Shown here piece by piece: positions 1 through 64,000 of a stretch of DNA of 64,000 bases (positions are counted from its first letter, which is position 1; the number at the start of each line of letters is the position of its first letter). The notes beneath the pieces were generated by a model. The model did no database searches and was not told where the DNA came from. It saw only the letters and a program-made list of their open reading frames with translations. This DNA comes from a virus. A program made the position numbers and the translations under genes. The stretch is taken from the IMG/VR virus record IMGVR_UViG_3300006903_000012, one strand, 5' to 3'.

Positions 1-377
1 CTTGTCACATCGGCATCAGATGCTTTATATGGATCAGGTCTCTTTTGTCTCATCTTCCCGGCATGTGTTCCTTGATCGTGCTTGCCGGGAAAGTGCTTTT
101 CCGATAACGATTTCTGATTCTGCTTAGCAACAAATGCTAACAATTCATCAGGATCAATTTCTATTTCTCCGCCACCGAAATTATGTGCGCCAAGATGCGC
201 TTCTGGAATCGATTTCTCGTGCTTGAAATACTCGACTTCAGCCAGACGCTTTGTGGCCCAGTCTTTACTAGGTCCGCAACCTAGATTTCTTTTTCCGTCT
301 TCACTAACCACACACCACTGATTGCCTTTTTTCTTAATCCGCTTTTCAACCAACTCGCTGATTACAAAGTCGGCCAT
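1..377 (-). CDS. virion-module protein; only the N-terminal ~125 codons are present because the gene runs off the left window edge
   Basis: Hand translation. The ATG at 375-377 overlaps the stop of the portal fusion by 16 nt and the frame stays open to coordinate 1 (MADFVISELVEKRIKKKGNQW...). It is missing from the ORF track because it has no stop in the window. It carries KHFPGKHDQGTHAG. Confidence 0.65.
   Translation of the reverse strand, partial: MADFVISELVEKRIKKKGNQWCVVSEDGKRNLGCGPSKDWATKRLAEVEYFKHEKSIPEAHLGAHNFGGGEIEIDPDELLAFVAKQNQKSLSEKHFPGKHDQGTHAGKMRQKRPDPYKASDADVT
57..98 (-). repeat. His-rich linker motif copy (KHFPGKHDQGTHAG)
   Basis: Direct translation of the minus strand. One of 8 copies of K-H-x-[PA]-G-x-H-[DN]-Q-x-x-H-[AG]-[GR]. 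Confidence 0.9.
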
Positions 378-3300
378 GTTTTGTCATCCTCAATTCGTCC
401 TAAAATTTCATAATGTTGCCGACCTACTGGCCGAGCTTGAATTTTTTGCAGCCAATTTTCTAAGGCTTGATTTGAATTGAACGCCATCACATCTGTTATT
501 TTTGTAACCGGATCGCCAGCGTTATCAACTTCTTCTTTGACACGCACCGTTCGTCCGTCTATTTGTAAATTCTTCAGTCGCTTTAATTTCTCAAAATTTC
601 CACGATTGAAGAAATTCAAATCCGGCGGGCGTCCATCATCTGGATCATGTACACCAGAATAACCAGTGCCAGTATAGAACGCTTTCTGCTCTAGCTCAGA
701 ATATTTAGAATCATATTCATCCATCCACATTCTCAAAGACAGATGATTAATACTATTAACATGAACACTTTGATCTGGTAAATCTACATCATCAAAATAA
801 AAATAACCTTTGCCTTTAACAAGTTCTGTTTTCGTCCTGCCCGTAACCTTCAGTGCTCGATTAACTTGAGCAACTGTTTTAGGAGTTTTACTGAAATCCA
901 TTCCTGATTCTTTTTCCAAATTTCCTGCATGAGTCTTCTGATCGTGTTTGCCAGCTTGGTGTTTAACTAAAATCTCATACCCATCTTTTTGTAACTGTCG
1001 CGCCGCTTGTTTCAACTCACCTTCAACAATAAGACTCTTAACAACTATTGGCAACTCATCATCGAAATCATATTTCCCATTATTACTCTTTACGACTGAT
1101 CGAACTAATGCCGGCATCTCAGGTTTGTAATATTCAAACCCATAATGCAGCACCATGTCTAAAAAGTCTTCATAGTAACGCTTCAAGTTCTCGTCATTGA
1201 CCGATTGTAGATCTTCTGTCTTAGCCCGGTCTTTGATAAACTGCTCAAATTCTTTTCGATATTGTCCGGGGATTTTTTCAGCATAGCTATCAAATCCCAA
1301 AAGTGATTTTTCAGTCTTGGAATTACCAAAAAGATAAAACTCTTTTTCATTTCCCAGATACAACCACACCCCAAACACATCCCATGTTACTGCTAATTCT
1401 TTCTCAGCCCCCATTGAAGTTAACTGGTTATCTGAAACTGTTACATGGGGTTTATATCCGCCCGCTTCCCACGTTCGATCTGGTGCCTGCCCATTCGACA
1501 ACAAACCCGCCACCAAATCATCATGTAGATGTTTTAGGGCGGGTGTGATTTTGACTTCTGCCACAGACACTTCTTGCAGGGTTATTATAGTGCCGGTCAG
1601 GTTGAGTGTCAAGGATTTTTGATCGTATTCAGAACACACTTTTTCGATAGTTTTTCTTATCGCCAGTGAGTCAAAATACCGATCCATTTTTCCTAAGTAA
1701 ACTAGTGTGATATGTGGCTCAGACTTTTTGAAATCTAACAGGTTAACTATCTCATTCGGGACCGATAGAGCAATCATACAGGTATCATCATGCTCAGCTT
1801 TTTCTTCAACTATCTTCGACCCTTTGATTCCCTTAGCTCCAAAAATCTTGGCTCGGCCCGCTCGGATATCATCTATCGGCAAATCACCTACATCCACCAA
1901 AGCCGCTTCAACATACTCATCGGCATCGGTGCCCCATACAATTCCTGCATAAGCATAATTGCCGCCGAGCACATCTATCTCACTGTCACTAATTACCGGC
2001 ACCAGACTATATTGTTGTAGATAATGCTGCGCATCGGCTACACTATCAAACCGAGACCGCTTACCAATTTGATCGGGCTGACCCCATGAATTCATGGGAA
2101 GAGATTTTTCTTTAATGGTTGTGCGATATGTTTTGTCGCCTTCTGGATCCTTCCAATCTGAAACAACCTTAACCTTTGTATTGCCTGGAACACCGAAATA
2201 CTCAAGTCCACTCAAAGCTGATTTTAGATTCTGATAGGCCCGATCTTCATTATTTCCAGCTCCCATCTGACCAAAGGCTGAACCGATCCACGGATCACCT
2301 CCCTCGGTATCTACTAGAACAAGCCGAACTGCTCGATTAAATGCCGCCTGTGATAACTCGGCACTATATGCAAGCTCATGGTGACTTGTATCATTCTCAA
2401 TCTGGCGACCCGCATACCACTTTCCATCTACTTTAATTAATAAAAGATTGAGATGTTTCTTAATTTCAGACTTTGTCGGGTGCCAGAACTTGTCTCGTTG
2501 ATAGCTCCCGGGACCAAGCTCTGAGTAATATGACACACTGGGTTTACTAAATTTGTGCTCAACCGCAGGTTTACCAATATCTTCTGGCACAGGAGTAGAA
2601 GAAAGAGCGCCGGCATGCTTTTTCTGATTATGCTTTCCCGGTTGGTGTTTCTCAACTGCTTTCTTATTTTCAGCAATAATTCGTTGCGTCTCTTGTTCCA
2701 GAATTTCTTTCAGCTTCGCATTCGACTCATCACCGTTCCAATAATGTCCGCCATCTTTCAAAAAGTCTTCGAATTCTTTTGGGTTCGACTGCAAGTTGCA
2801 ATGGCAAGTCATGGGATGCGCCGGTGGATGTTGTGTTGTCTCACCGTCGAACACCGTTTCATACTCAAAGTCTAAAGGCACAAATCCTTGCTCTTCATTT
2901 TGAGTACAAATATCACACACATCGTACCCACGCGTGATCCAACCTTTAGTCTTCAATCCCACTGCTGTCATTTGATCTAGAGTCGCCCGAGAATCAGCCC
3001 AATTCAATTCCGTATTTACAATTGAACGAATGCGCGACTCACTTAACTTACCAGCATCTTTCTTAAATTTCAAACCAAAAAGATTCGCCTGGATATAATC
3101 GACAATTTCTTCGCTGCTCAAACCATTATCATAACCAGTCAAAATATTTTGCCGAAGGAAATATTTTGTTCCACTATCGACATGCTGAACTAATGTGGCT
3201 GCTCGTGCATCTAACAGATCAATCACCGACGGATTAGTCAGAATGAACTGAAATTCTTTTGGTAACGTCAGTCGATCAGCCAAACCCGCTTCAAACATTT

Positions 3301-5438
3301 GCTGCTGAATATCTTGAACAGCCGTCAGAGAGCCTTCAGAATATGCTTGCCGCAAAATATCTAACAACTGATCTTGAATATCAGGCAGACAATACCAATC
3401 TTGCTCATTTAGAATATCGTCGAGTTTTTCAGATGCGGTAATTTCCGCTTTTTCTATTAAATCAATTTTAGATTTTTCTTCATGGTTAATATTCCATTCC
3501 CAGATCTTTCCAGTTTTTGTTTCAGATATGATCTTACCCCCAAGAGCTTCGTTCATTGAATTTGGCCGAATATTACCATGCTCAACATAAGCTCTAACAG
3601 AGTTAATACCCGACGATGCAAGTAACTTAAATATAGCATTTGCTGTTTCTTTTCCAAATCCAGAACCAGAACGTGACGAATCTATTCGATTGAAGTAGGC
3701 ATAATCACGATCATTATTGGGTAACTCTACTGTTGCAGTTACTACTATATCATCTTTAGGAAGTGCATTTTCTAACCAATTTTCTTTTCTTAACCTATCG
3801 TTTATTTTAGCATCAAAGAAGAGCCTGTCGCCGGATTGAGTAACAGTTATGTCTAACCTATCTGTGTGAATTTTACTGGGAATATTATCTTTTTTACCAT
3901 ACTCACCAGCATGTGATTCTTGATCGTGCTTGCCGGGGAGGTGTTTTTGTATTTCGTTATCTAACTCAACCAAACTTTTATACTCTTCAAGCGGCGCAAC
4001 TAATTCTTCCAAATGCTCAATAGTTAACTGATTACCGACTTGCTTAAAAGACTCTTGCAGTAATTTGCTAAACTTCTTAACTGTCTCACTTGAGTTTCTT
4101 AATTGCTTGCCGTCCGCTAACAAATCTTCCGCCAGCGATTTAGCATATTGTTGCATCTCGCTGTAAGCACTGTCTATTTGATCGAGAGCTTCAGGTTTGT
4201 TAGCATCTTCTTGCAGGCCACCGATCGCTTCAGTATCTTGATCGATAGAATCCAGACTATCACTAGGGAAACTATCCATACCTTCAAGCCCCGGAGCCGC
4301 TGGTAACCCGCTTGTTTTCACGTCAATAATTTTCCACGCCTCAGCTTGTTTCTGAGCATCAATCGGTTTCAAGATCGGTTGATTACCAGTCAAAGTCATT
4401 AGCATCGTTGCACGTTTACCAGCCAGATCTGCTTGCACACTCGTCTCGCCGGTCATATCAATTTTGAACTTGAACTTGAACCCAGATGCAGTCGACATCA
4501 GAATCTTTGTATTAATGAGATCCTCGACTAATTGAGCATAGAAACCAGTGCCCGCTCGCGACGATACTTTTGAAGACGCTTCCACACCCGCCAATGTACG
4601 ATCATGCTCAAAGATTCGCAAATCGCCAATTGACAATCCAAACGCAGCACACACCATTTCAGCAAAACGTTTGAAATTCTCAATCATATTCACATCAGCC
4701 GGCGAAAGAGTTAATGGAATAAATCTCGCCGGCTTTGTGTGATCGTACAACAGTGGCATTTTCATGGGATCAATGTCATTCCACATTTCGCGGAAACCTG
4801 TTGCCCATGCGATTGCTTCTGCTTCAGACATATCCATAACATCCAAAATCCCAGCCATCGGTGTGTTACCCAATTGCTTGAGATAATAAAGATAGATGCG
4901 CGAGAGAGCTTCAATCGATAAAAATGCACTTTCAACTGGCGCTTCTTGAAATACTTTGCGAGTCAAATCAGTTCGTGGTTGAGTAATCAAACGAATCACA
5001 TCGCCACGACCAAAATAAACTCGATCTAATCCATTATAGGGATTGATCTGTACAAACGGAATGTCGCGATCATAGGTGGGGTATAATGTTTCACCATCAA
5101 TATGATAGAGACCACCAATGATTCCGTCCATTTCAGGATTCGCCACAACTTCAGCATTTCCCGCAATGGGGAGAATTAGAGCATCTTGCAGCATGCGCGA
5201 CAACCATACGTCCCAACCATCACCATCATCTGCATCCGCCAGAACTTTCTCGAGATACATTTTCATCTCGCCTTGTTCTTCTGGCTTATCACTAACTATT
5301 TCCCATTCCAAAGATACAAGTTCGCGCAAGATATGCCGAATACAAAGCTTTGTAATCGGCTCCGTCGCAACTTGATACTTCCACTGAGCTACCGACAAGC
5401 GAGTTGGGTTAGCTAAATAAAGCGGTTGCAATTTGTTA
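362..5438 (-). CDS. portal protein fused to MuF-like, GNAT-like, repeated-module and 2H-phosphoesterase-like domains (exon 2 of a split gene)
   Basis: Continuous 1689-codon ORF. The N-terminal ~380 aa look portal-like. Downstream lies an SPP1 gp7/Mu F-like head-morphogenesis domain ending in HPMTCHCNL. There is no ATG or SD at the track start (TTG 5431); see the intron and exon 1 features. Confidence 0.8.
923..964 (-). repeat. His-rich linker motif copy (KHQAGKHDQKTHAG)
   Basis: Direct translation. Confidence 0.9.
1325..1785 (-). other. 2H phosphoesterase (LigT-like) domain inside the portal fusion
   Basis: Two H-x-T/S-x motifs at typical spacing: EPHITLVYLG and YKPHVTVSD. Confidence 0.55.
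2100..2540 (-). other. repeated ~130-aa module (copy in the portal fusion)
   Basis: ...KWYAGRQ...HHELAYSA...VRLVLV...AYQNLKSALSGLEYFGVP...TTIKEKSL aligns by eye with three segments of ORF 8085-10835. Confidence 0.5.
2609..2650 (-). repeat. His-rich linker motif copy (KHQPGKHNQKKHAG)
   Basis: Direct translation. Confidence 0.9.
2790..3260 (-). other. Mu F / SPP1 gp7-like minor head protein domain
   Basis: ...SRIRSIVNTELNWADSRA...GWITRGYDVCDICTQNE...HPPAHPMTCHCNL resembles the family, including the C-terminal HPxCxC-type motif. Confidence 0.65.
3490..3860 (-). other. possible GNAT-type acetyltransferase domain
   Basis: RSGSGFGKETANAIFKLL...VRAYVEHGNIRPNSMNEALGG resembles the GNAT motif A (R/Q-x-x-G-x-G/A) and the downstream N...S...G segment. 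Confidence 0.35.
3905..3946 (-). repeat. His-rich linker motif copy (KHLPGKHDQESHAG)
   Basis: Direct translation. Confidence 0.9.
4310..5438 (-). other. portal domain
   Basis: Size, position at the head-module start, and general portal-like pattern (...EPITKLCIRHILRELVSLEWEIV..., ...ILDVMDMSEAEAIAW...). The family was not verified. Confidence 0.55.
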
Positions 5439-5699
5439 CAAAGTCTTACAGACCTTTGAGTAAGTCATTTCTGCTCACTTCTTGCAATTCCTATTTCTTG
5501 CAAGTTCAGACTATATCATTATCTTTCTTCAAGATAGTTCCCACATAGTCGTTACACACTTCCGCAGATGCGGGTTGGCTCGGTATTTGGACTCTCACCA
5601 TTCACCGAATTCGAGAACTGTTACAACATCCATTACTGGATGAAGCCGCCAAGTTGACGGGTTAAGTAGGGGGGCGGTTGCTGTATACTCGTCGGCGCA
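5439..5699 (-). mobile_element. ORF-less group I intron (~261 nt) in the portal gene
   Basis: On the minus strand: R-like GUGUAACGACUAUGUGGG (5540-5557), and S-like GAUAUAGUC (5509-5517) pairing with it as P7. P3 is CCUAC (5666-5670) with GUGGG. A GNRA hairpin lies at 5627-5642, P8 at 5520-5536, P9 at 5481-5504. P1 is GUCGGU/GCCGAC (5691-5705) with U.G at the splice site. The terminal G is at 5439. Splicing restores the frame. Confidence 0.7.
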
Positions 5700-5731
5700 A
5701 CCGACTTCTGTACAATAAGTTCATCTGCCAT
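5700..5731 (-). CDS. portal gene exon 1 (MADELIVQKS + 2 nt)
   Basis: The ATG at 5729-5731 lies 8 nt after AGGAG (5740-5744). The 32 nt end in GU and join to U at 5438 to give V-NKLQPLYLANP in frame. Confidence 0.6.
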
Positions 5732-6593
5732 CAATATTTCTCCTGAGAAATAATTTCTCAACCCGAGCAACTTGCTCTTTTGTGTTCTTCAAAAGTTTTG
5801 TATCCCAAATCACAATAACCTTATACCCTGCATCTTTATATGCTTGAATTCTTTTCTTATCTCTTGGATTATCTTTCGCATGCCAGTAGACACCAAAAAG
5901 CTCAACAATTATTTTCTTATTGGTATTTACAAAATCTGGGTTAAACCTATTTACCCAAAATGCACCGTTACCCACATATCTAAAACCAAATCGCTTTAGA
6001 TATCTCATCAGAAGTTTTTCTGGTTTATTTGGACTTCTAGGTTCTAATCGTTTCTCAATAACTGCATCTTTCTCACTATCTGACAAACCATCCCAATATT
6101 TTCTGAGTGATTTAGAAAGTTTATCTGACCTGAGTTGCTTAGCTTTCCTTGGTGTACGCAACCAAGTTTCGGTAACAGATTGCGAAATCTTTTTAGCTAT
6201 TTCTTGTTCTTCCTCGGCAGTTCGTCTTTTGTGTACTCGCTTAATCGCTTTCGACAAACTTTTACGAAATTCAGCATCACGCTCAGGAGTAAAGTTTCTT
6301 CTGGCTTCCGCTGATTTCCTACCAATTCGTTGTCTTTCTTCTATCGGTACCTTAGCATGTCTTTTCTTTTGAATCCTTGAAATTCGAGCACAAACTTCGG
6401 CAGAGTATTTATTGCCCTTGTTGGGCGATGGTCGACCCAAATTCTGGACAGACAGCAGAAACTTAGTCTCATCACTCATCACTCGACCGTTGTGATGATT
6501 GATAAATCGTCTTCCAAAATTCGCTCGTTCACCACATCCACATAGACACAACGGTCCTTTTTTAGATTTAGACTTTTGTTTTCGGCCTGCCAT
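5721..6593 (-). CDS. free-standing homing endonuclease, Vsr-like PD-(D/E)xK nuclease C-terminal domain
   Basis: N-terminal CLCGCGERANF...HHNGR Zn-finger-like motif, then basic helical repeats. The C-terminus FNPDFVNTNKKIIVELFGVYWHAKDN...VIVIWD resembles the Vsr / EDxHD-type endonuclease core. The stop lies inside portal exon 1. Confidence 0.65.
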   Translation of the reverse strand: MAGRKQKSKSKKGPLCLCGCGERANFGRRFINHHNGRVMSDETKFLLSVQNLGRPSPNKGNKYSAEVCARISRIQKKRHAKVPIEERQRIGRKSAEARRNFTPERDAEFRKSLSKAIKRVHKRRTAEEEQEIAKKISQSVTETWLRTPRKAKQLRSDKLSKSLRKYWDGLSDSEKDAVIEKRLEPRSPNKPEKLLMRYLKRFGFRYVGNGAFWVNRFNPDFVNTNKKIIVELFGVYWHAKDNPRDKKRIQAYKDAGYKVIVIWDTKLLKNTKEQVARVEKLFLRRNIDGR

Positions 6594-6622
6594 AATAGAC
6601 TAATCTCTTTTCACCAATAAAT

Positions 6623-7075
6623 TTATACCGGCAGAATCGCCACAATTTTTACTCTAAATGTATCTTCACTAATTGTCTGAGTCACGGTAAATCTAGTCCG
6701 TCGACTAGCACCCCGAAGTGTCAAGGTCGCTGAAGAAGCAAACATCGCAACCCCAGCCACATCCCATCGCAATAAAAATTCATCATCAACCTGTGATCGG
6801 TGCACTAATTCTTTCGACCAATCTGTATAACTATATGTAATTTCTTCAGGTTCAGAGTCTTCGACAGAAACACTATGTGATCGAAATAATTTTGTAGTTG
6901 AATCGACTAACGCAGAATTTGCAGATCCAGATAAAGCTGCAAATAAGTTAGGATAATTCTTTCTAACCTGGGCCGCATGTTGACCTAAATCCATCAGCGC
7001 TTCATCATAAGCCACTTCACCCGAAAAGACTTTCTCTAAAGCTGCTAACACCGCATCTAATTCTTTATTTGCCAT
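6623..7075 (-). CDS. hypothetical protein (head module)
   Basis: 150-aa minus-strand ORF between polyvalent genes. No motif recognised. Confidence 0.6.
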   Translation of the reverse strand: MANKELDAVLAALEKVFSGEVAYDEALMDLGQHAAQVRKNYPNLFAALSGSANSALVDSTTKLFRSHSVSVEDSEPEEITYSYTDWSKELVHRSQVDDEFLLRWDVAGVAMFASSATLTLRGASRRTRFTVTQTISEDTFRVKIVAILPV

Positions 7076-7104
7076 ATAATATTTTCTCGATTCAATCTAT
7101 CGTC

Positions 7105-8088
7105 TTATAAATTAGATTTCTCTTTAATAAAAAATGCCGATGCAGGAGGTGTCGGTTCGTCCGAATATCCTTCCCAATCATCGGGAGTTTTATCACTTAA
7201 AAAATTAGTTAGGAATTCTGCACGTTTTGGATATCGTTCAGAAAAATAATCAGGAAGAGTGTAAAACAATTCAACTGACGTTGCAAAATCTTCTGACAAA
7301 TTAGTCTTACTTAGATGTGCAGAATGGATTTGTCTAGCGTTTTTCTTCTCACTATTGATTACATTTTTCCAAAGCTTAGATCTGCTAAAACTTAAAGAAC
7401 CCTTACTGGCACCCATTGCAGCGTCCAAATTATGTGCCAACTCGTGAATCGCTGACCGTTCATCGGTATAATTCAAAACTGGTGGATGAGAGTCTTGTTC
7501 TTCAAGTGGACGACTCACTACGGAAAATGTCCCAGCAATTCCAGTAACAAACCCTTTCTTTCTAGAAAAAACTCTCTTCCTATATTTAGAAATTTCATTC
7601 TTTGCCCAAGACGGAAATCTTCCTAAAGCCTGCTCATAAACCGCTGCATCGTTCTCGTAAGTCGCAAAATTTCTAACCATCGAACCAGCATGCGTTTTCT
7701 GGTCATGCTGGCCGGGCAAATGCTTTCCAATACTTCCACTTGTCTCTTTCCGGCCCACTAACATCTTCAATCGCCCCTTCGGCGTCAATAGCAACGTCCG
7801 AGTTGTACCACCTGCACTACCATTACTTGTTTCTAACTGCTCAACTAAACCTTGTCGCACTAATTCGTGAATCTCATTTTTGTGCTGCATCCAATAAACA
7901 TCTGAAAGTGCGTGACCTTCAGTTTCTATTTTGTAGAGAATTTCAGATTCGAAATTAGATTGGCCGAGTTGAGATTCGTCGATATTAGACTTTTCAACAG
8001 ATGCTCGTCTCTTCGGATCATGCAAAGAATGTATCTCAGTAACTAAATCAAGAACATAGTTCCCATCGCTATCAGTATAAATTTTCAT
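7105..8088 (-). CDS. zincin-like metallopeptidase with N-terminal domain and His-rich linker
   Basis: HExxH (IHELAHNLD) with a downstream EDFATSVELF as a possible third ligand region. KHLPGQHDQKTHAG lies between the two halves. There is a 4-nt overlap with the upstream gene. Confidence 0.6.
   Translation of the reverse strand: MKIYTDSDGNYVLDLVTEIHSLHDPKRRASVEKSNIDESQLGQSNFESEILYKIETEGHALSDVYWMQHKNEIHELVRQGLVEQLETSNGSAGGTTRTLLLTPKGRLKMLVGRKETSGSIGKHLPGQHDQKTHAGSMVRNFATYENDAAVYEQALGRFPSWAKNEISKYRKRVFSRKKGFVTGIAGTFSVVSRPLEEQDSHPPVLNYTDERSAIHELAHNLDAAMGASKGSLSFSRSKLWKNVINSEKKNARQIHSAHLSKTNLSEDFATSVELFYTLPDYFSERYPKRAEFLTNFLSDKTPDDWEGYSDEPTPPASAFFIKEKSNL
7684..7725 (-). repeat. His-rich linker motif copy (KHLPGQHDQKTHAG)
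   Basis: Direct translation. Confidence 0.9.
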
Positions 8089-10835
8089 TGATTAATAACC
8101 AAGTCAGCTACAAGTAACGGAGCCTTAAAACTATCTGTCCGAATAGTTGTACTTCTAACTTCTACTTTACCATTAATAATCGGTACAATCTCATGCTCAT
8201 CATTGTATCCAAAATTATTAATTTTATAAGAATATAAAATAGATTCTCTAGGGACATTAACTATAAACATTAACTTTCCTTCAGAAAAATCATGTGCTAC
8301 CTCATAAGTATCTGACCAATGACCGACAGTATCTACATCAGCTAATTTTATACTTCCATTAGCAATTCTTGTAATTAATTCATCAGGAACATCTAAACCT
8401 CTATGAAGCACAACAGAGTTCTCTGGTAATGTCAGTTGTGCTGCAGCCCACATCATATCGAGACCTGGATCATTTTTTCCGGCTGTCCAAGATTTTACTC
8501 TAGATGCTAGCTCGTCGGCACTCCCCTTTTTACCATCATAAAATCTTTCTATACTGACAAATGCAGATAGTACTGATCTATTATAGGGAGTGTTTAAAAT
8601 ACGATCTTTATCTGAAAAAGTAATTCCCAAATCCTCAAACCTTTTTCTGTCATCATATACATAGTTACCCACTTTATATCCCTGCCCCACAGTATTTCTT
8701 ACTGCTTTAACTCCGCCAGCCTTTTTCACAATACCAATCATTTTTCTGGCACGTTCCAACGATTTGTTTTTAGCAATTCCACTTGGTCGCCCATGTGTTA
8801 ACTGATTGTGTCTACCGGGTAAATGCTTCTTAATCTCTTCTCGCAACTTCTCTTTAGCAAGATAATGCTTAACGACTTCATCAAGTCTAGAATCTTGCTC
8901 CAATATCTGATCTGTAGTAAAAGATTCTAACTTGCCATATCCATCATCTAATAATAGCTTTCCCTTATAACCAGCAGACTGTAAACTGGTAGCTAAACTT
9001 AAGACATCGCCTTTAGGCGGCAAATCAGATCGAATATCAAAAAGAGACATTCCGGGCTTAAATTTCTCAGTTGAATAAATATAAATACCAGCAGATGATA
9101 ATGCTATCCGCATGGCTATCATTCGACTACTGTCAGTCTGCCGCAACAAGTTTTTAGCCAGAACAATATGCTCAACTGAAGACCTGCCGGACGGAGCAAA
9201 GACCAACCGATCTTCAGTTGGCAAGTATAAACCGACGACACTGGACGAGTCGTCTTCTTCAGAATTCTCAACCTCTGACAGAACTTTATATGCCTTTGCT
9301 AATTCGTTTTTATTGGACGCTACAATATCATCCCCAGCATGAGATTGTTGATCGTGTAACCCTGCTAAATGTTTTATTTCCTGCACTTCACGGTACACTC
9401 GATCACCCGCATCAATTTGATTACGCAGTTTCGCAATTGTGAAAGCATCACGCGATTGGAGAGCCATCTTTAGTTTATCTTCCAATGAGCGTCGGCGAGA
9501 TATCCAAGCCTTATGAGCACCAGAAGATGTGCCATATTTTTCAATTAGAGATTTTTCTCCAATTGTCGTAGAATAATCGTCTTCTTCATTATTAATATCT
9601 TGAATATATACCTTCATTGATTTTGGTAAACCAAAATACTCAAGACCAGATAAAGCCGATTTTAAATTACGATACGCATCATCACTTCTAGTACTACCTA
9701 AATGATCTGAGAGCGAACTGACTACCAACTTTTCATCTGAACCTTTTACAAGCCTAAGACGAACAGATTTATCGAACTCATCAGAAGAGAGACCAATATC
9801 TGCAGCAAGATCGGCATGCATTGAAATTTTATTTTTAGTTCCTTGTATTGCTGGTTTTGCATACCATTTCTTACCAACTTTCAGTAACAATAAGTTTGAT
9901 CTCCAGAAACTATCATTTTGATAACTATCTTTCAACAAATTAGAGTAATAAATTGTCCCATCTTTAGATTTATGTTTCTCAGCCAATGATGTAGCAATAC
10001 TACTACCATCATTACCACCATGAGTTTTCTGATTATGTTTCCCCGGTTGATGCTTCTCAAACACTATCGGATTCTCATTCTCATCAAATCCCAGCGCGAT
10101 TCTAATTTGCTCAGCTAATTCGGCGGCAGCATCTTTCTTTTTCTTATCTTGGTCGGCACTGATTATTTCGACAGGGCTAATAGGTTGGGGATATTCAGCA
10201 GCAAAATCGGGCAGATACTTGATACTCAATATCGCATCTTGTAATCTTTTGACTGCCAAAGATTTGACCGTCGTCGTAACGACTCGGCCTGAATGCAAAT
10301 CAATTTTAACAGGAGTCTCGGCAGGTATTCCAATTTGATAAAGTTTATCTAGCGCCCAATAAACTTTCTTAACTCTCGGCTCATCATCAGCTGGACCAAC
10401 TATTCCTGTGCCTGAGCGATCTATAGTTATTTGACCTTTCTGATATCTAAACCGAATGCTTGTATCAAACAAATGCCTAATATCCGCATTAGCAGTTATA
10501 TCAGCGTGAACAGCATCAGAATCCAGTGTTGCATAAACATTGCCGTTAGGAGTAACAATAGCTGTTACCTTTTCGTTGTCTATTTCATCATCTTGAAGAT
10601 CTTTTGTAAAATCTGACCAATCATCTACTCGATAGATATTAAATCGTTTAGATCTACCATATTTAGTTGCATCATAAATAAGTTCATTAGAACTCGAAAT
10701 AATATCTTTGCTACTTCCACCCACTTCACCCTTACGACCACTATGTCCAAAGTTTCCAGAACCGACGCCACCTTTAACAACAAGATGCCCAACATCTTGG
10801 ATAATCATTTGTAATCTTTGTCTAGTGTCAAGCAT
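8085..10835 (-). CDS. polyvalent virion protein: three repeated modules, three His-rich linkers, C-terminal ADP-ribosyltransferase-like domain
   Basis: Long ORF. I prefer the ATG at 10835 (MLDTRQ..., AGGAG upstream) to the track start at 10898, which would overlap the upstream gene. Confidence 0.75.
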   Translation of the reverse strand: MLDTRQRLQMIIQDVGHLVVKGGVGSGNFGHSGRKGEVGGSSKDIISSSNELIYDATKYGRSKRFNIYRVDDWSDFTKDLQDDEIDNEKVTAIVTPNGNVYATLDSDAVHADITANADIRHLFDTSIRFRYQKGQITIDRSGTGIVGPADDEPRVKKVYWALDKLYQIGIPAETPVKIDLHSGRVVTTTVKSLAVKRLQDAILSIKYLPDFAAEYPQPISPVEIISADQDKKKKDAAAELAEQIRIALGFDENENPIVFEKHQPGKHNQKTHGGNDGSSIATSLAEKHKSKDGTIYYSNLLKDSYQNDSFWRSNLLLLKVGKKWYAKPAIQGTKNKISMHADLAADIGLSSDEFDKSVRLRLVKGSDEKLVVSSLSDHLGSTRSDDAYRNLKSALSGLEYFGLPKSMKVYIQDINNEEDDYSTTIGEKSLIEKYGTSSGAHKAWISRRRSLEDKLKMALQSRDAFTIAKLRNQIDAGDRVYREVQEIKHLAGLHDQQSHAGDDIVASNKNELAKAYKVLSEVENSEEDDSSSVVGLYLPTEDRLVFAPSGRSSVEHIVLAKNLLRQTDSSRMIAMRIALSSAGIYIYSTEKFKPGMSLFDIRSDLPPKGDVLSLATSLQSAGYKGKLLLDDGYGKLESFTTDQILEQDSRLDEVVKHYLAKEKLREEIKKHLPGRHNQLTHGRPSGIAKNKSLERARKMIGIVKKAGGVKAVRNTVGQGYKVGNYVYDDRKRFEDLGITFSDKDRILNTPYNRSVLSAFVSIERFYDGKKGSADELASRVKSWTAGKNDPGLDMMWAAAQLTLPENSVVLHRGLDVPDELITRIANGSIKLADVDTVGHWSDTYEVAHDFSEGKLMFIVNVPRESILYSYKINNFGYNDEHEIVPIINGKVEVRSTTIRTDSFKAPLLVADLVINQ
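8088..8560 (-). other. ADP-ribosyltransferase (R-S-E type) domain
   Basis: VVLHRG (Arg), then GHWSDT (S-x-S/T) about 30 aa later, then NDEHEIVPI (E-x-E) about 37 aa after that. Order and spacing are typical of R-S-E ARTs. Confidence 0.55.
8787..8828 (-). repeat. His-rich linker motif copy (KHLPGRHNQLTHGR)
   Basis: Direct translation. Confidence 0.9.
9333..9374 (-). repeat. His-rich linker motif copy (KHLAGLHDQQSHAG)
   Basis: Direct translation. Confidence 0.9.
9548..9960 (-). other. repeated ~130-aa module (best-matching copy)
   Basis: ...KKWYAKPA...MHADLAADIG...VRLRLV...AYRNLKSALSGLEYFGLP...TTIGEKSL is the closest match to 2100-2540. Nucleotide similarity is visible at 9640-9680 versus 2200-2240. 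Confidence 0.6.
10014..10055 (-). repeat. His-rich linker motif copy (KHQPGKHNQKTHGG)
   Basis: Direct translation. Confidence 0.9.
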
Positions 10836-10845
10836 CTTGAAACTC

Positions 10846-11055
10846 CTAATCGTGCACTGCACTTTCCAAAAGAATATCCGAACCGGACTCAGTAACATTA
10901 AGTGACGAAAAAGACTTGACCGGATTAGTTAACCCATTACCATCACCAATCCACACTACAAATGGCTCGCCCGTTTCAGAATTAACTTCAGGCAGATCTT
11001 TTACTAACTCTTTCAGTCTTGCAACTGTTAATGGACTATCAAAATTTAAGATCAT
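10846..11055 (-). CDS. hypothetical protein
   Basis: 69-aa ORF with a 4-nt overlap with the upstream gene. Confidence 0.5.
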   Translation of the reverse strand: MILNFDSPLTVARLKELVKDLPEVNSETGEPFVVWIGDGNGLTNPVKSFSSLNVTESGSDILLESAVHD

Positions 11056-11513
11056 TCTGTATGTGCCCGCTTTCTAAAATAAAAGACTGTTCCAGTTGTA
11101 GTCTCTTCTTGTACCAACTCGCATTCATCCGGCTGCAAATCGGTTTTCTTCATAAATGCCGCTGCCATCATTTCAAGATGCGCATACTTTAAAAACATCA
11201 GACTATCCCAATGTTTTTGTAAGGGGCTGAGTCCCAAAGTTTGCCGATCAAGATTATCTATAAGTCCTTCACCAACTTCATCTAGTACGCTTGGAAGATT
11301 ATTTGACACAATATCAAATGGAATATCCAAAACTATTCTCTCAGGTATTTTAGCTGTTTGAATTAGCTCCGAAAGATCACCAGCTTTACCCGGGTCGGCC
11401 TTCAAACCAAAATAACAATTTATTAGATCTTCATTAAGCTTAGTTGTTCGCTCAATAAGATCATCTACAACTCTATTGGCTTCTAAACGAATATCATCAT
11501 TTGATTTCGACAC
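11052..11513 (-). CDS. hypothetical protein
   Basis: 153-aa ORF with operon-like packing. Confidence 0.6.
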   Translation of the reverse strand: MSKSNDDIRLEANRVVDDLIERTTKLNEDLINCYFGLKADPGKAGDLSELIQTAKIPERIVLDIPFDIVSNNLPSVLDEVGEGLIDNLDRQTLGLSPLQKHWDSLMFLKYAHLEMMAAAFMKKTDLQPDECELVQEETTTGTVFYFRKRAHTE

Positions 11514-11886
11514 TGTCTATCACTCCCAATAGCAAAAGAATATTACTAATGCTAGATCGAAGACGCGACGCTTGAGTCGCAAACGCTTGATATTCTAATT
11601 CCATTTGCTGATCCGAGACTTGCGGAACTTTCTCGGCCGCTACTTTCAAAATATAATTCAGCATCTTCAAAAGCATTACATCTTCACTGTTCGTTCGACC
11701 GTACAACAAATTGACTAATGTTTGTCGAATTCTAAAATCGAAATGTGGCGAAGCAAATGTTGCTACAAAAGTCTTCCAATTTTCTGTCTCAATTATATGC
11801 GATTGAAATGTAATTAAATCATCATTATTCCAACTAACAATAATATTTTCAGAGTCTTGAGCTTTAACGATTTGGAAGTCTTTCAT
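11497..11886 (-). CDS. hypothetical protein
   Basis: 129-aa ORF with overlapping junctions on both sides. Confidence 0.55.
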   Translation of the reverse strand: MKDFQIVKAQDSENIIVSWNNDDLITFQSHIIETENWKTFVATFASPHFDFRIRQTLVNLLYGRTNSEDVMLLKMLNYILKVAAEKVPQVSDQQMELEYQAFATQASRLRSSISNILLLLGVIDSVEIK

Positions 11887-12137
11887 TCACTACCACCTTC
11901 TTGCTCAATAACTGCATCGGCATTCCCATAAGAATTAAACCATACTTCACGACTATCAGAAAGTTGTGATTGATACCAGCCGTTCCATCCGGGCCATCTA
12001 ATTTTCTCATAATCTTTAATGATTGAAACCATAGTTTGCAACTGATAAGACTGTATCGTTTCCAACGGCGGATCAAGATCAATAATCTTCTCAACCAGAT
12101 CTAAAACCATCCCATAATCAGCATCAGTTTTAATCAT
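11883..12137 (-). CDS. hypothetical protein
   Basis: 84-aa ORF with an ATGA overlap with the next gene. Preferred over the nested 11864-12094 frame. Confidence 0.55.
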   Translation of the reverse strand: MIKTDADYGMVLDLVEKIIDLDPPLETIQSYQLQTMVSIIKDYEKIRWPGWNGWYQSQLSDSREVWFNSYGNADAVIEQEGGSE

Positions 12138-12138
12138 A

Positions 12139-12441
12139 TTATTTATTGTCTTTCTTTTCTTCTTCTACTTGTGCAGCATACAGCGTCGGATTCCATTCAT
12201 GATCGCTCATCTGGTGCATGAGCCGATCCTGGGCAGCCTCTGTTTCAACACGAGCAATAGCCAAGATCTCAGCACAGACAGCCACCATCAATTTACCATT
12301 CGGTGTGGACGGATCAAATGTTTTAGTTTCAGCACGAGTTTCGTAACCAAAAGATGGTGCGAGCCGTTCATAGGTTTCGTGAAAAAGAATAGCGAGTTTC
12401 AAAGCCGCATCATCTACCAACTCAGAGAATGGGTTAGTCAT
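12139..12441 (-). CDS. hypothetical protein (FHETYERLAPSFGYETR motif)
   Basis: Start trimmed to the ATG at 12439-12441 (MTNPFSEL...), which overlaps the upstream stop by 8 nt instead of 86 nt. Confidence 0.55.
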   Translation of the reverse strand: MTNPFSELVDDAALKLAILFHETYERLAPSFGYETRAETKTFDPSTPNGKLMVAVCAEILAIARVETEAAQDRLMHQMSDHEWNPTLYAAQVEEEKKDNK

Positions 12442-13045
12442 AAGTGTTATCTTTCTTCTTATTCGTCTCATCAAGTAATTCACTTGCGTCCGAAAGTTTT
12501 GCTTTAATAAAACTTTCATACCTAACTGCAGATTCTTTATCTAATCTAAGAAATTCTATATCCTTCTCACTTAACCTTAATGGCTCAAAAACCGTTTTAT
12601 CTTGACTCTTGTCTTCTTTAGCCCAATCCACACCAAAAACAAGTGGTGATGGATTACTCAAAGTTTTCTCGAAAGCAACTTTGCACATATCTTGAAAAGC
12701 AATGTCTAATACCTTTATACACTGAAACATCGTTTCTTCAAATGACCAATGCCCAGACAAAAATATTCTATAACAATTGCGAATAACTGAGTTACTCTGA
12801 GATAGAACTCTTAAATAAAGATGATACTGTTGATAATCTTTTCGAAGACCTTTGTAAAGATTTGTCTTTTCGAACTCTCTTCGCTGACGATCTAAGGTTC
12901 TCCATTCTTTAATCAGTTCTGCGATTCGATTATCGTCCGGCACGTTATCGTAAAAGAACAAAACTTGTCTGATCTTATCAATCCTATGCTCAATGGCAGT
13001 TAACTGATAAGCAATATCTAAAGTAGTTACAGGTTCATTATTCAT
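12434..13045 (-). CDS. hypothetical protein
   Basis: 203-aa ORF. Confidence 0.6.
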   Translation of the reverse strand: MNNEPVTTLDIAYQLTAIEHRIDKIRQVLFFYDNVPDDNRIAELIKEWRTLDRQRREFEKTNLYKGLRKDYQQYHLYLRVLSQSNSVIRNCYRIFLSGHWSFEETMFQCIKVLDIAFQDMCKVAFEKTLSNPSPLVFGVDWAKEDKSQDKTVFEPLRLSEKDIEFLRLDKESAVRYESFIKAKLSDASELLDETNKKKDNTYD

Positions 13046-13144
13046 TTCTTTTCCTCACAAACCACTCAACCATCAAGTCACTTATATATCTGATTGCAGC
13101 AGATACGATTCCAGACAACGTCACGAATTGAATAGTAATCAGAT

Positions 13145-13381
13145 TTACTCGCCATATTTCTCAAATAAACATTGTCGAATATAAACTACAGCATCTAGTA
13201 GTTCTTGGTAAAGATCAATTAGCGGATCGCGACCGTTATTTGCGTAATGCTCAGTCCCATACTTCTTTGCACCAAACTGCTTCCGCTTCGACATATCTTC
13301 TAAAACTAACGACCAAAGTTCAACTTTGTGCGCCTGTGATGGATCAACTGGATCTGGTTGTGGTAAAACAAATCTAGACAT
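13145..13381 (-). CDS. small protein, possibly nucleotide pyrophosphohydrolase-like
   Basis: GAKKYGTEHYANNGRDPLIDLYQELLDAVVYIRQ loosely resembles small phage MazG/dNTP-diphosphohydrolase N-domains. Confidence 0.4.
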   Translation of the reverse strand: MSRFVLPQPDPVDPSQAHKVELWSLVLEDMSKRKQFGAKKYGTEHYANNGRDPLIDLYQELLDAVVYIRQCLFEKYGE

Positions 13382-13383
13382 GA

Positions 13384-13971
13384 TTATTTTCTTTCATTAG
13401 ACTGACGCAATTTCTCAATTTCTTTTTCTAATTCAGAATTGCGACTAACCATCACCTTCAATTGCTGATCGGTCTGCGCATTCTTCTCAGTTAATTGCTG
13501 AATCAATCGTTCATTCTGATCGTTCTTTATACTCAAATCTGCGATCACTAACGCGTTGCGGTGATTACCATCTTCACGTGCCACTTGTTCTTGTTGCAAT
13601 TTGAGTTCTAGATTAGCGACTTTCTCTTCATACTCAGCTCGTAACCCTTCAATCTTCTTACTGTGATCCATTTTGATTGAAGTTACGTCTTTAGCATGTT
13701 GGGAAATTAGCATATCCATTTGAGCCATGCAACCAATTGTTTGCTCGCGATATCGACTCACTTCGATGCGAAGATTTGCTACTAACTCATTTGATGCCTC
13801 AACATTCTTATTCGCTGCGTCAACGTTCTTAGCAGCTGCAGTTAATTCAGCACTAACAGGAATTTGATCGATTTGTTTCTGTAGTTTTCGGGCTCGTAAA
13901 TAAGCTGCCCATAAACCAATAGTAACAGTTGCCAGTGTAATCACATCCCCTAAGCTAAAGCTAAGAGTCAT
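13384..13971 (-). CDS. membrane-anchored coiled-coil protein
   Basis: N-terminal hydrophobic helix followed by heptad-rich sequence. Start set to the ATG at 13971 (ATGA overlap). Confidence 0.55.
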   Translation of the reverse strand: MTLSFSLGDVITLATVTIGLWAAYLRARKLQKQIDQIPVSAELTAAAKNVDAANKNVEASNELVANLRIEVSRYREQTIGCMAQMDMLISQHAKDVTSIKMDHSKKIEGLRAEYEEKVANLELKLQQEQVAREDGNHRNALVIADLSIKNDQNERLIQQLTEKNAQTDQQLKVMVSRNSELEKEIEKLRQSNERK

Positions 13972-14240
13972 CTCGTTCGCCTCCGCCACCATAACTGAAA
14001 CAGAATTGAGATGACTTCGATCACTAGAATAGAGACAATCGCTGACCTGACTAAATCCGTTCGATCAATTAGTGGTGGATTGAAGAGAAAGATCCACGTA
14101 TATACAGCACATAAGAATAGACGCACGAGTGCCGATAAGACATCAAACAGATCACGCCCTAGATATTGGAACTTTAGAAACCACAACACGCAAGAAACTG
14201 CTGCTAAGACCATAGGAGTCCATGAAGGAATAACGCCCAT
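13968..14240 (-). CDS. small membrane protein
   Basis: 90 aa with about 3 hydrophobic helices. Confidence 0.5.
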   Translation of the reverse strand: MGVIPSWTPMVLAAVSCVLWFLKFQYLGRDLFDVLSALVRLFLCAVYTWIFLFNPPLIDRTDLVRSAIVSILVIEVISILFQLWWRRRTR

Positions 14241-14241
14241 C

Positions 14242-14811
14242 TTAATCGGGCATCAATTCTGAAAGTGGATAAGTTTGAATCTTGCCATCACTCATCTGCA
14301 CAAAAGCTAGCTCTTCATCACTTTGTAAAGTCGATTTAGCTACTATCGGATCAACATCACTAAGAAATACACATGACTTTTTCTCACCTGGAATTGAAAC
14401 TTTATCGCCGCCCTTTAGTTTCTTCTTAGGAATAGTCGGCTCTTCCTCACCTGTCTCAGCTTTGGGATCCGTCAGCTCATCAATACCTTCGCGCATCTCA
14501 GTATCATTGACTTCAGAAGCATCAGTTTCTTTAAGTTCATCGTGCGAATGACCGGTCAATAGCTCATGCTTCTCTTGAATAGCTTTTTGAATAGCTTCAG
14601 CTGTCGCCACCATTGTCTTTTGATCCATTTGCACAACTTGTCGAGCCATTCCAGATGTCTGAGTTTGGTTCTGCTTATCATCAGGCAGTTGAGATGCTTT
14701 TTCAGCTAGCGTTCGCTTATCACTCTTCACTTCAGTCTTTTCAATGGGATCCTGAATCGTCACCGTCCCCAACCCAGGCACAAAACTTGTTTTACTCATT
14801 ACCGTCTCCAA
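14242..14811 (-). CDS. acidic hypothetical protein
   Basis: 189-aa ORF rich in D/E. Confidence 0.55.
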   Translation of the reverse strand: METVMSKTSFVPGLGTVTIQDPIEKTEVKSDKRTLAEKASQLPDDKQNQTQTSGMARQVVQMDQKTMVATAEAIQKAIQEKHELLTGHSHDELKETDASEVNDTEMREGIDELTDPKAETGEEEPTIPKKKLKGGDKVSIPGEKKSCVFLSDVDPIVAKSTLQSDEELAFVQMSDGKIQTYPLSELMPD

Positions 14812-15082
14812 CTAAAATTTGTTCCTGCATTCCGCTCTGCAATTCAAATTTAGCTTTTTCTAAAGCATCAATTACAACCTGCACAGATTCTGGATTTGAA
14901 AATTCAAAACACACATTCGGCTCGATCTCATTCAAATCTTTACCGACTACACTCGAATCTTGCTCACCAACATCATGCGATTCCTTTACAATCTGAAAAG
15001 CTATTCCAGTTTTCTTACTCGAAGCACCAAACATTTTGTAGTTCATAACACCAATCTTACCATTACCAAATTCTAGAATCAT
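14792..15082 (-). CDS. hypothetical protein
   Basis: 96-aa ORF with AAGGAG 7 nt upstream of the ATG. Confidence 0.55.
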   Translation of the reverse strand: MILEFGNGKIGVMNYKMFGASSKKTGIAFQIVKESHDVGEQDSSVVGKDLNEIEPNVCFEFSNPESVQVVIDALEKAKFELQSGMQEQILVGDGNE

Positions 15083-15294
15083 TCTAAGTCTCCTTTTACC
15101 TGCTTACACGTACAGGTCGCCGCTTGCTCATTTGAAATAAAGGAGTTCCACCTCCGGCGATGCGACTAGTTAGTAATTTAAATATGCAGACAGGCCTTGA
15201 GTACCTGCTACGAACGCCAAGCGGCATCTGTTATTGCCGCAGTTAAATCCGCATTATCTGGGCTGCGTGTCCTTCCACGCCGCTGCATATCTAA
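15083..15294 (-). ncRNA. candidate structured RNA (unclassified)
   Basis: ORF-free and visibly more G+C-rich. An 8-bp closing helix AUAUGCAG/CUGCAUAU (15181-15188 with 15283-15290) encloses three hairpins (GCGUG/CACGC, GCGGCA/UGCCGC, CAGG/CCUG). Further helices follow at 15090-15170. Confidence 0.3.
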
Positions 15295-15371
15295 TTAGAT
15301 AATATTTACAATTTCCAGTAGACCAAAAATAATTACAACTCCAACAAGTGAAACAACTGCATAAGTTATAA

Positions 15372-15563
15372 TCATTTCAAAGCATCCAACATTTTCTGCT
15401 GAATCTCTGATTTAGCTTGCTCAAGAGCTGCATCATATTCTTTATCTTGCGGAATAGTAATGACTGAACTAACACCTTTGAGCATCGAGATAGCGTCATA
15501 AATTCTTTGTGTAGTTTCTGGATCGGCAATAGCCTCTTCAGATAAAGTTACAAGAATTTTCAT
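15372..15563 (-). CDS. hypothetical protein
   Basis: 63-aa ORF. Confidence 0.5.
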   Translation of the reverse strand: MKILVTLSEEAIADPETTQRIYDAISMLKGVSSVITIPQDKEYDAALEQAKSEIQQKMLDALK

Positions 15564-15757
15564 CTATTCTTTCTCCGATGTCGTTCTTCATAAACTGCAA
15601 CGCCAATAACAATTACACCAAATAGAATCACACCCAAGATACCAACAATCAAAGCAATTTGCACGATTTGTTCCATAGCTATTCTTTCGAATCTTCTGAT
15701 TTTCCAGAGTCAACTGCTGATTCTGTCTCTTGCACCTTTTGCAGCTCTTTAATGAGT

Positions 15758-15976
15758 TTACTTATTTCCATATTTATATTTCTCAAGTCCTAAACGTTCT
15801 ACAATATTATTTGCCCACTTTAATTGAGATGCAGTCGGCGGTGAATTATCCCAATGAATCAAATTATTAGCTAAAAGAATAAATGAAAAATCACTCATTT
15901 GTCCAGATTGGACTTTGTCTAATGCTGAGTCTAACATACTAATAATTTGACTATCACTGAACTTTCTTTTAGACAC
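15758..15976 (-). CDS. hypothetical protein
   Basis: 72-aa ORF. Confidence 0.5.
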   Translation of the reverse strand: MSKRKFSDSQIISMLDSALDKVQSGQMSDFSFILLANNLIHWDNSPPTASQLKWANNIVERLGLEKYKYGNK

Positions 15977-15979
15977 TCC

Positions 15980-16279
15980 TCAAGAGCGAACACCTTCAAT
16001 TGCCTTTTGAATCTCGCGGCTCATATCTGAGATACCCCAACCCGCAATATAGGCCATCGCCCATGACTCTGTACCAACTAAATTCTGAGCAACGAAAGGC
16101 ATAATAAATAGATTGATAATGACAGACGCTACAGGACCGACAATATAATACCAATTCCAAGACGGCACATAATTATGATCTCGCAATTGCTCAACCACTA
16201 ATTGCAAATACGGCAGCAGCGTTCGACACACAATCCCCAGTGCGCAAAATACATAAACCCACAGCAAAGTGTTACTCAT
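15980..16279 (-). CDS. membrane protein (holin-like candidate)
   Basis: 99 aa with about 3 predicted TM helices. Confidence 0.45.
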   Translation of the reverse strand: MSNTLLWVYVFCALGIVCRTLLPYLQLVVEQLRDHNYVPSWNWYYIVGPVASVIINLFIMPFVAQNLVGTESWAMAYIAGWGISDMSREIQKAIEGVRS

Positions 16280-16449
16280 TTCGTCTCCTTAGACTTTAGA
16301 ATTTCGCGAATGTCAATCAATAAATATGCAATCTCAACTAATAACTTAATAGCATGCCAATAAAAACCAGAGTAACTGCTACCGAGTACTACTGATTTGA
16401 TCTCTTGAATATAACTGTCTCTGCTTCTAACTTCTGCTAGAGTAGACAT

Positions 16450-16878
16450 TTATCTCCTTCTTTGCTTTTTAGTTGGTTGTTGATATAGTCGGACGCCTGT
16501 AATAACACATACACAACCAATAAACAACATGCCAAATGATTCCAAATATAAAATCGTCGGCACATAAAATTGCATCGTATGAGCCATCCAATAATTTAGA
16601 ATCAAAGTTAGCCCACAACCTAGAATTAAACTGCCACCAGTTGTTAACAACCAAGCCGCTTCACCTTTGGAGTGTACTGACAATCCTAAATAACCAAAGA
16701 CACCGCAGACGAATACAAGTCCTAAGATAATTAGCATCCATGATTGAATATTAGGAACCGATTTAGCAAATGCTGCTGATAGAATTAGATGATAATTTAG
16801 CAATCCCATCGCTGACCAAAATAAAACAACTTGAATGGCTGTTAATCCAGCACCAAAAATTAGTCTGATTAATTTCAC
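16450..16878 (-). CDS. polytopic membrane protein
   Basis: 142 aa with about 4 hydrophobic helices and a basic C-terminus. Confidence 0.55.
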   Translation of the reverse strand: MKLIRLIFGAGLTAIQVVLFWSAMGLLNYHLILSAAFAKSVPNIQSWMLIILGLVFVCGVFGYLGLSVHSKGEAAWLLTTGGSLILGCGLTLILNYWMAHTMQFYVPTILYLESFGMLFIGCVCVITGVRLYQQPTKKQRRR

Positions 16879-16973
16879 TTCTTCTGCTCTCGTACCCCAA
16901 CTAAAAAGTTATCTATGTTTAGATTTATGCTATCCCTATAGATTTATCTGATCTGACCAATTAAGATAACCAG

Positions 16974-17390
16974 TTAACTATCAGTCTCCAATGTACAGTT
17001 TATTGAAAATCCACCATAACATCCATTGTGCTCATTATGGTTTGCCATTGTAAATTCGCCCTTGCTAGTTTTAATAACTAAAAATTGAACTTCATGCTCG
17101 CCATCTTCATCTTGTATATTAGGTGCATCTTTAACTTCTCCGTCCATCAATTCGGCACCAACAAAATAACTTAACTCATCGTCCGTTCGCATGTAGCGAT
17201 ATTCACAGCAAGATTGTCCATCATCATAGATCTTAAGTCTAGTCCCATCAACGAACTTGAAATGAAGAGCATCATCTTCTCCCAAAGAAAGCTCACTCAA
17301 CACTTTCCCGATACAAGATTTAAAAACCTCGACACTTTCTGAATTATCAGAAAGACGATTCAAAATAACTCCTATTCCTAATGATGACAT
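16974..17390 (-). CDS. hypothetical protein
   Basis: 138-aa ORF (GQSCCEYRYM...NHNEHNGCYGGF). Confidence 0.6.
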   Translation of the reverse strand: MSSLGIGVILNRLSDNSESVEVFKSCIGKVLSELSLGEDDALHFKFVDGTRLKIYDDGQSCCEYRYMRTDDELSYFVGAELMDGEVKDAPNIQDEDGEHEVQFLVIKTSKGEFTMANHNEHNGCYGGFSINCTLETDS

Positions 17391-17402
17391 TTTAGATTCT
17401 CC

Positions 17403-18140
17403 TTAGTTATATATTCTAATATCATCCTTTATTTTCTCTTCCATTCTGGCCCATTCAGCAATAGCTTGTGATACTTGAGCCACAGCATAAACTGTCTCTT
17501 CGCGACTCACTTCAATTGGCGAGTCTCCAAAGACTTTCGTTAAATGAACAACCAAATACCAGTGATAACCGTCCCCATCCACATCATCTAGGACCTTTGA
17601 GAATTGAACAAAGAATCTCTCAAAAAGTTCTTTCGTTTGGAGCATTACGAATCGGGCCATATTTTCGATTCGCTCATCATCACTATGCTCGAACCAGACA
17701 CTCGGCCAACTACTACTGTGGTGACCGACACCAGAGCAAGATGCGATTGTCGCAAACCCAACTGTATTCAACGCATCACACAAAGGAATAATCTCGGGAT
17801 CTAACTTCTCAGAATAATCTGGATTATCTCGAACTTTGTAATAGCTTGTTAATGCCTTCAAGTTCTCTCCTTGTATATTCTTAGTATCACTTTCTTGCCA
17901 TACTAACGCAGGTGGTATATTGTCTTCAATGCACTTTGCAATGGCCACTGAAAGTCCACGAATAATTCCGATAGCATCTTGTTGATTCATCAACCAACCA
18001 CGAGGTTCACCATTAGATTGAGTAATAATTAAATGAATACGATCACTTAGATCTTCATTCACAATAGGATTGACATGATACAGAACTTCAATCGTAGCAC
18101 CATTTCCCCATGTCTCAATATAGAGTTGCTTAAATTCCAT
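17403..18140 (-). CDS. hypothetical protein
   Basis: 245-aa ORF. Confidence 0.6.
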   Translation of the reverse strand: MEFKQLYIETWGNGATIEVLYHVNPIVNEDLSDRIHLIITQSNGEPRGWLMNQQDAIGIIRGLSVAIAKCIEDNIPPALVWQESDTKNIQGENLKALTSYYKVRDNPDYSEKLDPEIIPLCDALNTVGFATIASCSGVGHHSSSWPSVWFEHSDDERIENMARFVMLQTKELFERFFVQFSKVLDDVDGDGYHWYLVVHLTKVFGDSPIEVSREETVYAVAQVSQAIAEWARMEEKIKDDIRIYN

Positions 18141-18245
18141 GTTTTCCTTAGTTAAATTCTCTCATCATATATTTTCAATGTCTCTTTCCCAGCCAATTCA
18201 ACTACTCTTTGTTTCTCCTTTATCTATCAAAAGTTTTTCTATTTC

Positions 18246-18537
18246 TTATGGGAAAGTTGTATCTAAAATTACATGCCCGTAGTCTTCATCTCGATATAGA
18301 TAATGACCATCTGTAATATAGTCAGCGCCGTAAGACATTTTTAATGAATCTGCCTTTCTTATCTCGGCGTCCTTTTGATCTAACTTGTCCGCCCAGAGAC
18401 TGAAGATGTATACCTTGTTCTTGTAATCCTATATAAGAAAATACTTTTCGATTTTCTGCATCGATTGAACATATCCAATCCTTACCTCATAGTTCGACAC
18501 CTAAAGATTTAAATAAATGCGGATACTTTGTAGTCAT
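18246..18537 (-). pseudogene. disrupted small gene (in-frame TGA plus one frameshift)
   Basis: Hand translation. MTTKYPHLFKSLGVEL-TGA-GKDWICSIDAENRKVFSYI continues after a frame change as YKNKVYIFSLWADKLDQKDAEIRKADSLKMSYGADYITDGHYLYRDEDYGHVILDTTFP. Confidence 0.4.
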
Positions 18538-18561
18538 TTTTCAATCCACAACACAATATTA

Positions 18562-18921
18562 TCATTTGTTAATCTTCGTCTGTCTAAGCTCTTCGAATAT
18601 TTGTTCAGGTGTCATCTGTAATCCGCGCTGCACTTCTTTGTCGAAGCCAGCCATAATACTTGAAATATCATCTTCCGGTAACTGATCCTTGATACCACCT
18701 AATAATTGCTGAACCAAATCCCGTTGATGATGTAATTCCCACTGAGTCAGTGCCCAGACTTTTGGATCAGTGTCGAATCCCTTTAGCAGTAAAACTAGAT
18801 CATGTTCCAAATGGCCTAGAAAGCCGACATTCTTATATTTTTGTTCAAGCCATGGTTCAATAACTTTACAGCACCAACTGGCTATTCGTGCTTCATTGCT
18901 TTTCATTTTGAATTTTCTCAA
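18562..18921 (-). CDS. hypothetical protein
   Basis: 119-aa ORF. The start may be the internal ATG at 18906. Confidence 0.55.
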   Translation of the reverse strand: MRKFKMKSNEARIASWCCKVIEPWLEQKYKNVGFLGHLEHDLVLLLKGFDTDPKVWALTQWELHHQRDLVQQLLGGIKDQLPEDDISSIMAGFDKEVQRGLQMTPEQIFEELRQTKINK

Positions 18922-19348
18922 TCACTCGCAACCCTCTCGAAACTTTAGGATCCCGAATTAGATAACCATACTCGACTAATTTATTTAGATTGTAATTAAC
19001 GACTGATGTTGATGAGATACCCGCCTTCTTTCCAATCTCACGGATGGTCGGCGGATACCCAACTGCTTGAACTTGATCTGTAATGAAAGACAGAATAGTT
19101 TGCTGCCGCTGAGACAACTTAATATAAACTGGCAACTTATCTACAACTTCAAAGACTCTAACTTGACATTGAAAGTATAATTTGCGGCCGCAGCGGCATG
19201 TAGTCGGATCATTTCTATCAGAATGTAAAACAAAAACCCAACCCATATACTCTTGGCCGCAAACGCACTTTGTAAGTGGCAATGAATCACCATCATTTAG
19301 ATCACAACGAATAGATTTTGTTACATCTTTATCCACTATTACTTCCAT
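18893..19348 (-). CDS. Zn-finger plus LexA-type winged-helix DNA-binding domain protein (no S24 peptidase domain)
   Basis: The C-terminus LSQRQQTILSFITDQVQAVGYPPTIREIGKKAGISSTSVVNYNLNKLVEYGYLIRDPKVSRGLRVI matches the LexA N-terminal DNA-binding domain pattern. The N-terminus has CxC...CxC cysteines. Confidence 0.6.
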   Translation of the reverse strand: MEVIVDKDVTKSIRCDLNDGDSLPLTKCVCGQEYMGWVFVLHSDRNDPTTCRCGRKLYFQCQVRVFEVVDKLPVYIKLSQRQQTILSFITDQVQAVGYPPTIREIGKKAGISSTSVVNYNLNKLVEYGYLIRDPKVSRGLRVIEKIQNEKQ

Positions 19349-19542
19349 GGATTTGTCCTTTGAATAACTGCTACTCGGATTCCAAAAACATAGACAAATG
19401 TATAACCAATCGCATGACTTTCGATACCTAAAATAGGATTAGCTGACCTAACATTTATTGCTGCTAACGGCGTCAGAATAAATCTAAAGTCAATATGCGT
19501 CTTGAGCCAATTCGTAAGCATACTTTTACTCCTAGGACTCAT
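19339..19542 (-). CDS. hypothetical protein
   Basis: 67-aa ORF overlapping both neighbours by about 10 nt. Confidence 0.4.
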   Translation of the reverse strand: MSPRSKSMLTNWLKTHIDFRFILTPLAAINVRSANPILGIESHAIGYTFVYVFGIRVAVIQRTNPWK

Positions 19543-19732
19543 CTATATTAGTTGGGCGATATTCAATTTTAGGTCCCGGCGTATAATCCTCAACTTCTGC
19601 GCCACACCAAGGACATTTAGAATCATCCAGCCAATTTTCTGGACCCGACCAATCACATGAACTACAGATTTTCAACTCATCTTTCACTTTGCTGCTCCTT
19701 GTTGAATAATCTTCCAACCACATCGAGTACAA
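19532..19732 (-). CDS. small Zn-ribbon protein
   Basis: CSSCDW...CPWCG. The track start is a TTG; the ATG at 19723 is an alternative. Confidence 0.5.
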   Translation of the reverse strand: MYSMWLEDYSTRSSKVKDELKICSSCDWSGPENWLDDSKCPWCGAEVEDYTPGPKIEYRPTNIDES

Positions 19733-19813
19733 ATTATTTTCAAGTTCGGATTAATTTTGAAGACATAAGCTAAAGATTCTGCTGACCAGTCCCACACAAA
19801 ATAAAAGACTCGA

Positions 19814-20227
19814 TTACAGTCCGGACATTGACGGTACATACGGATTATACTTCTCTGAGTTTTTGAAAATATTTGAGATTACCAATTGATCTAATCCAGT
19901 TTCTTTACAAAGTTTATCCAGCATAAATTTCTCCGGATCAGTTGTCATTCTCAACTCATATTCACAAATGAAAACTTTTCTAGCTGTTCTGTCTTTGAAG
20001 TAAAATGACCACTCATAAGTTCGGGATACATGATTATAAGAATTTATTACATAATCGTAACTATTCAGTGTAGATTCAGGTTGATTTTCTGTAACTACTT
20101 TATTAGAACCTAGTTTATTTAGTGGTCCGCCACAGTAAATACACGGACCTACATACGCATAAGGTAGTCGCTGACCACAAAAACTACAAACCTCAAAATA
20201 AGTGTAATCATCCTTTAGTAAATACAT
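19814..20227 (-). CDS. hypothetical Zn-ribbon protein
   Basis: CSFCGQ...CIYCG near the N-terminus. Confidence 0.55.
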   Translation of the reverse strand: MYLLKDDYTYFEVCSFCGQRLPYAYVGPCIYCGGPLNKLGSNKVVTENQPESTLNSYDYVINSYNHVSRTYEWSFYFKDRTARKVFICEYELRMTTDPEKFMLDKLCKETGLDQLVISNIFKNSEKYNPYVPSMSGL

Positions 20228-20612
20228 ATCTCAATTGTTCTGATAGATATTTGCTCATCCACTTTTCACCATTCTCCTGTTCTAACCATCGCACTTTTCT
20301 TTTATATCTTGTCGCATGCTCAATCTCACTTCTAGTACTCGAGCCAATATAACCGTCAACATTTAGAACTAAAATTTCATCAGCCAATTCAATTTTCTTT
20401 TTGTGTAACTCATCTAATTTAGATTTAATACCATCGAGTTCAGACTCTGAAAGATGATTAAATAATTCAACATCAGATTTTAGATCACAACCAATTGACA
20501 AAACTATTCTGCCCGCTAAAGTCTCATCAAAGTTTGCCTTGCGAAAGGCATCGAAAAATCTTGTCGATCCACAAAGACACACAATTATCGGTCTATCACT
20601 CATTCCGGCCAC
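20208..20612 (-). CDS. Rossmann-like protein (nucleoside 2-deoxyribosyltransferase-like fold candidate)
   Basis: IIVCLCGSTRF...LVLNVDGYIGSSTRSEIEHA pattern. Confidence 0.4.
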   Translation of the reverse strand: MAGMSDRPIIVCLCGSTRFFDAFRKANFDETLAGRIVLSIGCDLKSDVELFNHLSESELDGIKSKLDELHKKKIELADEILVLNVDGYIGSSTRSEIEHATRYKRKVRWLEQENGEKWMSKYLSEQLRYVFTKG

Positions 20613-20902
20613 CCTCCTCCTGCATGTGTAATTTTTCTATCTGTCTTAATCTTTGTCCAATATCGAAGCCCGATCTGACCAATCTTACCAACCGGCCAGC
20701 AAATTAAAACAAGTCCAACAAATACGGGCCACATTGTACTAACAATCAGACTAAATAAACCTGATGAGATGATACTTATAAAATTAGATGAACCGAATTG
20801 TCGAGTAAACCAAACTGAAAAGAAAATAACTGAGACAATATAACCGCCTAGATAAAAGAAACTCCAACTAATCATTTCTTCTCCTTCTTTATTCTCACAC
20901 AC
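20600..20902 (-). CDS. small membrane protein
   Basis: 100 aa with 3 hydrophobic helices. Confidence 0.5.
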   Translation of the reverse strand: MCENKEGEEMISWSFFYLGGYIVSVIFFSVWFTRQFGSSNFISIISSGLFSLIVSTMWPVFVGLVLICWPVGKIGQIGLRYWTKIKTDRKITHAGGGWPE

Positions 20903-21255
20903 TTAACTGGCACATTTTGCTTCTTAGCTCGTCGACACATATCTGCTGTTCCCTTCCCACCAGGAAACGCAATAACAAAATCTGGTTGGCCTTCATCTAA
21001 CATTCGCTGATTACGAATTGCTCCGGCAGCTAATTTATATTTATTCCAATCGGCCGGATACAGTTGTCGATCAATCCCCAATCTTTTAGCTTCTTGATCG
21101 TACAAAGTATCAGCCCCGCGAGCGGCCCCGTGAATGATTAATAAATTTGAATATCGTTTCTTCAGAACTAGCATTACTCGCCGAACTAATTTCGTATCAT
21201 CAAAATCACGACCGCCACAACAAAGAACAATTACTTGTTTAGTCTGTTTTCCCAT
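20872..21255 (-). CDS. SLOG-superfamily protein (DUF2493-like)
   Basis: VIVLCCGGRDFDD...LIIHGAARGADTL...AFPGGKGTADM matches the DUF2493/YpsA-like Rossmann pattern. Confidence 0.6.
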   Translation of the reverse strand: MGKQTKQVIVLCCGGRDFDDTKLVRRVMLVLKKRYSNLLIIHGAARGADTLYDQEAKRLGIDRQLYPADWNKYKLAAGAIRNQRMLDEGQPDFVIAFPGGKGTADMCRRAKKQNVPVKCVRIKKEKK

Positions 21256-21260
21256 AAAGA

Positions 21261-21488
21261 CTACTTGCTGTTCTTTTTAATAAAAGTTTCTAGCTTCCTC
21301 TGCATTAACTTCGAACACTTAAGAAGTTTCTTAGCAATTCTCAAAAGCTCCTTCTTATCATCACCGAAACCACCAAAACTTTTAATTCTGTCTTTTGGTG
21401 TACCTTTACCTAAAGCATCAGCTGGACTTTTTGGTCCGTAGGCAATCTCCCACAACTCTTCTCCTGGAGTCTGCTTTATTGTTGCCAT
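21261..21488 (-). CDS. hypothetical protein
   Basis: 75-aa ORF. Confidence 0.5.
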   Translation of the reverse strand: MATIKQTPGEELWEIAYGPKSPADALGKGTPKDRIKSFGGFGDDKKELLRIAKKLLKCSKLMQRKLETFIKKNSK

Positions 21489-21489
21489 T

Positions 21490-21690
21490 TTATTTAGTCT
21501 CCTTCATATAATTATTAGGGTCGATACGCCTTTCTATCTCGGACACCAAATCCAAGTATTGTTTTCTATAATACTGCGACATATTTAAAACTCCAAAAGA
21601 TTCAACAATAATAAGTACAGTCAACATAAGAACTTTCCACATGCGAAATTGTAATTGAAACTTAAAATCGAATCTTGGATCCCATAGCAT
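21490..21690 (-). CDS. hypothetical small membrane protein
   Basis: 66-aa ORF with one hydrophobic helix. Confidence 0.45.
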   Translation of the reverse strand: MLWDPRFDFKFQLQFRMWKVLMLTVLIIVESFGVLNMSQYYRKQYLDLVSEIERRIDPNNYMKETK

Positions 21691-21923
21691 TAAAATAACT
21701 CCAAATCTTCAGCCGAACGCTGACACATGGCTGCCACATCGACTAACTCTGCCAACAATTTCTTTAGATTCCGCTTCTTAGTTTTCTTCCACACTTCTAA
21801 TTTAACTTCGTCTAGCTCTTCAAGAATATTTGCATAGGCATCATGTGGTGAACTAATTTGTCGGGCATGTTTCTTTCTGGCTGATTTCAGTTTCTTTGAA
21901 ACGAGTTCTTGAAAATTAGACAT
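21690..21923 (-). CDS. small helical protein, possibly MazG-like
   Basis: SPHDAYANILEELDEVKLEVWKK...ELVDVAAMC resembles the MazG-type helix pair. Confidence 0.4.
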   Translation of the reverse strand: MSNFQELVSKKLKSARKKHARQISSPHDAYANILEELDEVKLEVWKKTKKRNLKKLLAELVDVAAMCQRSAEDLELF

Positions 21924-22067
21924 AGTTGATTCTCCTATTTTCTAATAAATAAAATCGAATCTCTTCTACTGATTAACAATTCCCGCGAGTTGTTTACACA
22001 TTTCCCTTATGCCAAGATGTTGATATTCAGTTGTAGCAGTAGCCGTTAATGTTCGAAGAGATTCGAA

Positions 22068-22141
22068 AGCACCAAGCGGGACTCGAACCCACAATCTACA
22101 AATTAGAAGTTTGTCGATCTATCCAGTTGATCTATTGGTGC
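22068..22141 (-). tRNA. tRNA-Arg (anticodon UCU)
   Basis: Hand-folded cloverleaf: acceptor GCACCAA/UUGGUGC, D arm GAUC-AACUGGAUA-GAUC, anticodon arm ACAAA-CUUCUAA-UUUGU, T arm GUGGG-UUCGAGU-CCCGC. 74 nt. Confidence 0.85.
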
Positions 22142-22147
22142 GACAAA

Positions 22148-22223
22148 TAGGCTCGGTGAGATTCGAACTCACATGTAACCATTACCATTTCTGCACGTTA
22201 TAAGCATGAGTGGATACGAGCCT
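22148..22223 (-). tRNA. non-canonical tRNA-like gene (possible anticodon UAU)
   Basis: Perfect 7-bp acceptor AGGCUCG/CGAGCCU and canonical T arm GUGAG-UUCGAAU-CUCAC, 76 nt, lying 6 nt from tRNA-Arg. The only CU-NNN-AA loop (CUUAUAA, 4-bp stem) sits where the D arm should be, and I could not fold a D arm. Confidence 0.35.
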
Positions 22224-22232
22224 ATGACTAAT

Positions 22233-22469
22233 TTACGGATTCTTCACTTCACCACTAATAAATTTCTTGTAAGTTTCACGGAAATGCTCAACTTGTCCTT
22301 TTAATGATGAGTTGTAAAACATTCCTGAACCATGCCAATAATGAGACACCCACCAATCGTTTTCTTTCTCAATAAATCCAATACAGACATTATCTACATA
22401 AACAAGATAGAAATCGTTCTTAATTTTACGCTTCCAAAGTCCTTTTCTGCGTTTCATTTTTTTCTCCAA
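22233..22469 (-). CDS. hypothetical protein
   Basis: 78-aa ORF between tRNA-like elements. Confidence 0.5.
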   Translation of the reverse strand: MEKKMKRRKGLWKRKIKNDFYLVYVDNVCIGFIEKENDWWVSHYWHGSGMFYNSSLKGQVEHFRETYKKFISGEVKNP

Positions 22470-22525
22470 AACTTTACAATTAATTCTATTATGCCAGTTA
22501 CACTGTCCGGCTCGGCTTCCCTTTT

Positions 22526-22785
22526 TACAGATCGTGAGGGTTGAACTCGCAAGTTAGTAAACAAATCAAACTAACAAGGACACCAATTGACACTGTCTGA
22601 TCTGCCCAATGACACGTATCTCAGCCTATCTCCTACAGTCGCAGAGTAGACAATTGATACTCTTCAAAGATGTGTCACTTGTTGACTGGCTGACAGGTCA
22701 TAAACTGACTCGAACAGTTCTGCTCTCCGCATGAGGACGGCGCATTCTACCCGATATGCTATCTACCTGTGCCAATTTCTCAGCC
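22526..22785 (-). ncRNA. three tandem tRNA-sized modules with partial tRNA features
   Basis: 22526-22605: 7-bp acceptor GCAGAUC/GAUCUGU, D arm, T-like arm GCGAG-UUCAACC-CUCAC, but an 11-nt anticodon loop. 22609-22678: 7-bp acceptor GUGACAC/GUGUCAU and no T loop. 22688-22785: D arm GCAU-AUCGGGUAGA-AUGC and T arm AACUG-UUCGAGU-CAGUU at canonical spacing, with a CAU-containing loop but poor anticodon and acceptor stems. Confidence 0.3.
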
Positions 22786-22798
22786 GATGCTTTCTTAC

Positions 22799-23062
22799 TT
22801 AATTCTCAAACTTGAATGGCTCCCGATAATATCGCCATTCAATAAACCCTTCCGAACGGCAATGAGCTGCAAAACTAGAAGAGTAGAGTTTCTGTTGAAT
22901 CTCTACAAATGTCTCACCAGCCCACAAAACAATCGGTGCTGGTCTGTTTGGCCGATAACCTAGAATTTGATGCCTAGTTTTTGAACAAGGATAAACAGGC
23001 TTTTCAGACATTCGGGCACCAGGCCGATCACGTCCTTCAACAATAATATCTGTTGTCTTCAT
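22799..23062 (-). CDS. hypothetical protein
   Basis: ORF trimmed to the ATG at 23062 (MKTTDIIVEG...). Confidence 0.45.
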   Translation of the reverse strand: MKTTDIIVEGRDRPGARMSEKPVYPCSKTRHQILGYRPNRPAPIVLWAGETFVEIQQKLYSSSFAAHCRSEGFIEWRYYREPFKFEN

Positions 23063-23183
23063 TCTAATCACCGACAACAATGACACTGACCACAATGGCT
23101 CGAATTCTTAATATGCAGTTGAGCTAACCAGCAGGGATTACACATCTTACTAAATAATAGTCTGAGATATTTCATTGTCTCTC

Positions 23184-24302
23184 CTAGAGTTGCCGCAAAT
23201 ATTTTTGACTAACCCACTCATTGCCGTCGGGACTGATACATGCCCAACCATTACAAGTACAAGTTACAAAAACTTTAGCACCTAAAACCAATTGCCGGAC
23301 TTTTGGTGGCTCAACTTTACCTGACCAAGGATGTGCTCGAACATTTAGAATTCCTGCATTAGTAACTTGTGCGTTATAAAATAACGCCGGGGCAGGTGTT
23401 GGGGAAACAACTTGTAACTGTTTATCATACTCAATAATCAAATCCGTTAAACCTGTTCCTTCGACATTATGTTCAAACCATCCATTTCCAAAAGTGAAGA
23501 TAGCCGCCCCTAACACATAAGAATCTTGCCGAAGTCCAGCATCATAATGCTTCAACATCTCATCTAAATAACGTCTGGGATTACCACCAAATTGAGTGCG
23601 CCAGGGTCGACCGTTAACAATCGAATCTGCCCCACATTCAGTTACTGCAAATTTAAGTTCTTGCAGTCCAGCCGAAATACAATATTCTCGCGCCCAACGA
23701 TATCTAAAAAATAACCACGAGTCCCATTTAGAAAAATCAAGATTACTGTACTCATGTAATCCTAAACAACCACCAGTAATTTTTGCTTCAAACAATGCTG
23801 GCCCAAATGCTCGCCAATATGCCAACCGATCTTCAGTCGGCAGATCAGGCGCTCCTGCTGAAAAATTACCGACAACTGATTTTCGATTATAAGTTGTCGA
23901 AAGAATCCTGATTCGCTCAGCTTCAAATCGAGCGTACCACCGCATCGCTTCTAAATTTTCAGGATGCGGTTCGTTGGGACCTTCCCATGCATCAATATCT
24001 GGATTATTTCGGACCTGATTAGCAAGATACCTATCAAAATAAATCCGAGCATATTCTATTGGATCTGTATTTCGATATAATGGATTTGGATCAAAGTCAG
24101 ATTCAAACGCGCGGCCGATTCGAAATGGTCGCCTGGGCATAGAATCAAACTCTGAGGCTAATTGAAAATCATCAAGAAACTTAACGATTGGTGAATTAGT
24201 AATAGTCACCAGTTTTTTAGCATCATTACTACTTCTAATCACATGCGCACATAATTTAGTCGTCAAATTCTGCTGCCTCCTCACACTCGGTACATACTTC
24301 AT
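23184..24302 (-). CDS. glycoside hydrolase (TIM-barrel, NEP/TE-G catalytic pattern) with C-terminal SH3b domain; putative endolysin
   Basis: WEGPNEPH and VTECGAD resemble clan GH-A acid/base and nucleophile motifs. The C-terminal ILNVRAHPWSGK...GAKVFV...NGWACISPDGNEWVSQKYL resembles a bacterial SH3 domain. Confidence 0.55.
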   Translation of the reverse strand: MKYVPSVRRQQNLTTKLCAHVIRSSNDAKKLVTITNSPIVKFLDDFQLASEFDSMPRRPFRIGRAFESDFDPNPLYRNTDPIEYARIYFDRYLANQVRNNPDIDAWEGPNEPHPENLEAMRWYARFEAERIRILSTTYNRKSVVGNFSAGAPDLPTEDRLAYWRAFGPALFEAKITGGCLGLHEYSNLDFSKWDSWLFFRYRWAREYCISAGLQELKFAVTECGADSIVNGRPWRTQFGGNPRRYLDEMLKHYDAGLRQDSYVLGAAIFTFGNGWFEHNVEGTGLTDLIIEYDKQLQVVSPTPAPALFYNAQVTNAGILNVRAHPWSGKVEPPKVRQLVLGAKVFVTCTCNGWACISPDGNEWVSQKYLRQL

Positions 24303-24500
24303 CTAAACTAACTATATGAATACAATAGCCATCGTCTTTAGCCACAACTCGTGGACGATCAGAATCGTCCAATATCCATTTCTTTTTAGTTGCTTGCTTC
24401 TTCTGTGACAATCCCAACTACTTCTCCTTCAGAAAGTATATAAGTCGTGCCATCGATAGCAACTGAATCTGTTTCGTCTCCAAAAACTTCTTCACTTATC

Positions 24501-24914
24501 TCATCTGGACCTAGCATGTTTCTTTGGGCCTCTCGCAAAGTTTAGAATTTTTACTTTCCGACCAAATTCTTTAGCATGTCCGCAAGTAATCAGTGCCATT
24601 GTCGACTCAGTGTCAATAATTGCAATACACAGATCACAATTTCTAGCCATAATCATATCTCGCATCGGTGGGGCCGCACCAGTTAACTTGTTAATTCCAC
24701 AATAGGTCCCATAAGCCAATCGCCCATTGGCACCCCAGACTGTAATCTTTTCATACTCTCTCAGATTTGCATATCTAACAACCTCTTGCTCAATCCCGAC
24801 TAAATCTCCACAAAGAATTTCGTGATTTCGCTTCAGGCACATCAAAACAATTTCACGAGTTTTCTTTATCATAGGTTCAGTCGGGCTTTCTGAACCGGTA
24901 ATTAGAACTACCAT
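24501..24914 (-). CDS. Rossmann-like protein, possibly SLOG/DUF2493-related
   Basis: VVLITGSES...HEILCGDLVGIEQEVVRYA... pattern similar to 20872-21255. Confidence 0.4.
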   Translation of the reverse strand: MVVLITGSESPTEPMIKKTREIVLMCLKRNHEILCGDLVGIEQEVVRYANLREYEKITVWGANGRLAYGTYCGINKLTGAAPPMRDMIMARNCDLCIAIIDTESTMALITCGHAKEFGRKVKILNFARGPKKHARSR

Positions 24915-25363
24915 AGACGTCGAGACTTAGCTAAACCAAAATCTTCAGCCATTCCCGGTGGACCATCAAACGTTATTTTCTCAGGTGGCACCATACGTTC
25001 AAGATGCCGAATATAATCAAGCATCTCACTAACACTCTTGAAATGAACATCAATGATTCTAACTGTTCCACCATTACTTCGACCAAGTCGTGAAATAAAA
25101 ATAATTTGTGTCTGAGCATGCCGATTTTCTAATGCATTAGAAAACGGTTGAGAGTCAATTCCCACCATCGATATTTGGTCGTTAAAGTCTTTACGAAGCT
25201 GAATTAAGTTCTGAGAAAGAATATGATGTTGTTTTTCAACATCCTGAATTTGATTATTTAAACTACATAATTCAATATCTAATTTTAATAGCTTCAAAAT
25301 AAATTGCCGAATATCAGACAGCAAGAAATTGATCCAAGTACGAAACCAGAATTTCATATGCAT
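24908..25363 (-). CDS. hypothetical protein
   Basis: 151-aa ORF. Confidence 0.55.
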   Translation of the reverse strand: MHMKFWFRTWINFLLSDIRQFILKLLKLDIELCSLNNQIQDVEKQHHILSQNLIQLRKDFNDQISMVGIDSQPFSNALENRHAQTQIIFISRLGRSNGGTVRIIDVHFKSVSEMLDYIRHLERMVPPEKITFDGPPGMAEDFGLAKSRRLW

Positions 25364-25371
25364 CTCCTTCT

Positions 25372-25842
25372 CTAACTATTACCGCCAAAAGTCTCATAGA
25401 AGTCTGGAGCGATTTGCTTGACCTGCTCTAGATATGAGTCCCAAGTCTCAACTAATGGTTCGTCTTTGTCATAAGTACTTGGAATATTGGGATCAAATGA
25501 TTTTCGCATTTGTTTACTGTAAAAGATAAGCCAACTCAAAGCTGACGATAAATTTCGTCCCATTGATCTTGATTCCGCACACGGCAAAATCCATTTAACT
25601 TCATTAGGAGACATTCTCAACATTTCGATATCGCTCAATAATTTCCACGGTGTAGTTGAATCATCATATTGAAGAATATGATACCATCGTTCGCAACCCT
25701 CGATATTCGAGCATGGAGCGATATTGGGTCCTTGTCCATATGGAATTCTAGAAATTTTTATAAGTTCTTCAAGAGCCCGATCAAACGTTTCGTATTTCTC
25801 AGGTAAAGATTCTGCATGAAAATTATCTTCAATAATAAACAT
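25372..25842 (-). CDS. hypothetical protein
   Basis: 156-aa ORF. Confidence 0.6.
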   Translation of the reverse strand: MFIIEDNFHAESLPEKYETFDRALEELIKISRIPYGQGPNIAPCSNIEGCERWYHILQYDDSTTPWKLLSDIEMLRMSPNEVKWILPCAESRSMGRNLSSALSWLIFYSKQMRKSFDPNIPSTYDKDEPLVETWDSYLEQVKQIAPDFYETFGGNS

Positions 25843-25865
25843 TCCAAAACTCCTTCTCTAGACTT

Positions 25866-26072
25866 TCACAAATTTCCGAGTGGCCAACAAAACTCAACTC
25901 GCTTACAGTCATTTGGTTGACGTTCGTTCTCTCTAGGAGCATGCTTAATACAAAAATCCGCAGCTTGCATATTGTTGTCAATGTTATCAATAAGAACTCT
26001 ACCAGTCATTCCGGAAACTGTTACCGTAGCTGGTTCTCCACACTCATCACACAATCTACTAAAAACATACAT
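25866..26072 (-). CDS. hypothetical small Cys-containing protein
   Basis: 68-aa ORF. Confidence 0.5.
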   Translation of the reverse strand: MYVFSRLCDECGEPATVTVSGMTGRVLIDNIDNNMQAADFCIKHAPRENERQPNDCKRVEFCWPLGNL

Positions 26073-26074
26073 AT

Positions 26075-27637
26075 CTACACCCTCACAAATTTACGTGCAG
26101 CTCGTGGACGAATACTGGCTCCATAGCAAGACATTGAACTAGCTACTGCCAAGTCAATTTTAGCTTTTGTTTTTTCTTTATCTAATCGAAAGCCGCGTTC
26201 AGATTCTTCAGCCACTGCGTTCAAAACATGCGTTCGAAGTGCTGGACTTAAAATTCGATGCAACTTCTTCGTAACTATCCATTGATAAAGTGCATTATCC
26301 GATTCGATGCGTCCAGAGTTCTGTGGAAAATCCACAAAGAGTTTCTTAGAATTATGTGGATCATATTTCTTCCGCAAGTTAGTCATAATGGTATGCAATT
26401 GATAATTATCATAATAGACTGCTTCGACTTTGAAAGTATCTAACAGCCAAATCAGTTTAGCACCGAGAGTTTGCTCCAAATCAATTTCTTTGACATCTGA
26501 CCCTTCGACAACTTGTGGCTTCCATTCCCAGGCCGCAATAATATCTGGTCCTTGTCGATCTAAATCCCAATGTGAGATAACTAATGCCGCACTGTCATTA
26601 TGAACACCAGCATCAGCACCCACAAATAGAAAACGTAGATCACCTTCTTCATTGAGTGATTCGCATTCTTCTAAAACATCCCATTGAGCGGGTTCGATAA
26701 AGACTGATGTACTACTAACCCATTCGTTTTGATGAAGACGTTTATAAGCATTAGGTCGAAGATCGGCACGCTGTTGAATATAATATTCCTCAGTCTGCCA
26801 CGGCATCCGATGTTCATGGCTCCAATAGACTAACATCTTTGACTGTGGAACATAATAAACTGGTAAATCATCAAGTTCAGGAATTTTTTGACCAAGTAAT
26901 TGATTTTCATTGCCGTCTTTAAAAACTTGACAGTATAGATTCCACAAAATATCTGATTCGTTCAAAAATCCGGCGTATGTCTCAACCCAACGAACCGAAA
27001 ATCGCCGAGTCGGGACGGGGGTCATCTCCTCCCACAGTCTCTTTCTGCGCTCTGATGTGTACGCCCACAACTCACTCCACAGTGTTAGTCCAGGATTTCC
27101 TCCGGCTTCGCCTTCATAAGCTGTACCGATAGCTTTGACCTTGGTACCTGTATGCTCATTTGACATTGATGGTTTCTGGTCGGGCACATTCCAACCCAAT
27201 CGCTTGAGAGTCGGGACCATAGCCGCATAGATGCGGCCTTGCGCTTGTTCCTTGTCATTAGCAATTGAAATTATTTCATTGGGTGCTTCAACATAATTTC
27301 CCCAATAAGACCCAGCTAAACCAGCAGATGCTGTCTTACCACTTTTCTTCGGTTCAGACCAAAGAACTGTAGTAATTAATTTTGCCCAGATGCCTTTAAA
27401 AATATATCTAAAAATTCTTTGCTGATGGTCTTCTAGTCTAACAAGTTTTTCAGTTGTTGGGTCAATAAAATTACCGTGCGCCCAGTCAACTATATCTGGT
27501 GGCTCAACCCAAACAGATTCAACAATTGCATTCGATGCTGACTCAGGTGGATCCAATCGATCCGCCAAATCTAAAATTAACTGAGTTGCGAACGGGGCCC
27601 CGTTCGCAACTTGTTTAGGTTTGCTTTTTCGGGGCAT
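26075..27637 (-). CDS. terL: terminase large subunit
   Basis: Walker A-like SEPKKSGKTASAG near the N-terminus and a C-terminal RNase H-like nuclease segment (FLFVGADAGVHNDSAALVISHW). Size is 520 aa. Confidence 0.85.
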   Translation of the reverse strand: MPRKSKPKQVANGAPFATQLILDLADRLDPPESASNAIVESVWVEPPDIVDWAHGNFIDPTTEKLVRLEDHQQRIFRYIFKGIWAKLITTVLWSEPKKSGKTASAGLAGSYWGNYVEAPNEIISIANDKEQAQGRIYAAMVPTLKRLGWNVPDQKPSMSNEHTGTKVKAIGTAYEGEAGGNPGLTLWSELWAYTSERRKRLWEEMTPVPTRRFSVRWVETYAGFLNESDILWNLYCQVFKDGNENQLLGQKIPELDDLPVYYVPQSKMLVYWSHEHRMPWQTEEYYIQQRADLRPNAYKRLHQNEWVSSTSVFIEPAQWDVLEECESLNEEGDLRFLFVGADAGVHNDSAALVISHWDLDRQGPDIIAAWEWKPQVVEGSDVKEIDLEQTLGAKLIWLLDTFKVEAVYYDNYQLHTIMTNLRKKYDPHNSKKLFVDFPQNSGRIESDNALYQWIVTKKLHRILSPALRTHVLNAVAEESERGFRLDKEKTKAKIDLAVASSMSCYGASIRPRAARKFVRV

Positions 27638-27670
27638 CGTCTACACTTAAATACCTTCTCAAAGAATTTT

Positions 27671-28285
27671 TTATTGACCATCACTAACAGTAGTTATATT
27701 TCCAGCTGGTAATCCAATCAACCCCGCGCCAATTACTTTCCGAAGATCAGCGCCAATGTCACGGCGCACCAACGGGTCTGGTATTCGTTTCTGAATCACA
27801 TCATAGATATAACCAATGATCTGCATTACTTGCTGAACATCAAGCATCGAACCCATCGCGATTCGGCGTTCGGTCTCTTGTGCAACTAACTTACGATGCT
27901 GACCAATTAAGATTATTAGTTTTTTCATTTGAATTGGATCAAAGCTATCTTGCTCTTGTGCTTCTTCGCCAATTTCCCAGATTTGAGAATCAAGCAATGC
28001 AATCTTTTTAGTTAAGTTTAGAATTTCAGGATCAACAACGGCGGCTTCAAATCTAGCACGCAAGTTTTTCGGAAGTGGTGTGTACTTAGAATGCTCCCCG
28101 GTTGTTGGAGGACGACCAGCTTTTCCACCATGATACTTACACCTCCAACAACCGGGCCGAGTTTTTTCTTCTCGGTTAATACATTGCTCGCCAATGGCTT
28201 TGACAAACTGGCAACGATGTGTCTTATCATCCTTCATGTACTTAATAAGTTTTAAACCCGGTTTCAGTATGCCCTTTTTAGCCAT
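27671..28285 (-). CDS. putative terminase small subunit / DNA-binding protein
   Basis: Lies immediately upstream of terL. The N-terminus has a Cys cluster and CKYHGGKAGRPPTTGEHSKY, a motif I associate with some small terminases. Confidence 0.4.
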   Translation of the reverse strand: MAKKGILKPGLKLIKYMKDDKTHRCQFVKAIGEQCINREEKTRPGCWRCKYHGGKAGRPPTTGEHSKYTPLPKNLRARFEAAVVDPEILNLTKKIALLDSQIWEIGEEAQEQDSFDPIQMKKLIILIGQHRKLVAQETERRIAMGSMLDVQQVMQIIGYIYDVIQKRIPDPLVRRDIGADLRKVIGAGLIGLPAGNITTVSDGQ

Positions 28286-28303
28286 TTAGCGTTTCCTTAG
28301 AAA

Positions 28304-28843
28304 TTATTCAAGTTTCTTTTCAAGTTTAGCAATCTCAGTTACGGCCTTGGCACGTTTCTCTTCGGCTGTCAAAAGAGTTTCGTATTTCTCTTTAGCTTCC
28401 TTGAGCTTCTTCTCAAGATCCTGACGAACCAAATTCTTTGTATGCTCAGTCAGAACCTTAAGTTTTTCATCAATCCAAGCGGGAACATCAGTATCGAGTT
28501 CTTGCAACTCTTCTTTTAGATCACGCAAGAAAATCTTTACAGCCAGCGCATGTTCCAACCCACATGCCTTAACATCGAGTTGTTTGATTTGTTCGATATT
28601 CATAATGACTTGCCCTCCTGTAGGCATTGAAGAAAATAATTGCTTATAAATTTTATCTTCGACTTCTTTAACTAGCACATTTTCTAATTGTTTTCGTTTG
28701 TCAAAAATACTTTTGATGTATTCCTCACTGAACTCATCATGAACTATTGGTCTATATTCATAACGAAGTTTGTTATCCCAACTCTCATACCTCCCATACC
28801 TATTATCCGAATTATACGAATATCTATTACTATCTTCACTCAT
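28304..28843 (-). CDS. coiled-coil hypothetical protein
   Basis: 179-aa ORF with a K/E-rich C-terminal half. Confidence 0.6.
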   Translation of the reverse strand: MSEDSNRYSYNSDNRYGRYESWDNKLRYEYRPIVHDEFSEEYIKSIFDKRKQLENVLVKEVEDKIYKQLFSSMPTGGQVIMNIEQIKQLDVKACGLEHALAVKIFLRDLKEELQELDTDVPAWIDEKLKVLTEHTKNLVRQDLEKKLKEAKEKYETLLTAEEKRAKAVTEIAKLEKKLE

Positions 28844-29078
28844 TCACACTTTCCTCCCAATCTACTTCTTTATACACTCGTCTTTCGCCGCTCTTTGATG
28901 AAAACTTCTTCTCGACTAGCTTGTTTGCTTCGACTATAAACCGTTTCTTGTCTCGTTTGAAAACAATGCCTTGTGGGATATCCTTTCGTTTAGCTGCTGA
29001 GATTATTTGAGATTTAGTAAGTCTCGCACCTTCAATACCAAGTGATCTTGGATCATGTGTGCAGATATATTCTTCCAT
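28836..29078 (-). CDS. hypothetical protein
   Basis: 80-aa ORF. Confidence 0.5.
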   Translation of the reverse strand: MEEYICTHDPRSLGIEGARLTKSQIISAAKRKDIPQGIVFKRDKKRFIVEANKLVEKKFSSKSGERRVYKEVDWEESVNE

Positions 29079-29223
29079 AAATAAGTTAACCAGTTATCTT
29101 TCTTTCCAAAACATCAGGATGGAAAAAGACTTTGTCTCGAATTCCGGAGACAAAATCTGCAGCGATATTATAGGTGTGCTCCTTGTCAGTGTCAAGGATT
29201 TTGATGGCTTTCAAAATGTATTT

Positions 29224-30255
29224 TTATCCTAATAAATCAACCAACAAAACAGCCGTTTCCATAAACTTTTCCAGGTCAGCATCGCTCCCAACAGTAATCC
29301 GTATCAGATCACTTAAAGGTAATCCGTGACTGCCCAATGTCCGAATTAGAATTCCTTTCGATTCCAAAAACCTAGCGATGGAGAGCGCAGATCGGGGTTT
29401 GGTATCATACACCATAAAATTTCCAGCATGTGAAACGAATCTCAAGAAGGGCAGCTTTTCTTCAATCTGCGCTTCCCATTTGTCCCGCATCTCTAATGTT
29501 TCGGAAACAACAACTCTAGAGTGATTCTCCTTGACCGCTTCCTCAGCAAGCAATAGACTCGGCTCTGAAATCCCCCATGGCAGCCGGAGCTTCTTAAAGA
29601 TTATAGCTAAAGCCGGATGGCTGATTGTGTAGCCCACACGAATACCCGGAAGCCCATAGGCTTTAGAAAAAGAATAAATGTAAACCAAGTTTGGATACTT
29701 CATCGGATCCAAAAGCGGCCCCGGATTATCTGAAAATTCATAGTAAGCCCGATCTACTGCTATCACCCGATCACCATCTAAAAGTTTTTCCAGATCATAG
29801 GTATAAGGTAAGGGGTTATTAGGATCACAAAGAAATAACAGTTGATCACCAGCATAGATCTCATAGGGTAAATCAGATGATTGGTATTCATTTACGGTAT
29901 AACCATTAAGATCCGCTCGCAGCTTATACATCGAAAACGTAGGAACTACCACGCCCACACTATGATATTCTTGAACACAGATCGAGCGAATCAGGACATC
30001 TATACATTCGGTCGCGCCCACCATCGCTGTACACATCTCAGGAGCCGATGGGTAAAGTAAAGACTCCAGATGCTTTGGCGAGCGAGGGTACTCATTATAA
30101 GACTGATATAGAACGTCGGCCAGAGAATTATTTTCAACAAATGACTCATTCGCCATCAGACGAAGTCCATCAACCTGCTGATGAGATGTATCATAGCTGG
30201 TACCTGACACTACCCACTCAGGTAACTCCGATATAATGTCATCAATTCCAGGCAT
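29224..30255 (-). CDS. class I/II PLP-dependent aminotransferase (HisC-like)
   Basis: YSFSKAYGLPGIRVGY is the PLP-lysine motif of histidinol-phosphate-type aminotransferases. Size is 343 aa. The start overlaps the queC stop by 14 nt. Confidence 0.75.
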   Translation of the reverse strand: MPGIDDIISELPEWVVSGTSYDTSHQQVDGLRLMANESFVENNSLADVLYQSYNEYPRSPKHLESLLYPSAPEMCTAMVGATECIDVLIRSICVQEYHSVGVVVPTFSMYKLRADLNGYTVNEYQSSDLPYEIYAGDQLLFLCDPNNPLPYTYDLEKLLDGDRVIAVDRAYYEFSDNPGPLLDPMKYPNLVYIYSFSKAYGLPGIRVGYTISHPALAIIFKKLRLPWGISEPSLLLAEEAVKENHSRVVVSETLEMRDKWEAQIEEKLPFLRFVSHAGNFMVYDTKPRSALSIARFLESKGILIRTLGSHGLPLSDLIRITVGSDADLEKFMETAVLLVDLLG

Positions 30256-30919
30256 CGATGATTACTCCTCGCTGAATTAGCTGTTGCTTCCATTCTTGCC
30301 GCTTAACACAATGAACACAATGTCCGCATGGTTTATCAGTCAAACTTTCATAGCAGTCATGCGCATTCCAAATTTCAGGATCCTCAACTAAGCTCCTAGA
30401 AAGAATATCGATTCTGTCCCATTCCCACTCCTGAAATGGCGCACTAAATGTAATATCCTCACGGGTGGCTTCTTTAGCGGCCAGCATAAATCGTTCATAA
30501 AAAGATTCAGTTGCATCAGGAAAGGGGGCATCATCTGGTTCCTTGTGAAACCCGGTCATAATCTTAGCGTATCCCAAAGCTAAACCAAAAACCACCGCAT
30601 GACTCAGTAGAAGTAAATTTCTGGCTTCTAATCTGTTACCTTCTAGAAAAGGCTTCCAACTTTCACCACTCACTTGGTTTGGATAACTACCCTTTAAAAT
30701 GGGACTTGTAAGTCGCTTAGATAAATCTGTAATTGGAACGGCATGAAAAGGAATATTATACTTTTGGCAAAAATACTTGTTTGATTCGAACTCACCTACA
30801 GCTGCCTTCTGTCCATAATCAAACCAGATCACACCGTCTGGTTTCGGGCAGAGAACTAATAAAGAAATACTATCCATGCCACCGCCGCTCATCAATAAGC
30901 TTCTAGTATTCATAGGCAT
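30242..30919 (-). CDS. queC: 7-cyano-7-deazaguanine synthase
   Basis: PP-loop LMSGGGMDSISL and C-terminal Zn cluster CGHCVHCVKR. Confidence 0.85.
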   Translation of the reverse strand: MPMNTRSLLMSGGGMDSISLLVLCPKPDGVIWFDYGQKAAVGEFESNKYFCQKYNIPFHAVPITDLSKRLTSPILKGSYPNQVSGESWKPFLEGNRLEARNLLLLSHAVVFGLALGYAKIMTGFHKEPDDAPFPDATESFYERFMLAAKEATREDITFSAPFQEWEWDRIDILSRSLVEDPEIWNAHDCYESLTDKPCGHCVHCVKRQEWKQQLIQRGVIIDAWN

Positions 30920-31193
30920 ACCTTTCCTTTAAAATCTTCAGTAACAAATCGTTGATTTGCTTCTTCTTGCTTCGATGATGAATATCAAAATGACAATCTC
31001 GACAAACACAGGCCATATATTTAGGATCAAAAATTTTTTCAGATCGGACGCGGCCACCACTCTTTTGTAAAATCTCATGCACCTCCGCACCTGCTGTTCC
31101 ATGAATCAAGCAGCGTCCATGATCCCGATACCGGACCATTTTGATAATTGTCAGTTTCTCGGCTTTTGTCAGCTTCTTAACTCGTCTGTCCAT
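30903..31193 (-). CDS. HNH endonuclease
   Basis: RCLIHGTAGAEVHEIL...CVCRDCHFDIHH. It overlaps both neighbours by 17 nt. Confidence 0.6.
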   Translation of the reverse strand: MDRRVKKLTKAEKLTIIKMVRYRDHGRCLIHGTAGAEVHEILQKSGGRVRSEKIFDPKYMACVCRDCHFDIHHRSKKKQINDLLLKILKERYAYEY

Positions 31194-31800
31194 TTTGATA
31201 ATAGGCTAAGAACTCTTTCCGAATATCTGAATGCTCAAGAAACAATCCGCTGAGCTTGGCAGTAACAACCTTACTGTGCCGCATCTTCACACCACGGCAG
31301 TTCATACATCCATGCTGACCGACAATAATTACTCCGGCACCGTTAGGCTTCAAATGTTCATTAATTGCCTTTGAAATATCCACTGCTAACTGCTCTTGCA
31401 AAACTGGTCGTGCCGATAATAACTCAGCCAAACGCGGGATCTTTGATAGCCCAATCACATAACCGTCCTTAGATGGGAGATAACCAATTACCATTTGGTA
31501 AGTGATAGGCAATAGGTGATGGGGACACAGGCTGGTCGTCTCAATATTCTTGAAGACAACCATTTCATCGTAATCACTAGGGAACTTTTTCGACATTAGT
31601 TTCTTTATTTGCTTCTCAGTACCCCACATGCCCGAGCACATTTCTATAAGGGACTTAATGACTCGCTCCGGTGTCTCTTCAAAGTTAGGATCAGCGTCAA
31701 CTGTAATTCCCATATCCTGAAGAATTGTCTTCAGATGCAAAGCCATAGCTCCTTGAACTTGCTTGCTCGGTGGATTGTCAGGAATTGAATCTAATAACAT
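31177..31800 (-). CDS. folE: GTP cyclohydrolase I
   Basis: SLCPHHLLP, GLSKIPR...RPVLQEQL and HGCMNCRGV motifs. Confidence 0.9.
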   Translation of the reverse strand: MLLDSIPDNPPSKQVQGAMALHLKTILQDMGITVDADPNFEETPERVIKSLIEMCSGMWGTEKQIKKLMSKKFPSDYDEMVVFKNIETTSLCPHHLLPITYQMVIGYLPSKDGYVIGLSKIPRLAELLSARPVLQEQLAVDISKAINEHLKPNGAGVIIVGQHGCMNCRGVKMRHSKVVTAKLSGLFLEHSDIRKEFLAYYQNGQTS

Positions 31801-32579
31801 CAGCCTAAACCTAACCTTTCTTTTTCCTTAAATAAGAGTTTATCAAGATGTACATTAGAATGCTTTCTCAATAATTCAGGAGTAGTCAGAATCTCGAGGA
31901 GCAGTGCCATTGCATAAGAATCATATTTGTTATGATCCTTGCCTAGATCTGGCACACCGAACTCAGATGTCAAACAATTCCTAACCTGTGTTTTGCTATC
32001 TAATCCATCTTTCTTTCTTGTTGATCCTGGACAGATACAAGACTTCCAAGTTGGAATCGGAATAACAAGTGTTTGATTAAACTTTGTGTGGTTGTAAATA
32101 ACATCAAGTACCGCTTGCTTGATTTCCGCCATAGTCTGAACTGCGGAACCATGAGATGCGTGAGAATAATCCTCGACACAGACAAATAATTGTTTACCAA
32201 TAATATCTAACGGCAGCTCATCAATTATAAGCCGAAGATGAAGTAACAGGAAATTCAAGTTTACTGATAACCACTTAACTCGCTCGAATCTGGGTCTCCA
32301 TCCTTTCTTGCTCTTATCTGGTTTTGATCCAAAGGAAAACCAAGAAACTTTTCGTTCACTGCCCTTCTTCGAGATTAGGCAGACCGTCAATGGGTTGATC
32401 CCCGGATCGATCCCGATGAACACTGTAGAGTTTTTGCCAACCAGGGCTTCGGTAACACATTTCTCGAAAGTCGCAGTAGTTACAGTGGTCCCCCTCAACC
32501 CGGATGAAGAGACCTGCGCGAATACTGTCCGAAACTTTTCGGATTTGATTGATTTGCGTTTTGATTTCTTGGCGGTCAT
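31800..32579 (-). CDS. RuvC-like Holliday junction resolvase
   Basis: VFIGIDPG..., CVEDYSH and DSYAMALL carboxylate motifs. The true start is probably internal (for example the GTG at 32421-32423 giving MFIGIDPG), because the track start overlaps the upstream gene by 224 nt. Confidence 0.6.
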   Translation of the reverse strand: MTAKKSKRKSIKSEKFRTVFAQVSSSGLRGTTVTTATFEKCVTEALVGKNSTVFIGIDPGINPLTVCLISKKGSERKVSWFSFGSKPDKSKKGWRPRFERVKWLSVNLNFLLLHLRLIIDELPLDIIGKQLFVCVEDYSHASHGSAVQTMAEIKQAVLDVIYNHTKFNQTLVIPIPTWKSCICPGSTRKKDGLDSKTQVRNCLTSEFGVPDLGKDHNKYDSYAMALLLEILTTPELLRKHSNVHLDKLLFKEKERLGLG

Positions 32580-33261
32580 ATTTTCTTCCTAGAATCTGCA
32601 CAGTCGGTTCTTTAGTTTTAGTCACCACTACATAAGCTGACAGATCAGCAGCGGTTTTCTTACCAATTGATAAAATATCATAAATCTTCAACTGTAAGGC
32701 TTTGCTCGGAGTATCCTCAGCATATTTACCTGATGATGTTTTCAGATCAATTCGCAGCAGCCCACTAAACTGATCTACTTTCTCTCCGATCAGAATCGGT
32801 AGTTTCTTAACATCTAAAACCGCATCAATCCGACCCCGAAGTGTAACAAATCCTAAGTCAACTTTTTCCTGAATCTCCACTAAACTTTTAGGGAAGTTTA
32901 TTTTCGACTCAAAAGCCTTGACCAGATTTGCAGACATCTTGCCGCCTTTTTGATACAAAGATAACCAGCTATCTCGCTTACCATATTCAATATTTTGGCT
33001 ATCTTTATATGGTGTCCAAAATTTCTTGAAATTTGGAATAGCCCCAGTCTTCCACAAGTCTTCCGCAGAGCGATGGATGACCGTCCCAAAAATAAGCGCC
33101 GAAGATGTTTTCTTTCTACGAACACCATCAATATGTGATAACCGCCACTGTAACCCACAGGTCATCCAAGACTTCATTCCACTGGCGGAGATATGCTCTA
33201 ACTTATAAGTTCCTTTATATTCTCTCTCACTCGGATTTGTCTTGAGTTGTGTCATCATCAC
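32356..33261 (-). CDS. PD-(D/E)xK exonuclease, Cas4/RecB-like
   Basis: GRIDAVLD...IDLKTS nuclease core plus the C-terminal cysteines CNYCDFREMC. Confidence 0.65.
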   Translation of the reverse strand: MMMTQLKTNPSEREYKGTYKLEHISASGMKSWMTCGLQWRLSHIDGVRRKKTSSALIFGTVIHRSAEDLWKTGAIPNFKKFWTPYKDSQNIEYGKRDSWLSLYQKGGKMSANLVKAFESKINFPKSLVEIQEKVDLGFVTLRGRIDAVLDVKKLPILIGEKVDQFSGLLRIDLKTSSGKYAEDTPSKALQLKIYDILSIGKKTAADLSAYVVVTKTKEPTVQILGRKYDRQEIKTQINQIRKVSDSIRAGLFIRVEGDHCNYCDFREMCYRSPGWQKLYSVHRDRSGDQPIDGLPNLEEGQ

Positions 33262-34291
33262 TTCCTAAGTCTGATTTTTTGTCTAACATCTCTTGAATTC
33301 TGCTCAAGACTAAATCATATACTTTTTTCTTTTTAGTAATAGTTTTATGCGCCTCGCGCCAGCCATTTCCCAGAGCTGAGTTCTTAATATAAAAAATTGA
33401 AGCTCGCTTCTTAATGATTTTTGCTTCAAGAGCTAGGTTGATCAGATCAAGCCGACTGTCTAAACCGAAACTATATAAGATGGGCACAAATACCTCTCTA
33501 AAGGGTGGCCCCACTTTGTTCTTGATTACTTTGATCTTTGATAAGAACCCAACTTGCTTTGAGCCACCTTTCAAAGTCTGCGCTCGTTTCAGTTCAATCC
33601 TGACTGACGCTGTATGCCGCAACATGCGGCCGCCCGGAGTACTGATCTGTGGACCCCAACCAAAACCACCAATTTTATCTCGAACTTGATTGATAACCAG
33701 AACAGCAGTCTTTGTACCTTTTAGATCGGTGTTCAACATTTTACAAAACTTTGTAACGATTCTGGCTTGCAGCCCAATCTGCATATCAGAAACATCAGCT
33801 TCCAACTCTGCCTTAGGAATTAGTGCTGCAATACTATCTAGAACAATCAAATCAACTTTCTCGCTCAGGATCAATTCTCGAACAATCTCTAATGCCTGCT
33901 CAGCCCAGTCAGGTTGTGCAAAAATAAAGCCGGGTTGCTTTTCGTCAATACCACACTGATGTAAATAATCAGTGTCGAATGAGTTCTCCACATCAACTAA
34001 AGCAACGGTTCCACCCGCTCGTTGAACCTCTCGAATAAAATCATAGCTTAGAGTTGTCTTACCAGATGATTCAGGACCGAATACTTCTGTTAGACGTCCG
34101 CGAGGCAAGCCTCCACGACCCAACGCCCAATTAATAGAAACAGACGAAGATGGGATCACCTGAATCTCAGGATACGATGATTTATTATTCTCAAATGACC
34201 AAACCTGATCGCCAAACTTCTTAATAAGGTCGTTTAGTAAATTCTTGCCTTTAGGCTTCTTTTCTGCTTTGTTCTTTTTGGACTTCTTCAC
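33227..34291 (-). CDS. recA: RecA-family recombinase
   Basis: GLPRGRLTEVFGPESSGKTTL (Walker A), LIVLDSIAAL (Walker B) and the loop region QVRDKIGG. Confidence 0.85.
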   Translation of the reverse strand: MKKSKKNKAEKKPKGKNLLNDLIKKFGDQVWSFENNKSSYPEIQVIPSSSVSINWALGRGGLPRGRLTEVFGPESSGKTTLSYDFIREVQRAGGTVALVDVENSFDTDYLHQCGIDEKQPGFIFAQPDWAEQALEIVRELILSEKVDLIVLDSIAALIPKAELEADVSDMQIGLQARIVTKFCKMLNTDLKGTKTAVLVINQVRDKIGGFGWGPQISTPGGRMLRHTASVRIELKRAQTLKGGSKQVGFLSKIKVIKNKVGPPFREVFVPILYSFGLDSRLDLINLALEAKIIKKRASIFYIKNSALGNGWREAHKTITKKKKVYDLVLSRIQEMLDKKSDLGSDDDTTQDKSE

Positions 34292-35028
34292 TATTTAACC
34301 GTCCTTATCTTGGCGGCTGCCAAAATCTCACTGATAGATGCCAAAACTTCAGGATTGGCAGAATTGATATTCAAAAAGCCAACTTGCTCACGAGTACCAT
34401 TTACAGTTTGAAATAGATCACCAGTCTCCTGCATAAAAAATACACCACTATTCTTCTGTGCCTTCGTTGGTGTCATTTTAGAACTTATCTTTTTATCCTT
34501 CAATCCTTGCCGTAGTTCAGCAGCAGATAAATTGGTATTGGCTAATATCTTCCACCGGTCTTTAGTCATCTCCCCTCGCCGGATGTAGCGAGCGGCGGTA
34601 GCTAACTTAGGAACTGATGTCTTAAAAATATCTACATCCTTAGGAATATCCTTGACATCTAGATACTTGCCCGACAAAAAGACTTCCCAATCTAACATAT
34701 ACATATCGGCCATCTGACTGCCCAGATTATAAATTTCTCGAGCATAATCGTAAAATCCAGCTGAATAGGCTTGAGTAAAAGACTTAGGCAATCCATCCCA
34801 GTTTTCTTTGAAATATAAAAGAATCTGACCTAAAGCAAATTTACTAATCTCTTTATTCTTTGCCCAAGTTGTTCCGATTTTCTGTAGATTCTGCAAACCA
34901 GCTAATGATGGTTTCGATCCTAGGTCTTTGATAAGGCTCTGCTGATCAGATGCTAACTTCTTTATTTCCTGAAGAAAATTCTGTGCAGACACTGGCTTAG
35001 TAACTACCTGTTTTGTTGACATGCGCAC
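34291..35028 (-). CDS. hypothetical protein (recombination/replication module)
   Basis: 245-aa ORF with a 1-nt overlap with recA. Confidence 0.6.
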   Translation of the reverse strand: MRMSTKQVVTKPVSAQNFLQEIKKLASDQQSLIKDLGSKPSLAGLQNLQKIGTTWAKNKEISKFALGQILLYFKENWDGLPKSFTQAYSAGFYDYAREIYNLGSQMADMYMLDWEVFLSGKYLDVKDIPKDVDIFKTSVPKLATAARYIRRGEMTKDRWKILANTNLSAAELRQGLKDKKISSKMTPTKAQKNSGVFFMQETGDLFQTVNGTREQVGFLNINSANPEVLASISEILAAAKIRTVK

Positions 35029-35030
35029 CT

Positions 35031-35654
35031 TTACTCAATAATTCTAGGACCGACAACCGCATCCCTAAAATCTAAATCGATTGTCAGAAGATTTTTCAAG
35101 TCTTTCAGAATAATTGGCTTCCAATCCGGATTTCTAAATATAGCTGCCGGATGAATGATCGGATATATCTTCAAACCAAATCTACCCATAAGAACTTTTC
35201 CCCGAACGGCAGAAATCTTTTTCTCGGATGGACAAAAGTAAGCCAGTGAAGTGGCTCCGACGACAACGACTATTTTGGGTCGTAATGTTTTTAACTGTAA
35301 CTGTAGGTGGGCACTGCATTGTGCAACCTCACGACCAGTCGGTGGTCGGTTGGCCGGCGGGCGACACTTAACAATATTAGTAATATAAGTTATATCTTCT
35401 GGAAACTTAACCTTCTCTAACAACTCCTGTAGCACTTCACCAGCCCGACCAACAAAGGGTAGCCCTTGCTCATCTTCATTCTCTCCGGGTGCCTCGCCCA
35501 CAAACATATAGGTAACATGCGATGTAACTCCCCGACCGACCACCACATTCTGTCGTGTTTTGTGTAAAGAACATTTCTCGCAAAGCTGCATATACTTAAA
35601 TGATTTAGGAATAGTACCAATTATCACAATACCCTGGCTCCGTCCTTTGACCAA
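35031..35654 (-). CDS. uracil-DNA glycosylase family 4-like protein
   Basis: CEKCSLHKTR, GEAPGENEDEQGLPFVGRAG and HPAAIFRNP motifs. Confidence 0.8.
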   Translation of the reverse strand: MVKGRSQGIVIIGTIPKSFKYMQLCEKCSLHKTRQNVVVGRGVTSHVTYMFVGEAPGENEDEQGLPFVGRAGEVLQELLEKVKFPEDITYITNIVKCRPPANRPPTGREVAQCSAHLQLQLKTLRPKIVVVVGATSLAYFCPSEKKISAVRGKVLMGRFGLKIYPIIHPAAIFRNPDWKPIILKDLKNLLTIDLDFRDAVVGPRIIE

Positions 35655-37399
35655 TATCTGGATGTGTATCCATCAGTTGCAAATGGAACTTTCTTAACTA
35701 ACATTTGCGCGCTATCCAGCATAGCTTTTTCTAACATAGCATTACAAGCATCCACTCTGTCTCTTGTCGTCTGCATAATAATCTCATCATGCACAATATT
35801 AACTATCTGCCCCAAGTCCGGATGTTTATTGATTCGAATCGTGGCAATTTTAGTCATTTCAGCCGCACTCCCTTGGATCGGAGTATTACCCGCTTGCCGA
35901 CTAGATTCTTCTAGCTGCATATCTAAATAGCGGCGACGGCCGATAAGTGTTTCGACATAACCATGTTGGGTTGCAAACTCAGCAATGTCATTCATATACT
36001 CAGTAACGCGCGGAAAGGTTCTAGCATGTTCAGTCGACAACTCTTTAGCTTCTCTCACTGATATTTTCAAACTCTTAGCTAACTTTTTGACACCCATTCG
36101 GTAGATCAATCCGAAATTGATATTCTTGGCTGGTTTTCTTCGCGGATCGTCTTTATCAATTGTATCGTCTTTATATAACTTTCTGGCGACGTGGACATGA
36201 ATATCTATACCTCTTTCAAAGGCTTCGATCATACCTGGATCACCACTTAATTCCGCTAAAATCCGTAATTCTTGCTGCGAATAGTCACGGGCTAATAAAA
36301 CCAAATCATCATCGGCGCCTGACCAGAAGCAGGCTCGATATTCCTGATACTCTTTAGACTTGTTTGGAATATTCATCAAGTTTGGTTTATCACCAGCAAA
36401 GCGACCCGTACGTGTTTCCACTTGTCGAATCCGCTGATGAACCCTACCTGTAATTGGATTCACATGTTCCTTTAGAAAAGCGCGACCATAGGTAGTTGTT
36501 AATTTTTGCAGCACCTTATATCTAGCAAACCTTCTCAATAGTGGGTGATCATACTTTTCTAATGAGTCGGCCACTGTTTCCTGCTTCAGATCAGGAAGGT
36601 CAATACCTAATTTATGCAGCCCATCCAAAATAATGGTTTGGCTGTTCGGATTCTCATCCGACAGGCTATCACCGAAAATAGTAATTCTTTTAGTCGTCGT
36701 CGGCAGGTCTCGCAATATTTCTTTTCGGACCTGAGCTAATTCCTCTTCTTTTTTCTCAGCTAAGGCCAACCATCTCTCTGTGTTCAGACTAAATCCGAGA
36801 GATTCAATATTAGCTAAGGCCGGAACTAACCGGTGCTCCAAATCTAAAACTCGCGGGAAGTTTTGGTAACCATTATCTGGTAACTCCTGCATCTTTTGAT
36901 AAATCTTAGGCAGCACCCAAGCATCCAATGCACCATAACGAACCATTTCATCCGTAACAGCATCTCCATTGATAAATCTATCTCGTACATCTTTTTTTAG
37001 TTTCAGATTAAGATGCTTTTGTGTCAAACCATCTAATGATAAATCTGGCCGATGGCCACTGTCATAAACTCCCTCGAATAGAAGTGTGTCAAAAATATTC
37101 TTTATTCTAACATCAAATGAGACTAAAAAATGCTTATACTCAAATGATGAATTATGAATAACTTTTATAACTCGATCATTTTCTAAAAGTTTGGCTAGCG
37201 ACCGAAAGTTGTCACGAAGTACAAAAACATCATCATCCACACACACTTGAGCCAAAACTACTCGATGAAGTCGGGGATCTGGTGGTACATTTTTGCGACC
37301 ATCCTTTAGAAATCTCCTTTTGGGGCTAGTCTCAATGTCTAAACCGATCAAACCCGATTTTGGTATTTTGGCAGCATCATCTATTAAATGAATTTGCAT
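35624..37399 (-). CDS. polA: family A DNA polymerase with 3'-5' exonuclease domain
   Basis: Exonuclease motifs GLDIETS, NSSFEYKH and YGALDA. Polymerase motifs A (DYSQQELRILA), B (RRKPAKNINFGLIY) and C (VHDEII). Confidence 0.9.
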   Translation of the reverse strand: MQIHLIDDAAKIPKSGLIGLDIETSPKRRFLKDGRKNVPPDPRLHRVVLAQVCVDDDVFVLRDNFRSLAKLLENDRVIKVIHNSSFEYKHFLVSFDVRIKNIFDTLLFEGVYDSGHRPDLSLDGLTQKHLNLKLKKDVRDRFINGDAVTDEMVRYGALDAWVLPKIYQKMQELPDNGYQNFPRVLDLEHRLVPALANIESLGFSLNTERWLALAEKKEEELAQVRKEILRDLPTTTKRITIFGDSLSDENPNSQTIILDGLHKLGIDLPDLKQETVADSLEKYDHPLLRRFARYKVLQKLTTTYGRAFLKEHVNPITGRVHQRIRQVETRTGRFAGDKPNLMNIPNKSKEYQEYRACFWSGADDDLVLLARDYSQQELRILAELSGDPGMIEAFERGIDIHVHVARKLYKDDTIDKDDPRRKPAKNINFGLIYRMGVKKLAKSLKISVREAKELSTEHARTFPRVTEYMNDIAEFATQHGYVETLIGRRRYLDMQLEESSRQAGNTPIQGSAAEMTKIATIRINKHPDLGQIVNIVHDEIIMQTTRDRVDACNAMLEKAMLDSAQMLVKKVPFATDGYTSRYWSKDGARVL

Positions 37400-37402
37400 C
37401 TT

Positions 37403-38380
37403 TTATCCATCCAGAAATGAACGATGCCGAATAGCATTTGATTCTCTATCAACCGGCTCATATCCCATATTATGCAGGTAGCGAACCGACACTCTATTTC
37501 TAGCCTGCCAATCCTTTTTCAGGGTATCGGTATTCGGCAGTTTCTGTTCTTTTAGCCATTTCGCTAGGTTTTCTTGAATAGTTGGATTCTGCTTTTCCCA
37601 ATGGTTGCCAGCCATACCCGTCCCAAAATCTATCTGCCCGAAAGGTGTATCACAATAACCGAAACGGCCACCCGAAACCCATGTAGTCGCATCTGCGGAA
37701 TCGCAGTCAACATGTTTTAGAAACTCAGGACTGGTTGTTGCCAGAACGTGCACCTTGATATTTCTTTGGTGGGCATAATCTATAAACCGCCGATAAAAAC
37801 TAATGTTGTGCTTGTGGGACTTTGGATTCTCTAAGGCTAAATATTTATATAACCCAGAATCGCACCATTCCTTCCACTCATCAAAACTACGAGTCCAATG
37901 CCAAATCCGAATGATCTTCTTGGGCGATTTCAGATTCTCTAGCATATACTGACACAACTTATCGGCTGCCTTCCGACTGGAAAAGATGTCAATGTCCATA
38001 TCGAATGCCCAATCGACCCAATCATCATAGTAGTTCAAAAACTTTACATATTTTCTAGTGTATTCCAGCATTTCCGGAAACCGCTTCAGAACAGAGATAC
38101 GTGTCTGTTTCATTTCCGGACTGTTACTACTCAAGCCTTTGCCAGGAACTTTGAAGATTCGATAAAAGGAAAAGACGCCGCTATCAATAAATAGCTGTTG
38201 GGTCGTTTTCTTTAAACTAGCAAACTGCAACTTCAATTTCTCTTTGGGGTTGTCTTTCAAATACCAATAGCTGATCAGAATATTCTCGACTCGCTCAGGC
38301 AAAAGTATGTCATCTACAAATTTCTTTGTCAGCGATGTCGAAAACACCATTCGATTTTTACGTCTCACCTTTTTCGGCAT
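37403..38380 (-). CDS. dpdA: DpdA-like (tRNA-guanine transglycosylase family) DNA 7-deazaguanine transglycosylase
   Basis: FIDSGVFSF (compare TGT DSGGFQ), VHVLATTSP (compare LHLLGVGxP) and VDCDSADATTW. Genomic context includes folE, queD, queE and queC. Confidence 0.6.
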   Translation of the reverse strand: MPKKVRRKNRMVFSTSLTKKFVDDILLPERVENILISYWYLKDNPKEKLKLQFASLKKTTQQLFIDSGVFSFYRIFKVPGKGLSSNSPEMKQTRISVLKRFPEMLEYTRKYVKFLNYYDDWVDWAFDMDIDIFSSRKAADKLCQYMLENLKSPKKIIRIWHWTRSFDEWKEWCDSGLYKYLALENPKSHKHNISFYRRFIDYAHQRNIKVHVLATTSPEFLKHVDCDSADATTWVSGGRFGYCDTPFGQIDFGTGMAGNHWEKQNPTIQENLAKWLKEQKLPNTDTLKKDWQARNRVSVRYLHNMGYEPVDRESNAIRHRSFLDG

Positions 38381-39479
38381 CTTCCACTCCCGGACCGCTC
38401 ACCAATGGAAAGGTCACATAAGTAATATCTTTTCTCTTATTGCTTTTAAGTACAGTAGGACCCTGCGAGTCGGTAAAATGAATAAGCGGATTGTCATCTA
38501 TCAGATTCACAAAATCTAGAATGTGATTGGCATCCAACATAATTGCTAATTCTTTTCCTTTACCACTAGTCACTGAAATCTTTCCAGCATATTTGCCCCG
38601 ATCATCACTTTCAGCCGTAACAGCAATACTCTTACTATCACAAACTAACGATGTCTTCCGATACTTAACATCAGAAAAACCGACTGCTCTAGAAAAGACT
38701 GTTAGAAGTTTCTCTCGCTCAACTTCTAAAACCAAAGAAAACTTTTGGGGCACTTGTGATTCTAACGTCGGATAATTGCCAGAATTTAGATTGAAGTAAA
38801 AGGTTCCGGCATCGGATTTAATTCCAAACATTGAGTCCTTAATACCCAACTTTTTGATTCCGCTAATTCCTTCACATTTCGATGCGGCATTATATGGAAT
38901 CAAGAAATTCAAATCCTGCTCGCTGTTCACCTTACCGATGTCTAACAAAATATAGCGATAACCGTCGGCTGCCTTCACAACCAATCTGCCTTTTTTGGAA
39001 CTAACTGACACATTATAAAGAACAGGAGAAACTAAAGCAGTTGATACAAATTTATTAGCTCGACTGATAGCAGCTATCAGCGCATCACCGTCACACTCAA
39101 ACTCGCTCAATGAATCCCAGCGGGGCCAGTCCATAAAGTCTTGAGCTGAACGTAACTTCGGTGAGGCACTGTCTGTCTTTGATTTTATTCGAACATCTGA
39201 CTTATTAAAATCAAGCGATAACCTGCCTTGACTTTCTTGAGCATAATGGAAGAGACTTTCAAAGACGATTAGATAGCTTCCATTATCTCCTTTATCGTTT
39301 TCTATCTCTAACTGCCGTTCCACAAAGACAGTAATATCGGTCCCCCGAAGCAGCATCCTACCATCTTTCACCTTAATCAGAACGCATTTATAAATCGGAG
39401 AATTAGATGTAACAGTTACCACTTTATTCAAAGAGTAAAGCGCATCGGATAAACTGCCGGCATCAACTCGAACAGTCAT
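38358..39479 (-). CDS. DNA polymerase sliding clamp (beta-like)
   Basis: 373 aa. The N-terminus ...LNKVVTVTSNSPIYKCVLIKVKDGRMLLRGTDITVFVE fits the beta-clamp pattern, and it is adjacent to the clamp loader. Confidence 0.6.
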   Translation of the reverse strand: MTVRVDAGSLSDALYSLNKVVTVTSNSPIYKCVLIKVKDGRMLLRGTDITVFVERQLEIENDKGDNGSYLIVFESLFHYAQESQGRLSLDFNKSDVRIKSKTDSASPKLRSAQDFMDWPRWDSLSEFECDGDALIAAISRANKFVSTALVSPVLYNVSVSSKKGRLVVKAADGYRYILLDIGKVNSEQDLNFLIPYNAASKCEGISGIKKLGIKDSMFGIKSDAGTFYFNLNSGNYPTLESQVPQKFSLVLEVEREKLLTVFSRAVGFSDVKYRKTSLVCDSKSIAVTAESDDRGKYAGKISVTSGKGKELAIMLDANHILDFVNLIDDNPLIHFTDSQGPTVLKSNKRKDITYVTFPLVSGPGVEDAEKGET

Positions 39480-40705
39480 ACGACCCCCGAAACAATTCTG
39501 AGTGTGACCGAGATTCCCAGATAATGTTTAATTATCTTTTGTAGCTTATCTTCGTCTATCTCAGTATTTTTTATTTTCTTCAAAACCACTGTATCACTTC
39601 CTTTCACTCTCACAAATCGTAAACTTTTGACCTGCAAAAGATATTTAGAATGATTAGTTCTAACAAAATAAAGAAAAGCATCCCAATCATTCAGCATGAT
39701 AGCTGGCGGCGGAACTAAATTTAACCGATAAAAGCCATCGACTAAAGCCAACTCCAAACTTATAGCAGGCTGATACATACCCCTGACTATTTCTTCTTTG
39801 GCCTTTTTAAAAACGTCTAACCATTGAAGATAGGTATTAACTGGAAGTTTGCTGTCAACAGCCGTAACAACTGATTTTGCTAATCCCGCTAAAATTGATT
39901 CGCAAACCATTCTTGGTTCATGATAAACACATAAGGACATTAGAGAATCTAATGATTCTTTGATCCTTCCCGAAAGAAAAAGCCGAACTAACTCATCGGT
40001 ATCAACTCGATGTCCGACAACCGACTCAACCACAGCACTATTAATTTTCTCATAGGGAGCCACCACTTCCAACAAGGAAAGAGCATCACGAGCACTTCCA
40101 TTGGCATATTCAGATATTTTGAATAAGGCTTCGCGACTAATTTCTAATCCTTGTGACTGGGTCACTCGAAGAATGACCTTAGCTGTTTCCATCCGGGTCA
40201 AATTCTTCAACTGTAACCACATGCACCGCGATCGAAGCGCCCGATCTAACTTCTCAGGCTCGGTTGTTAAAAGCATAATAAGTGTATTTGGTGGTGGCTC
40301 TTCAATCACTTTCAAAAGAATTGCCATCCCTTTTTGGGTAATTGTGTGTGCCTCATCCAGAATAAAGACTTTGTAATTATATTCGGGCAGCAGATACATT
40401 CGCTGCTGTAACTGTTGAATAGCCCCCGGATTACCATGAACTGTAGAATCAATTTCATAAATGTCCGGATGATTATTCTGCCGACACGACTCACATTTAT
40501 AGCAGGGTCGTTTCTTTTGTGATTTGCAATTTACAGCTCTAGCCAAAATTCTAGCCATTGACGTTTTACCAACACCACGAGTTCCGGACATCAAAATACT
40601 TCTTGTAGTAATTTCGTCTTGCCACGATAAGTTTTCTAAAACCATAGCGGCAGGTTGACCGATTACATCTGAAAAAGATTTAGGACGAAATTCGTTATAT
40701 AGCAT
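39476..40705 (-). CDS. clamp loader ATPase (DnaX gamma/tau-like)
   Basis: FRPKSFSDVIGQ, GTRGVGKTS, Zn module CYKCESC, and KVFILDEAH. Confidence 0.8.
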   Translation of the reverse strand: MLYNEFRPKSFSDVIGQPAAMVLENLSWQDEITTRSILMSGTRGVGKTSMARILARAVNCKSQKKRPCYKCESCRQNNHPDIYEIDSTVHGNPGAIQQLQQRMYLLPEYNYKVFILDEAHTITQKGMAILLKVIEEPPPNTLIMLLTTEPEKLDRALRSRCMWLQLKNLTRMETAKVILRVTQSQGLEISREALFKISEYANGSARDALSLLEVVAPYEKINSAVVESVVGHRVDTDELVRLFLSGRIKESLDSLMSLCVYHEPRMVCESILAGLAKSVVTAVDSKLPVNTYLQWLDVFKKAKEEIVRGMYQPAISLELALVDGFYRLNLVPPPAIMLNDWDAFLYFVRTNHSKYLLQVKSLRFVRVKGSDTVVLKKIKNTEIDEDKLQKIIKHYLGISVTLRIVSGVV

Positions 40706-40724
40706 AACATCCTTTCAAAAGAAC

Positions 40725-41579
40725 TTACCAGCCGACACAAGCTGGTCGCACACTTCGACAATTCAGGTTTTGTTTGGCTGAGAAAACAACTGCATTCCAG
40801 CGTGAATTAACAGCCGTAAAAGCTGGTTGGCATTCCATCCATTCGGCACAACCTCCTTGAGAGATTAAAACACCCATAGCTGAGTCAGGAGTGTAATTAC
40901 CAAACGTGACCGAATCAGCTACCACATGTACATAACCGTCTAAAGCCATCTGTGCTGCCGGATGAGCAGACGACAAATCTTTTAGAGCGGCATTAATTAG
41001 AGTTTGGGAATCCATCTGCCGAAACGACTGCATATCAATTAGCAAGGTTATCTGATCTTTAATTGTTTGACAGTTACCCTGGCAAGAACGAATATATCGA
41101 TCACTGCGATACTCAAATGAAACAGCTTCTAATGCTTCTAGATAAAATAGATCATCTCGATTAATAACTGTTCCAAATTCTCCTTGGACAATAAGAGCTA
41201 GCAAAAATAGATCAGAAATTTTTGAACCTTCTAGGTATAAATCGCCTTCTGGCATTCTAGATAATTGACAGCGAATGTCTGAATATTTTTTGGCTGTATC
41301 TTGAACAAGAGTCGTATTAGAATAATCAGGTAAGTCAGATGATTGAAGAGAATAGCAAATATCAACTGGCCTGACAACGGCTAACTCTGCTCTAACATCA
41401 GTACTCGGATTCTTCTCACTAACAGTATACTTTATCTTATTTAAATCTTTATTACGCCCAACCACAATGGTGTTGGGAGTTTCTGAAGAAACTAAATTAG
41501 TCACAATTGGTATCGGTCTAAAACTTGTTGAAAAGATTGCTGATACCAAAAGAAAACTTTGCAAAAGTCTCATTAGCAA
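40725..41579 (-). CDS. secreted hypothetical protein
   Basis: N-terminal hydrophobic signal-like segment MLMRLLQSFLLVSAIFS and several Cys residues. Confidence 0.55.
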   Translation of the reverse strand: MLMRLLQSFLLVSAIFSTSFRPIPIVTNLVSSETPNTIVVGRNKDLNKIKYTVSEKNPSTDVRAELAVVRPVDICYSLQSSDLPDYSNTTLVQDTAKKYSDIRCQLSRMPEGDLYLEGSKISDLFLLALIVQGEFGTVINRDDLFYLEALEAVSFEYRSDRYIRSCQGNCQTIKDQITLLIDMQSFRQMDSQTLINAALKDLSSAHPAAQMALDGYVHVVADSVTFGNYTPDSAMGVLISQGGCAEWMECQPAFTAVNSRWNAVVFSAKQNLNCRSVRPACVGW

Positions 41580-41637
41580 CTCCTTAACGATGTTGGGCGT
41601 AACAACTCCGCCTCAACTAAAACTTTATTTGCCACCA

Positions 41638-41856
41638 TCAAGCGTCTAAATTAATTAATGCGCTTTTAGCCTCGTTTCGTAAATGTTTAGGAATTTGTTT
41701 TCTCCATTTTGACCACCATTGTCGCATCGATAGTTCATCAAGGTCATCTGATGCTTCTAACCGCAATTTAGATCCTTCACCTAAATTACCCAACCCAATA
41801 TATTGGATCCATTTATTTGTAAACATCTCTCTATCGTCTGAATCTAAATCAGTCAT
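41638..41856 (-). CDS. hypothetical protein
   Basis: 72-aa ORF. Confidence 0.5.
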   Translation of the reverse strand: MTDLDSDDREMFTNKWIQYIGLGNLGEGSKLRLEASDDLDELSMRQWWSKWRKQIPKHLRNEAKSALINLDA

Positions 41857-41865
41857 AGTTTCTCC

Positions 41866-43233
41866 TCATCCCCATTTGGCATAAGCTGATTGCCATGGTA
41901 ACGCAAAAAAGCCAGTTGGTCCATTTCGATGCTTACCTAGAATGTGATACCCAATTCCTTCTTTGGGTGGCATGTTTGGATGTGGTGTGATCTTGATTCC
42001 ATTATTCACATACTCCATCGGCAGATATAACAGGTCAATCAAATCCGCAATTTGCTCGGCCATGCCAGAATACCTGATCTGCCGCACACTGGGCACTCGT
42101 GTGCCAGATAATTCAACCTGCCGACCGATATGTGCAATTCCAATTACAGCACAGCTCAATCGTTTTGATAACGCTTTATGAGTAATCATAGCTTTGGCTA
42201 CCTGACGTTCGGGATTTTCATCATCACCCCCACCACTCGAAACTAGTTCAAGAAAGTCTGTCACCAACAGAACAACTGAACCATACTGAGCTTTGAGTCC
42301 TGAAGCACGACTGGAAATAGTACTCGCAACTAACAGATCTGAATCATCAATAAAAATCGGCAAATTCCGATGCTCTCGTAACGCCTTAACTACTCGCCTG
42401 ATTGATGTCTTATCATTTTTATAACCACCGGTACGCAATAAGACCGAGTTTATTTCGGCCTCAGCCAAAATAGCTCGCGAGACTAAATCAACACCCAACA
42501 TCTCACCACTATTGATAGCCACAACACCGGGCAAATGATTATCTCGCAATCGCATAGCAACTCGAACAGCAACTTGTAGCGCGAATTGCGTTTTTCCAGC
42601 AGCGGGCGGGGCTGCTAAGATAGTAAATCCGGGGTATGGTAACCCACCGCCCGTTGCTCGATCAAACTGATCGAAACCTGTCATCAACCGATCTTCAGGT
42701 GGACCACCTTTTAGAATTCGCTGTAATCGTTGAGTGTACTCATCTAAAAAAGTGTTGTAATGCTTGAAGCCCCGACTCGATTTTCGATTGTACTGGTGGT
42801 CGACTACATCGCGGATAACACTTGCCATGAACTGTTCATCATTTAGTTTCAACAGTGCATTCTTAGCTTCTTTATCTTCTAGAGTCTGATACGCTGCCCT
42901 AAATAATGTTTTTAACTGATGCAGACGGCCCAACTTCTCCACGGCTTTAGCATACCGCAGAGTTTCTTTGAAAGAGAACTCTTTTGAAACACCATAACGG
43001 ACATGGCAGTTCCGAATGTCACGCAATAATGCTAAGCCACCATAACCCTGCACTTTCTCGGCCAACTCCGGAACGGTAAACTGTTCGCCTAGTTCTAACA
43101 TATTGGCATAGACAGCTTGCAGATCATTTTCGGTAATGACATCCTGATTTAGTTCCGGAGCCAATCGCACAAAGTTTTCACGATTCCTGATAAAGCCACA
43201 CAACACCAGCATCTGAAAGTCTCTTGACTTCAT
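41866..43233 (-). CDS. DnaB-like replicative helicase
   Basis: GFDQFDRATGGGLPYPGFTILAAPPAAGKTQFALQVA (Walker A) and a RecA-like C-terminal domain. Size is 455 aa. Confidence 0.8.
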   Translation of the reverse strand: MKSRDFQMLVLCGFIRNRENFVRLAPELNQDVITENDLQAVYANMLELGEQFTVPELAEKVQGYGGLALLRDIRNCHVRYGVSKEFSFKETLRYAKAVEKLGRLHQLKTLFRAAYQTLEDKEAKNALLKLNDEQFMASVIRDVVDHQYNRKSSRGFKHYNTFLDEYTQRLQRILKGGPPEDRLMTGFDQFDRATGGGLPYPGFTILAAPPAAGKTQFALQVAVRVAMRLRDNHLPGVVAINSGEMLGVDLVSRAILAEAEINSVLLRTGGYKNDKTSIRRVVKALREHRNLPIFIDDSDLLVASTISSRASGLKAQYGSVVLLVTDFLELVSSGGGDDENPERQVAKAMITHKALSKRLSCAVIGIAHIGRQVELSGTRVPSVRQIRYSGMAEQIADLIDLLYLPMEYVNNGIKITPHPNMPPKEGIGYHILGKHRNGPTGFFALPWQSAYAKWG

Positions 43234-43243
43234 ATCTCACTTT

Positions 43244-43975
43244 CTAATGCGAACGAATAAACTCTGATGGTGACAACCAGCCTTCAGTCACTGGTAAATC
43301 TTGATACTTATCTAATTGACACACCGGCCAATAACCGGGGCCAGGTGGGAAGTTTTTATGTCGGCGCCCACAAGCCGCTTGCTCACCATTGATATAATCC
43401 TTTAGATAAAAAGACCGGATCTCAAAATGCAAATGCGAATTATACATATCACCCGGCCACATACAAACTTGACCCAATGGTTGTCCTAACTCAACTATCT
43501 GACCAGCTGCAACAACTAGTCGATCCAAATGACTATACACTGAAAAGACATTCTTGTGGCCGACAATAAGCACACCGCAGGGATAATTGACCATTTCAGC
43601 ATACATCACTTGCCCATCAGCCACTGATAGAATTAACTGGTTAACTGTAACCAACCAATAACCGAAATCCGCATCCCATGTGTTTGGCTTAATCATCCAA
43701 TCTTCACCGGCATGAAACCCGCCATCCGATCGACTATAGATTTGAAAGTTTTGATATATAAACCACTGCCCAGGATGCTTGAATGGATAAGAAAAATGTT
43801 CTTCTATTGGCGATAAGACAAACTCTTTAGGAGTCACAACAGTCGATATGATTTCTTCCGATTTGCCAAATCCTAACCCTTTTTCACTGACACTGTTATC
43901 CATTGTATGATGAGTTACTGGTGAGCCAAAAAGAAGACCATAACAAAAGAGACAAAATAAATGTCTGAGTTTCAT
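43244..43975 (-). CDS. secreted M23 family metallopeptidase
   Basis: Signal-like N-terminus, HAGEDW (HxxxD) and NSHLHFEI (HxH). Confidence 0.8.
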   Translation of the reverse strand: MKLRHLFCLFCYGLLFGSPVTHHTMDNSVSEKGLGFGKSEEIISTVVTPKEFVLSPIEEHFSYPFKHPGQWFIYQNFQIYSRSDGGFHAGEDWMIKPNTWDADFGYWLVTVNQLILSVADGQVMYAEMVNYPCGVLIVGHKNVFSVYSHLDRLVVAAGQIVELGQPLGQVCMWPGDMYNSHLHFEIRSFYLKDYINGEQAACGRRHKNFPPGPGYWPVCQLDKYQDLPVTEGWLSPSEFIRSH

Positions 43976-44238
43976 TTGAAACTAATCTCATCACTATAAC
44001 CGCTGTCAAGAATGCTTGGAATTTGATTCAAGGGAATTTGATTTGTTTCGGCTAGATAATTGATTAACCGACTAAGTGCTCGTTCAACATTTAATTGTCG
44101 TTGCTGTAAATCTTCTATTTGTGTTCCTTCGTAATTATCGGCTAACGATGCAGCAATATAATCATCTAAATCGACCAACTCATCAAGATTATTCCCAACT
44201 AGACTGTGCCAGCTACGCATTACTTGGATTTTTGTCAT
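43972..44238 (-). CDS. hypothetical protein
   Basis: 88-aa ORF with an ATGA-type overlap. Confidence 0.5.
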   Translation of the reverse strand: MTKIQVMRSWHSLVGNNLDELVDLDDYIAASLADNYEGTQIEDLQQRQLNVERALSRLINYLAETNQIPLNQIPSILDSGYSDEISFK

Positions 44239-44244
44239 GTTAGC

Positions 44245-44679
44245 TCACTTGGAATAATAACCATATAACAAACCGATTGATTTTTTTGTCAGACGGTATT
44301 GCTTCTCACCGATTTCTTCCAAAAGATCATCAGCTACCATTGTTGAATGATTGTACTTCGAATTATAAATCGCTGAAAGATCACCGGTCTCAATACAATT
44401 TTTTAGCATCAATGCTAATAGCTGCTCTTTCTGACTTAGATCGTATTGAATTCCTTCAAGCATACCGAACGGATGAAAGTGTGGTATCAGAAAATCTGTC
44501 GCGCTCAGTCCTGAAGTCAAGGTTGTTTGAATCAGCAACCAAATAAGAAACCCGCCCAGAATAGTTAACAGCAAGGAACTAGAAAAACTTAACCCACTGG
44601 CACCCATCGCAATCCCAATACCTAAAACTGAGCTAATAATCAGAGATGGCAATTTATTTTTCATTTTTATCCTTAGCAT
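44245..44679 (-). CDS. membrane protein
   Basis: 144 aa with two N-terminal TM helices. Confidence 0.55.
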   Translation of the reverse strand: MLRIKMKNKLPSLIISSVLGIGIAMGASGLSFSSSLLLTILGGFLIWLLIQTTLTSGLSATDFLIPHFHPFGMLEGIQYDLSQKEQLLALMLKNCIETGDLSAIYNSKYNHSTMVADDLLEEIGEKQYRLTKKSIGLLYGYYSK

Positions 44680-44863
44680 ATGAGATCCCGACTAGATACC
44701 CAAGGCCAGATAGAACAATGGAAGAAATCAATCTAGCGTAGGCATCCCAGTCTGTAAATGGTGTACAGTCGGGCAGTTGACCTTGCTTTCCTACAAGAAT
44801 ACCAAAGGGAACTAAGATCATAACCAAAAGAAGGCAGATACGAAGAACTGTTGTTTTTGACAT
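44654..44863 (-). CDS. small membrane protein
   Basis: 69 aa with two hydrophobic helices. Confidence 0.5.
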   Translation of the reverse strand: MSKTTVLRICLLLVMILVPFGILVGKQGQLPDCTPFTDWDAYARLISSIVLSGLGYLVGISYAKDKNEK

Positions 44864-45140
44864 TTTTTTATTTTCCTACTTTTTGATTTGCGGCTCTTTG
44901 ATATTCTGCATCCGAGACATAAGATAAATAAATCACTAAAGCCGCCAAGTGAATATCCAATCAATTGTGCCAGCTGTACTCGATCAGCATTGGCGAATGG
45001 CAAAGTTGCAAGTTTATTTAAATCGATGCTGCCATTGTCTATAAGATATCTAATTATTTCATTTTGCTTGAATCGAATTACACCGTGAGAGTCTCTAATA
45101 AGCGGCTGACATGGGTGCTCTTGTTTCTTCTGGTGGCCCA
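44818..45140 (-). CDS. hypothetical protein
   Basis: Trimmed to the ATG at 45140 (MGHQKKQEHP...), which has a GAAAGGA SD. The track TTG start at 45177 lies in the terminator tail. Confidence 0.5.
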
Positions 45141-45177
45141 TAAAGTCTATCCTTTCTTCTAAACTAAGAGAAAACAA

Positions 45178-45206
45178 AAACAGTTATAAGATAAATATAA
45201 CTGTTT
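45178..45206 (-). terminator. candidate intrinsic terminator
   Basis: An 11-bp inverted repeat AAACAGUUAUA/UAUAACUGUUU with a 7-nt loop, followed on the minus strand by UUGUUUUCUCUU. The stem is A/U-rich and therefore weak. Confidence 0.4.
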
Positions 45207-45306
45207 ATAAGAATATAATATTTAATTAATGTAATACATCTTCATCCTGCCGGCCTTCTGTGATTTTAATTAGTTTTTAGAATCTGACTAGGGCAGTTTG
45301 AAAATT

Positions 45307-46329
45307 TTAAGGTTGATACCGCTTTTTGATTTTCATTGAGTTTAGTGATAGTTTTCTTAACCTTTTTGAACTAAGTGAGTTTATCAAATCCTCCGCTGTA
45401 TGACCTAACTGGTTATATTCAGTAAAGTCTTTGAAGTTTCCCGGTGGCAAGTGTTCTACCCACGCTCGGGGCCCAATCAACCCCGCATCGGATATCGCTG
45501 CCTTTTCTTCACCCTTATCTGGAATTAGAATGATTTCATTATTACATTTTGAGAACCAGGTCGGATCAACCGCTAAAGCTCCATTCGTGGGTGAGACTGA
45601 AAACAAACCATTTTGATCGGCCAGTTTAGCATCTAGCTCACCATAGAACATAAAGAGTACCGGTGAACCTAACGCACAAGCTGCAAACATCGATTCGCGG
45701 TTATACAACACCTTATGATTATAACCAGTGACACCACTGTATCGCCGCTTAGCCGACTTCGCTGCCGCCCGAAACCGTAGACACAGTAATTCGCTCTCTT
45801 GCGGTTTATTTTCCCAAACAGTAATTACATAATTCTGACCATCCCAACCCCATAGCTCTCGATTAATTGTCTTATAGGTAAACCCGCGAGATAAGAAATA
45901 GGCAATCCGGTTCGGATAAGTCTTTAGAATCTTATGGTATGAGTTGGCTAATTGCAATAAGTCAACTGGCTCTGGTTCCGGCTCTGGTTTTCGTTCGACC
46001 GGCTTGGGTAATGGTGTTCCTAAAATGGTTTCGACCAACTGTAAAAATTGTCGACCTTTTGGGACGTCTTGTGCACCCAAAGTCTTATAGGCAAACCAGT
46101 TGAAGATATTGCCATGTGACTCACATACGGTTGCCAAGCAATAGTAATGATCGGCATAGACCAAAAGCGACGGGGAATCATCTGCATGAATACCAAAAGG
46201 ACACCGACCACTTTTATAGCTTCCATACGTCCGCTCCTCCTCCAGTTGGATGACTCCCCGTAGATCAATCGATTTTGCTTGCTCAATCATTCTAGAAACA
46301 CTATCATTCCTCGTCTTCATCCTCATCAC
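45307..46329 (-). CDS. DNA primase (CHC2 zinc finger plus TOPRIM)
   Basis: CPFGIHADDSPSLLVYADHYYCLATVCESHGNIFNW and the TOPRIM-like EIILIPDKGEEKAA. Confidence 0.7.
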   Translation of the reverse strand: MMRMKTRNDSVSRMIEQAKSIDLRGVIQLEEERTYGSYKSGRCPFGIHADDSPSLLVYADHYYCLATVCESHGNIFNWFAYKTLGAQDVPKGRQFLQLVETILGTPLPKPVERKPEPEPEPVDLLQLANSYHKILKTYPNRIAYFLSRGFTYKTINRELWGWDGQNYVITVWENKPQESELLCLRFRAAAKSAKRRYSGVTGYNHKVLYNRESMFAACALGSPVLFMFYGELDAKLADQNGLFSVSPTNGALAVDPTWFSKCNNEIILIPDKGEEKAAISDAGLIGPRAWVEHLPPGNFKDFTEYNQLGHTAEDLINSLSSKRLRKLSLNSMKIKKRYQP

Positions 46330-47383
46330 CGAGTTTCTTCAACAAAAAGGCCACTTGCTTGTCATTTAGTTGCTTGAAACTCTTAGGCATGTCTTTCTTC
46401 TTCATCAGTGGCAGCAAATTGTCTTTGGCCCACATCTTGCCATTTTCTGACAATTTGCCAGTGCTGTCCCAAGCTGATTTCTTGGTTGCATCTCGACACA
46501 GTTCATCAATTCGAGCAAAAAGTTTAGCAATGTTCTGTGCAGCATATTCTTCGCCTTCATCAACCTTGCCAGTCACCGGAACACCGGATGACTTTTCCAA
46601 CTTCATAATGCGACCATCACTAACAGTAACCCGCATTACAATCAGACTCTTAGCATTCCGTTTTTGCAGCATCTGCTCAATTTCTGGCAATCCATTTTCT
46701 GGATCTTCAAAATCGGAATCTGGCTCCATCTTCTCGGTCGAGATTGAATGCAAATCAAGCAATGTTTTGAAGCCGGCCCCTTGTCCAGCTCCATCAAACA
46801 TCCACTCATCCTCCTCGTCTTTGACAATGCAGTAATGCTCGGTTCTAGTAAAGGTAGCATTTTCATTGTCGCCGCCAACTACACGATATTCGATTTTGAA
46901 TTCATTCTTGTCGTACTCGTAATCCTTACCTTCGCGACCTTTTCGTGTCTCGTGCTTGTTTTCCCAAACGGGCTTGCCAGTATTCTTGTCTCGATTCACA
47001 AAACGAGAAAAGACAACATCAAATTCACCTTCCCATGGTCGCATGCCGGAACCGAAATCATTGAACATATATACGGCTGTTTTGCATTGCTTGGCTTTAG
47101 CAATCTTTTCAAACTTTTCTAGAGCCACCTCGATTCCACTCTCATCATAGACACGCTTGATCTTCTCAATCGGCACACCCAAAGCGCCACACACCGCCTT
47201 AAACTTTACATCTTTAAACTTCCAGACAACTGAATATGGAATCTCTTGCTCAACTCCTTCGCCAGTCATCCGAAACATCAAGCGGTCGCCGTCTTTGCCA
47301 ATCAAGCCCAGCTTATTGCCCTTCCGAACCAGCTCCTTGAAAGTTGCTTCGATTGCCCCGAAATGTTTCTCTTTCGTTTTCAT
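46304..47383 (-). CDS. hypothetical protein with acidic C-terminal tail (possible ssDNA-binding protein)
   Basis: 359 aa ending in KKLGDEDEDEE, located in the replication module. Function is inferred from the tail and position only. Confidence 0.3.
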   Translation of the reverse strand: MKTKEKHFGAIEATFKELVRKGNKLGLIGKDGDRLMFRMTGEGVEQEIPYSVVWKFKDVKFKAVCGALGVPIEKIKRVYDESGIEVALEKFEKIAKAKQCKTAVYMFNDFGSGMRPWEGEFDVVFSRFVNRDKNTGKPVWENKHETRKGREGKDYEYDKNEFKIEYRVVGGDNENATFTRTEHYCIVKDEEDEWMFDGAGQGAGFKTLLDLHSISTEKMEPDSDFEDPENGLPEIEQMLQKRNAKSLIVMRVTVSDGRIMKLEKSSGVPVTGKVDEGEEYAAQNIAKLFARIDELCRDATKKSAWDSTGKLSENGKMWAKDNLLPLMKKKDMPKSFKQLNDKQVAFLLKKLGDEDEDEE

Positions 47384-47845
47384 TTATTTCCTTTCCTTAG
47401 ACAAGTCTTTCAAATTTAGCGGACCTAGAAATCCGGTATAGACACGTTGTTCACCGGATTGCATTTCTTCCAATGCCTTTTCAATAATAGTTGACTTCAA
47501 TGTACATGGAAACTGATAAAACTTACTACGCGGCGATGATACCCACGCAATGACTCGCATCACGTCTAGAAACTCAAACTTGGCTAGAATCAAAGGTATC
47601 TGCTGTTTGACATACCAGCGAGTAAGTACTGGATGCTGTCGCCCAATCATTTCAACCCAATAAGAAAAAACTGATTGCTCAGTCGGTTCTTTGAATCGGA
47701 CGGGCGGTTGCCACTCACTGTCTAATATGTCAATTGCTTGTCCGGCCTGGTTTGGGGGCTGCCAATCTACTAATTCCTCGATATTTACAGGGGCGGGCTT
47801 GGATGTTAGATACATGAGTGTCTGAACCCCCAAAACTGGTTCCAA
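47384..47845 (-). CDS. hypothetical protein
   Basis: 153-aa ORF with a TTG track start. The first ATG is 10 codons in. Confidence 0.5.
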   Translation of the reverse strand: MEPVLGVQTLMYLTSKPAPVNIEELVDWQPPNQAGQAIDILDSEWQPPVRFKEPTEQSVFSYWVEMIGRQHPVLTRWYVKQQIPLILAKFEFLDVMRVIAWVSSPRSKFYQFPCTLKSTIIEKALEEMQSGEQRVYTGFLGPLNLKDLSKERK

Positions 47846-48342
47846 AACAGCTCATTTTCCACCCCAAAATCGAGAAATTTGACACCTTTTACGGTGATCA
47901 TACCGAAACTAAGGAATATGTACATAAGGGCACCAAAACTCTTCAAAATCGGTGATTTTAGGTTGTTTGATTATTAGGATTAGTCTAAGTCCTTTTTATA
48001 CTGCTGGGAGCCTCTTTAGGTCTGCTCACACAAAACTTCACAGGCAGGGCGGCGCGCGATGTTGTGTGATTCGGGTCTTGTACCTAACCAGCAATATTTA
48101 ACTAGATTTTTTCAATAACCGGATAACCTTTAGTATCAATTTTCAGACCTAAATCGCTAGAGACTTGTTCTAGTTGAATTTTGCCTTTGCCGTCAGTATC
48201 GACGACTAATCGTAGAACCCTTTCACCATTAATCTCTAAATAAACATCTCCATCATCATCGCTCAAAGAAACCGCTCTTTGATCTTGATCGTGTGATTCA
48301 ACATAAAATTTCGTTTTTATTTATCCTTTCAGAGATAATAAA

Positions 48343-48951
48343 TTATTCGTCCTCGTCTTCATCCAGCAAATCTTCTAGGTCAAAATCTTCGTCACTATCT
48401 TTCTTCTTTGATTTTTTCTTAGCATCTTTTTTACCTTTTTTGGGTGTTTCTTCTTCATCCTCGTCTTCCTCATCATCACTTTCGTCTTCTTCGTCTTCAT
48501 CCTCGTCTTCTTCGACGACTTTAGATTTCTTGCCTGGTTTCTTACTATTAGTTTTCTTTACTGGCTTCTCATCCTCTTCATCGTCTTCGTCGGAATCATC
48601 TTCCAGATCCAATTCTTCCTCATCTTCGTCTTCATCTGAAGCAGGCTTACCAGCAAAACTAGAACCATTTTTGAAGTTTTTCAAGATGCCATCGATTCCA
48701 TCAAGTCCCAGGATAGCAACTTTACCCTTGCCATCGGTCACCTTGGTCGGAACTTGCACAACAACCTTGCCCACCGGCTCCAAACGAGCAGTCACATTTC
48801 CGGTGCCAGGGCTTACCAAAACTTCTTTCAACTCCAGTGGCACCAGCGCTTCACCGCCCTTTTTGGATTTCTTAGTTTCCACTGCATCTTCATCTTTACC
48901 AACTTTGGTGGCGCGCTTCTTACCACGAACGACCTTGTTTCTTTTAACCAT
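48343..48951 (-). CDS. poly-acidic / lysine-block protein
   Basis: 202 aa. Basic N-terminus, a short folded-looking core, then long D/E runs alternating with K-rich blocks, ending in DLLDEDEDE. Confidence 0.65.
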   Translation of the reverse strand: MVKRNKVVRGKKRATKVGKDEDAVETKKSKKGGEALVPLELKEVLVSPGTGNVTARLEPVGKVVVQVPTKVTDGKGKVAILGLDGIDGILKNFKNGSSFAGKPASDEDEDEEELDLEDDSDEDDEEDEKPVKKTNSKKPGKKSKVVEEDEDEDEEDESDDEEDEDEEETPKKGKKDAKKKSKKKDSDEDFDLEDLLDEDEDE

Positions 48952-48995
48952 GTGAATTTATTCTCCTAGAATAAGATGATAAGTTAACTGACTGA

Positions 48996-49376
48996 TTAGA
49001 TATTTTGCGCTTCTGCTTCTAAATCTAAACTATTGTCATCGGCCTCCTGATTAAGTTCTGCTAATGCCATTGTCAACGCCACACCTAGACGAAGCGTTCC
49101 TAAAACAACTATTTGAACGCTGTCATCAACTATCACATCTTTAGTATTTGGCAAAATCCGTCGACACTCCTCTAAAACTTTATCCAAAAATATAGTTTGC
49201 CAAAACAAAACATCAACTACATTAGTTTTGCTGTCAACATAATTTTCCAGCAAAGCCAATACTTCAAAAATCTTATTATCTAGTTTAGGAATTGTCCCGA
49301 TCCCCGGAATAGCAAACTTCGGTTCCAATTCATCGTAAGCTAGCTTCCATTGCTCATCAGTTAAAATAACTGCCAT
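48996..49376 (-). CDS. hypothetical protein
   Basis: 126-aa ORF. Confidence 0.55.
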   Translation of the reverse strand: MAVILTDEQWKLAYDELEPKFAIPGIGTIPKLDNKIFEVLALLENYVDSKTNVVDVLFWQTIFLDKVLEECRRILPNTKDVIVDDSVQIVVLGTLRLGVALTMALAELNQEADDNSLDLEAEAQNI

Positions 49377-49387
49377 CTATTTCCTTT

Positions 49388-49588
49388 CTACTCATCTCGA
49401 TTATTCCACGTTACCGGAGTATCAGATTCTTTCCCTTTACGGGCTTCAGCGCGTGTCCGATAACCATATCGGATATGATTGTCCGCACCTGTTGGACCAA
49501 ATTCAATCATTACAGTTGCATACCACAAACCATCACGACCTTTCCTCACATGCTTAGCAAACTTTCGACTCTTCTCAATATCGTCCAT
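49388..49588 (-). CDS. hypothetical protein
   Basis: 66-aa ORF. Confidence 0.5.
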   Translation of the reverse strand: MDDIEKSRKFAKHVRKGRDGLWYATVMIEFGPTGADNHIRYGYRTRAEARKGKESDTPVTWNNRDE

Positions 49589-49606
49589 TTTCTTTTATCC
49601 TCTCTA

Positions 49607-49888
49607 CTAAATAGACTCAGAAATTCTAGCAATATCAAAAGCAAATAAAGGTTGCACAATATTGTCAGGTGTTTGTAAAGCAACTTTCATAGCATACTGA
49701 CTAACACGTTTCATAACCGGCAGAGGTCTGGCTGCTAATGTTTCTGAAATCTCCCGACAATATCGCAAATAATCACCTAATCGCATGCCCAAAGCAGTTG
49801 CTTCTTCATTCACGTGCGCCACGGCCAAGATTTCAGTCGGCCGATTTTCTTGTCTTTTGTGTTTGTCGTCTCTCTTTAATCTGGGCAT
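49607..49888 (-). CDS. hypothetical protein
   Basis: 93-aa ORF. Confidence 0.5.
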   Translation of the reverse strand: MPRLKRDDKHKRQENRPTEILAVAHVNEEATALGMRLGDYLRYCREISETLAARPLPVMKRVSQYAMKVALQTPDNIVQPLFAFDIARISESI

Positions 49889-50114
49889 GGAACAACCCCT
49901 CTAATGATTCCGCATAGAATGCAAATTCTCTAGTCTCCTTTACTGTTTTTGGAAGATAAATCACATTTGGCAATTGGTTGAATTTTTCTTTGAAGCGAGC
50001 CAGAGCAGTTTTCAACTCTTGTTTTAGTTTACCATCAGCCCGCCACCACCACCAGTATGATTTAGCTAACTTATCAGGCATTCTGCTAACGATTTTTACG
50101 TTTCCTTTTTTCAC
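49833..50114 (-). CDS. hypothetical protein, paralog of 50406-50618
   Basis: VKIVSRMPDKL...W...ALARFKEKFNQLPNVIYL aligns with IKVVRTLPKKI...W...ALRWFHKEFHYWPKVIEV. Confidence 0.5.
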   Translation of the reverse strand: MKKGNVKIVSRMPDKLAKSYWWWWRADGKLKQELKTALARFKEKFNQLPNVIYLPKTVKETREFAFYAESLEGLFHAQIKERRQTQKTRKSAD

Positions 50115-50436
50115 GTAATGCTCTCCTTCTGTTCAACTCTTGTTTATATAATTTAGCTAAATGTCTCAGCAGCACCTTCCTTTCTTTATACTGAATGTCC
50201 ATTAGCTCAGCTCGAATAGTGGCCCCCAATAAGTTGGCCGAAAAATAAGGAATTTTATGCTGGCAAACTAAAATAGCTAGCCCTAGCTGCTCGAACATCT
50301 CATCATAGTCAGTTCGAAATCCATAAGACTCCAACTGATATTTTAGTTTGCTAATGTAGATATATAACTCTCTCGGCCACTTTTCAGGTTGTGCCATACA
50401 GCACCTCACATTACCGATTTTACTTTCGGATGCCAC
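50086..50436 (-). CDS. hypothetical protein
   Basis: 116-aa ORF with a basic C-terminus. Confidence 0.5.
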   Translation of the reverse strand: MASESKIGNVRCCMAQPEKWPRELYIYISKLKYQLESYGFRTDYDEMFEQLGLAILVCQHKIPYFSANLLGATIRAELMDIQYKERKVLLRHLAKLYKQELNRRRALREKRKRKNR

Positions 50437-50618
50437 ATTCGAACATGGTAAAGGTCAGCAAATTCTGTATCTTCAACTTCAATTACTTTAGGCCAGTAAT
50501 GAAATTCTTTATGAAACCATCGTAGCGCTTTGTGAATGGTTGTATGATACCGCCCAGGCCAGAAATCGTTTCTGATCTTCTTTGGCAGCGTCCTAACAAC
50601 TTTTATTTTAGTTTTCAC
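50406..50618 (-). CDS. hypothetical protein, paralog of 49833-50114
   Basis: 70-aa ORF with a GTG start. Confidence 0.5.
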   Translation of the reverse strand: MKTKIKVVRTLPKKIRNDFWPGRYHTTIHKALRWFHKEFHYWPKVIEVEDTEFADLYHVRMWHPKVKSVM

Positions 50619-50752
50619 ATCTTCTTATCACGACTAGCTTCAACTGCTCGACCCATTTCGACCACACTGTCGAATCCCCAACGGACAGCAATCTGTGCAA
50701 CCGTCAATCCTTTATTTCTAAGAAATACCCAAGCCTTCCAAAGAAGTTGCAT
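50615..50752 (-). CDS. 45-aa helix-turn-helix-like micro-protein
   Basis: Hand translation: MQLLWKAWVFLRNKGLTVAQIAVRWGFDSVVEMGRAVEASRDKKM. The ATG overlaps the queE stop (TAATG) and the stop overlaps the next start. Confidence 0.4.
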   Translation of the reverse strand: MQLLWKAWVFLRNKGLTVAQIAVRWGFDSVVEMGRAVEASRDKKM

Positions 50753-51645
50753 TAGACACCTGCCTTTTGTCCCCAGGCTAAAGCATGCAATTGGGGAAAG
50801 ACAATAAAATTCTTGAATCTAACATCCTTAGCGGTGATTTCAAAGAAATATTGAAGGTTATCACAAATCGCTTGCCGAACTGAAAACACGTTTTCGTCAT
50901 CAGGATATTGTAGATTCGGATCAAGATAAAAATGTTGAGGAGCTAGTGGTGTTCCCACACTTAGATACCGGGGCACTTGGAACTCTCCGATTTCTTGGCT
51001 CGCCCAATGAATCCATTCCAAATCTGTACCATCAAATGCCACAAATTTCAAAGCAGTTATATATTCTCGCGGTTGCGTCTGCAGCAAACTCCAAACTATA
51101 TCTTTCTCAAATCGATTGCTCATCCCGCTCGATGGCGGTTTAGGTGAAACCACTAAACAATTCATAGCTAGATGTACATCTAACGAGAGTCGACGGCTGC
51201 CTTGGGTCTCCATTGCCAATTTATAGGTTCCGCCAAATCGAGCTACAAATTCAGCATCTACAAACAAAGCTGGATTGCCGCCTGACAAGGTAATCCAATC
51301 ATCAGACTGCAAACCCAAAGACTGTAGCCGACTGTGAATCTCATCAACAGTTAGCATTTCCTTTTTCCAACCAGGATACTTAGGCAAGACAGCATATTTT
51401 GTGTCGCACCAACTACAATCCCAGTCGCAACCAGCAAAACGGACAAAGAATGTTCGACGACCGGCTAAAGGACCCTCTCCCTGCGTTGTTGGGCCGAATA
51501 CCTCTGAAATGGGATACTTATATGTTGAGACTTTTTGAAGAAATGTATTATTCAACTTCTGCGGTTCGACCATAGGATGATTTTGCATAAACTCTCGATA
51601 AAAATCTTCACGAGCTTCAATATCTTCTTCTGTTAGTAATCGCAT
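50752..51645 (-). CDS. queE: 7-carboxy-7-deazaguanine synthase (radical SAM)
   Basis: TTQGEGPLAGRRTFFVRFAGCDWDCSWCDTKY. Confidence 0.85.
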   Translation of the reverse strand: MRLLTEEDIEAREDFYREFMQNHPMVEPQKLNNTFLQKVSTYKYPISEVFGPTTQGEGPLAGRRTFFVRFAGCDWDCSWCDTKYAVLPKYPGWKKEMLTVDEIHSRLQSLGLQSDDWITLSGGNPALFVDAEFVARFGGTYKLAMETQGSRRLSLDVHLAMNCLVVSPKPPSSGMSNRFEKDIVWSLLQTQPREYITALKFVAFDGTDLEWIHWASQEIGEFQVPRYLSVGTPLAPQHFYLDPNLQYPDDENVFSVRQAICDNLQYFFEITAKDVRFKNFIVFPQLHALAWGQKAGV

Positions 51646-51649
51646 TGGT

Positions 51650-52159
51650 TTATTCCTCCTCGATATCTAATTCACGAAACCCATCAGCAGTCCAATCATC
51701 ATTTGTGTATTCGGCCCAACTGGTTGGTGTTTCAAAAAACCGGACACAATTAAGAACAAGACCACGACCATAATTAGTCTCAATACCTTCGACAATCAAT
51801 TTATATGCTGCCTTAGCTAAATTCTCAGCAGTCGTTCGGCAACCGACATTAACTAACTGATCCTGAAGTCCGATTCGCTCTTTCACATTCTCATATAAAA
51901 CAAAAGCCTCAACAATCGGCTCATCTCCAGCGACTAGCATCTTATGATCCCAAACGTCAACTACGCTCCAATTGACTAATCGTTTTAGCTCACTAAAATC
52001 AATTAGCATCCCTTCACTACTAGTACCTGGTAATGGATGAATATCACCTGAAACTGTCACCTCCAGGACAGCATTATGCCCATGTAGATTTCTGCACTTG
52101 CCGGAATGGTTCGGCAAACAGTGCCCATAACTGAATTCGAACCGCTTTGTAACTTGCAT
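51650..52159 (-). CDS. queD: 6-carboxytetrahydropterin synthase
   Basis: FEFSYGHCLPNHSGKCRNLHGHN (PTPS/QueD Zn and catalytic motif). Confidence 0.9.
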   Translation of the reverse strand: MQVTKRFEFSYGHCLPNHSGKCRNLHGHNAVLEVTVSGDIHPLPGTSSEGMLIDFSELKRLVNWSVVDVWDHKMLVAGDEPIVEAFVLYENVKERIGLQDQLVNVGCRTTAENLAKAAYKLIVEGIETNYGRGLVLNCVRFFETPTSWAEYTNDDWTADGFRELDIEEE

Positions 52160-52180
52160 TTAGAATCTCCTTTTCGATAA

Positions 52181-52687
52181 CTAGTTATATTCATGCACGA
52201 TAACAGTATCTGGTAATTCTTTTATGATCGGCAACACATCTTGTCGTCGCAATTTTCCATAACCAATACCTGGAAACGGCATCGCAATTGAAATATTCTT
52301 TCTGACACGTAAATAACAATTTAATAATGTTGTACTAAACCCAATTACTGACAAGAGAGACTGCTTTGAGTACAAAAGTTTAGTTTGGAACAACCCTAAT
52401 CTAGAGATGCTTTGACCAAATGGATTACCGGGATTTTCAATGAACTCGACAGTAATAAACCCATACAGAAAAACGTCATACGTGCCAGCAGATCCGACAC
52501 GCAAACTCGATCCAGAATCGATGATTGCATTTCCTGCGATTTTGGCTAACTGTGCACTCCTTTTCTGTGCTTCGCCTGCCGAACCTTTTCCCATAACTAG
52601 CTGATTTGCAGTTCCAATACATCCATTCGTCGTAACACAAATTAAGTCTGACTCTGAATCCCACAGATTAGTCTTTGAGAGTTTCAC
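52181..52687 (-). CDS. possible macro-domain (ADP-ribose binding/processing) protein
   Basis: DLICVTTNGCIGTANQLVMGKGSAGEA...FQTK...IAMPFPGIGYGKL resembles the phage Macro_2-type pattern from memory. Confidence 0.4.
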   Translation of the reverse strand: MKLSKTNLWDSESDLICVTTNGCIGTANQLVMGKGSAGEAQKRSAQLAKIAGNAIIDSGSSLRVGSAGTYDVFLYGFITVEFIENPGNPFGQSISRLGLFQTKLLYSKQSLLSVIGFSTTLLNCYLRVRKNISIAMPFPGIGYGKLRRQDVLPIIKELPDTVIVHEYN

Positions 52688-52892
52688 TCTTGACTCCCGG
52701 AACGACCTTTTCTAATGTGTTTAATAATCTGATTAACTCGGCGGGTCTGATCTTCTGTTTCCAAGCACCTGTTTTCGTATCTTTATAAATACCATTCTTT
52801 TCTAATACTGCAGTTATGCCCCACATACAATAAAGATAACCAAAAACAGAGCCAACAAGCCCAGAAATAATAGAACCTAATAAAAGTGTCAT
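52668..52892 (-). CDS. small membrane protein
   Basis: 74 aa with an N-terminal TM helix. Confidence 0.5.
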   Translation of the reverse strand: MTLLLGSIISGLVGSVFGYLYCMWGITAVLEKNGIYKDTKTGAWKQKIRPAELIRLLNTLEKVVPGVKSETLKD

Positions 52893-53146
52893 TTCTTTTC
52901 GTCCTTGACCAACATACCAGCCACAACAAACGCAAGATCCTTAATCGTAACTTTTAAAACTGCGCATTGATGAGAATGCCAACCCTTCTTTATTAGAAAT
53001 TTTCTTTTACTCATTCTAATGCCTATCCTAATAGCATCTTCCTCAGATGTTGCCCGAGTTGTATATGCAGCAAAACAAGCTGTTATTGTTCCACCATCTG
53101 AGTAGTATCGCGAAGCTGATGGGGCCATTACATATAGGTATCTCAT
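52889..53146 (-). CDS. hypothetical protein
   Basis: Trimmed to the ATG at 53146 (MRYLYV...), which forms an ATGA overlap with the helicase stop. Confidence 0.45.
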   Translation of the reverse strand: MRYLYVMAPSASRYYSDGGTITACFAAYTTRATSEEDAIRIGIRMSKRKFLIKKGWHSHQCAVLKVTIKDLAFVVAGMLVKDEKK

Positions 53147-55122
53147 CGCAACTCCTTCAAAAATCGTGACGGCTGCAATTCTTGTCCATTCCATTGCTGA
53201 ATGCTGCTCAGATATAACTGATCTTGGGCACGAGTCATACATACATACGCTGCGCATCGTTCATCTTGAATCGAAGAAAAATTAGGAATTGCCAACGCCT
53301 CAGGCTCTTCCTCAACGCTCAAAGCTCGACGATGTGGCAATAATCCTTCTGACCAGCCAATTCCAAACACAATTGGCCGTTCACGACCCTTGAGCTTGTG
53401 GATCGTCGCCAGAACGACCGAAGAATAAATCTGTGTATACCGACCCCGCTGTGGCTTAGCTAGCTTCTGCATATTAGCTACCATCTCCAAAAACGAATCT
53501 AGTTCGGGATATTGCTCAGCTAAAGCTAGCAGTGATTTTAGGTCTTCTAAAACGTTATCATCATCGCCCGGATCTGCCACTGCTGAGCCTGATGAGATTT
53601 GATAATGTTTCAGATAACAGTTTTCTAAGATATATTCTACTAGTTCTGTCGTGGTTGTTTTTTGATTTAGTTGCTCGAGAAAATTCAGCAAATCTTTCAG
53701 ACCAACTCGATAAGGTGAATCAGACAGTTGATAAATCTTCTTGGCTCCGGCTAGCAATGTCTTACCTCTAGAATTACACTCACTCAAGAATCGACGCCCT
53801 AAGTATCGATGAGGAATATAATCTCCGTTCATGTCAATCATGCTAGTACTGGCAATATTATAAACTTTCTCAAAGGCGCGATCGTCAGATGGATCATAAG
53901 TCAATTTCAAATAGGAAACAATATCAACAATATGATGCCGGTCAAAAAATCCATTAGCCCCAGGCACTGCATATTTTATTCCCCGAACTGCTAATTCTCG
54001 TTCACAAAAAGCTAATTGGGCATTGGTCCGGGCGGCAACATAAAAATCTTGTTCTTTATAACCATCAAGCATCAACAACTGAATTTTATCAACAACTGCA
54101 CCAGCCTCTTCCTCAGCATCAAGATAACTGGTTATCGCTACTTGACTCTTAAACTTTCTGGCTGAGACCAATGATTTTTGATACTTAGCAATGTCTAGCC
54201 CATAGTTACAAGAAATTAACTTATTCGCTCGCTTCACAATTTCAGGGCCAGATCGATAGTTATTATTAAGCTTAATAACTTCCGCTCCAGCGTCTGCTAA
54301 TCGATATAAGTTATCTTCCGGCGATGAGCCAGCAAATCTAAATAACGTCTGATCAGAATCACCGACAATAAATAACTTGGGACAGATTAGTCGAAGAATT
54401 CGCATCGATAATTCTGACGTGTCTTGTCCTTCATCAATCAAGATATATGGATATTGTTTTTGAACCTTCGACAAAGATTCTTTGTCGGTCGATAATTCCT
54501 GCCAAACTAAATTAAGCATATCAGGAAAAGTAACTGTAAAGACTTCATTAGCGAAATCTTCTTGCTCAAACAAATCCATAACAGCAAAAAAGCATTCGAT
54601 TAGTTTCTCAGCATCGTTTAGGCTAATATTAGGAATCTCACCAAGATAAAAATTTAATAGATCGGGTTTAGTATATGAAATACCACAATTCTTCGCTCGC
54701 TCAATCCACCACTTAATCTTTCTCCATCCAATATTCCAGCTAAGTTTTTTGCAGGTATCTTTTATCTCCTTAGCAACTTTCCAGTCTTCAACCTTTTCGA
54801 CATTACCATTCCACGTTTCCAGCAGACGTCGACAAAAAGCATGAATAGTACAAATCTCAACTTTTTCGATTTGTTCAGCGGTTGAATATAATACTGCTCG
54901 ACTTAAAATCTCAGCCGCAGCCGATGTTGAGAATGTAACTGCAAGAATATTTTGGGGATCAATATTGTTCTCAATCATCCAAGCAATTCGATGTGCTAAC
55001 ACTCGCGTCTTTCCGGAACCGGGACCAGCTAAAACAACAACTGGACGATCAATCGGAGCTGTGACTGCTTGAATTTGATGCTCATCTAAATTCTTATAAA
55101 TGTCCTTTTTTCCTGTTTTCAT
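53143..55122 (-). CDS. UvrD/Rep/PcrA-like SF1 helicase
   Basis: AGPGSGKTRVLAHR (motif I), ILIDEGQDTS (II), VGDSDQTLFRFAG (III), TIHKLKGRE (V) and YVCMTRAQDQLYL (VI). Confidence 0.85.
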   Translation of the reverse strand: MKTGKKDIYKNLDEHQIQAVTAPIDRPVVVLAGPGSGKTRVLAHRIAWMIENNIDPQNILAVTFSTSAAAEILSRAVLYSTAEQIEKVEICTIHAFCRRLLETWNGNVEKVEDWKVAKEIKDTCKKLSWNIGWRKIKWWIERAKNCGISYTKPDLLNFYLGEIPNISLNDAEKLIECFFAVMDLFEQEDFANEVFTVTFPDMLNLVWQELSTDKESLSKVQKQYPYILIDEGQDTSELSMRILRLICPKLFIVGDSDQTLFRFAGSSPEDNLYRLADAGAEVIKLNNNYRSGPEIVKRANKLISCNYGLDIAKYQKSLVSARKFKSQVAITSYLDAEEEAGAVVDKIQLLMLDGYKEQDFYVAARTNAQLAFCERELAVRGIKYAVPGANGFFDRHHIVDIVSYLKLTYDPSDDRAFEKVYNIASTSMIDMNGDYIPHRYLGRRFLSECNSRGKTLLAGAKKIYQLSDSPYRVGLKDLLNFLEQLNQKTTTTELVEYILENCYLKHYQISSGSAVADPGDDDNVLEDLKSLLALAEQYPELDSFLEMVANMQKLAKPQRGRYTQIYSSVVLATIHKLKGRERPIVFGIGWSEGLLPHRRALSVEEEPEALAIPNFSSIQDERCAAYVCMTRAQDQLYLSSIQQWNGQELQPSRFLKELR

Positions 55123-55143
55123 TATTATCCTTATCTTCTTATT

Positions 55144-55191
55144 GATCCTGCTTAGGAAATCTAGATTAGAATTAATTTCCTAAGCAGGATC
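55144..55191. repeat. perfect 17-bp inverted repeat with a 14-nt spacer
   Basis: GATCCTGCTTAGGAAAT (55144-55160) and ATTTCCTAAGCAGGATC (55175-55191), lying between the TadG-like gene and the helicase. No U-tract on either strand. Confidence 0.9.
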
Positions 55192-55212
55192 AAAACTAAT
55201 CAATAAATACTT

Positions 55213-56511
55213 TTATTGTTGCAAAGAAACTGACGGGGGTGGCATATAAATTACATTTGGATCAAATACCACACCAATAACACCATTCCCGCTGGCAACT
55301 ACGTTCTTGGAAAGAACTTGTCCAGTTAAACTCCAATCACCATTGCCGATCAATTCTAATGTAGAATTCGGGTTATAAATAGTTCCTTCAACAACCCAAC
55401 TCGCATTTCCAGACAATGAGATACCTTGAGTATTGGTCATTCCTAGATAAAAAGCCACACCCAAGTAATGACACGGTGAAGCTGTATCTTCAGAGATGCC
55501 AGTACAAGAATTTCTAGTAGCGGACGGAGCCTTAATTGTAACCTGGCCACCCTGTAAATCGACCTTACCATAAGGCACGTACAAAGTCACACCTACACCA
55601 GAAATAGAACTGCTATTTCCAACGAGATTAATAACATTATTGCCAGTATCCATGATGCAATACAATCCTGGCAACAAAGTTAAATTACCGTGAGCGCTCA
55701 GACTCCCGTAAGTTCCAGGAATAATCGTTCCGCTTTGGGGCGATGTTCCCGGTCCCGCAGCACAATCCGGTAGAGCTAAATCGGCCAATGGGTCAATTTG
55801 AATTTGTTGTGCACCAGTTGTTGGAACTGGATCAACATTACTGCCGTAAGCATGCGAGGTCGCAACAACACTGATCCCATAAGCAGGGTCTGCATGAATC
55901 GTAGCATTGTTACCGTTTGTGTCTAGAACATCATTGCCGCCAGTACACTGAGAGCCGTTTGAATTAGCAAAAATACCTCCACCAGTTGTTGCAATTCCTG
56001 AAGTTTGGGGATTACCGCCACCGTTCGACTGCACAATTCCGCAACCTGTCTTGTCCAATGCCACAATCGCATTTCCACTAACCGGTGAGCCACCTGGTCG
56101 TGCAAACGAAACTGCTGTTACAGTCACCTGCACTGGACCCTTATAAACCAAATGAATTAGTACAGTTTTGAGTGTCTCTGTGATTGTAACTTGAAAATAA
56201 TTAGGATTGCCAATATAAGCACCACTAATCGGTGGATGACTATAGGTGACAACATTATTTGTACCGTTGTTATCAAAATCATTTTGAGCTGCGTTTGTCA
56301 AAGCCGCTGACTGCAAAGTCGCATCTGCTGCAACACCAGTCATATACTGATAGGCCGCCGCCAAAGCTGCATTATCGGCCGCTGATTGTGCGCGGCGTTG
56401 TTCTGTGTAAAGATTTCCACCATCGAATGCTAATCCGGCGAACCCCAATAATGCGATCAACGCAACGGCCATAATGATGATCGCTTGCCCCCGTTGGTTG
56501 TTCTTAGTCAT
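55213..56511 (-). CDS. TadG/TadE-like (Flp pilus assembly) N-terminal domain protein with G/T/N-rich beta-rich body
   Basis: The N-terminus QRGQAIIIMAVALIALLGFAGLAFDGGNLYTEQRRAQSAADNAALAAA matches the Tad (TadE/G-like) membrane-anchor domain pattern. Confidence 0.6.
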   Translation of the reverse strand: MTKNNQRGQAIIIMAVALIALLGFAGLAFDGGNLYTEQRRAQSAADNAALAAAYQYMTGVAADATLQSAALTNAAQNDFDNNGTNNVVTYSHPPISGAYIGNPNYFQVTITETLKTVLIHLVYKGPVQVTVTAVSFARPGGSPVSGNAIVALDKTGCGIVQSNGGGNPQTSGIATTGGGIFANSNGSQCTGGNDVLDTNGNNATIHADPAYGISVVATSHAYGSNVDPVPTTGAQQIQIDPLADLALPDCAAGPGTSPQSGTIIPGTYGSLSAHGNLTLLPGLYCIMDTGNNVINLVGNSSSISGVGVTLYVPYGKVDLQGGQVTIKAPSATRNSCTGISEDTASPCHYLGVAFYLGMTNTQGISLSGNASWVVEGTIYNPNSTLELIGNGDWSLTGQVLSKNVVASGNGVIGVVFDPNVIYMPPPSVSLQQ

Positions 56512-56564
56512 ATTAGTCTCCTTGAGATATAGAAATTTGTATAGTTATGTGTATAAGACAATTT

Positions 56565-56960
56565 TTAAGTCATAGATAGCTCCCTCCCATCCATCAATCC
56601 CAAAAGATTTCCAACGTTCTGACTCTCAAAGTACTCAGGAAATTTACTGGAAAACGCTGACAGCTGACCACTGACAAGAAACGGGTTGAGATAAACCAGT
56701 CGAAAAATCTCTTCAAGTAATTTCTCTGATTGACCCTTACTAAGAAAGCCATCAATCAAATCAGACAAAAATGGTGCTGAAATTTTTGGATGCTCTTCAC
56801 CGACGATAAACTCCGCTGCTAAAATTTTATCGTCTTTGTCCAGCAGACGAAACTCGACCAACTCACCTCGAAATGGAATTCGTTGTGGAATAGCAACCAC
56901 ATAACATTTGCTTACACTTTCAGGACGAAACACATATTGAGCTGGTTGTCGAGTAAACAT
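56565..56960 (-). CDS. hypothetical protein
   Basis: 131-aa ORF. Confidence 0.55.
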   Translation of the reverse strand: MFTRQPAQYVFRPESVSKCYVVAIPQRIPFRGELVEFRLLDKDDKILAAEFIVGEEHPKISAPFLSDLIDGFLSKGQSEKLLEEIFRLVYLNPFLVSGQLSAFSSKFPEYFESQNVGNLLGLMDGRELSMT

Positions 56961-56973
56961 TGTTTTTCTCCTT

Positions 56974-57624
56974 TTATGAATTCTGAAATTGCCGGATACG
57001 CTGATCGCTCTTAGCCATATTAGATTCTTTCATCCCAAAATAAACTGCAAATGTTTCTGGCATCAAAAGTCTATGTAACGCTAGGGCTTTATCAAATTGT
57101 GGACGTGTTTCGTCAGGCTGCCCGACTGCTAAATCCCAGAAAATATTATCGAACTTTTCTTTTTTAGCTAAATAACTGTAATAGTCAATATTGGCTATTC
57201 CGATTCGACTATCAGTGGGTAGCAGCGGTAGCATCAACTGAATTACATCATTTTCTTGCTCAATAATATGAATCTCAGTAATATCTTGCCGCTGTAACAG
57301 CCGAAACACCATCAATCCCAGGCCTAACCCGGCACACAGAACTGAGCCAGATTTTAATTGGTCAGTATACTGCTTCATCGCCAACCAATGCAGCGGATCG
57401 TCCATCATCCAAGTCTGCCAATGCCCACCCCCATCTAATATTTGTAATCGGGTCACTTGAATGGAATCTTCTAACTTGTAGTAATCATACCCTTGGACAC
57501 CTTCTAATGGATAAACACCTTTACGATACTTTGTTTTTCTTAGCCGAGCCTTTCCGACTTGTTGATCTTCGACGTCGATGAGCGGGGTTACCCAATGCTT
57601 TGCGTCGATGTTTAGGATTTTCAT
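56974..57624 (-). CDS. class I SAM-dependent methyltransferase / spermidine-synthase-like protein
   Basis: SVLCAGLGLGLMV...ITEIHIIEQENDVI (motif I plus an acidic loop), with AAGGAGAAG SD. Confidence 0.45.
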   Translation of the reverse strand: MKILNIDAKHWVTPLIDVEDQQVGKARLRKTKYRKGVYPLEGVQGYDYYKLEDSIQVTRLQILDGGGHWQTWMMDDPLHWLAMKQYTDQLKSGSVLCAGLGLGLMVFRLLQRQDITEIHIIEQENDVIQLMLPLLPTDSRIGIANIDYYSYLAKKEKFDNIFWDLAVGQPDETRPQFDKALALHRLLMPETFAVYFGMKESNMAKSDQRIRQFQNS

Positions 57625-57916
57625 TTTTTAACTTCTCCTTTTCCTTTTTAGAGAATTGCTTCTTATCGGCTTCTGAGTATCTCGACTCATAAGCCTTCAT
57701 TCGCTCACCTGCTTTAGCTCGCTTCTCGTCTTTCGGGCAAAGCAACAACTCAGAATAGGTATCATCCTTTTGATAGATTCGACCTTGAAACTCTGGAAAT
57801 CGACGACCACACTCATCACAGAAGAATGATGGGTTGAGTAATGCCTCTAAAGTCGTCCGAGGGCGATCAATAATCAGAGTCATCGTCTTCCTCATCACCT
57901 GCAAGATCTCGCTCAA
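57521..57916 (-). CDS. hypothetical basic protein with Zn-ribbon-like CDECG
   Basis: 131-aa ORF. It overlaps the downstream gene by 104 nt, so its extent is uncertain. The ATG at 57883 is an alternative start. Confidence 0.45.
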   Translation of the reverse strand: MSEILQVMRKTMTLIIDRPRTTLEALLNPSFFCDECGRRFPEFQGRIYQKDDTYSELLLCPKDEKRAKAGERMKAYESRYSEADKKQFSKKEKEKLKNENPKHRRKALGNPAHRRRRSTSRKGSAKKNKVS

Positions 57917-58571
57917 GGTCTATCTCATCTGAATCATCATTTCCATCATCTTTACCATCTAAATCTTCGATCTCATCTTCTTCATATTCAGTCCCTAAAA
58001 GCCCCGATGGATCATATAGGTCTTCTTGCTCATACTCTTGATCTGGCAATTCATCACTAAATAGTTCATCAATTACCCCGACTGCTCCAGAAGTTTCTTG
58101 CAGGCGAGTTTTGGCAGCTTCTAAATCTTCAGATAATTTATTCGTCAGCTGCACAATTTGAACCTGGGTATTTCGCTTCAACTCTGCGACTTTCTGATTC
58201 CAAGCTTCGACCAATGCCCCAGGAAGCTCGTAATCGCCCCGCTTTGATTCTACAAGACTATCACCCACAAAAATATATTTGTTGATGCGCTCTTCAGAAA
58301 TATCGGCAGCCATGTTAGTCTCCTTTGGACTCTCAGTTTTTTGGTCATAATGTCGACTAGCTAATCCTTTATCATTATTTCCACTAGATGATCCTAAAGT
58401 AACTGTCCTTTTATTTGATTGGAATTCCGGGCATGTCTCTAATTCTTCATCGTCTTCGTAGCCATCAATTTCTAACTCACAGGCTATGTCTAATTCACCA
58501 TCCTCTTCTTTACTGGACAACATATGATCACAAACAAGACAATCCTCAGACTTACAGATTTTCTTTGACAT
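57867..58571 (-). CDS. acidic protein with N-terminal Cys cluster
   Basis: Trimmed to the ATG at 58571 (MSKKICKSEDCLVCDH...) with AAGGAGAA SD. The C-terminal third is D/E-rich. Confidence 0.55.
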   Translation of the reverse strand: MSKKICKSEDCLVCDHMLSSKEEDGELDIACELEIDGYEDDEELETCPEFQSNKRTVTLGSSSGNNDKGLASRHYDQKTESPKETNMAADISEERINKYIFVGDSLVESKRGDYELPGALVEAWNQKVAELKRNTQVQIVQLTNKLSEDLEAAKTRLQETSGAVGVIDELFSDELPDQEYEQEDLYDPSGLLGTEYEEDEIEDLDGKDDGNDDSDEIDLERDLAGDEEDDDSDY

Positions 58572-58923
58572 TCTGATTCTCCTTTTGTTTTGAGATAACT
58601 TTTCGATACTCATCCCAAATCAATTTCCGATGTTTGCGATCTGGAAAAATTCGACCAAGAGCTTGGTTCAAAGCAATCATTCTGCCTTTACTTTTATCGA
58701 AACTACCAAAGTCGTTTGGATGTAACTTAGAAACGCCGACAGATAAAACAACAAAGTCTGAGTCAGGATCAGAAATTTCACAAATTGTTCCATATCTAAA
58801 TTTTTCCTCAGCCAAACGAAAACTTGTCAAATCTTTAAATGAGTAATCTTCTAAATATTTCCCAGGTGTGATATGTTGAAATGAAATGCGATATTTATGC
58901 CGCCGAAGTTCGATTGTAAACAT
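58552..58923 (-). CDS. hypothetical protein
   Basis: 123-aa ORF. Confidence 0.55.
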   Translation of the reverse strand: MFTIELRRHKYRISFQHITPGKYLEDYSFKDLTSFRLAEEKFRYGTICEISDPDSDFVVLSVGVSKLHPNDFGSFDKSKGRMIALNQALGRIFPDRKHRKLIWDEYRKVISKQKENQNVKENL

Positions 58924-58933
58924 TTTCTTCTCC

Positions 58934-59875
58934 TTATGCTAGTCGCTGAACAAAATCCAATAAGAATTCACGAATATATGCTTCTAGATTGAAGATGTTG
59001 ACTGCGTAACCAGTAAAGCTGTCCGGCACGCGACCAATGTCCATATTGCTAATGTTCAAGAGCAAGTTCTCGCAACGACCCGAGCGTAACGAAACTAACT
59101 TTGAACACTCAGCATAGTCACCAATTCGTCCATCGGTGACTGCAATAAATAACCGATGCGCTGAAGGATTGCTATTTTCTTGCTCCCACCGAATAGCTTC
59201 TGACAAAAAAGAACTAAGAGATGTGCCACTACCACACCAATGAGCAGTTGTATGTCGATTTGACAATATCTTCAAAATATCATTTACATCAGTTGTGCCA
59301 AAAGTATTAGTACAAGAGTCGGTAAATCGTTTAGATTTTGAGATTTGACTTGACCGTTTGTAATCATAATAATCAGGACTGTACCAATAATCGAACGCAT
59401 CACCATAATCCATATTAGTCAGACAATGACTGTGTGATGCCCACAACCAGGTATGATGTGTAAAAACACCTGATGGCAAATCTCTCTCGACTGTTTTGAA
59501 AGCCAAGTTAAACAATCGTAAAACTGCTGTGGCTGGGACAATCAATGGTTTACGTGAGCCTCCGAATGCTGCTCGATCATACATACTACCTGAAACATCT
59601 AGCCCAATATGGATTTCTATTTTAGTATTAGACAGCCGCATGAGATTCTCACTCATACCATGCCCATCTAAATATTGGTCAACCACACTAAACATTTCAT
59701 CGCCCGAATCAAGATGGGTAACATCTCTATTTCCGATGCTGGAGTAAATGGCCGAAACAAAATCTTGACCTAATTGTTCGCCCACCTGCTCAAGAGTAAC
59801 AGAACGTTTCTTGATCTTAACCCGTCCGCGAACTCTTTTTGTTTTTTCTGTAGTTTCTTCTTGTTCAGCGAACAT
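58934..59875 (-). CDS. vWA-domain protein (CobT-like partner of the AAA+ ATPase)
   Basis: MIDAS-like HIGLDVSGSM. Start trimmed to the ATG at 59875 with GGAGG SD. Confidence 0.5.
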   Translation of the reverse strand: MFAEQEETTEKTKRVRGRVKIKKRSVTLEQVGEQLGQDFVSAIYSSIGNRDVTHLDSGDEMFSVVDQYLDGHGMSENLMRLSNTKIEIHIGLDVSGSMYDRAAFGGSRKPLIVPATAVLRLFNLAFKTVERDLPSGVFTHHTWLWASHSHCLTNMDYGDAFDYWYSPDYYDYKRSSQISKSKRFTDSCTNTFGTTDVNDILKILSNRHTTAHWCGSGTSLSSFLSEAIRWEQENSNPSAHRLFIAVTDGRIGDYAECSKLVSLRSGRCENLLLNISNMDIGRVPDSFTGYAVNIFNLEAYIREFLLDFVQRLA

Positions 59876-60392
59876 ATTTACCTCCCATGCCATTACGTAC
59901 AGCATCTGCAATCAACCCTAATGGAGCTTGAACAATTTCGTCTCTATACTCATCAACCGCTTCCCATATCAGTTTTTCTAATTGATTCCAACAAGCCGAC
60001 CAATTCCTTTCCGCTTCCTGCACAGCATTATTGTGTCTAATTTTTAGCTTTTCAATACGACGATTCTCGTTTATTTCTAACCATCTGTCAATTTCAACTA
60101 AATCAAAATCTAATTTTGTACCACACTTCTGACAATCAACCGTTTCGAGATTAGTAAATCGGCGATGATCCCAATCTGGGTTCTTTAAAGCGATTCCACA
60201 TCTAGTAATTGCTGCAAAATAGTAGCCATTTTTCTTTGCTGCTTTTTCATAGATATGGACAATAGATGGTTTACCTTTTGTACTTAAATATTGAGAATGA
60301 CAAATCCCAATGCGTGCTTCGATATCGGTAATCCGAGATAAATCTATTTGTGTCAACCCTCGAGTGCCCTTTAATTCATCTTTGATACTCAT
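59865..60392 (-). CDS. hypothetical protein
   Basis: 175-aa ORF containing CQKCG. Confidence 0.55.
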   Translation of the reverse strand: MSIKDELKGTRGLTQIDLSRITDIEARIGICHSQYLSTKGKPSIVHIYEKAAKKNGYYFAAITRCGIALKNPDWDHRRFTNLETVDCQKCGTKLDFDLVEIDRWLEINENRRIEKLKIRHNNAVQEAERNWSACWNQLEKLIWEAVDEYRDEIVQAPLGLIADAVRNGMGGKYVR

Positions 60393-60434
60393 TCATGCCT
60401 CCTTTTGATAGGCAAAAGTTAATCAGTTATCTTT

Positions 60435-60764
60435 TCAAGTATTCTCACTTAGTAGTTCTCCAACACGAGAGCAAGTTACAGCATAAACTCTCGCTGGACC
60501 ATCGTAAGAATTTGATTCTGTCGGCCCATCGTCCCCAACTGTCATTTTATAATAACGTTCCATTTCTTCCTCTGAATCAAACACCAAAATACCTTGCCCA
60601 TCTGATAGAAGTTGCATATCACGCTCAAGGTCTAGATAAGGAGCGGCATATATAACATCAGTTAAATCCCCATCATACCATTCCCAACTGCCAATAAACA
60701 TACAAGGTTTATTGGTTGATTTTGCTAATTCTTGCATAGCATCAATTATAGTAAATGCTTTCAT
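60435..60764 (-). CDS. hypothetical protein
   Basis: 109-aa ORF. Confidence 0.55.
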   Translation of the reverse strand: MKAFTIIDAMQELAKSTNKPCMFIGSWEWYDGDLTDVIYAAPYLDLERDMQLLSDGQGILVFDSEEEMERYYKMTVGDDGPTESNSYDGPARVYAVTCSRVGELLSENT

Positions 60765-60777
60765 AGATGACTCCTTT

Positions 60778-61923
60778 TTATTTAGCGGGCAGCAAAGCCT
60801 CTACAGCCAAAGCATCGACTGAATTGTCGATACCATCCACACAGGCATTGTAAAGAGAATCATGCACGCTAAATCCGTCCTGCATATCACTATAGGCATC
60901 TAACAAACGCCGCATAGTAATATCAAAACGAAATTTATTAGCGGCGCGCTCTTTTGCAACAGCCATCGCAAAATCAATCATTTTTTGAACTGGTTCTTTA
61001 TCGACATCTACTTCATTCGATTTTAACATCCGGGTCAATTGACCTTTATCTGGAAATCGAACATTGAATGGATATAATCGGTCTTTCAAACTATCCGGTA
61101 AGGGTTTGGTGCCAACCAATCCGGGATTGTAAGTCACCACCAATCGAAAATCTCGATGAACCGGATAAGTTCGGCCATTGATAGTAATTGTAAACGGTGG
61201 CGCTGTGATTGAGTTCAAGAACATGATGGCATCCGGATCAGCACCATTTACTTCGTCAATCTTCGCCCACCAACCCTTGACAACAGCGGTGGCGAACTCA
61301 GCTACTTCAAATCGATGAAGATCAGACATGGCCCCAATTAATTGTCGACCACGTAAGCCCGATTCCGCTCCAATATTCACTAACGGAATCACTTCTTTGG
61401 CAGCTAAGTATTCAACTGCAGATGATTTGCCAATCCCCGGCGGGCCCTTTATCCGAATGCTTTTTCCGTGTGCCATCATTTTAGATCGCAGCCGATCATA
61501 ATAAGATGGCTTGATGAAGAAACTATATTTCTCATTCACATCTGGAATCGGTGGACTTGGTGCCCAAATAATATCTGTCTGACCAGTTGAATTCGGGGTT
61601 GCTATCACATTTGTCGGCACTGATTTTGTTTGTGCTGTTCCAGTTGCAGGTGATGTACCATTTCCTGGCTGAGCAACTGTCACAACAATATTTGGATCAG
61701 TCGGGCGATAATTTAACTTGATAAACTCGCCACGCCGCTTGCCAGTCACATTTGTAAACCAAGCATTCAAAGTGCGGCAGTAATGACGGATCTGATTGTC
61801 ACTCAACCCCGTCCCTTTAGAAATCTCAGTAATCAAAGCTCCCTTCGGCCGATCTTGCATAAATACAACTAACTTATGAACTTCGCTGCTGGTTGAGAGA
61901 TCTAAAAGGATGGGTTGTGGCAT
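60778..61923 (-). CDS. AAA+ ATPase (MoxR/CobS-like)
   Basis: IRIKGPPGIGKSSAVEYLA (Walker A), WAKIDEVNGADPD (Walker B) and RLVVTYNPG. Confidence 0.65.
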   Translation of the reverse strand: MPQPILLDLSTSSEVHKLVVFMQDRPKGALITEISKGTGLSDNQIRHYCRTLNAWFTNVTGKRRGEFIKLNYRPTDPNIVVTVAQPGNGTSPATGTAQTKSVPTNVIATPNSTGQTDIIWAPSPPIPDVNEKYSFFIKPSYYDRLRSKMMAHGKSIRIKGPPGIGKSSAVEYLAAKEVIPLVNIGAESGLRGRQLIGAMSDLHRFEVAEFATAVVKGWWAKIDEVNGADPDAIMFLNSITAPPFTITINGRTYPVHRDFRLVVTYNPGLVGTKPLPDSLKDRLYPFNVRFPDKGQLTRMLKSNEVDVDKEPVQKMIDFAMAVAKERAANKFRFDITMRRLLDAYSDMQDGFSVHDSLYNACVDGIDNSVDALAVEALLPAK

Positions 61924-62608
61924 TTTGTCCGCCTTTCTTTTTCCGACTGGTCTTTTTCTTTGATTTCTTTAACTCTTGCAGATATTTTTTATATTGTTTC
62001 CCATCCAAAATATCTGCATTCTGAAATAGTATCTTTGAAATCGAAAATCGGCTGCTGCGCGAGATGTCTCGAATATCATCAACCCATCCAGCGATACCTC
62101 GACAAATCACTCTAACACTATTTCCTGATGGCTCGGCAATTAATATCAAACACCGGCGATGTACATCTCCCTTAGGTCTAACCGGCATCATCAATAACTC
62201 AGTTCGACGAGTTATCATAATTGAAACTTCACCATTCGGCATATTTTTAAAATTACCAATTTGCTTATAACCAGTTAACTTTCTCAACAATCGTCTCAAA
62301 ACTGTTTTGGGTTTATAAATTTTTACTAGCTTTTTCGGTAGCTCAATCACTTCACCGGTCTCAGGATCAACTGGCTGAACTTGTTTATCCGTTCGCCGTC
62401 TTCGAAATTCCTCAATTTGATTCTTGCCAGTAATTTTAAATGCTCTAATGCTCATCCGGCCTTTACAAATCTTACAAGGACGATAAGCCGTGCCCGCTTG
62501 CTCAACTTCACCACGCCACGGTTCTAAATGCTGACTATCGCGACTGCACACCCATAACCGAACTGAACGAGTTCCGGCATTGACTAAAAGATCCGGTGAG
62601 ATGTTCAT
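61874..62608 (-). CDS. hypothetical basic protein
   Basis: 244-aa ORF with CxxC (CKICKG). Confidence 0.55.
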   Translation of the reverse strand: MNISPDLLVNAGTRSVRLWVCSRDSQHLEPWRGEVEQAGTAYRPCKICKGRMSIRAFKITGKNQIEEFRRRRTDKQVQPVDPETGEVIELPKKLVKIYKPKTVLRRLLRKLTGYKQIGNFKNMPNGEVSIMITRRTELLMMPVRPKGDVHRRCLILIAEPSGNSVRVICRGIAGWVDDIRDISRSSRFSISKILFQNADILDGKQYKKYLQELKKSKKKTSRKKKGGQNATTHPFRSLNQQRSS

Positions 62609-62611
62609 CGT

Positions 62612-63208
62612 CTATCTCCTTTTTGTGATAGATGCAAATCTATTAGTAATGTCTTGTCGAATCTGATCAAAATAAATCGTAATCGAAAGGTAAGGACCCC
62701 CAAATTTAAAATTGATAATAACCTCTTTATTATCAACTCTTGGATAGACTGTTGGCGTAAATTCAACATAGCCAGATGAATGAGCAATAGTAATATGTAT
62801 AGGTATTGATCGGCCACTATATTTCACAGTCATATGACTAACAAGCACCCGAGTTGGTTGATTTAATTTAGGCCATGATTTTTTTGTTAGCAGCCAAATC
62901 AGCAAAATCAATACCCACGGAATCCACATCAAAATTGCAGTTGCCCAGATCAAAACTTTTTGCCAAAACTTATACCGTCGAAGATTCGTTGATGGAACGT
63001 CAACGGTATAGATCATATTACCACGATTTTCAACTACTGCCACAAACCATAATCCACACACCAACCCAATAACATCAACCACAAAGAACGATAAAGAGTA
63101 ACGCTCATTAGTGGCAATTAGTAATTGCCAAAACAATCTAATAAGCGGCCACCAGATAAGGAACTGTAGATACCCGTTCGATCGCACAGAATTGATTAAG
63201 TTTTTCAT
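62612..63208 (-). CDS. membrane protein
   Basis: 198 aa with about 4 TM helices in the N-terminal two thirds. Confidence 0.55.
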   Translation of the reverse strand: MKNLINSVRSNGYLQFLIWWPLIRLFWQLLIATNERYSLSFFVVDVIGLVCGLWFVAVVENRGNMIYTVDVPSTNLRRYKFWQKVLIWATAILMWIPWVLILLIWLLTKKSWPKLNQPTRVLVSHMTVKYSGRSIPIHITIAHSSGYVEFTPTVYPRVDNKEVIINFKFGGPYLSITIYFDQIRQDITNRFASITKRR

Positions 63209-63248
63209 TTTACTTCTCCTTTTATTTAATAGTCGGATAGATAACTAG

Positions 63249-63617
63249 TTATTTCTTCCGCTTGACCAATTTCTTCTTCCCGGCTTTCTTGCCTTCAACT
63301 TTTACAACTCCCTTTTGCGATTGCAATTGTGTTCTAATCTTTGCAAATTCAGGCTTAGCCGCTTTTAGGAAATTACGGCGCTGCGTGTTTAGATCACGCA
63401 GCGAATGCCCCATCGCCCCAATAAACTTTCGAACTGATAGAAGAGCCAATTTATCACCCGCTTCTTCGCGCAACTGTGAAAATAGATGTTTCAGTTCGGT
63501 ATCTTGTACTCGCTTAGAGCCTTTATCGTTTGTCACTGTCGCTAGATACATATTGTCTGCAGGATCAAACCACACATGAATTGAACCATTCTTACCAGAA
63601 AAAGTTGTGTCAAACAT
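63249..63617 (-). CDS. hypothetical basic protein
   Basis: 122-aa ORF with a K-rich tail. Confidence 0.55.
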   Translation of the reverse strand: MFDTTFSGKNGSIHVWFDPADNMYLATVTNDKGSKRVQDTELKHLFSQLREEAGDKLALLSVRKFIGAMGHSLRDLNTQRRNFLKAAKPEFAKIRTQLQSQKGVVKVEGKKAGKKKLVKRKK

Positions 63618-63659
63618 TTTGTTTTATCCTTTCGAGAGAAATAAAGTTGATAAATGAAA

Positions 63660-64000
63660 CTAAAGACTCAGCAATACCTTTTCAGCTTCGATACGAAGTT
63701 CTTTCCAAACAATTAGTCGAGCGGCATCAGCAGCAGCATCAGCAGCAGCATAAGCAGCATAAGCAGCAGCATCAGCAGCATCAGCAGCAGCATAAGCAGC
63801 ATAAGCAGCATAAGCAGCATAAGCAGCAGCATCAGCAGCATCAGCAGCAGCATAAGCAGCATAAGCAGCAGCATCAGCAGCATCAGCAGCAGCATAAGCA
63901 GCATAAGCAGCAGCATCAGCAGCATAAGCAGCAGCATCAGCAGCAGCATAAGCAGCATAAGCAGCAGCATCAGCAGCATCAGCAGCAGCATAAGCAGCAT
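63660..64000 (-). CDS. C-terminal part of an Ala-rich repeat protein (A2-3[D/Y] repeats); the frame assignment is tentative
   Basis: Hand translation of the minus frame that reads GCU GCU GAU/UAU through the repeat and continues as ...AADAARLIVWKELRIEAEKVLLSL-stop (TAG 63660-63662). It is open to the window edge, so it is absent from the track. Confidence 0.4.
   Translation of the reverse strand, partial: AAYAAADAADAAAYAAYAAADAAAYAADAAAYAAYAAADAADAAAYAAYAAADAADAAAYAAYAAYAAYAAADAADAAAYAAYAAADAAADAARLIVWKELRIEAEKVLLSL
63726..64000. repeat. imperfect tandem repeat built from 9- and 12-nt units, with a 42-nt higher-order period
   Basis: Units are atcagcagc, atcagcagcagc, ataagcagc and ataagcagcagc. 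The block ataagcagc-ataagcagcagc-atcagcagc-atcagcagcagc recurs at 63750, 63852 and 63948. The repeat runs off the window. Confidence 0.9.

Follow-up and report, generated by a model that had tools for sequence, protein, structure and literature searches.

A PLP-dependent aminotransferase paired with a divergent QueC in a phage 7-deazaguanine DNA-modification locus

Introduction

Phages are known to carry eight 7-deazaguanine bases in their DNA, and a new tailoring enzyme has accompanied every addition to this list. The window described here, a 64,000-nt stretch of DNA, is from an uncultured phage and carries a gene for a PLP-dependent aminotransferase that overlaps queC. The question raised by this locus is whether the enzyme has a part in 7-deazaguanine synthesis and, if so, which chemistry it would contribute. 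Phage systems of this type combine FolE, QueD, QueE and QueC with DpdA, and are tailored by Gat-QueC, ArcS, QueF or DpdL/M/N (Hutinet 2019 PMC6884629; Cui 2023 PMC10516641); a PLP aminotransferase class is not reported in either study.

Membership of the aminotransferase in the pathway is strongly supported by comparative genomics; the chemistry set out below is a proposal. A functional link of some kind to the 7-deazaguanine module is judged highly likely, and the PLP enzyme is proposed to fill the queC-adjacent slot that holds a base-defining tailoring enzyme in related phages. The specific mechanism favored here is a tentative choice, rated at somewhat less than an even chance: the PLP enzyme would make an amine, QueC would ligate this amine to 7-carboxy-7-deazaguanine (CDG), and DpdA would insert the resulting amide in DNA.

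Genes of the 7-deazaguanine pathway

All five genes of a phage 7-deazaguanine DNA-modification system are present in the window, which bears out the full set claimed in an earlier note on this DNA; every ORF that it named is found at its coordinates and on the minus strand. The proteins include the GTP cyclohydrolase I FolE (31177..31800; Pfam 7.1e-49; NF006826 at 169.5 bits, above the cut-off of 162), the 6-carboxytetrahydropterin synthase QueD (51650..52159; Pfam PTPS 5.9e-31; TIGR03367 5.2e-24), which has a CxxxHGH motif, and the radical-SAM 7-carboxy-7-deazaguanine synthase QueE (50752..51645; TIGR03365 1.7e-50, at 171.8 bits against an NCBIfam cut-off of 206; phrog_2076 4.7e-33). The fourth protein is a divergent QueC (30242..30919; Pfam QueC 3.2e-24), which at 225 aa has no fused domain, and the fifth is a DpdA-like DNA guanine transglycosylase (37403..38380; phrog_887 1e-21). 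The DpdA-like gene has no sequence match in Pfam, NCBIfam or the PDB; alignment by hhalign to the DpdAs of Dp-1, CRB2, Motura and the related locus L005 gives a probability of 98.2% (E 2.9e-14), and the match includes both Asp motifs of the family (D66-S-G-x-F for DSGxF and D230-A-T-T-W for D(S/A)xTW).

Two small ORFs, also on the minus strand, accompany these genes. An HNH-like ORF of 96 aa lies between folE and queC (30903..31193; phrog_119/740 HNH, ~1e-5) and has a counterpart of 40% identity at the same position in the related locus L036. A 168-aa ORF beside queD (52181..52687) is a tentative part of the system, its sole match being a weak one to phrog_335 'phosphatase' (1.5e-9), with no Pfam, NCBIfam or PDB support in profile and PDB sequence searches. 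This phosphatase-like ORF would matter only where the amine is a phospho-amine.

The earlier note found no QueF, no ArcS and no glutamine-amidotransferase fusion on QueC, and these absences stand within the sensitivity of the Pfam and phmmer searches, many small ORFs of the window being without assignment. Pfam scans of 39 ORFs, all outside the structural half (~1-26 kb), detect no QueF, ArcS, glutamine amidotransferase or NAD(P)H reductase, and phmmer searches of all window ORFs of at least 50 aa with Dp-1 QueF and AsnB-like queries return no match. Within this coverage, the window offers no QueF, ArcS or Gat gene as another determinant of the base, which favors the amide mechanism.

The HisC-like PLP enzyme

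The aminotransferase gene (29224..30255, minus strand) encodes a HisC-like class I/II PLP enzyme of 343 aa (Pfam PF00155, Aminotran_1_2, 4.4e-22). The gene overlaps queC by 14 nt, as had been claimed, and its Shine-Dalgarno sequence GAGGAG (30265..30270, minus strand, read directly) lies in the queC 3' end, 9 nt before the ATG at 30255. While the overlap and the internal AGGAG are real, the case for translational coupling built on them is weak, since 29 of the 75 gene junctions in the window (39%) overlap and an overlap by itself is no evidence of coupling. The aminotransferase protein is identical on five contigs of ~111 kb, which excludes an assembly artefact.

The residues expected of a fold-type I PLP enzyme are all found, including the S-x-S-K Schiff-base lysine, the Asp that contacts the pyridine N, the Tyr/Asn that contact O3' and the Arg that contacts the PLP phosphate. 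The PLP-lysine motif quoted in the earlier note, SFSKAYGLPGIRVGY, is present, with K198 at the lysine position. By alignment, K198, S197, D168, Y171, N147 and R206 correspond to K214, S213, D184, Y187, N157 and R222 of the E. coli enzyme and are invariant across 115 homologues. The anion (phosphate) site of HisC, Tyr20/Arg322/Arg335, is kept as Y21, R305 and R319, and Y56 is likewise retained, which completes the set of HisC catalytic and anion-binding residues; at D85T and Y243W the enzyme departs from the majority of HisCs. The AF2 model (pLDDT 84.9) has HisC as its nearest Foldseek match, with CobD lower. An intact active site with an anion pocket of the HisC type favors a working enzyme in the amide mechanism. 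At the level of sequence, the same active site is indistinguishable from the one in true histidinol-phosphate aminotransferases, a point that counts against this mechanism.

Assignment to a known equivalog is not reached. Among NCBIfam models, hisC scores highest at 160 bits, followed by CobD at 125.6 bits, both far below the cut-offs of the hisC equivalog TIGR01141 (276.55) and of CobD TIGR01140 (290.55), and other hisC models likewise fall far short. The enzyme is an orphan, with at most 37% identity to any protein among ~15 billion, and HMMER, run exhaustively against 1.84 billion representative proteins, finds nothing above 37% save the protein itself; it does not cluster tightly with host HisC, the closest protein of any origin lying within this same limit. 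Matches among GenBank phages are all at or below 28% identity and mostly from contaminated records, and searches of IMG/VR return no close relatives of the aminotransferase, the QueC or the DpdA. A Rosetta-stone link to QueC was sought and rejected: where homologues of the aminotransferase are long, they are fusions of the HisD-HisC or NTP-transferase-CobD/HisC type, and none includes QueC.

These properties bear on the possibility that the gene is an unrelated auxiliary gene (moron). The phage would then have captured a histidinol-phosphate or aromatic aminotransferase that evolves fast and boosts the amino-acid metabolism of the host, its place beside queC would be accidental, and the DNA base would be dPreQ0. 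The HisC fold and the retention of all HisC substrate residues agree with such an origin, as do stand-alone HisC-like phage genes that have no deazaguanine context (e.g., in the Synechococcus phage (cyanophage) S-SCSM2R). The minimal five-gene set alone gives dPreQ0, and gene overlaps are frequent in this genome; both points favor the auxiliary-gene explanation and count against the amide mechanism. Recent capture from a host is, however, at odds with the orphan status of the enzyme, the score is far under the hisC equivalog cut-off, and a hisC gene unaccompanied by the rest of the his pathway offers little obvious benefit.

The divergent QueC

The window QueC scores 71 bits against TIGR00364, for which the cut-off is 150.3. 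Canonical QueCs (cluster 1) are marked by the motifs YxQxHxxE, VPxRN and YPDC (PMC13329287), all three of which are retained by the QueCs of Dp-1 and CRB2. The window QueC instead has YGQKAAVGE (His lost and one residue gained), LEARN (RN alone) and FPDA (Cys replaced by Ala). The same holds for its whole clade, in which the first motif lacks His and is changed in spacing, the second lacks VP and the third lacks Cys. The catalytic framework is kept: the PP-loop (SGGxDS) is present as SGGGMDS, aligned as GGGxDS, and the zinc site C(x)8CxxCxxC with its adjacent Tyr is found as C189-Y...C198GHC201VHC204, its cysteines and the CY pair being intact.

The first motif is of interest since Tyr41, His45 and Glu48 of this motif are reported to form the amine pocket of RoyL. 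Compared at the level of motifs, the window QueC has the Tyr and the Glu of this pocket, no His, and a spacing longer by one residue; Cap9 has the same Y/FxQ(x)5E spacing as the window clade. Within the QueC family, Cap9 and QatC join CDG to amines in place of ammonia, and RoyL is reported to do so with Lys, Orn or diaminobutyrate. Loss of the His is no simple mark of an amine ligase, because RoyL keeps this residue. The variant motifs also occur in AsnB-linked QueCs, the nucleophile of which is probably still ammonia, and both points count against the amide mechanism.

Recurrent pairing of QueC with aminotransferases

The only QueC relatives of at least 42% identity are those of three loci (L002, L003 and L036), and in each an aminotransferase overlaps or abuts queC. 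An aminotransferase thus touches queC in 4/4 known members of the clade, the enzymes being of three unrelated lineages and located on either side of queC. The L036 locus is collinear with the window over eight genes, from UDG to QueC (31-47% identity), with a class III aminotransferase upstream of queC where the window has the HisC-like enzyme downstream. The L036 enzyme, which has no CxxC motif, is 37-43% identical to those of L002 and L003 and represents a separate class III lineage. Class III enzymes are also the partners in a second lineage of QueC (L029, L033 and L034/L035; three to four contigs). In an NJ tree, the class III enzymes of phages fall into a single clade, from which a QueC neighbour was predicted for the protein P0331 and confirmed. 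In total, the pairing is seen in at least seven independent contigs and reflects three separate gene acquisitions.

Beyond these lineages the pairing is rare in the loci compared. Of 14 IMG/VR loci whose QueCs are more distant, not one has an aminotransferase beside queC, a JGI metagenome scan with the QueC alignment gives no extra clade member, and among 8 metagenome and 80 GTDB loci the pairing occurs only in L036, a clade member, and in three loci of Bdellovibrionales. In the latter (L037, L088 and L109), a HisC-like gene is ~580 bp from queC in the order QueC-DUF366-HisC-Cmk-heptosyltransferase-PfkB; this arrangement is judged a housekeeping coincidence and is not counted. Adjacency to queC is unique to this genome for the HisC-like enzyme itself, a singleton, which counts against the amide mechanism, but QueC-aminotransferase adjacency as such recurs in the whole clade and in the second QueC lineage. 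The coincidental proximity in Bdellovibrionales speaks for an unrelated auxiliary gene, and against such a gene stand contact with queC in every clade member and in three to four contigs of the second lineage, the three lineages in both gene orders, and the scarcity of the pairing elsewhere. An unrelated auxiliary gene is thus considered quite unlikely.

The class III enzymes provide an indication of substrate. They are 51-60% identical to cellular enzymes encoded in sugar-phosphate operons without QueC, which points to a small metabolite as the substrate and not a deazapurine. No closer substrate assignment was reached: they pass no NCBIfam equivalog cut-off, and the structures most similar to them are those of racemases, GABA aminotransferase and dialkylglycine decarboxylase.

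The slot beside queC and the position of DpdA

In more distant QueC relatives, those of the cultured phage Motura and of L004/L021, L005 and L006, the gene next after queC encodes an AsnB-like amidotransferase. DpdA is directly next in Motura, further downstream in L005 and L006, and upstream of queC in L004. The aminotransferase genes of L002 and L003 have dpdA as their immediate downstream neighbour; in the window, 7 kb separate the two genes, a distance that counts against the amide mechanism.

The position of DpdA also bears on whether the product of the QueC-aminotransferase pair is destined for DNA. The pair could instead make a small-molecule deazapurine amide or a protein conjugate, or act as a CDG sink against host Cap9 (type IV CBASS) or QatC defences, with DpdA separately inserting preQ0 or a host-derived base. 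QueC-family enzymes do perform protein deazaguanylation in defence systems and are reported to make peptidyl-deazapurine metabolites; moreover, L029 and L033 have a GT2 glycosyltransferase and QueD nearby and no DpdA within the fetched flanks. A non-DNA product is nevertheless viewed as very unlikely, given the placement of DpdA in L002 and L003, the lack of a candidate acceptor protein or export function, and the single QueC of the window, which must also serve DpdA.

Proposed pathway

In the favored mechanism, FolE, QueD and QueE would provide CDG, and the PLP enzyme would convert a host carbonyl metabolite to a primary amine. Its anion pocket, kept as in HisC, suggests that the substrate is a phosphorylated keto compound of the imidazole-acetol-phosphate or dihydroxyacetone-phosphate type; alternatively, the amine may arise by CobD-like decarboxylation. 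The divergent QueC would activate CDG with ATP and accept the amine in place of ammonia, yielding an N-substituted 7-carboxamido-7-deazaguanine, as with RoyL and Cap9, and DpdA would exchange guanine in the phage DNA for this amide base. The substrate, the ligase activity of the window QueC and the final base are the parts that we infer. A role for the PLP enzyme as ammonia donor to QueC is rejected, because aminotransferases release no ammonia.

The earlier note had suggested either amination of an aldehyde or keto 7-deazaguanine or attachment or tailoring of an amino-acid-derived group. Attachment of an amine-derived group is the better fit, because of the remodelled QueC amine pocket and the precedents of RoyL and Cap9, and amination is the weaker option because no enzyme to make the carbonyl is found in the window. 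In its specific form, amination would be a QueF-independent route to preQ1, in which the PLP enzyme transaminates 7-formyl-7-deazaguanine to 7-aminomethyl-7-deazaguanine for insertion by DpdA, the aldehyde arising by reduction of AMP-activated CDG or by partial reduction of preQ0. Such a route has attractions: HisC-type and class III enzymes both aminate carbonyls that lack an alpha-carboxylate, glutamate as amino donor could alone account for the two retained arginines, and no QueF is found in the window, even though phage DNA is known to contain dPreQ1. One shared substrate would also explain the convergence of three different aminotransferases, which, if they supplied different amines, would oblige QueC and DpdA each to fit varied substituents, a difficulty for the amide mechanism. 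However, no aldehyde-making reductase or QueF-like gene is found in the window or in the compact QueC-aminotransferase-DpdA clusters of L002 and L003, no paper naming 7-formyl-7-deazaguanine was found in the literature searched, and the kinship of the class III enzymes to those of sugar operons argues for an ordinary metabolite. Nor are aryl aldehydes known substrates of HisC-type enzymes. The preQ1 route is therefore regarded as unlikely.

The amide mechanism is thus retained as the tentative choice. The phage probably makes a DNA base of an as yet undescribed kind, because related phages hold unrelated aminotransferases at the same spot, and different aminotransferases would result in different side chains. 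By a still more tentative extension, the undescribed bases may form a class of CDG amides of phage-made amines, in which QueC is an amide ligase and not a nitrile synthase and in which swaps of the partner enzyme (HisC-like, either of two class III lineages, or AsnB-like amidotransferase) would diversify the side chain in an arms race with restriction and glycosylase defences.

Among the tailoring enzymes described for phage 7-deazaguanine bases there is no PLP aminotransferase. If the amide mechanism is correct, DNA hypermodification would be tied to the newly found coupling of CDG to amines by QueC-family enzymes (Cap9, QatC and RoyL). The guanine substitutes so added, a family of bulky and perhaps charged bases, would then have consequences for restriction, CRISPR and glycosylase-based defences, and the pathway would offer new enzymes for DNA labelling. 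Cultured phage Motura provides a parallel entry point to the AsnB-linked branch.

Comparison with known systems

The window shares with known phage systems the genes from GTP to CDG/preQ0, a DpdA-family transglycosylase, a setting in the replication module and an extra queC-adjacent enzyme that presumably sets the final base. It differs in the class of that enzyme, here a PLP-dependent aminotransferase of fold type I, and in a QueC that is off the canonical signature. With HisC and CobD, the PLP enzyme shares the fold, the PLP-binding residues and the Tyr/Arg/Arg anion triad, whereas its gene is phage-borne, adjoins queC and has no his or cob context.

The window QueC resembles RoyL, Cap9 and QatC in fold, PP-loop and zinc site, its amine-pocket motif being altered with the Cap9-like YxQ(x)5E spacing; the likeness is one of motif and context, with no sequence-level membership in these groups, and the shared CDG-amine amide chemistry is for the window only proposed. 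RoyL keeps the motif His and belongs to Streptomyces secondary metabolism, and the targets of Cap9 and QatC are protein N-termini in defence systems, whereas the window product would enter DNA through DpdA.

A functional analogy is provided by the C. jejuni capsule, where two of the enzymes, Cj1436 and Cj1437, are presumably members of the HisC/CobD family. A phospho-amine made by the Cj1437 transaminase or the Cj1436 decarboxylase is joined by the ATP-dependent amide ligase Cj1438, and Cj1435 is the phosphatase (PMC11800397). The logic is the same, with a PLP enzyme forming a phospho-amine from a central metabolite, ATP-dependent ligation to a carboxylate and trimming by a phosphatase; by contrast, the carboxylate is that of polysaccharide glucuronate and the ligase is not QueC-like.

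Outside the clade linked to aminotransferases, the QueCs closest to that of the window are those of Achromobacter phage Motura (MN094788) and L005/L006, for which no characterised DNA base was found in the literature. These loci have the variant QueC motifs and likewise place a second enzyme directly after queC. Their partner is a glutamine-dependent asparagine-synthetase-like amidotransferase, whereas that of the window is a PLP enzyme.

Organization of the QueC module

The minus-strand phage genes form one transcriptional sweep across the window, with a GC content of ~40% and a uniformly negative GC skew. The genes of interest, all on this strand, include: (i) FolE (31177-31800), QueC (30242-30919) and the 343-aa class I/II PLP aminotransferase (29224-30255), (ii) a 96-aa HNH-like ORF (30903-31193) wedged between folE and queC and overlapping both, (iii) a gene resembling the DNA guanine transglycosylase DpdA (37403-38380), and (iv) QueE (50752-51645) and QueD (51650-52159). 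The ORFs named in the earlier note are all present, with coordinates exactly as it gave them. The DpdA-like gene has no Pfam or NCBIfam match; it is assigned by phrog_887 (1e-21) and by profile-profile comparison to the DpdAs of Dp-1, a Rosebush-like mycobacteriophage, Motura and locus L005, with 98.2% probability across both Asp motifs. A 168-aa ORF directly upstream of queD (52181-52687, minus strand) matches PHROG 335 'phosphatase' (1.5e-9) and is without Pfam, NCBIfam or PDB support.

The aminotransferase had been described as translationally coupled to QueC. The 14-nt overlap of the two genes is real, and a GAGGAG precedes the aminotransferase ATG by 9 nt; however, 29 of the 75 junctions in the window overlap, and thus the arrangement is the house style of this genome and no evidence of coupling. 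The absence of QueF, ArcS and an amidotransferase is borne out: neither these nor an NAD(P)H reductase is found in the window by Pfam (39 ORFs) or by phmmer (every ORF of 50 aa or more, queried with Dp-1 QueF, AsnB-like and class III aminotransferase sequences), the structural half (~1-26 kb) being covered by the phmmer searches only. The HNH-like ORF has a counterpart, 40% identical, in the distantly related contig L036 (L036:4104-4625), where it occupies the same place; because its position is conserved, it looks like a stable module resident and not a mobile homing endonuclease.

Other features of the window, all on the minus strand, include a full-length match to the group I intron model (5487-5666; Rfam RF00028, 54.7 bits), flanked by a 290-aa ORF (5721-6593) and a 1689-aa ORF with a TTG start (362-5431), which are probably one large gene split by a self-splicing intron. 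A tRNA-Arg(TCT) detected by ARAGORN and Rfam (22068-22141) resides in a ~1.5 kb stretch (21255-22799) devoid of ORFs of at least 90 aa. An M23 peptidase (43244-43975) lies inside the replication module, and a 432-aa protein (55213-56511) carries at its N-terminus a TadE/G-like Flp-pilus-assembly domain (PF13400, 2.5e-11) that is unusual for a phage. The uracil-DNA glycosylase (UDG) gene (35031-35654) is directly upstream of, and overlaps, a family A DNA polymerase gene (35624-37399); in locus L003 a UDG-exonuclease-PolA fusion forms one 875-aa protein (L003:5087-7714).

The HisC-like PLP enzyme

The PLP enzyme is an orphan. Five contigs of ~111 kb each encode the identical protein. The best non-self match is at most 37% identical in searches of 5.8 billion clustered proteins and of 1.84 billion representatives of ~15 billion proteins; the nearest matches are ordinary cellular HisCs. 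The enzyme scores below the cut-offs of both the hisC equivalog (160 bits; cut-off 276.55) and the CobD model (125.6 bits; cut-off 290.55). The active site was aligned with 115 homologues and with E. coli HisC, the numbering of which reproduces the published active-site residues. All conserved catalytic and substrate-anchoring residues are kept (K198, S197, D168, Y171, N147, R206 and Y56), as is the anion-binding triad Y21/R305/R319, and the three departures (D85T, Y110F and Y243W) are at sites where the homologues differ as well. The AlphaFold2 model (pLDDT 84.9, pTM 0.86) is nearest to HisC structures, followed by CobD. Based on the conserved residues and this HisC-like fold model, the enzyme is predicted to be competent, with a pocket of the HisC type that would take a phosphorylated or other anionic substrate. 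Genuine HisC activity is compatible with its sequence.

Recurrence of the queC-aminotransferase pairing

The adjacency of queC to an aminotransferase is not confined to the window; it recurs in loci L002, L003 and L036 and in a second QueC lineage. Only two relatives of the window QueC are present in the 5.8-billion-cluster database (L002 and L003, 48% and 42% identity), and in both the overlapping gene after queC encodes a class III PLP aminotransferase (PF00202) and is followed by DpdA. A further clade member, L036, came from a scan of GTDB genomes; it sits on a 62 kb contig assigned to the bin of a Chitinophagales MAG, and its QueC is 45% identical to that of the window. The two share eight collinear genes at 31-47% identity (UDG, p245, RecA, PD-(D/E)XK, RuvC-like, FolE, HNH-like and QueC). 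The aminotransferase of L036 is of class III and is encoded between the HNH-like gene and queC, on the opposite side of queC from that of the window. The L036 enzyme shares only 37-43% identity with the L002/L003 type and is missing their invariant CxxC-x8-C-x3-C motif, and so represents a third aminotransferase lineage. In the window's clade, aminotransferases have thus entered the slot beside queC on at least three separate occasions.

This recurrence is a strong counter-argument to the PLP enzyme being an unrelated auxiliary gene, a reading that fits the fully HisC-like active site and the stand-alone HisC-like gene known in cyanophage S-SCSM2R but is distinctly improbable. The enzyme is probably linked in function, in some way, to the QueC module. 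A QueF-independent route to preQ1, in which the PLP enzyme would transaminate 7-formyl-7-deazaguanine, is chemically neat and would account for the convergence on transaminases; it is nonetheless unlikely, as an aldehyde-making enzyme is absent even from the compact QueC-aminotransferase-DpdA clusters.

The second, more distant QueC lineage has an L003-type class III enzyme as its partner, with the gene order class III aminotransferase, QueC, GT2 glycosyltransferase (L029:6980-9649, L033:5965-8622 and L034:2330-4245, the last with its companion L035). Its QueC-like motifs are SGGSDS, YGQPE(x)3E, VPHRN and TYDG. An inorganic pyrophosphatase (PF18823) is encoded upstream in L029, L034 and L035 and QueD downstream in L029 and L033. 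No DpdA was seen in the flanks retrieved. A midpoint-rooted NJ tree of 120 sequences places the class III enzymes linked to QueC in a single clade, separate from ~115 others; the sole phage-clade sequence without known context, P0331, was predicted to have a QueC neighbour, and this was then confirmed. Two enzymes inspected outside the phage clade reside in sugar operons of cellular genomes, alongside SIS, FGGY-kinase, DeoR and GalT/GalK genes. A large class III PLP enzyme family (P0273-P0392; many from Anaerolineales) has the invariant CxxC-x8-C-x3-C motif and reaches no NCBIfam equivalog cut-off; its sugar operons with SIS-domain proteins, FGGY kinase, DeoR and GalT/GalK are exemplified by L030:7001-8299 and L032:7001-8296.

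No aminotransferase is near queC in any of 14 IMG/VR loci whose QueCs are more distant, and among 8 metagenome and 80 GTDB loci aminotransferases are near queC only in L036 and three Bdellovibrionales loci (L037, L088 and L109). The latter proximity, in a context of DUF366, HisC-like, Cmk, heptosyltransferase and PfkB genes, looks like a housekeeping coincidence. The order QueC, DUF366, HisC-like, Cmk is conserved in these three predatory-bacterium genomes (Bdellovibrionales/Bacteriovoracaceae MAGs), and the QueC-DUF366 pairing may be meaningful.

AsnB-linked relatives and divergent QueC motifs

The next-nearest QueCs are followed directly by an AsnB-like glutamine amidotransferase (Motura, L004/L021, L005 and L006). 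Based on these partners and the aminotransferases, the position adjoining queC is best read as a slot for a tailoring enzyme. DpdA is directly next in Motura and at a greater distance downstream in L005 and L006; in L004 it is upstream of queC. L006 has a second, short QueC-like ORF (L006:10318-10848; PP-loop SGGVYS, C-terminal cysteines) after the QueC-AsnB pair and just before DpdA. Achromobacter phage Motura (L018, MN094788) is cultured, with a 221-kb genome and the cluster at 17431-20735 of the record.

Canonical QueC has the signature SGGxDS, YxQxHxxE, VPxRN and YPDC, with zinc cysteines and an essential Tyr (2026 study, PMC13329287), all of which is kept by the Dp-1 and CRB2 QueCs. By contrast, the window clade has GGGxDS, YGQKA(x)3E (the His is lost and one residue is added), LExRN and F/YPDA, with the zinc site intact, and these variant motifs are common to the AsnB-linked QueCs of Motura, L004/L021, L005 and L006.

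Proposed mechanism and comparison with known systems

The PLP enzyme may supply an amine that the divergent QueC would couple to AMP-activated 7-carboxy-7-deazaguanine (CDG), with DpdA inserting the resulting amide base into DNA. This scheme, put forward tentatively, is suggested by: (i) the queC partner, which is always a nitrogen-delivering enzyme, whether AsnB-like (ammonia from glutamine) or an aminotransferase (organic amine), (ii) the 51-60% identity of the phage class III enzymes to cellular small-metabolite enzymes, (iii) the anion pocket kept by the HisC-like enzyme, and (iv) an established parallel in the Campylobacter jejuni capsule. A product other than a DNA base, whether a metabolite, a conjugate with protein or a sink for CDG that counters Cap9/QatC defences, is very unlikely, given that DpdA adjoins the pair in L002 and L003 and that the window has a single QueC.

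Full-text literature searches found no report of a PLP aminotransferase linked to QueC and DpdA in phages, and the two key phage 7-deazaguanine papers make no mention of one (PMC6884629; PMC10516641). The only related remark, in a preprint, concerns a group of uncharacterised Streptomyces clusters with a preQ0 core and PF00202 enzymes (bioRxiv 10.64898/2026.04.15.718813). The QueC-aminotransferase system offers a realistic chance of a new family of DNA bases.

Amide ligation to CDG is known from other QueC-family enzymes. According to that preprint, the QueC homologue RoyL joins CDG to Lys, Orn or diaminobutyrate, with the YxQxHxxE motif forming the amine pocket via Tyr41, His45 and Glu48 (bioRxiv 10.64898/2026.04.15.718813). 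Cap9 has a Y/FxQ(x)5E spacing, the same as the window-clade QueC, and ligates a protein N-terminal amine to AMP-activated CDG. In the C. jejuni capsule, a phospho-amine produced by a transaminase or decarboxylase is attached by an ATP-dependent ligase, after which it is trimmed by a phosphatase (PMC11800397); for this last step, the PHROG match of the ORF beside queD weakly suggests a candidate in the window.
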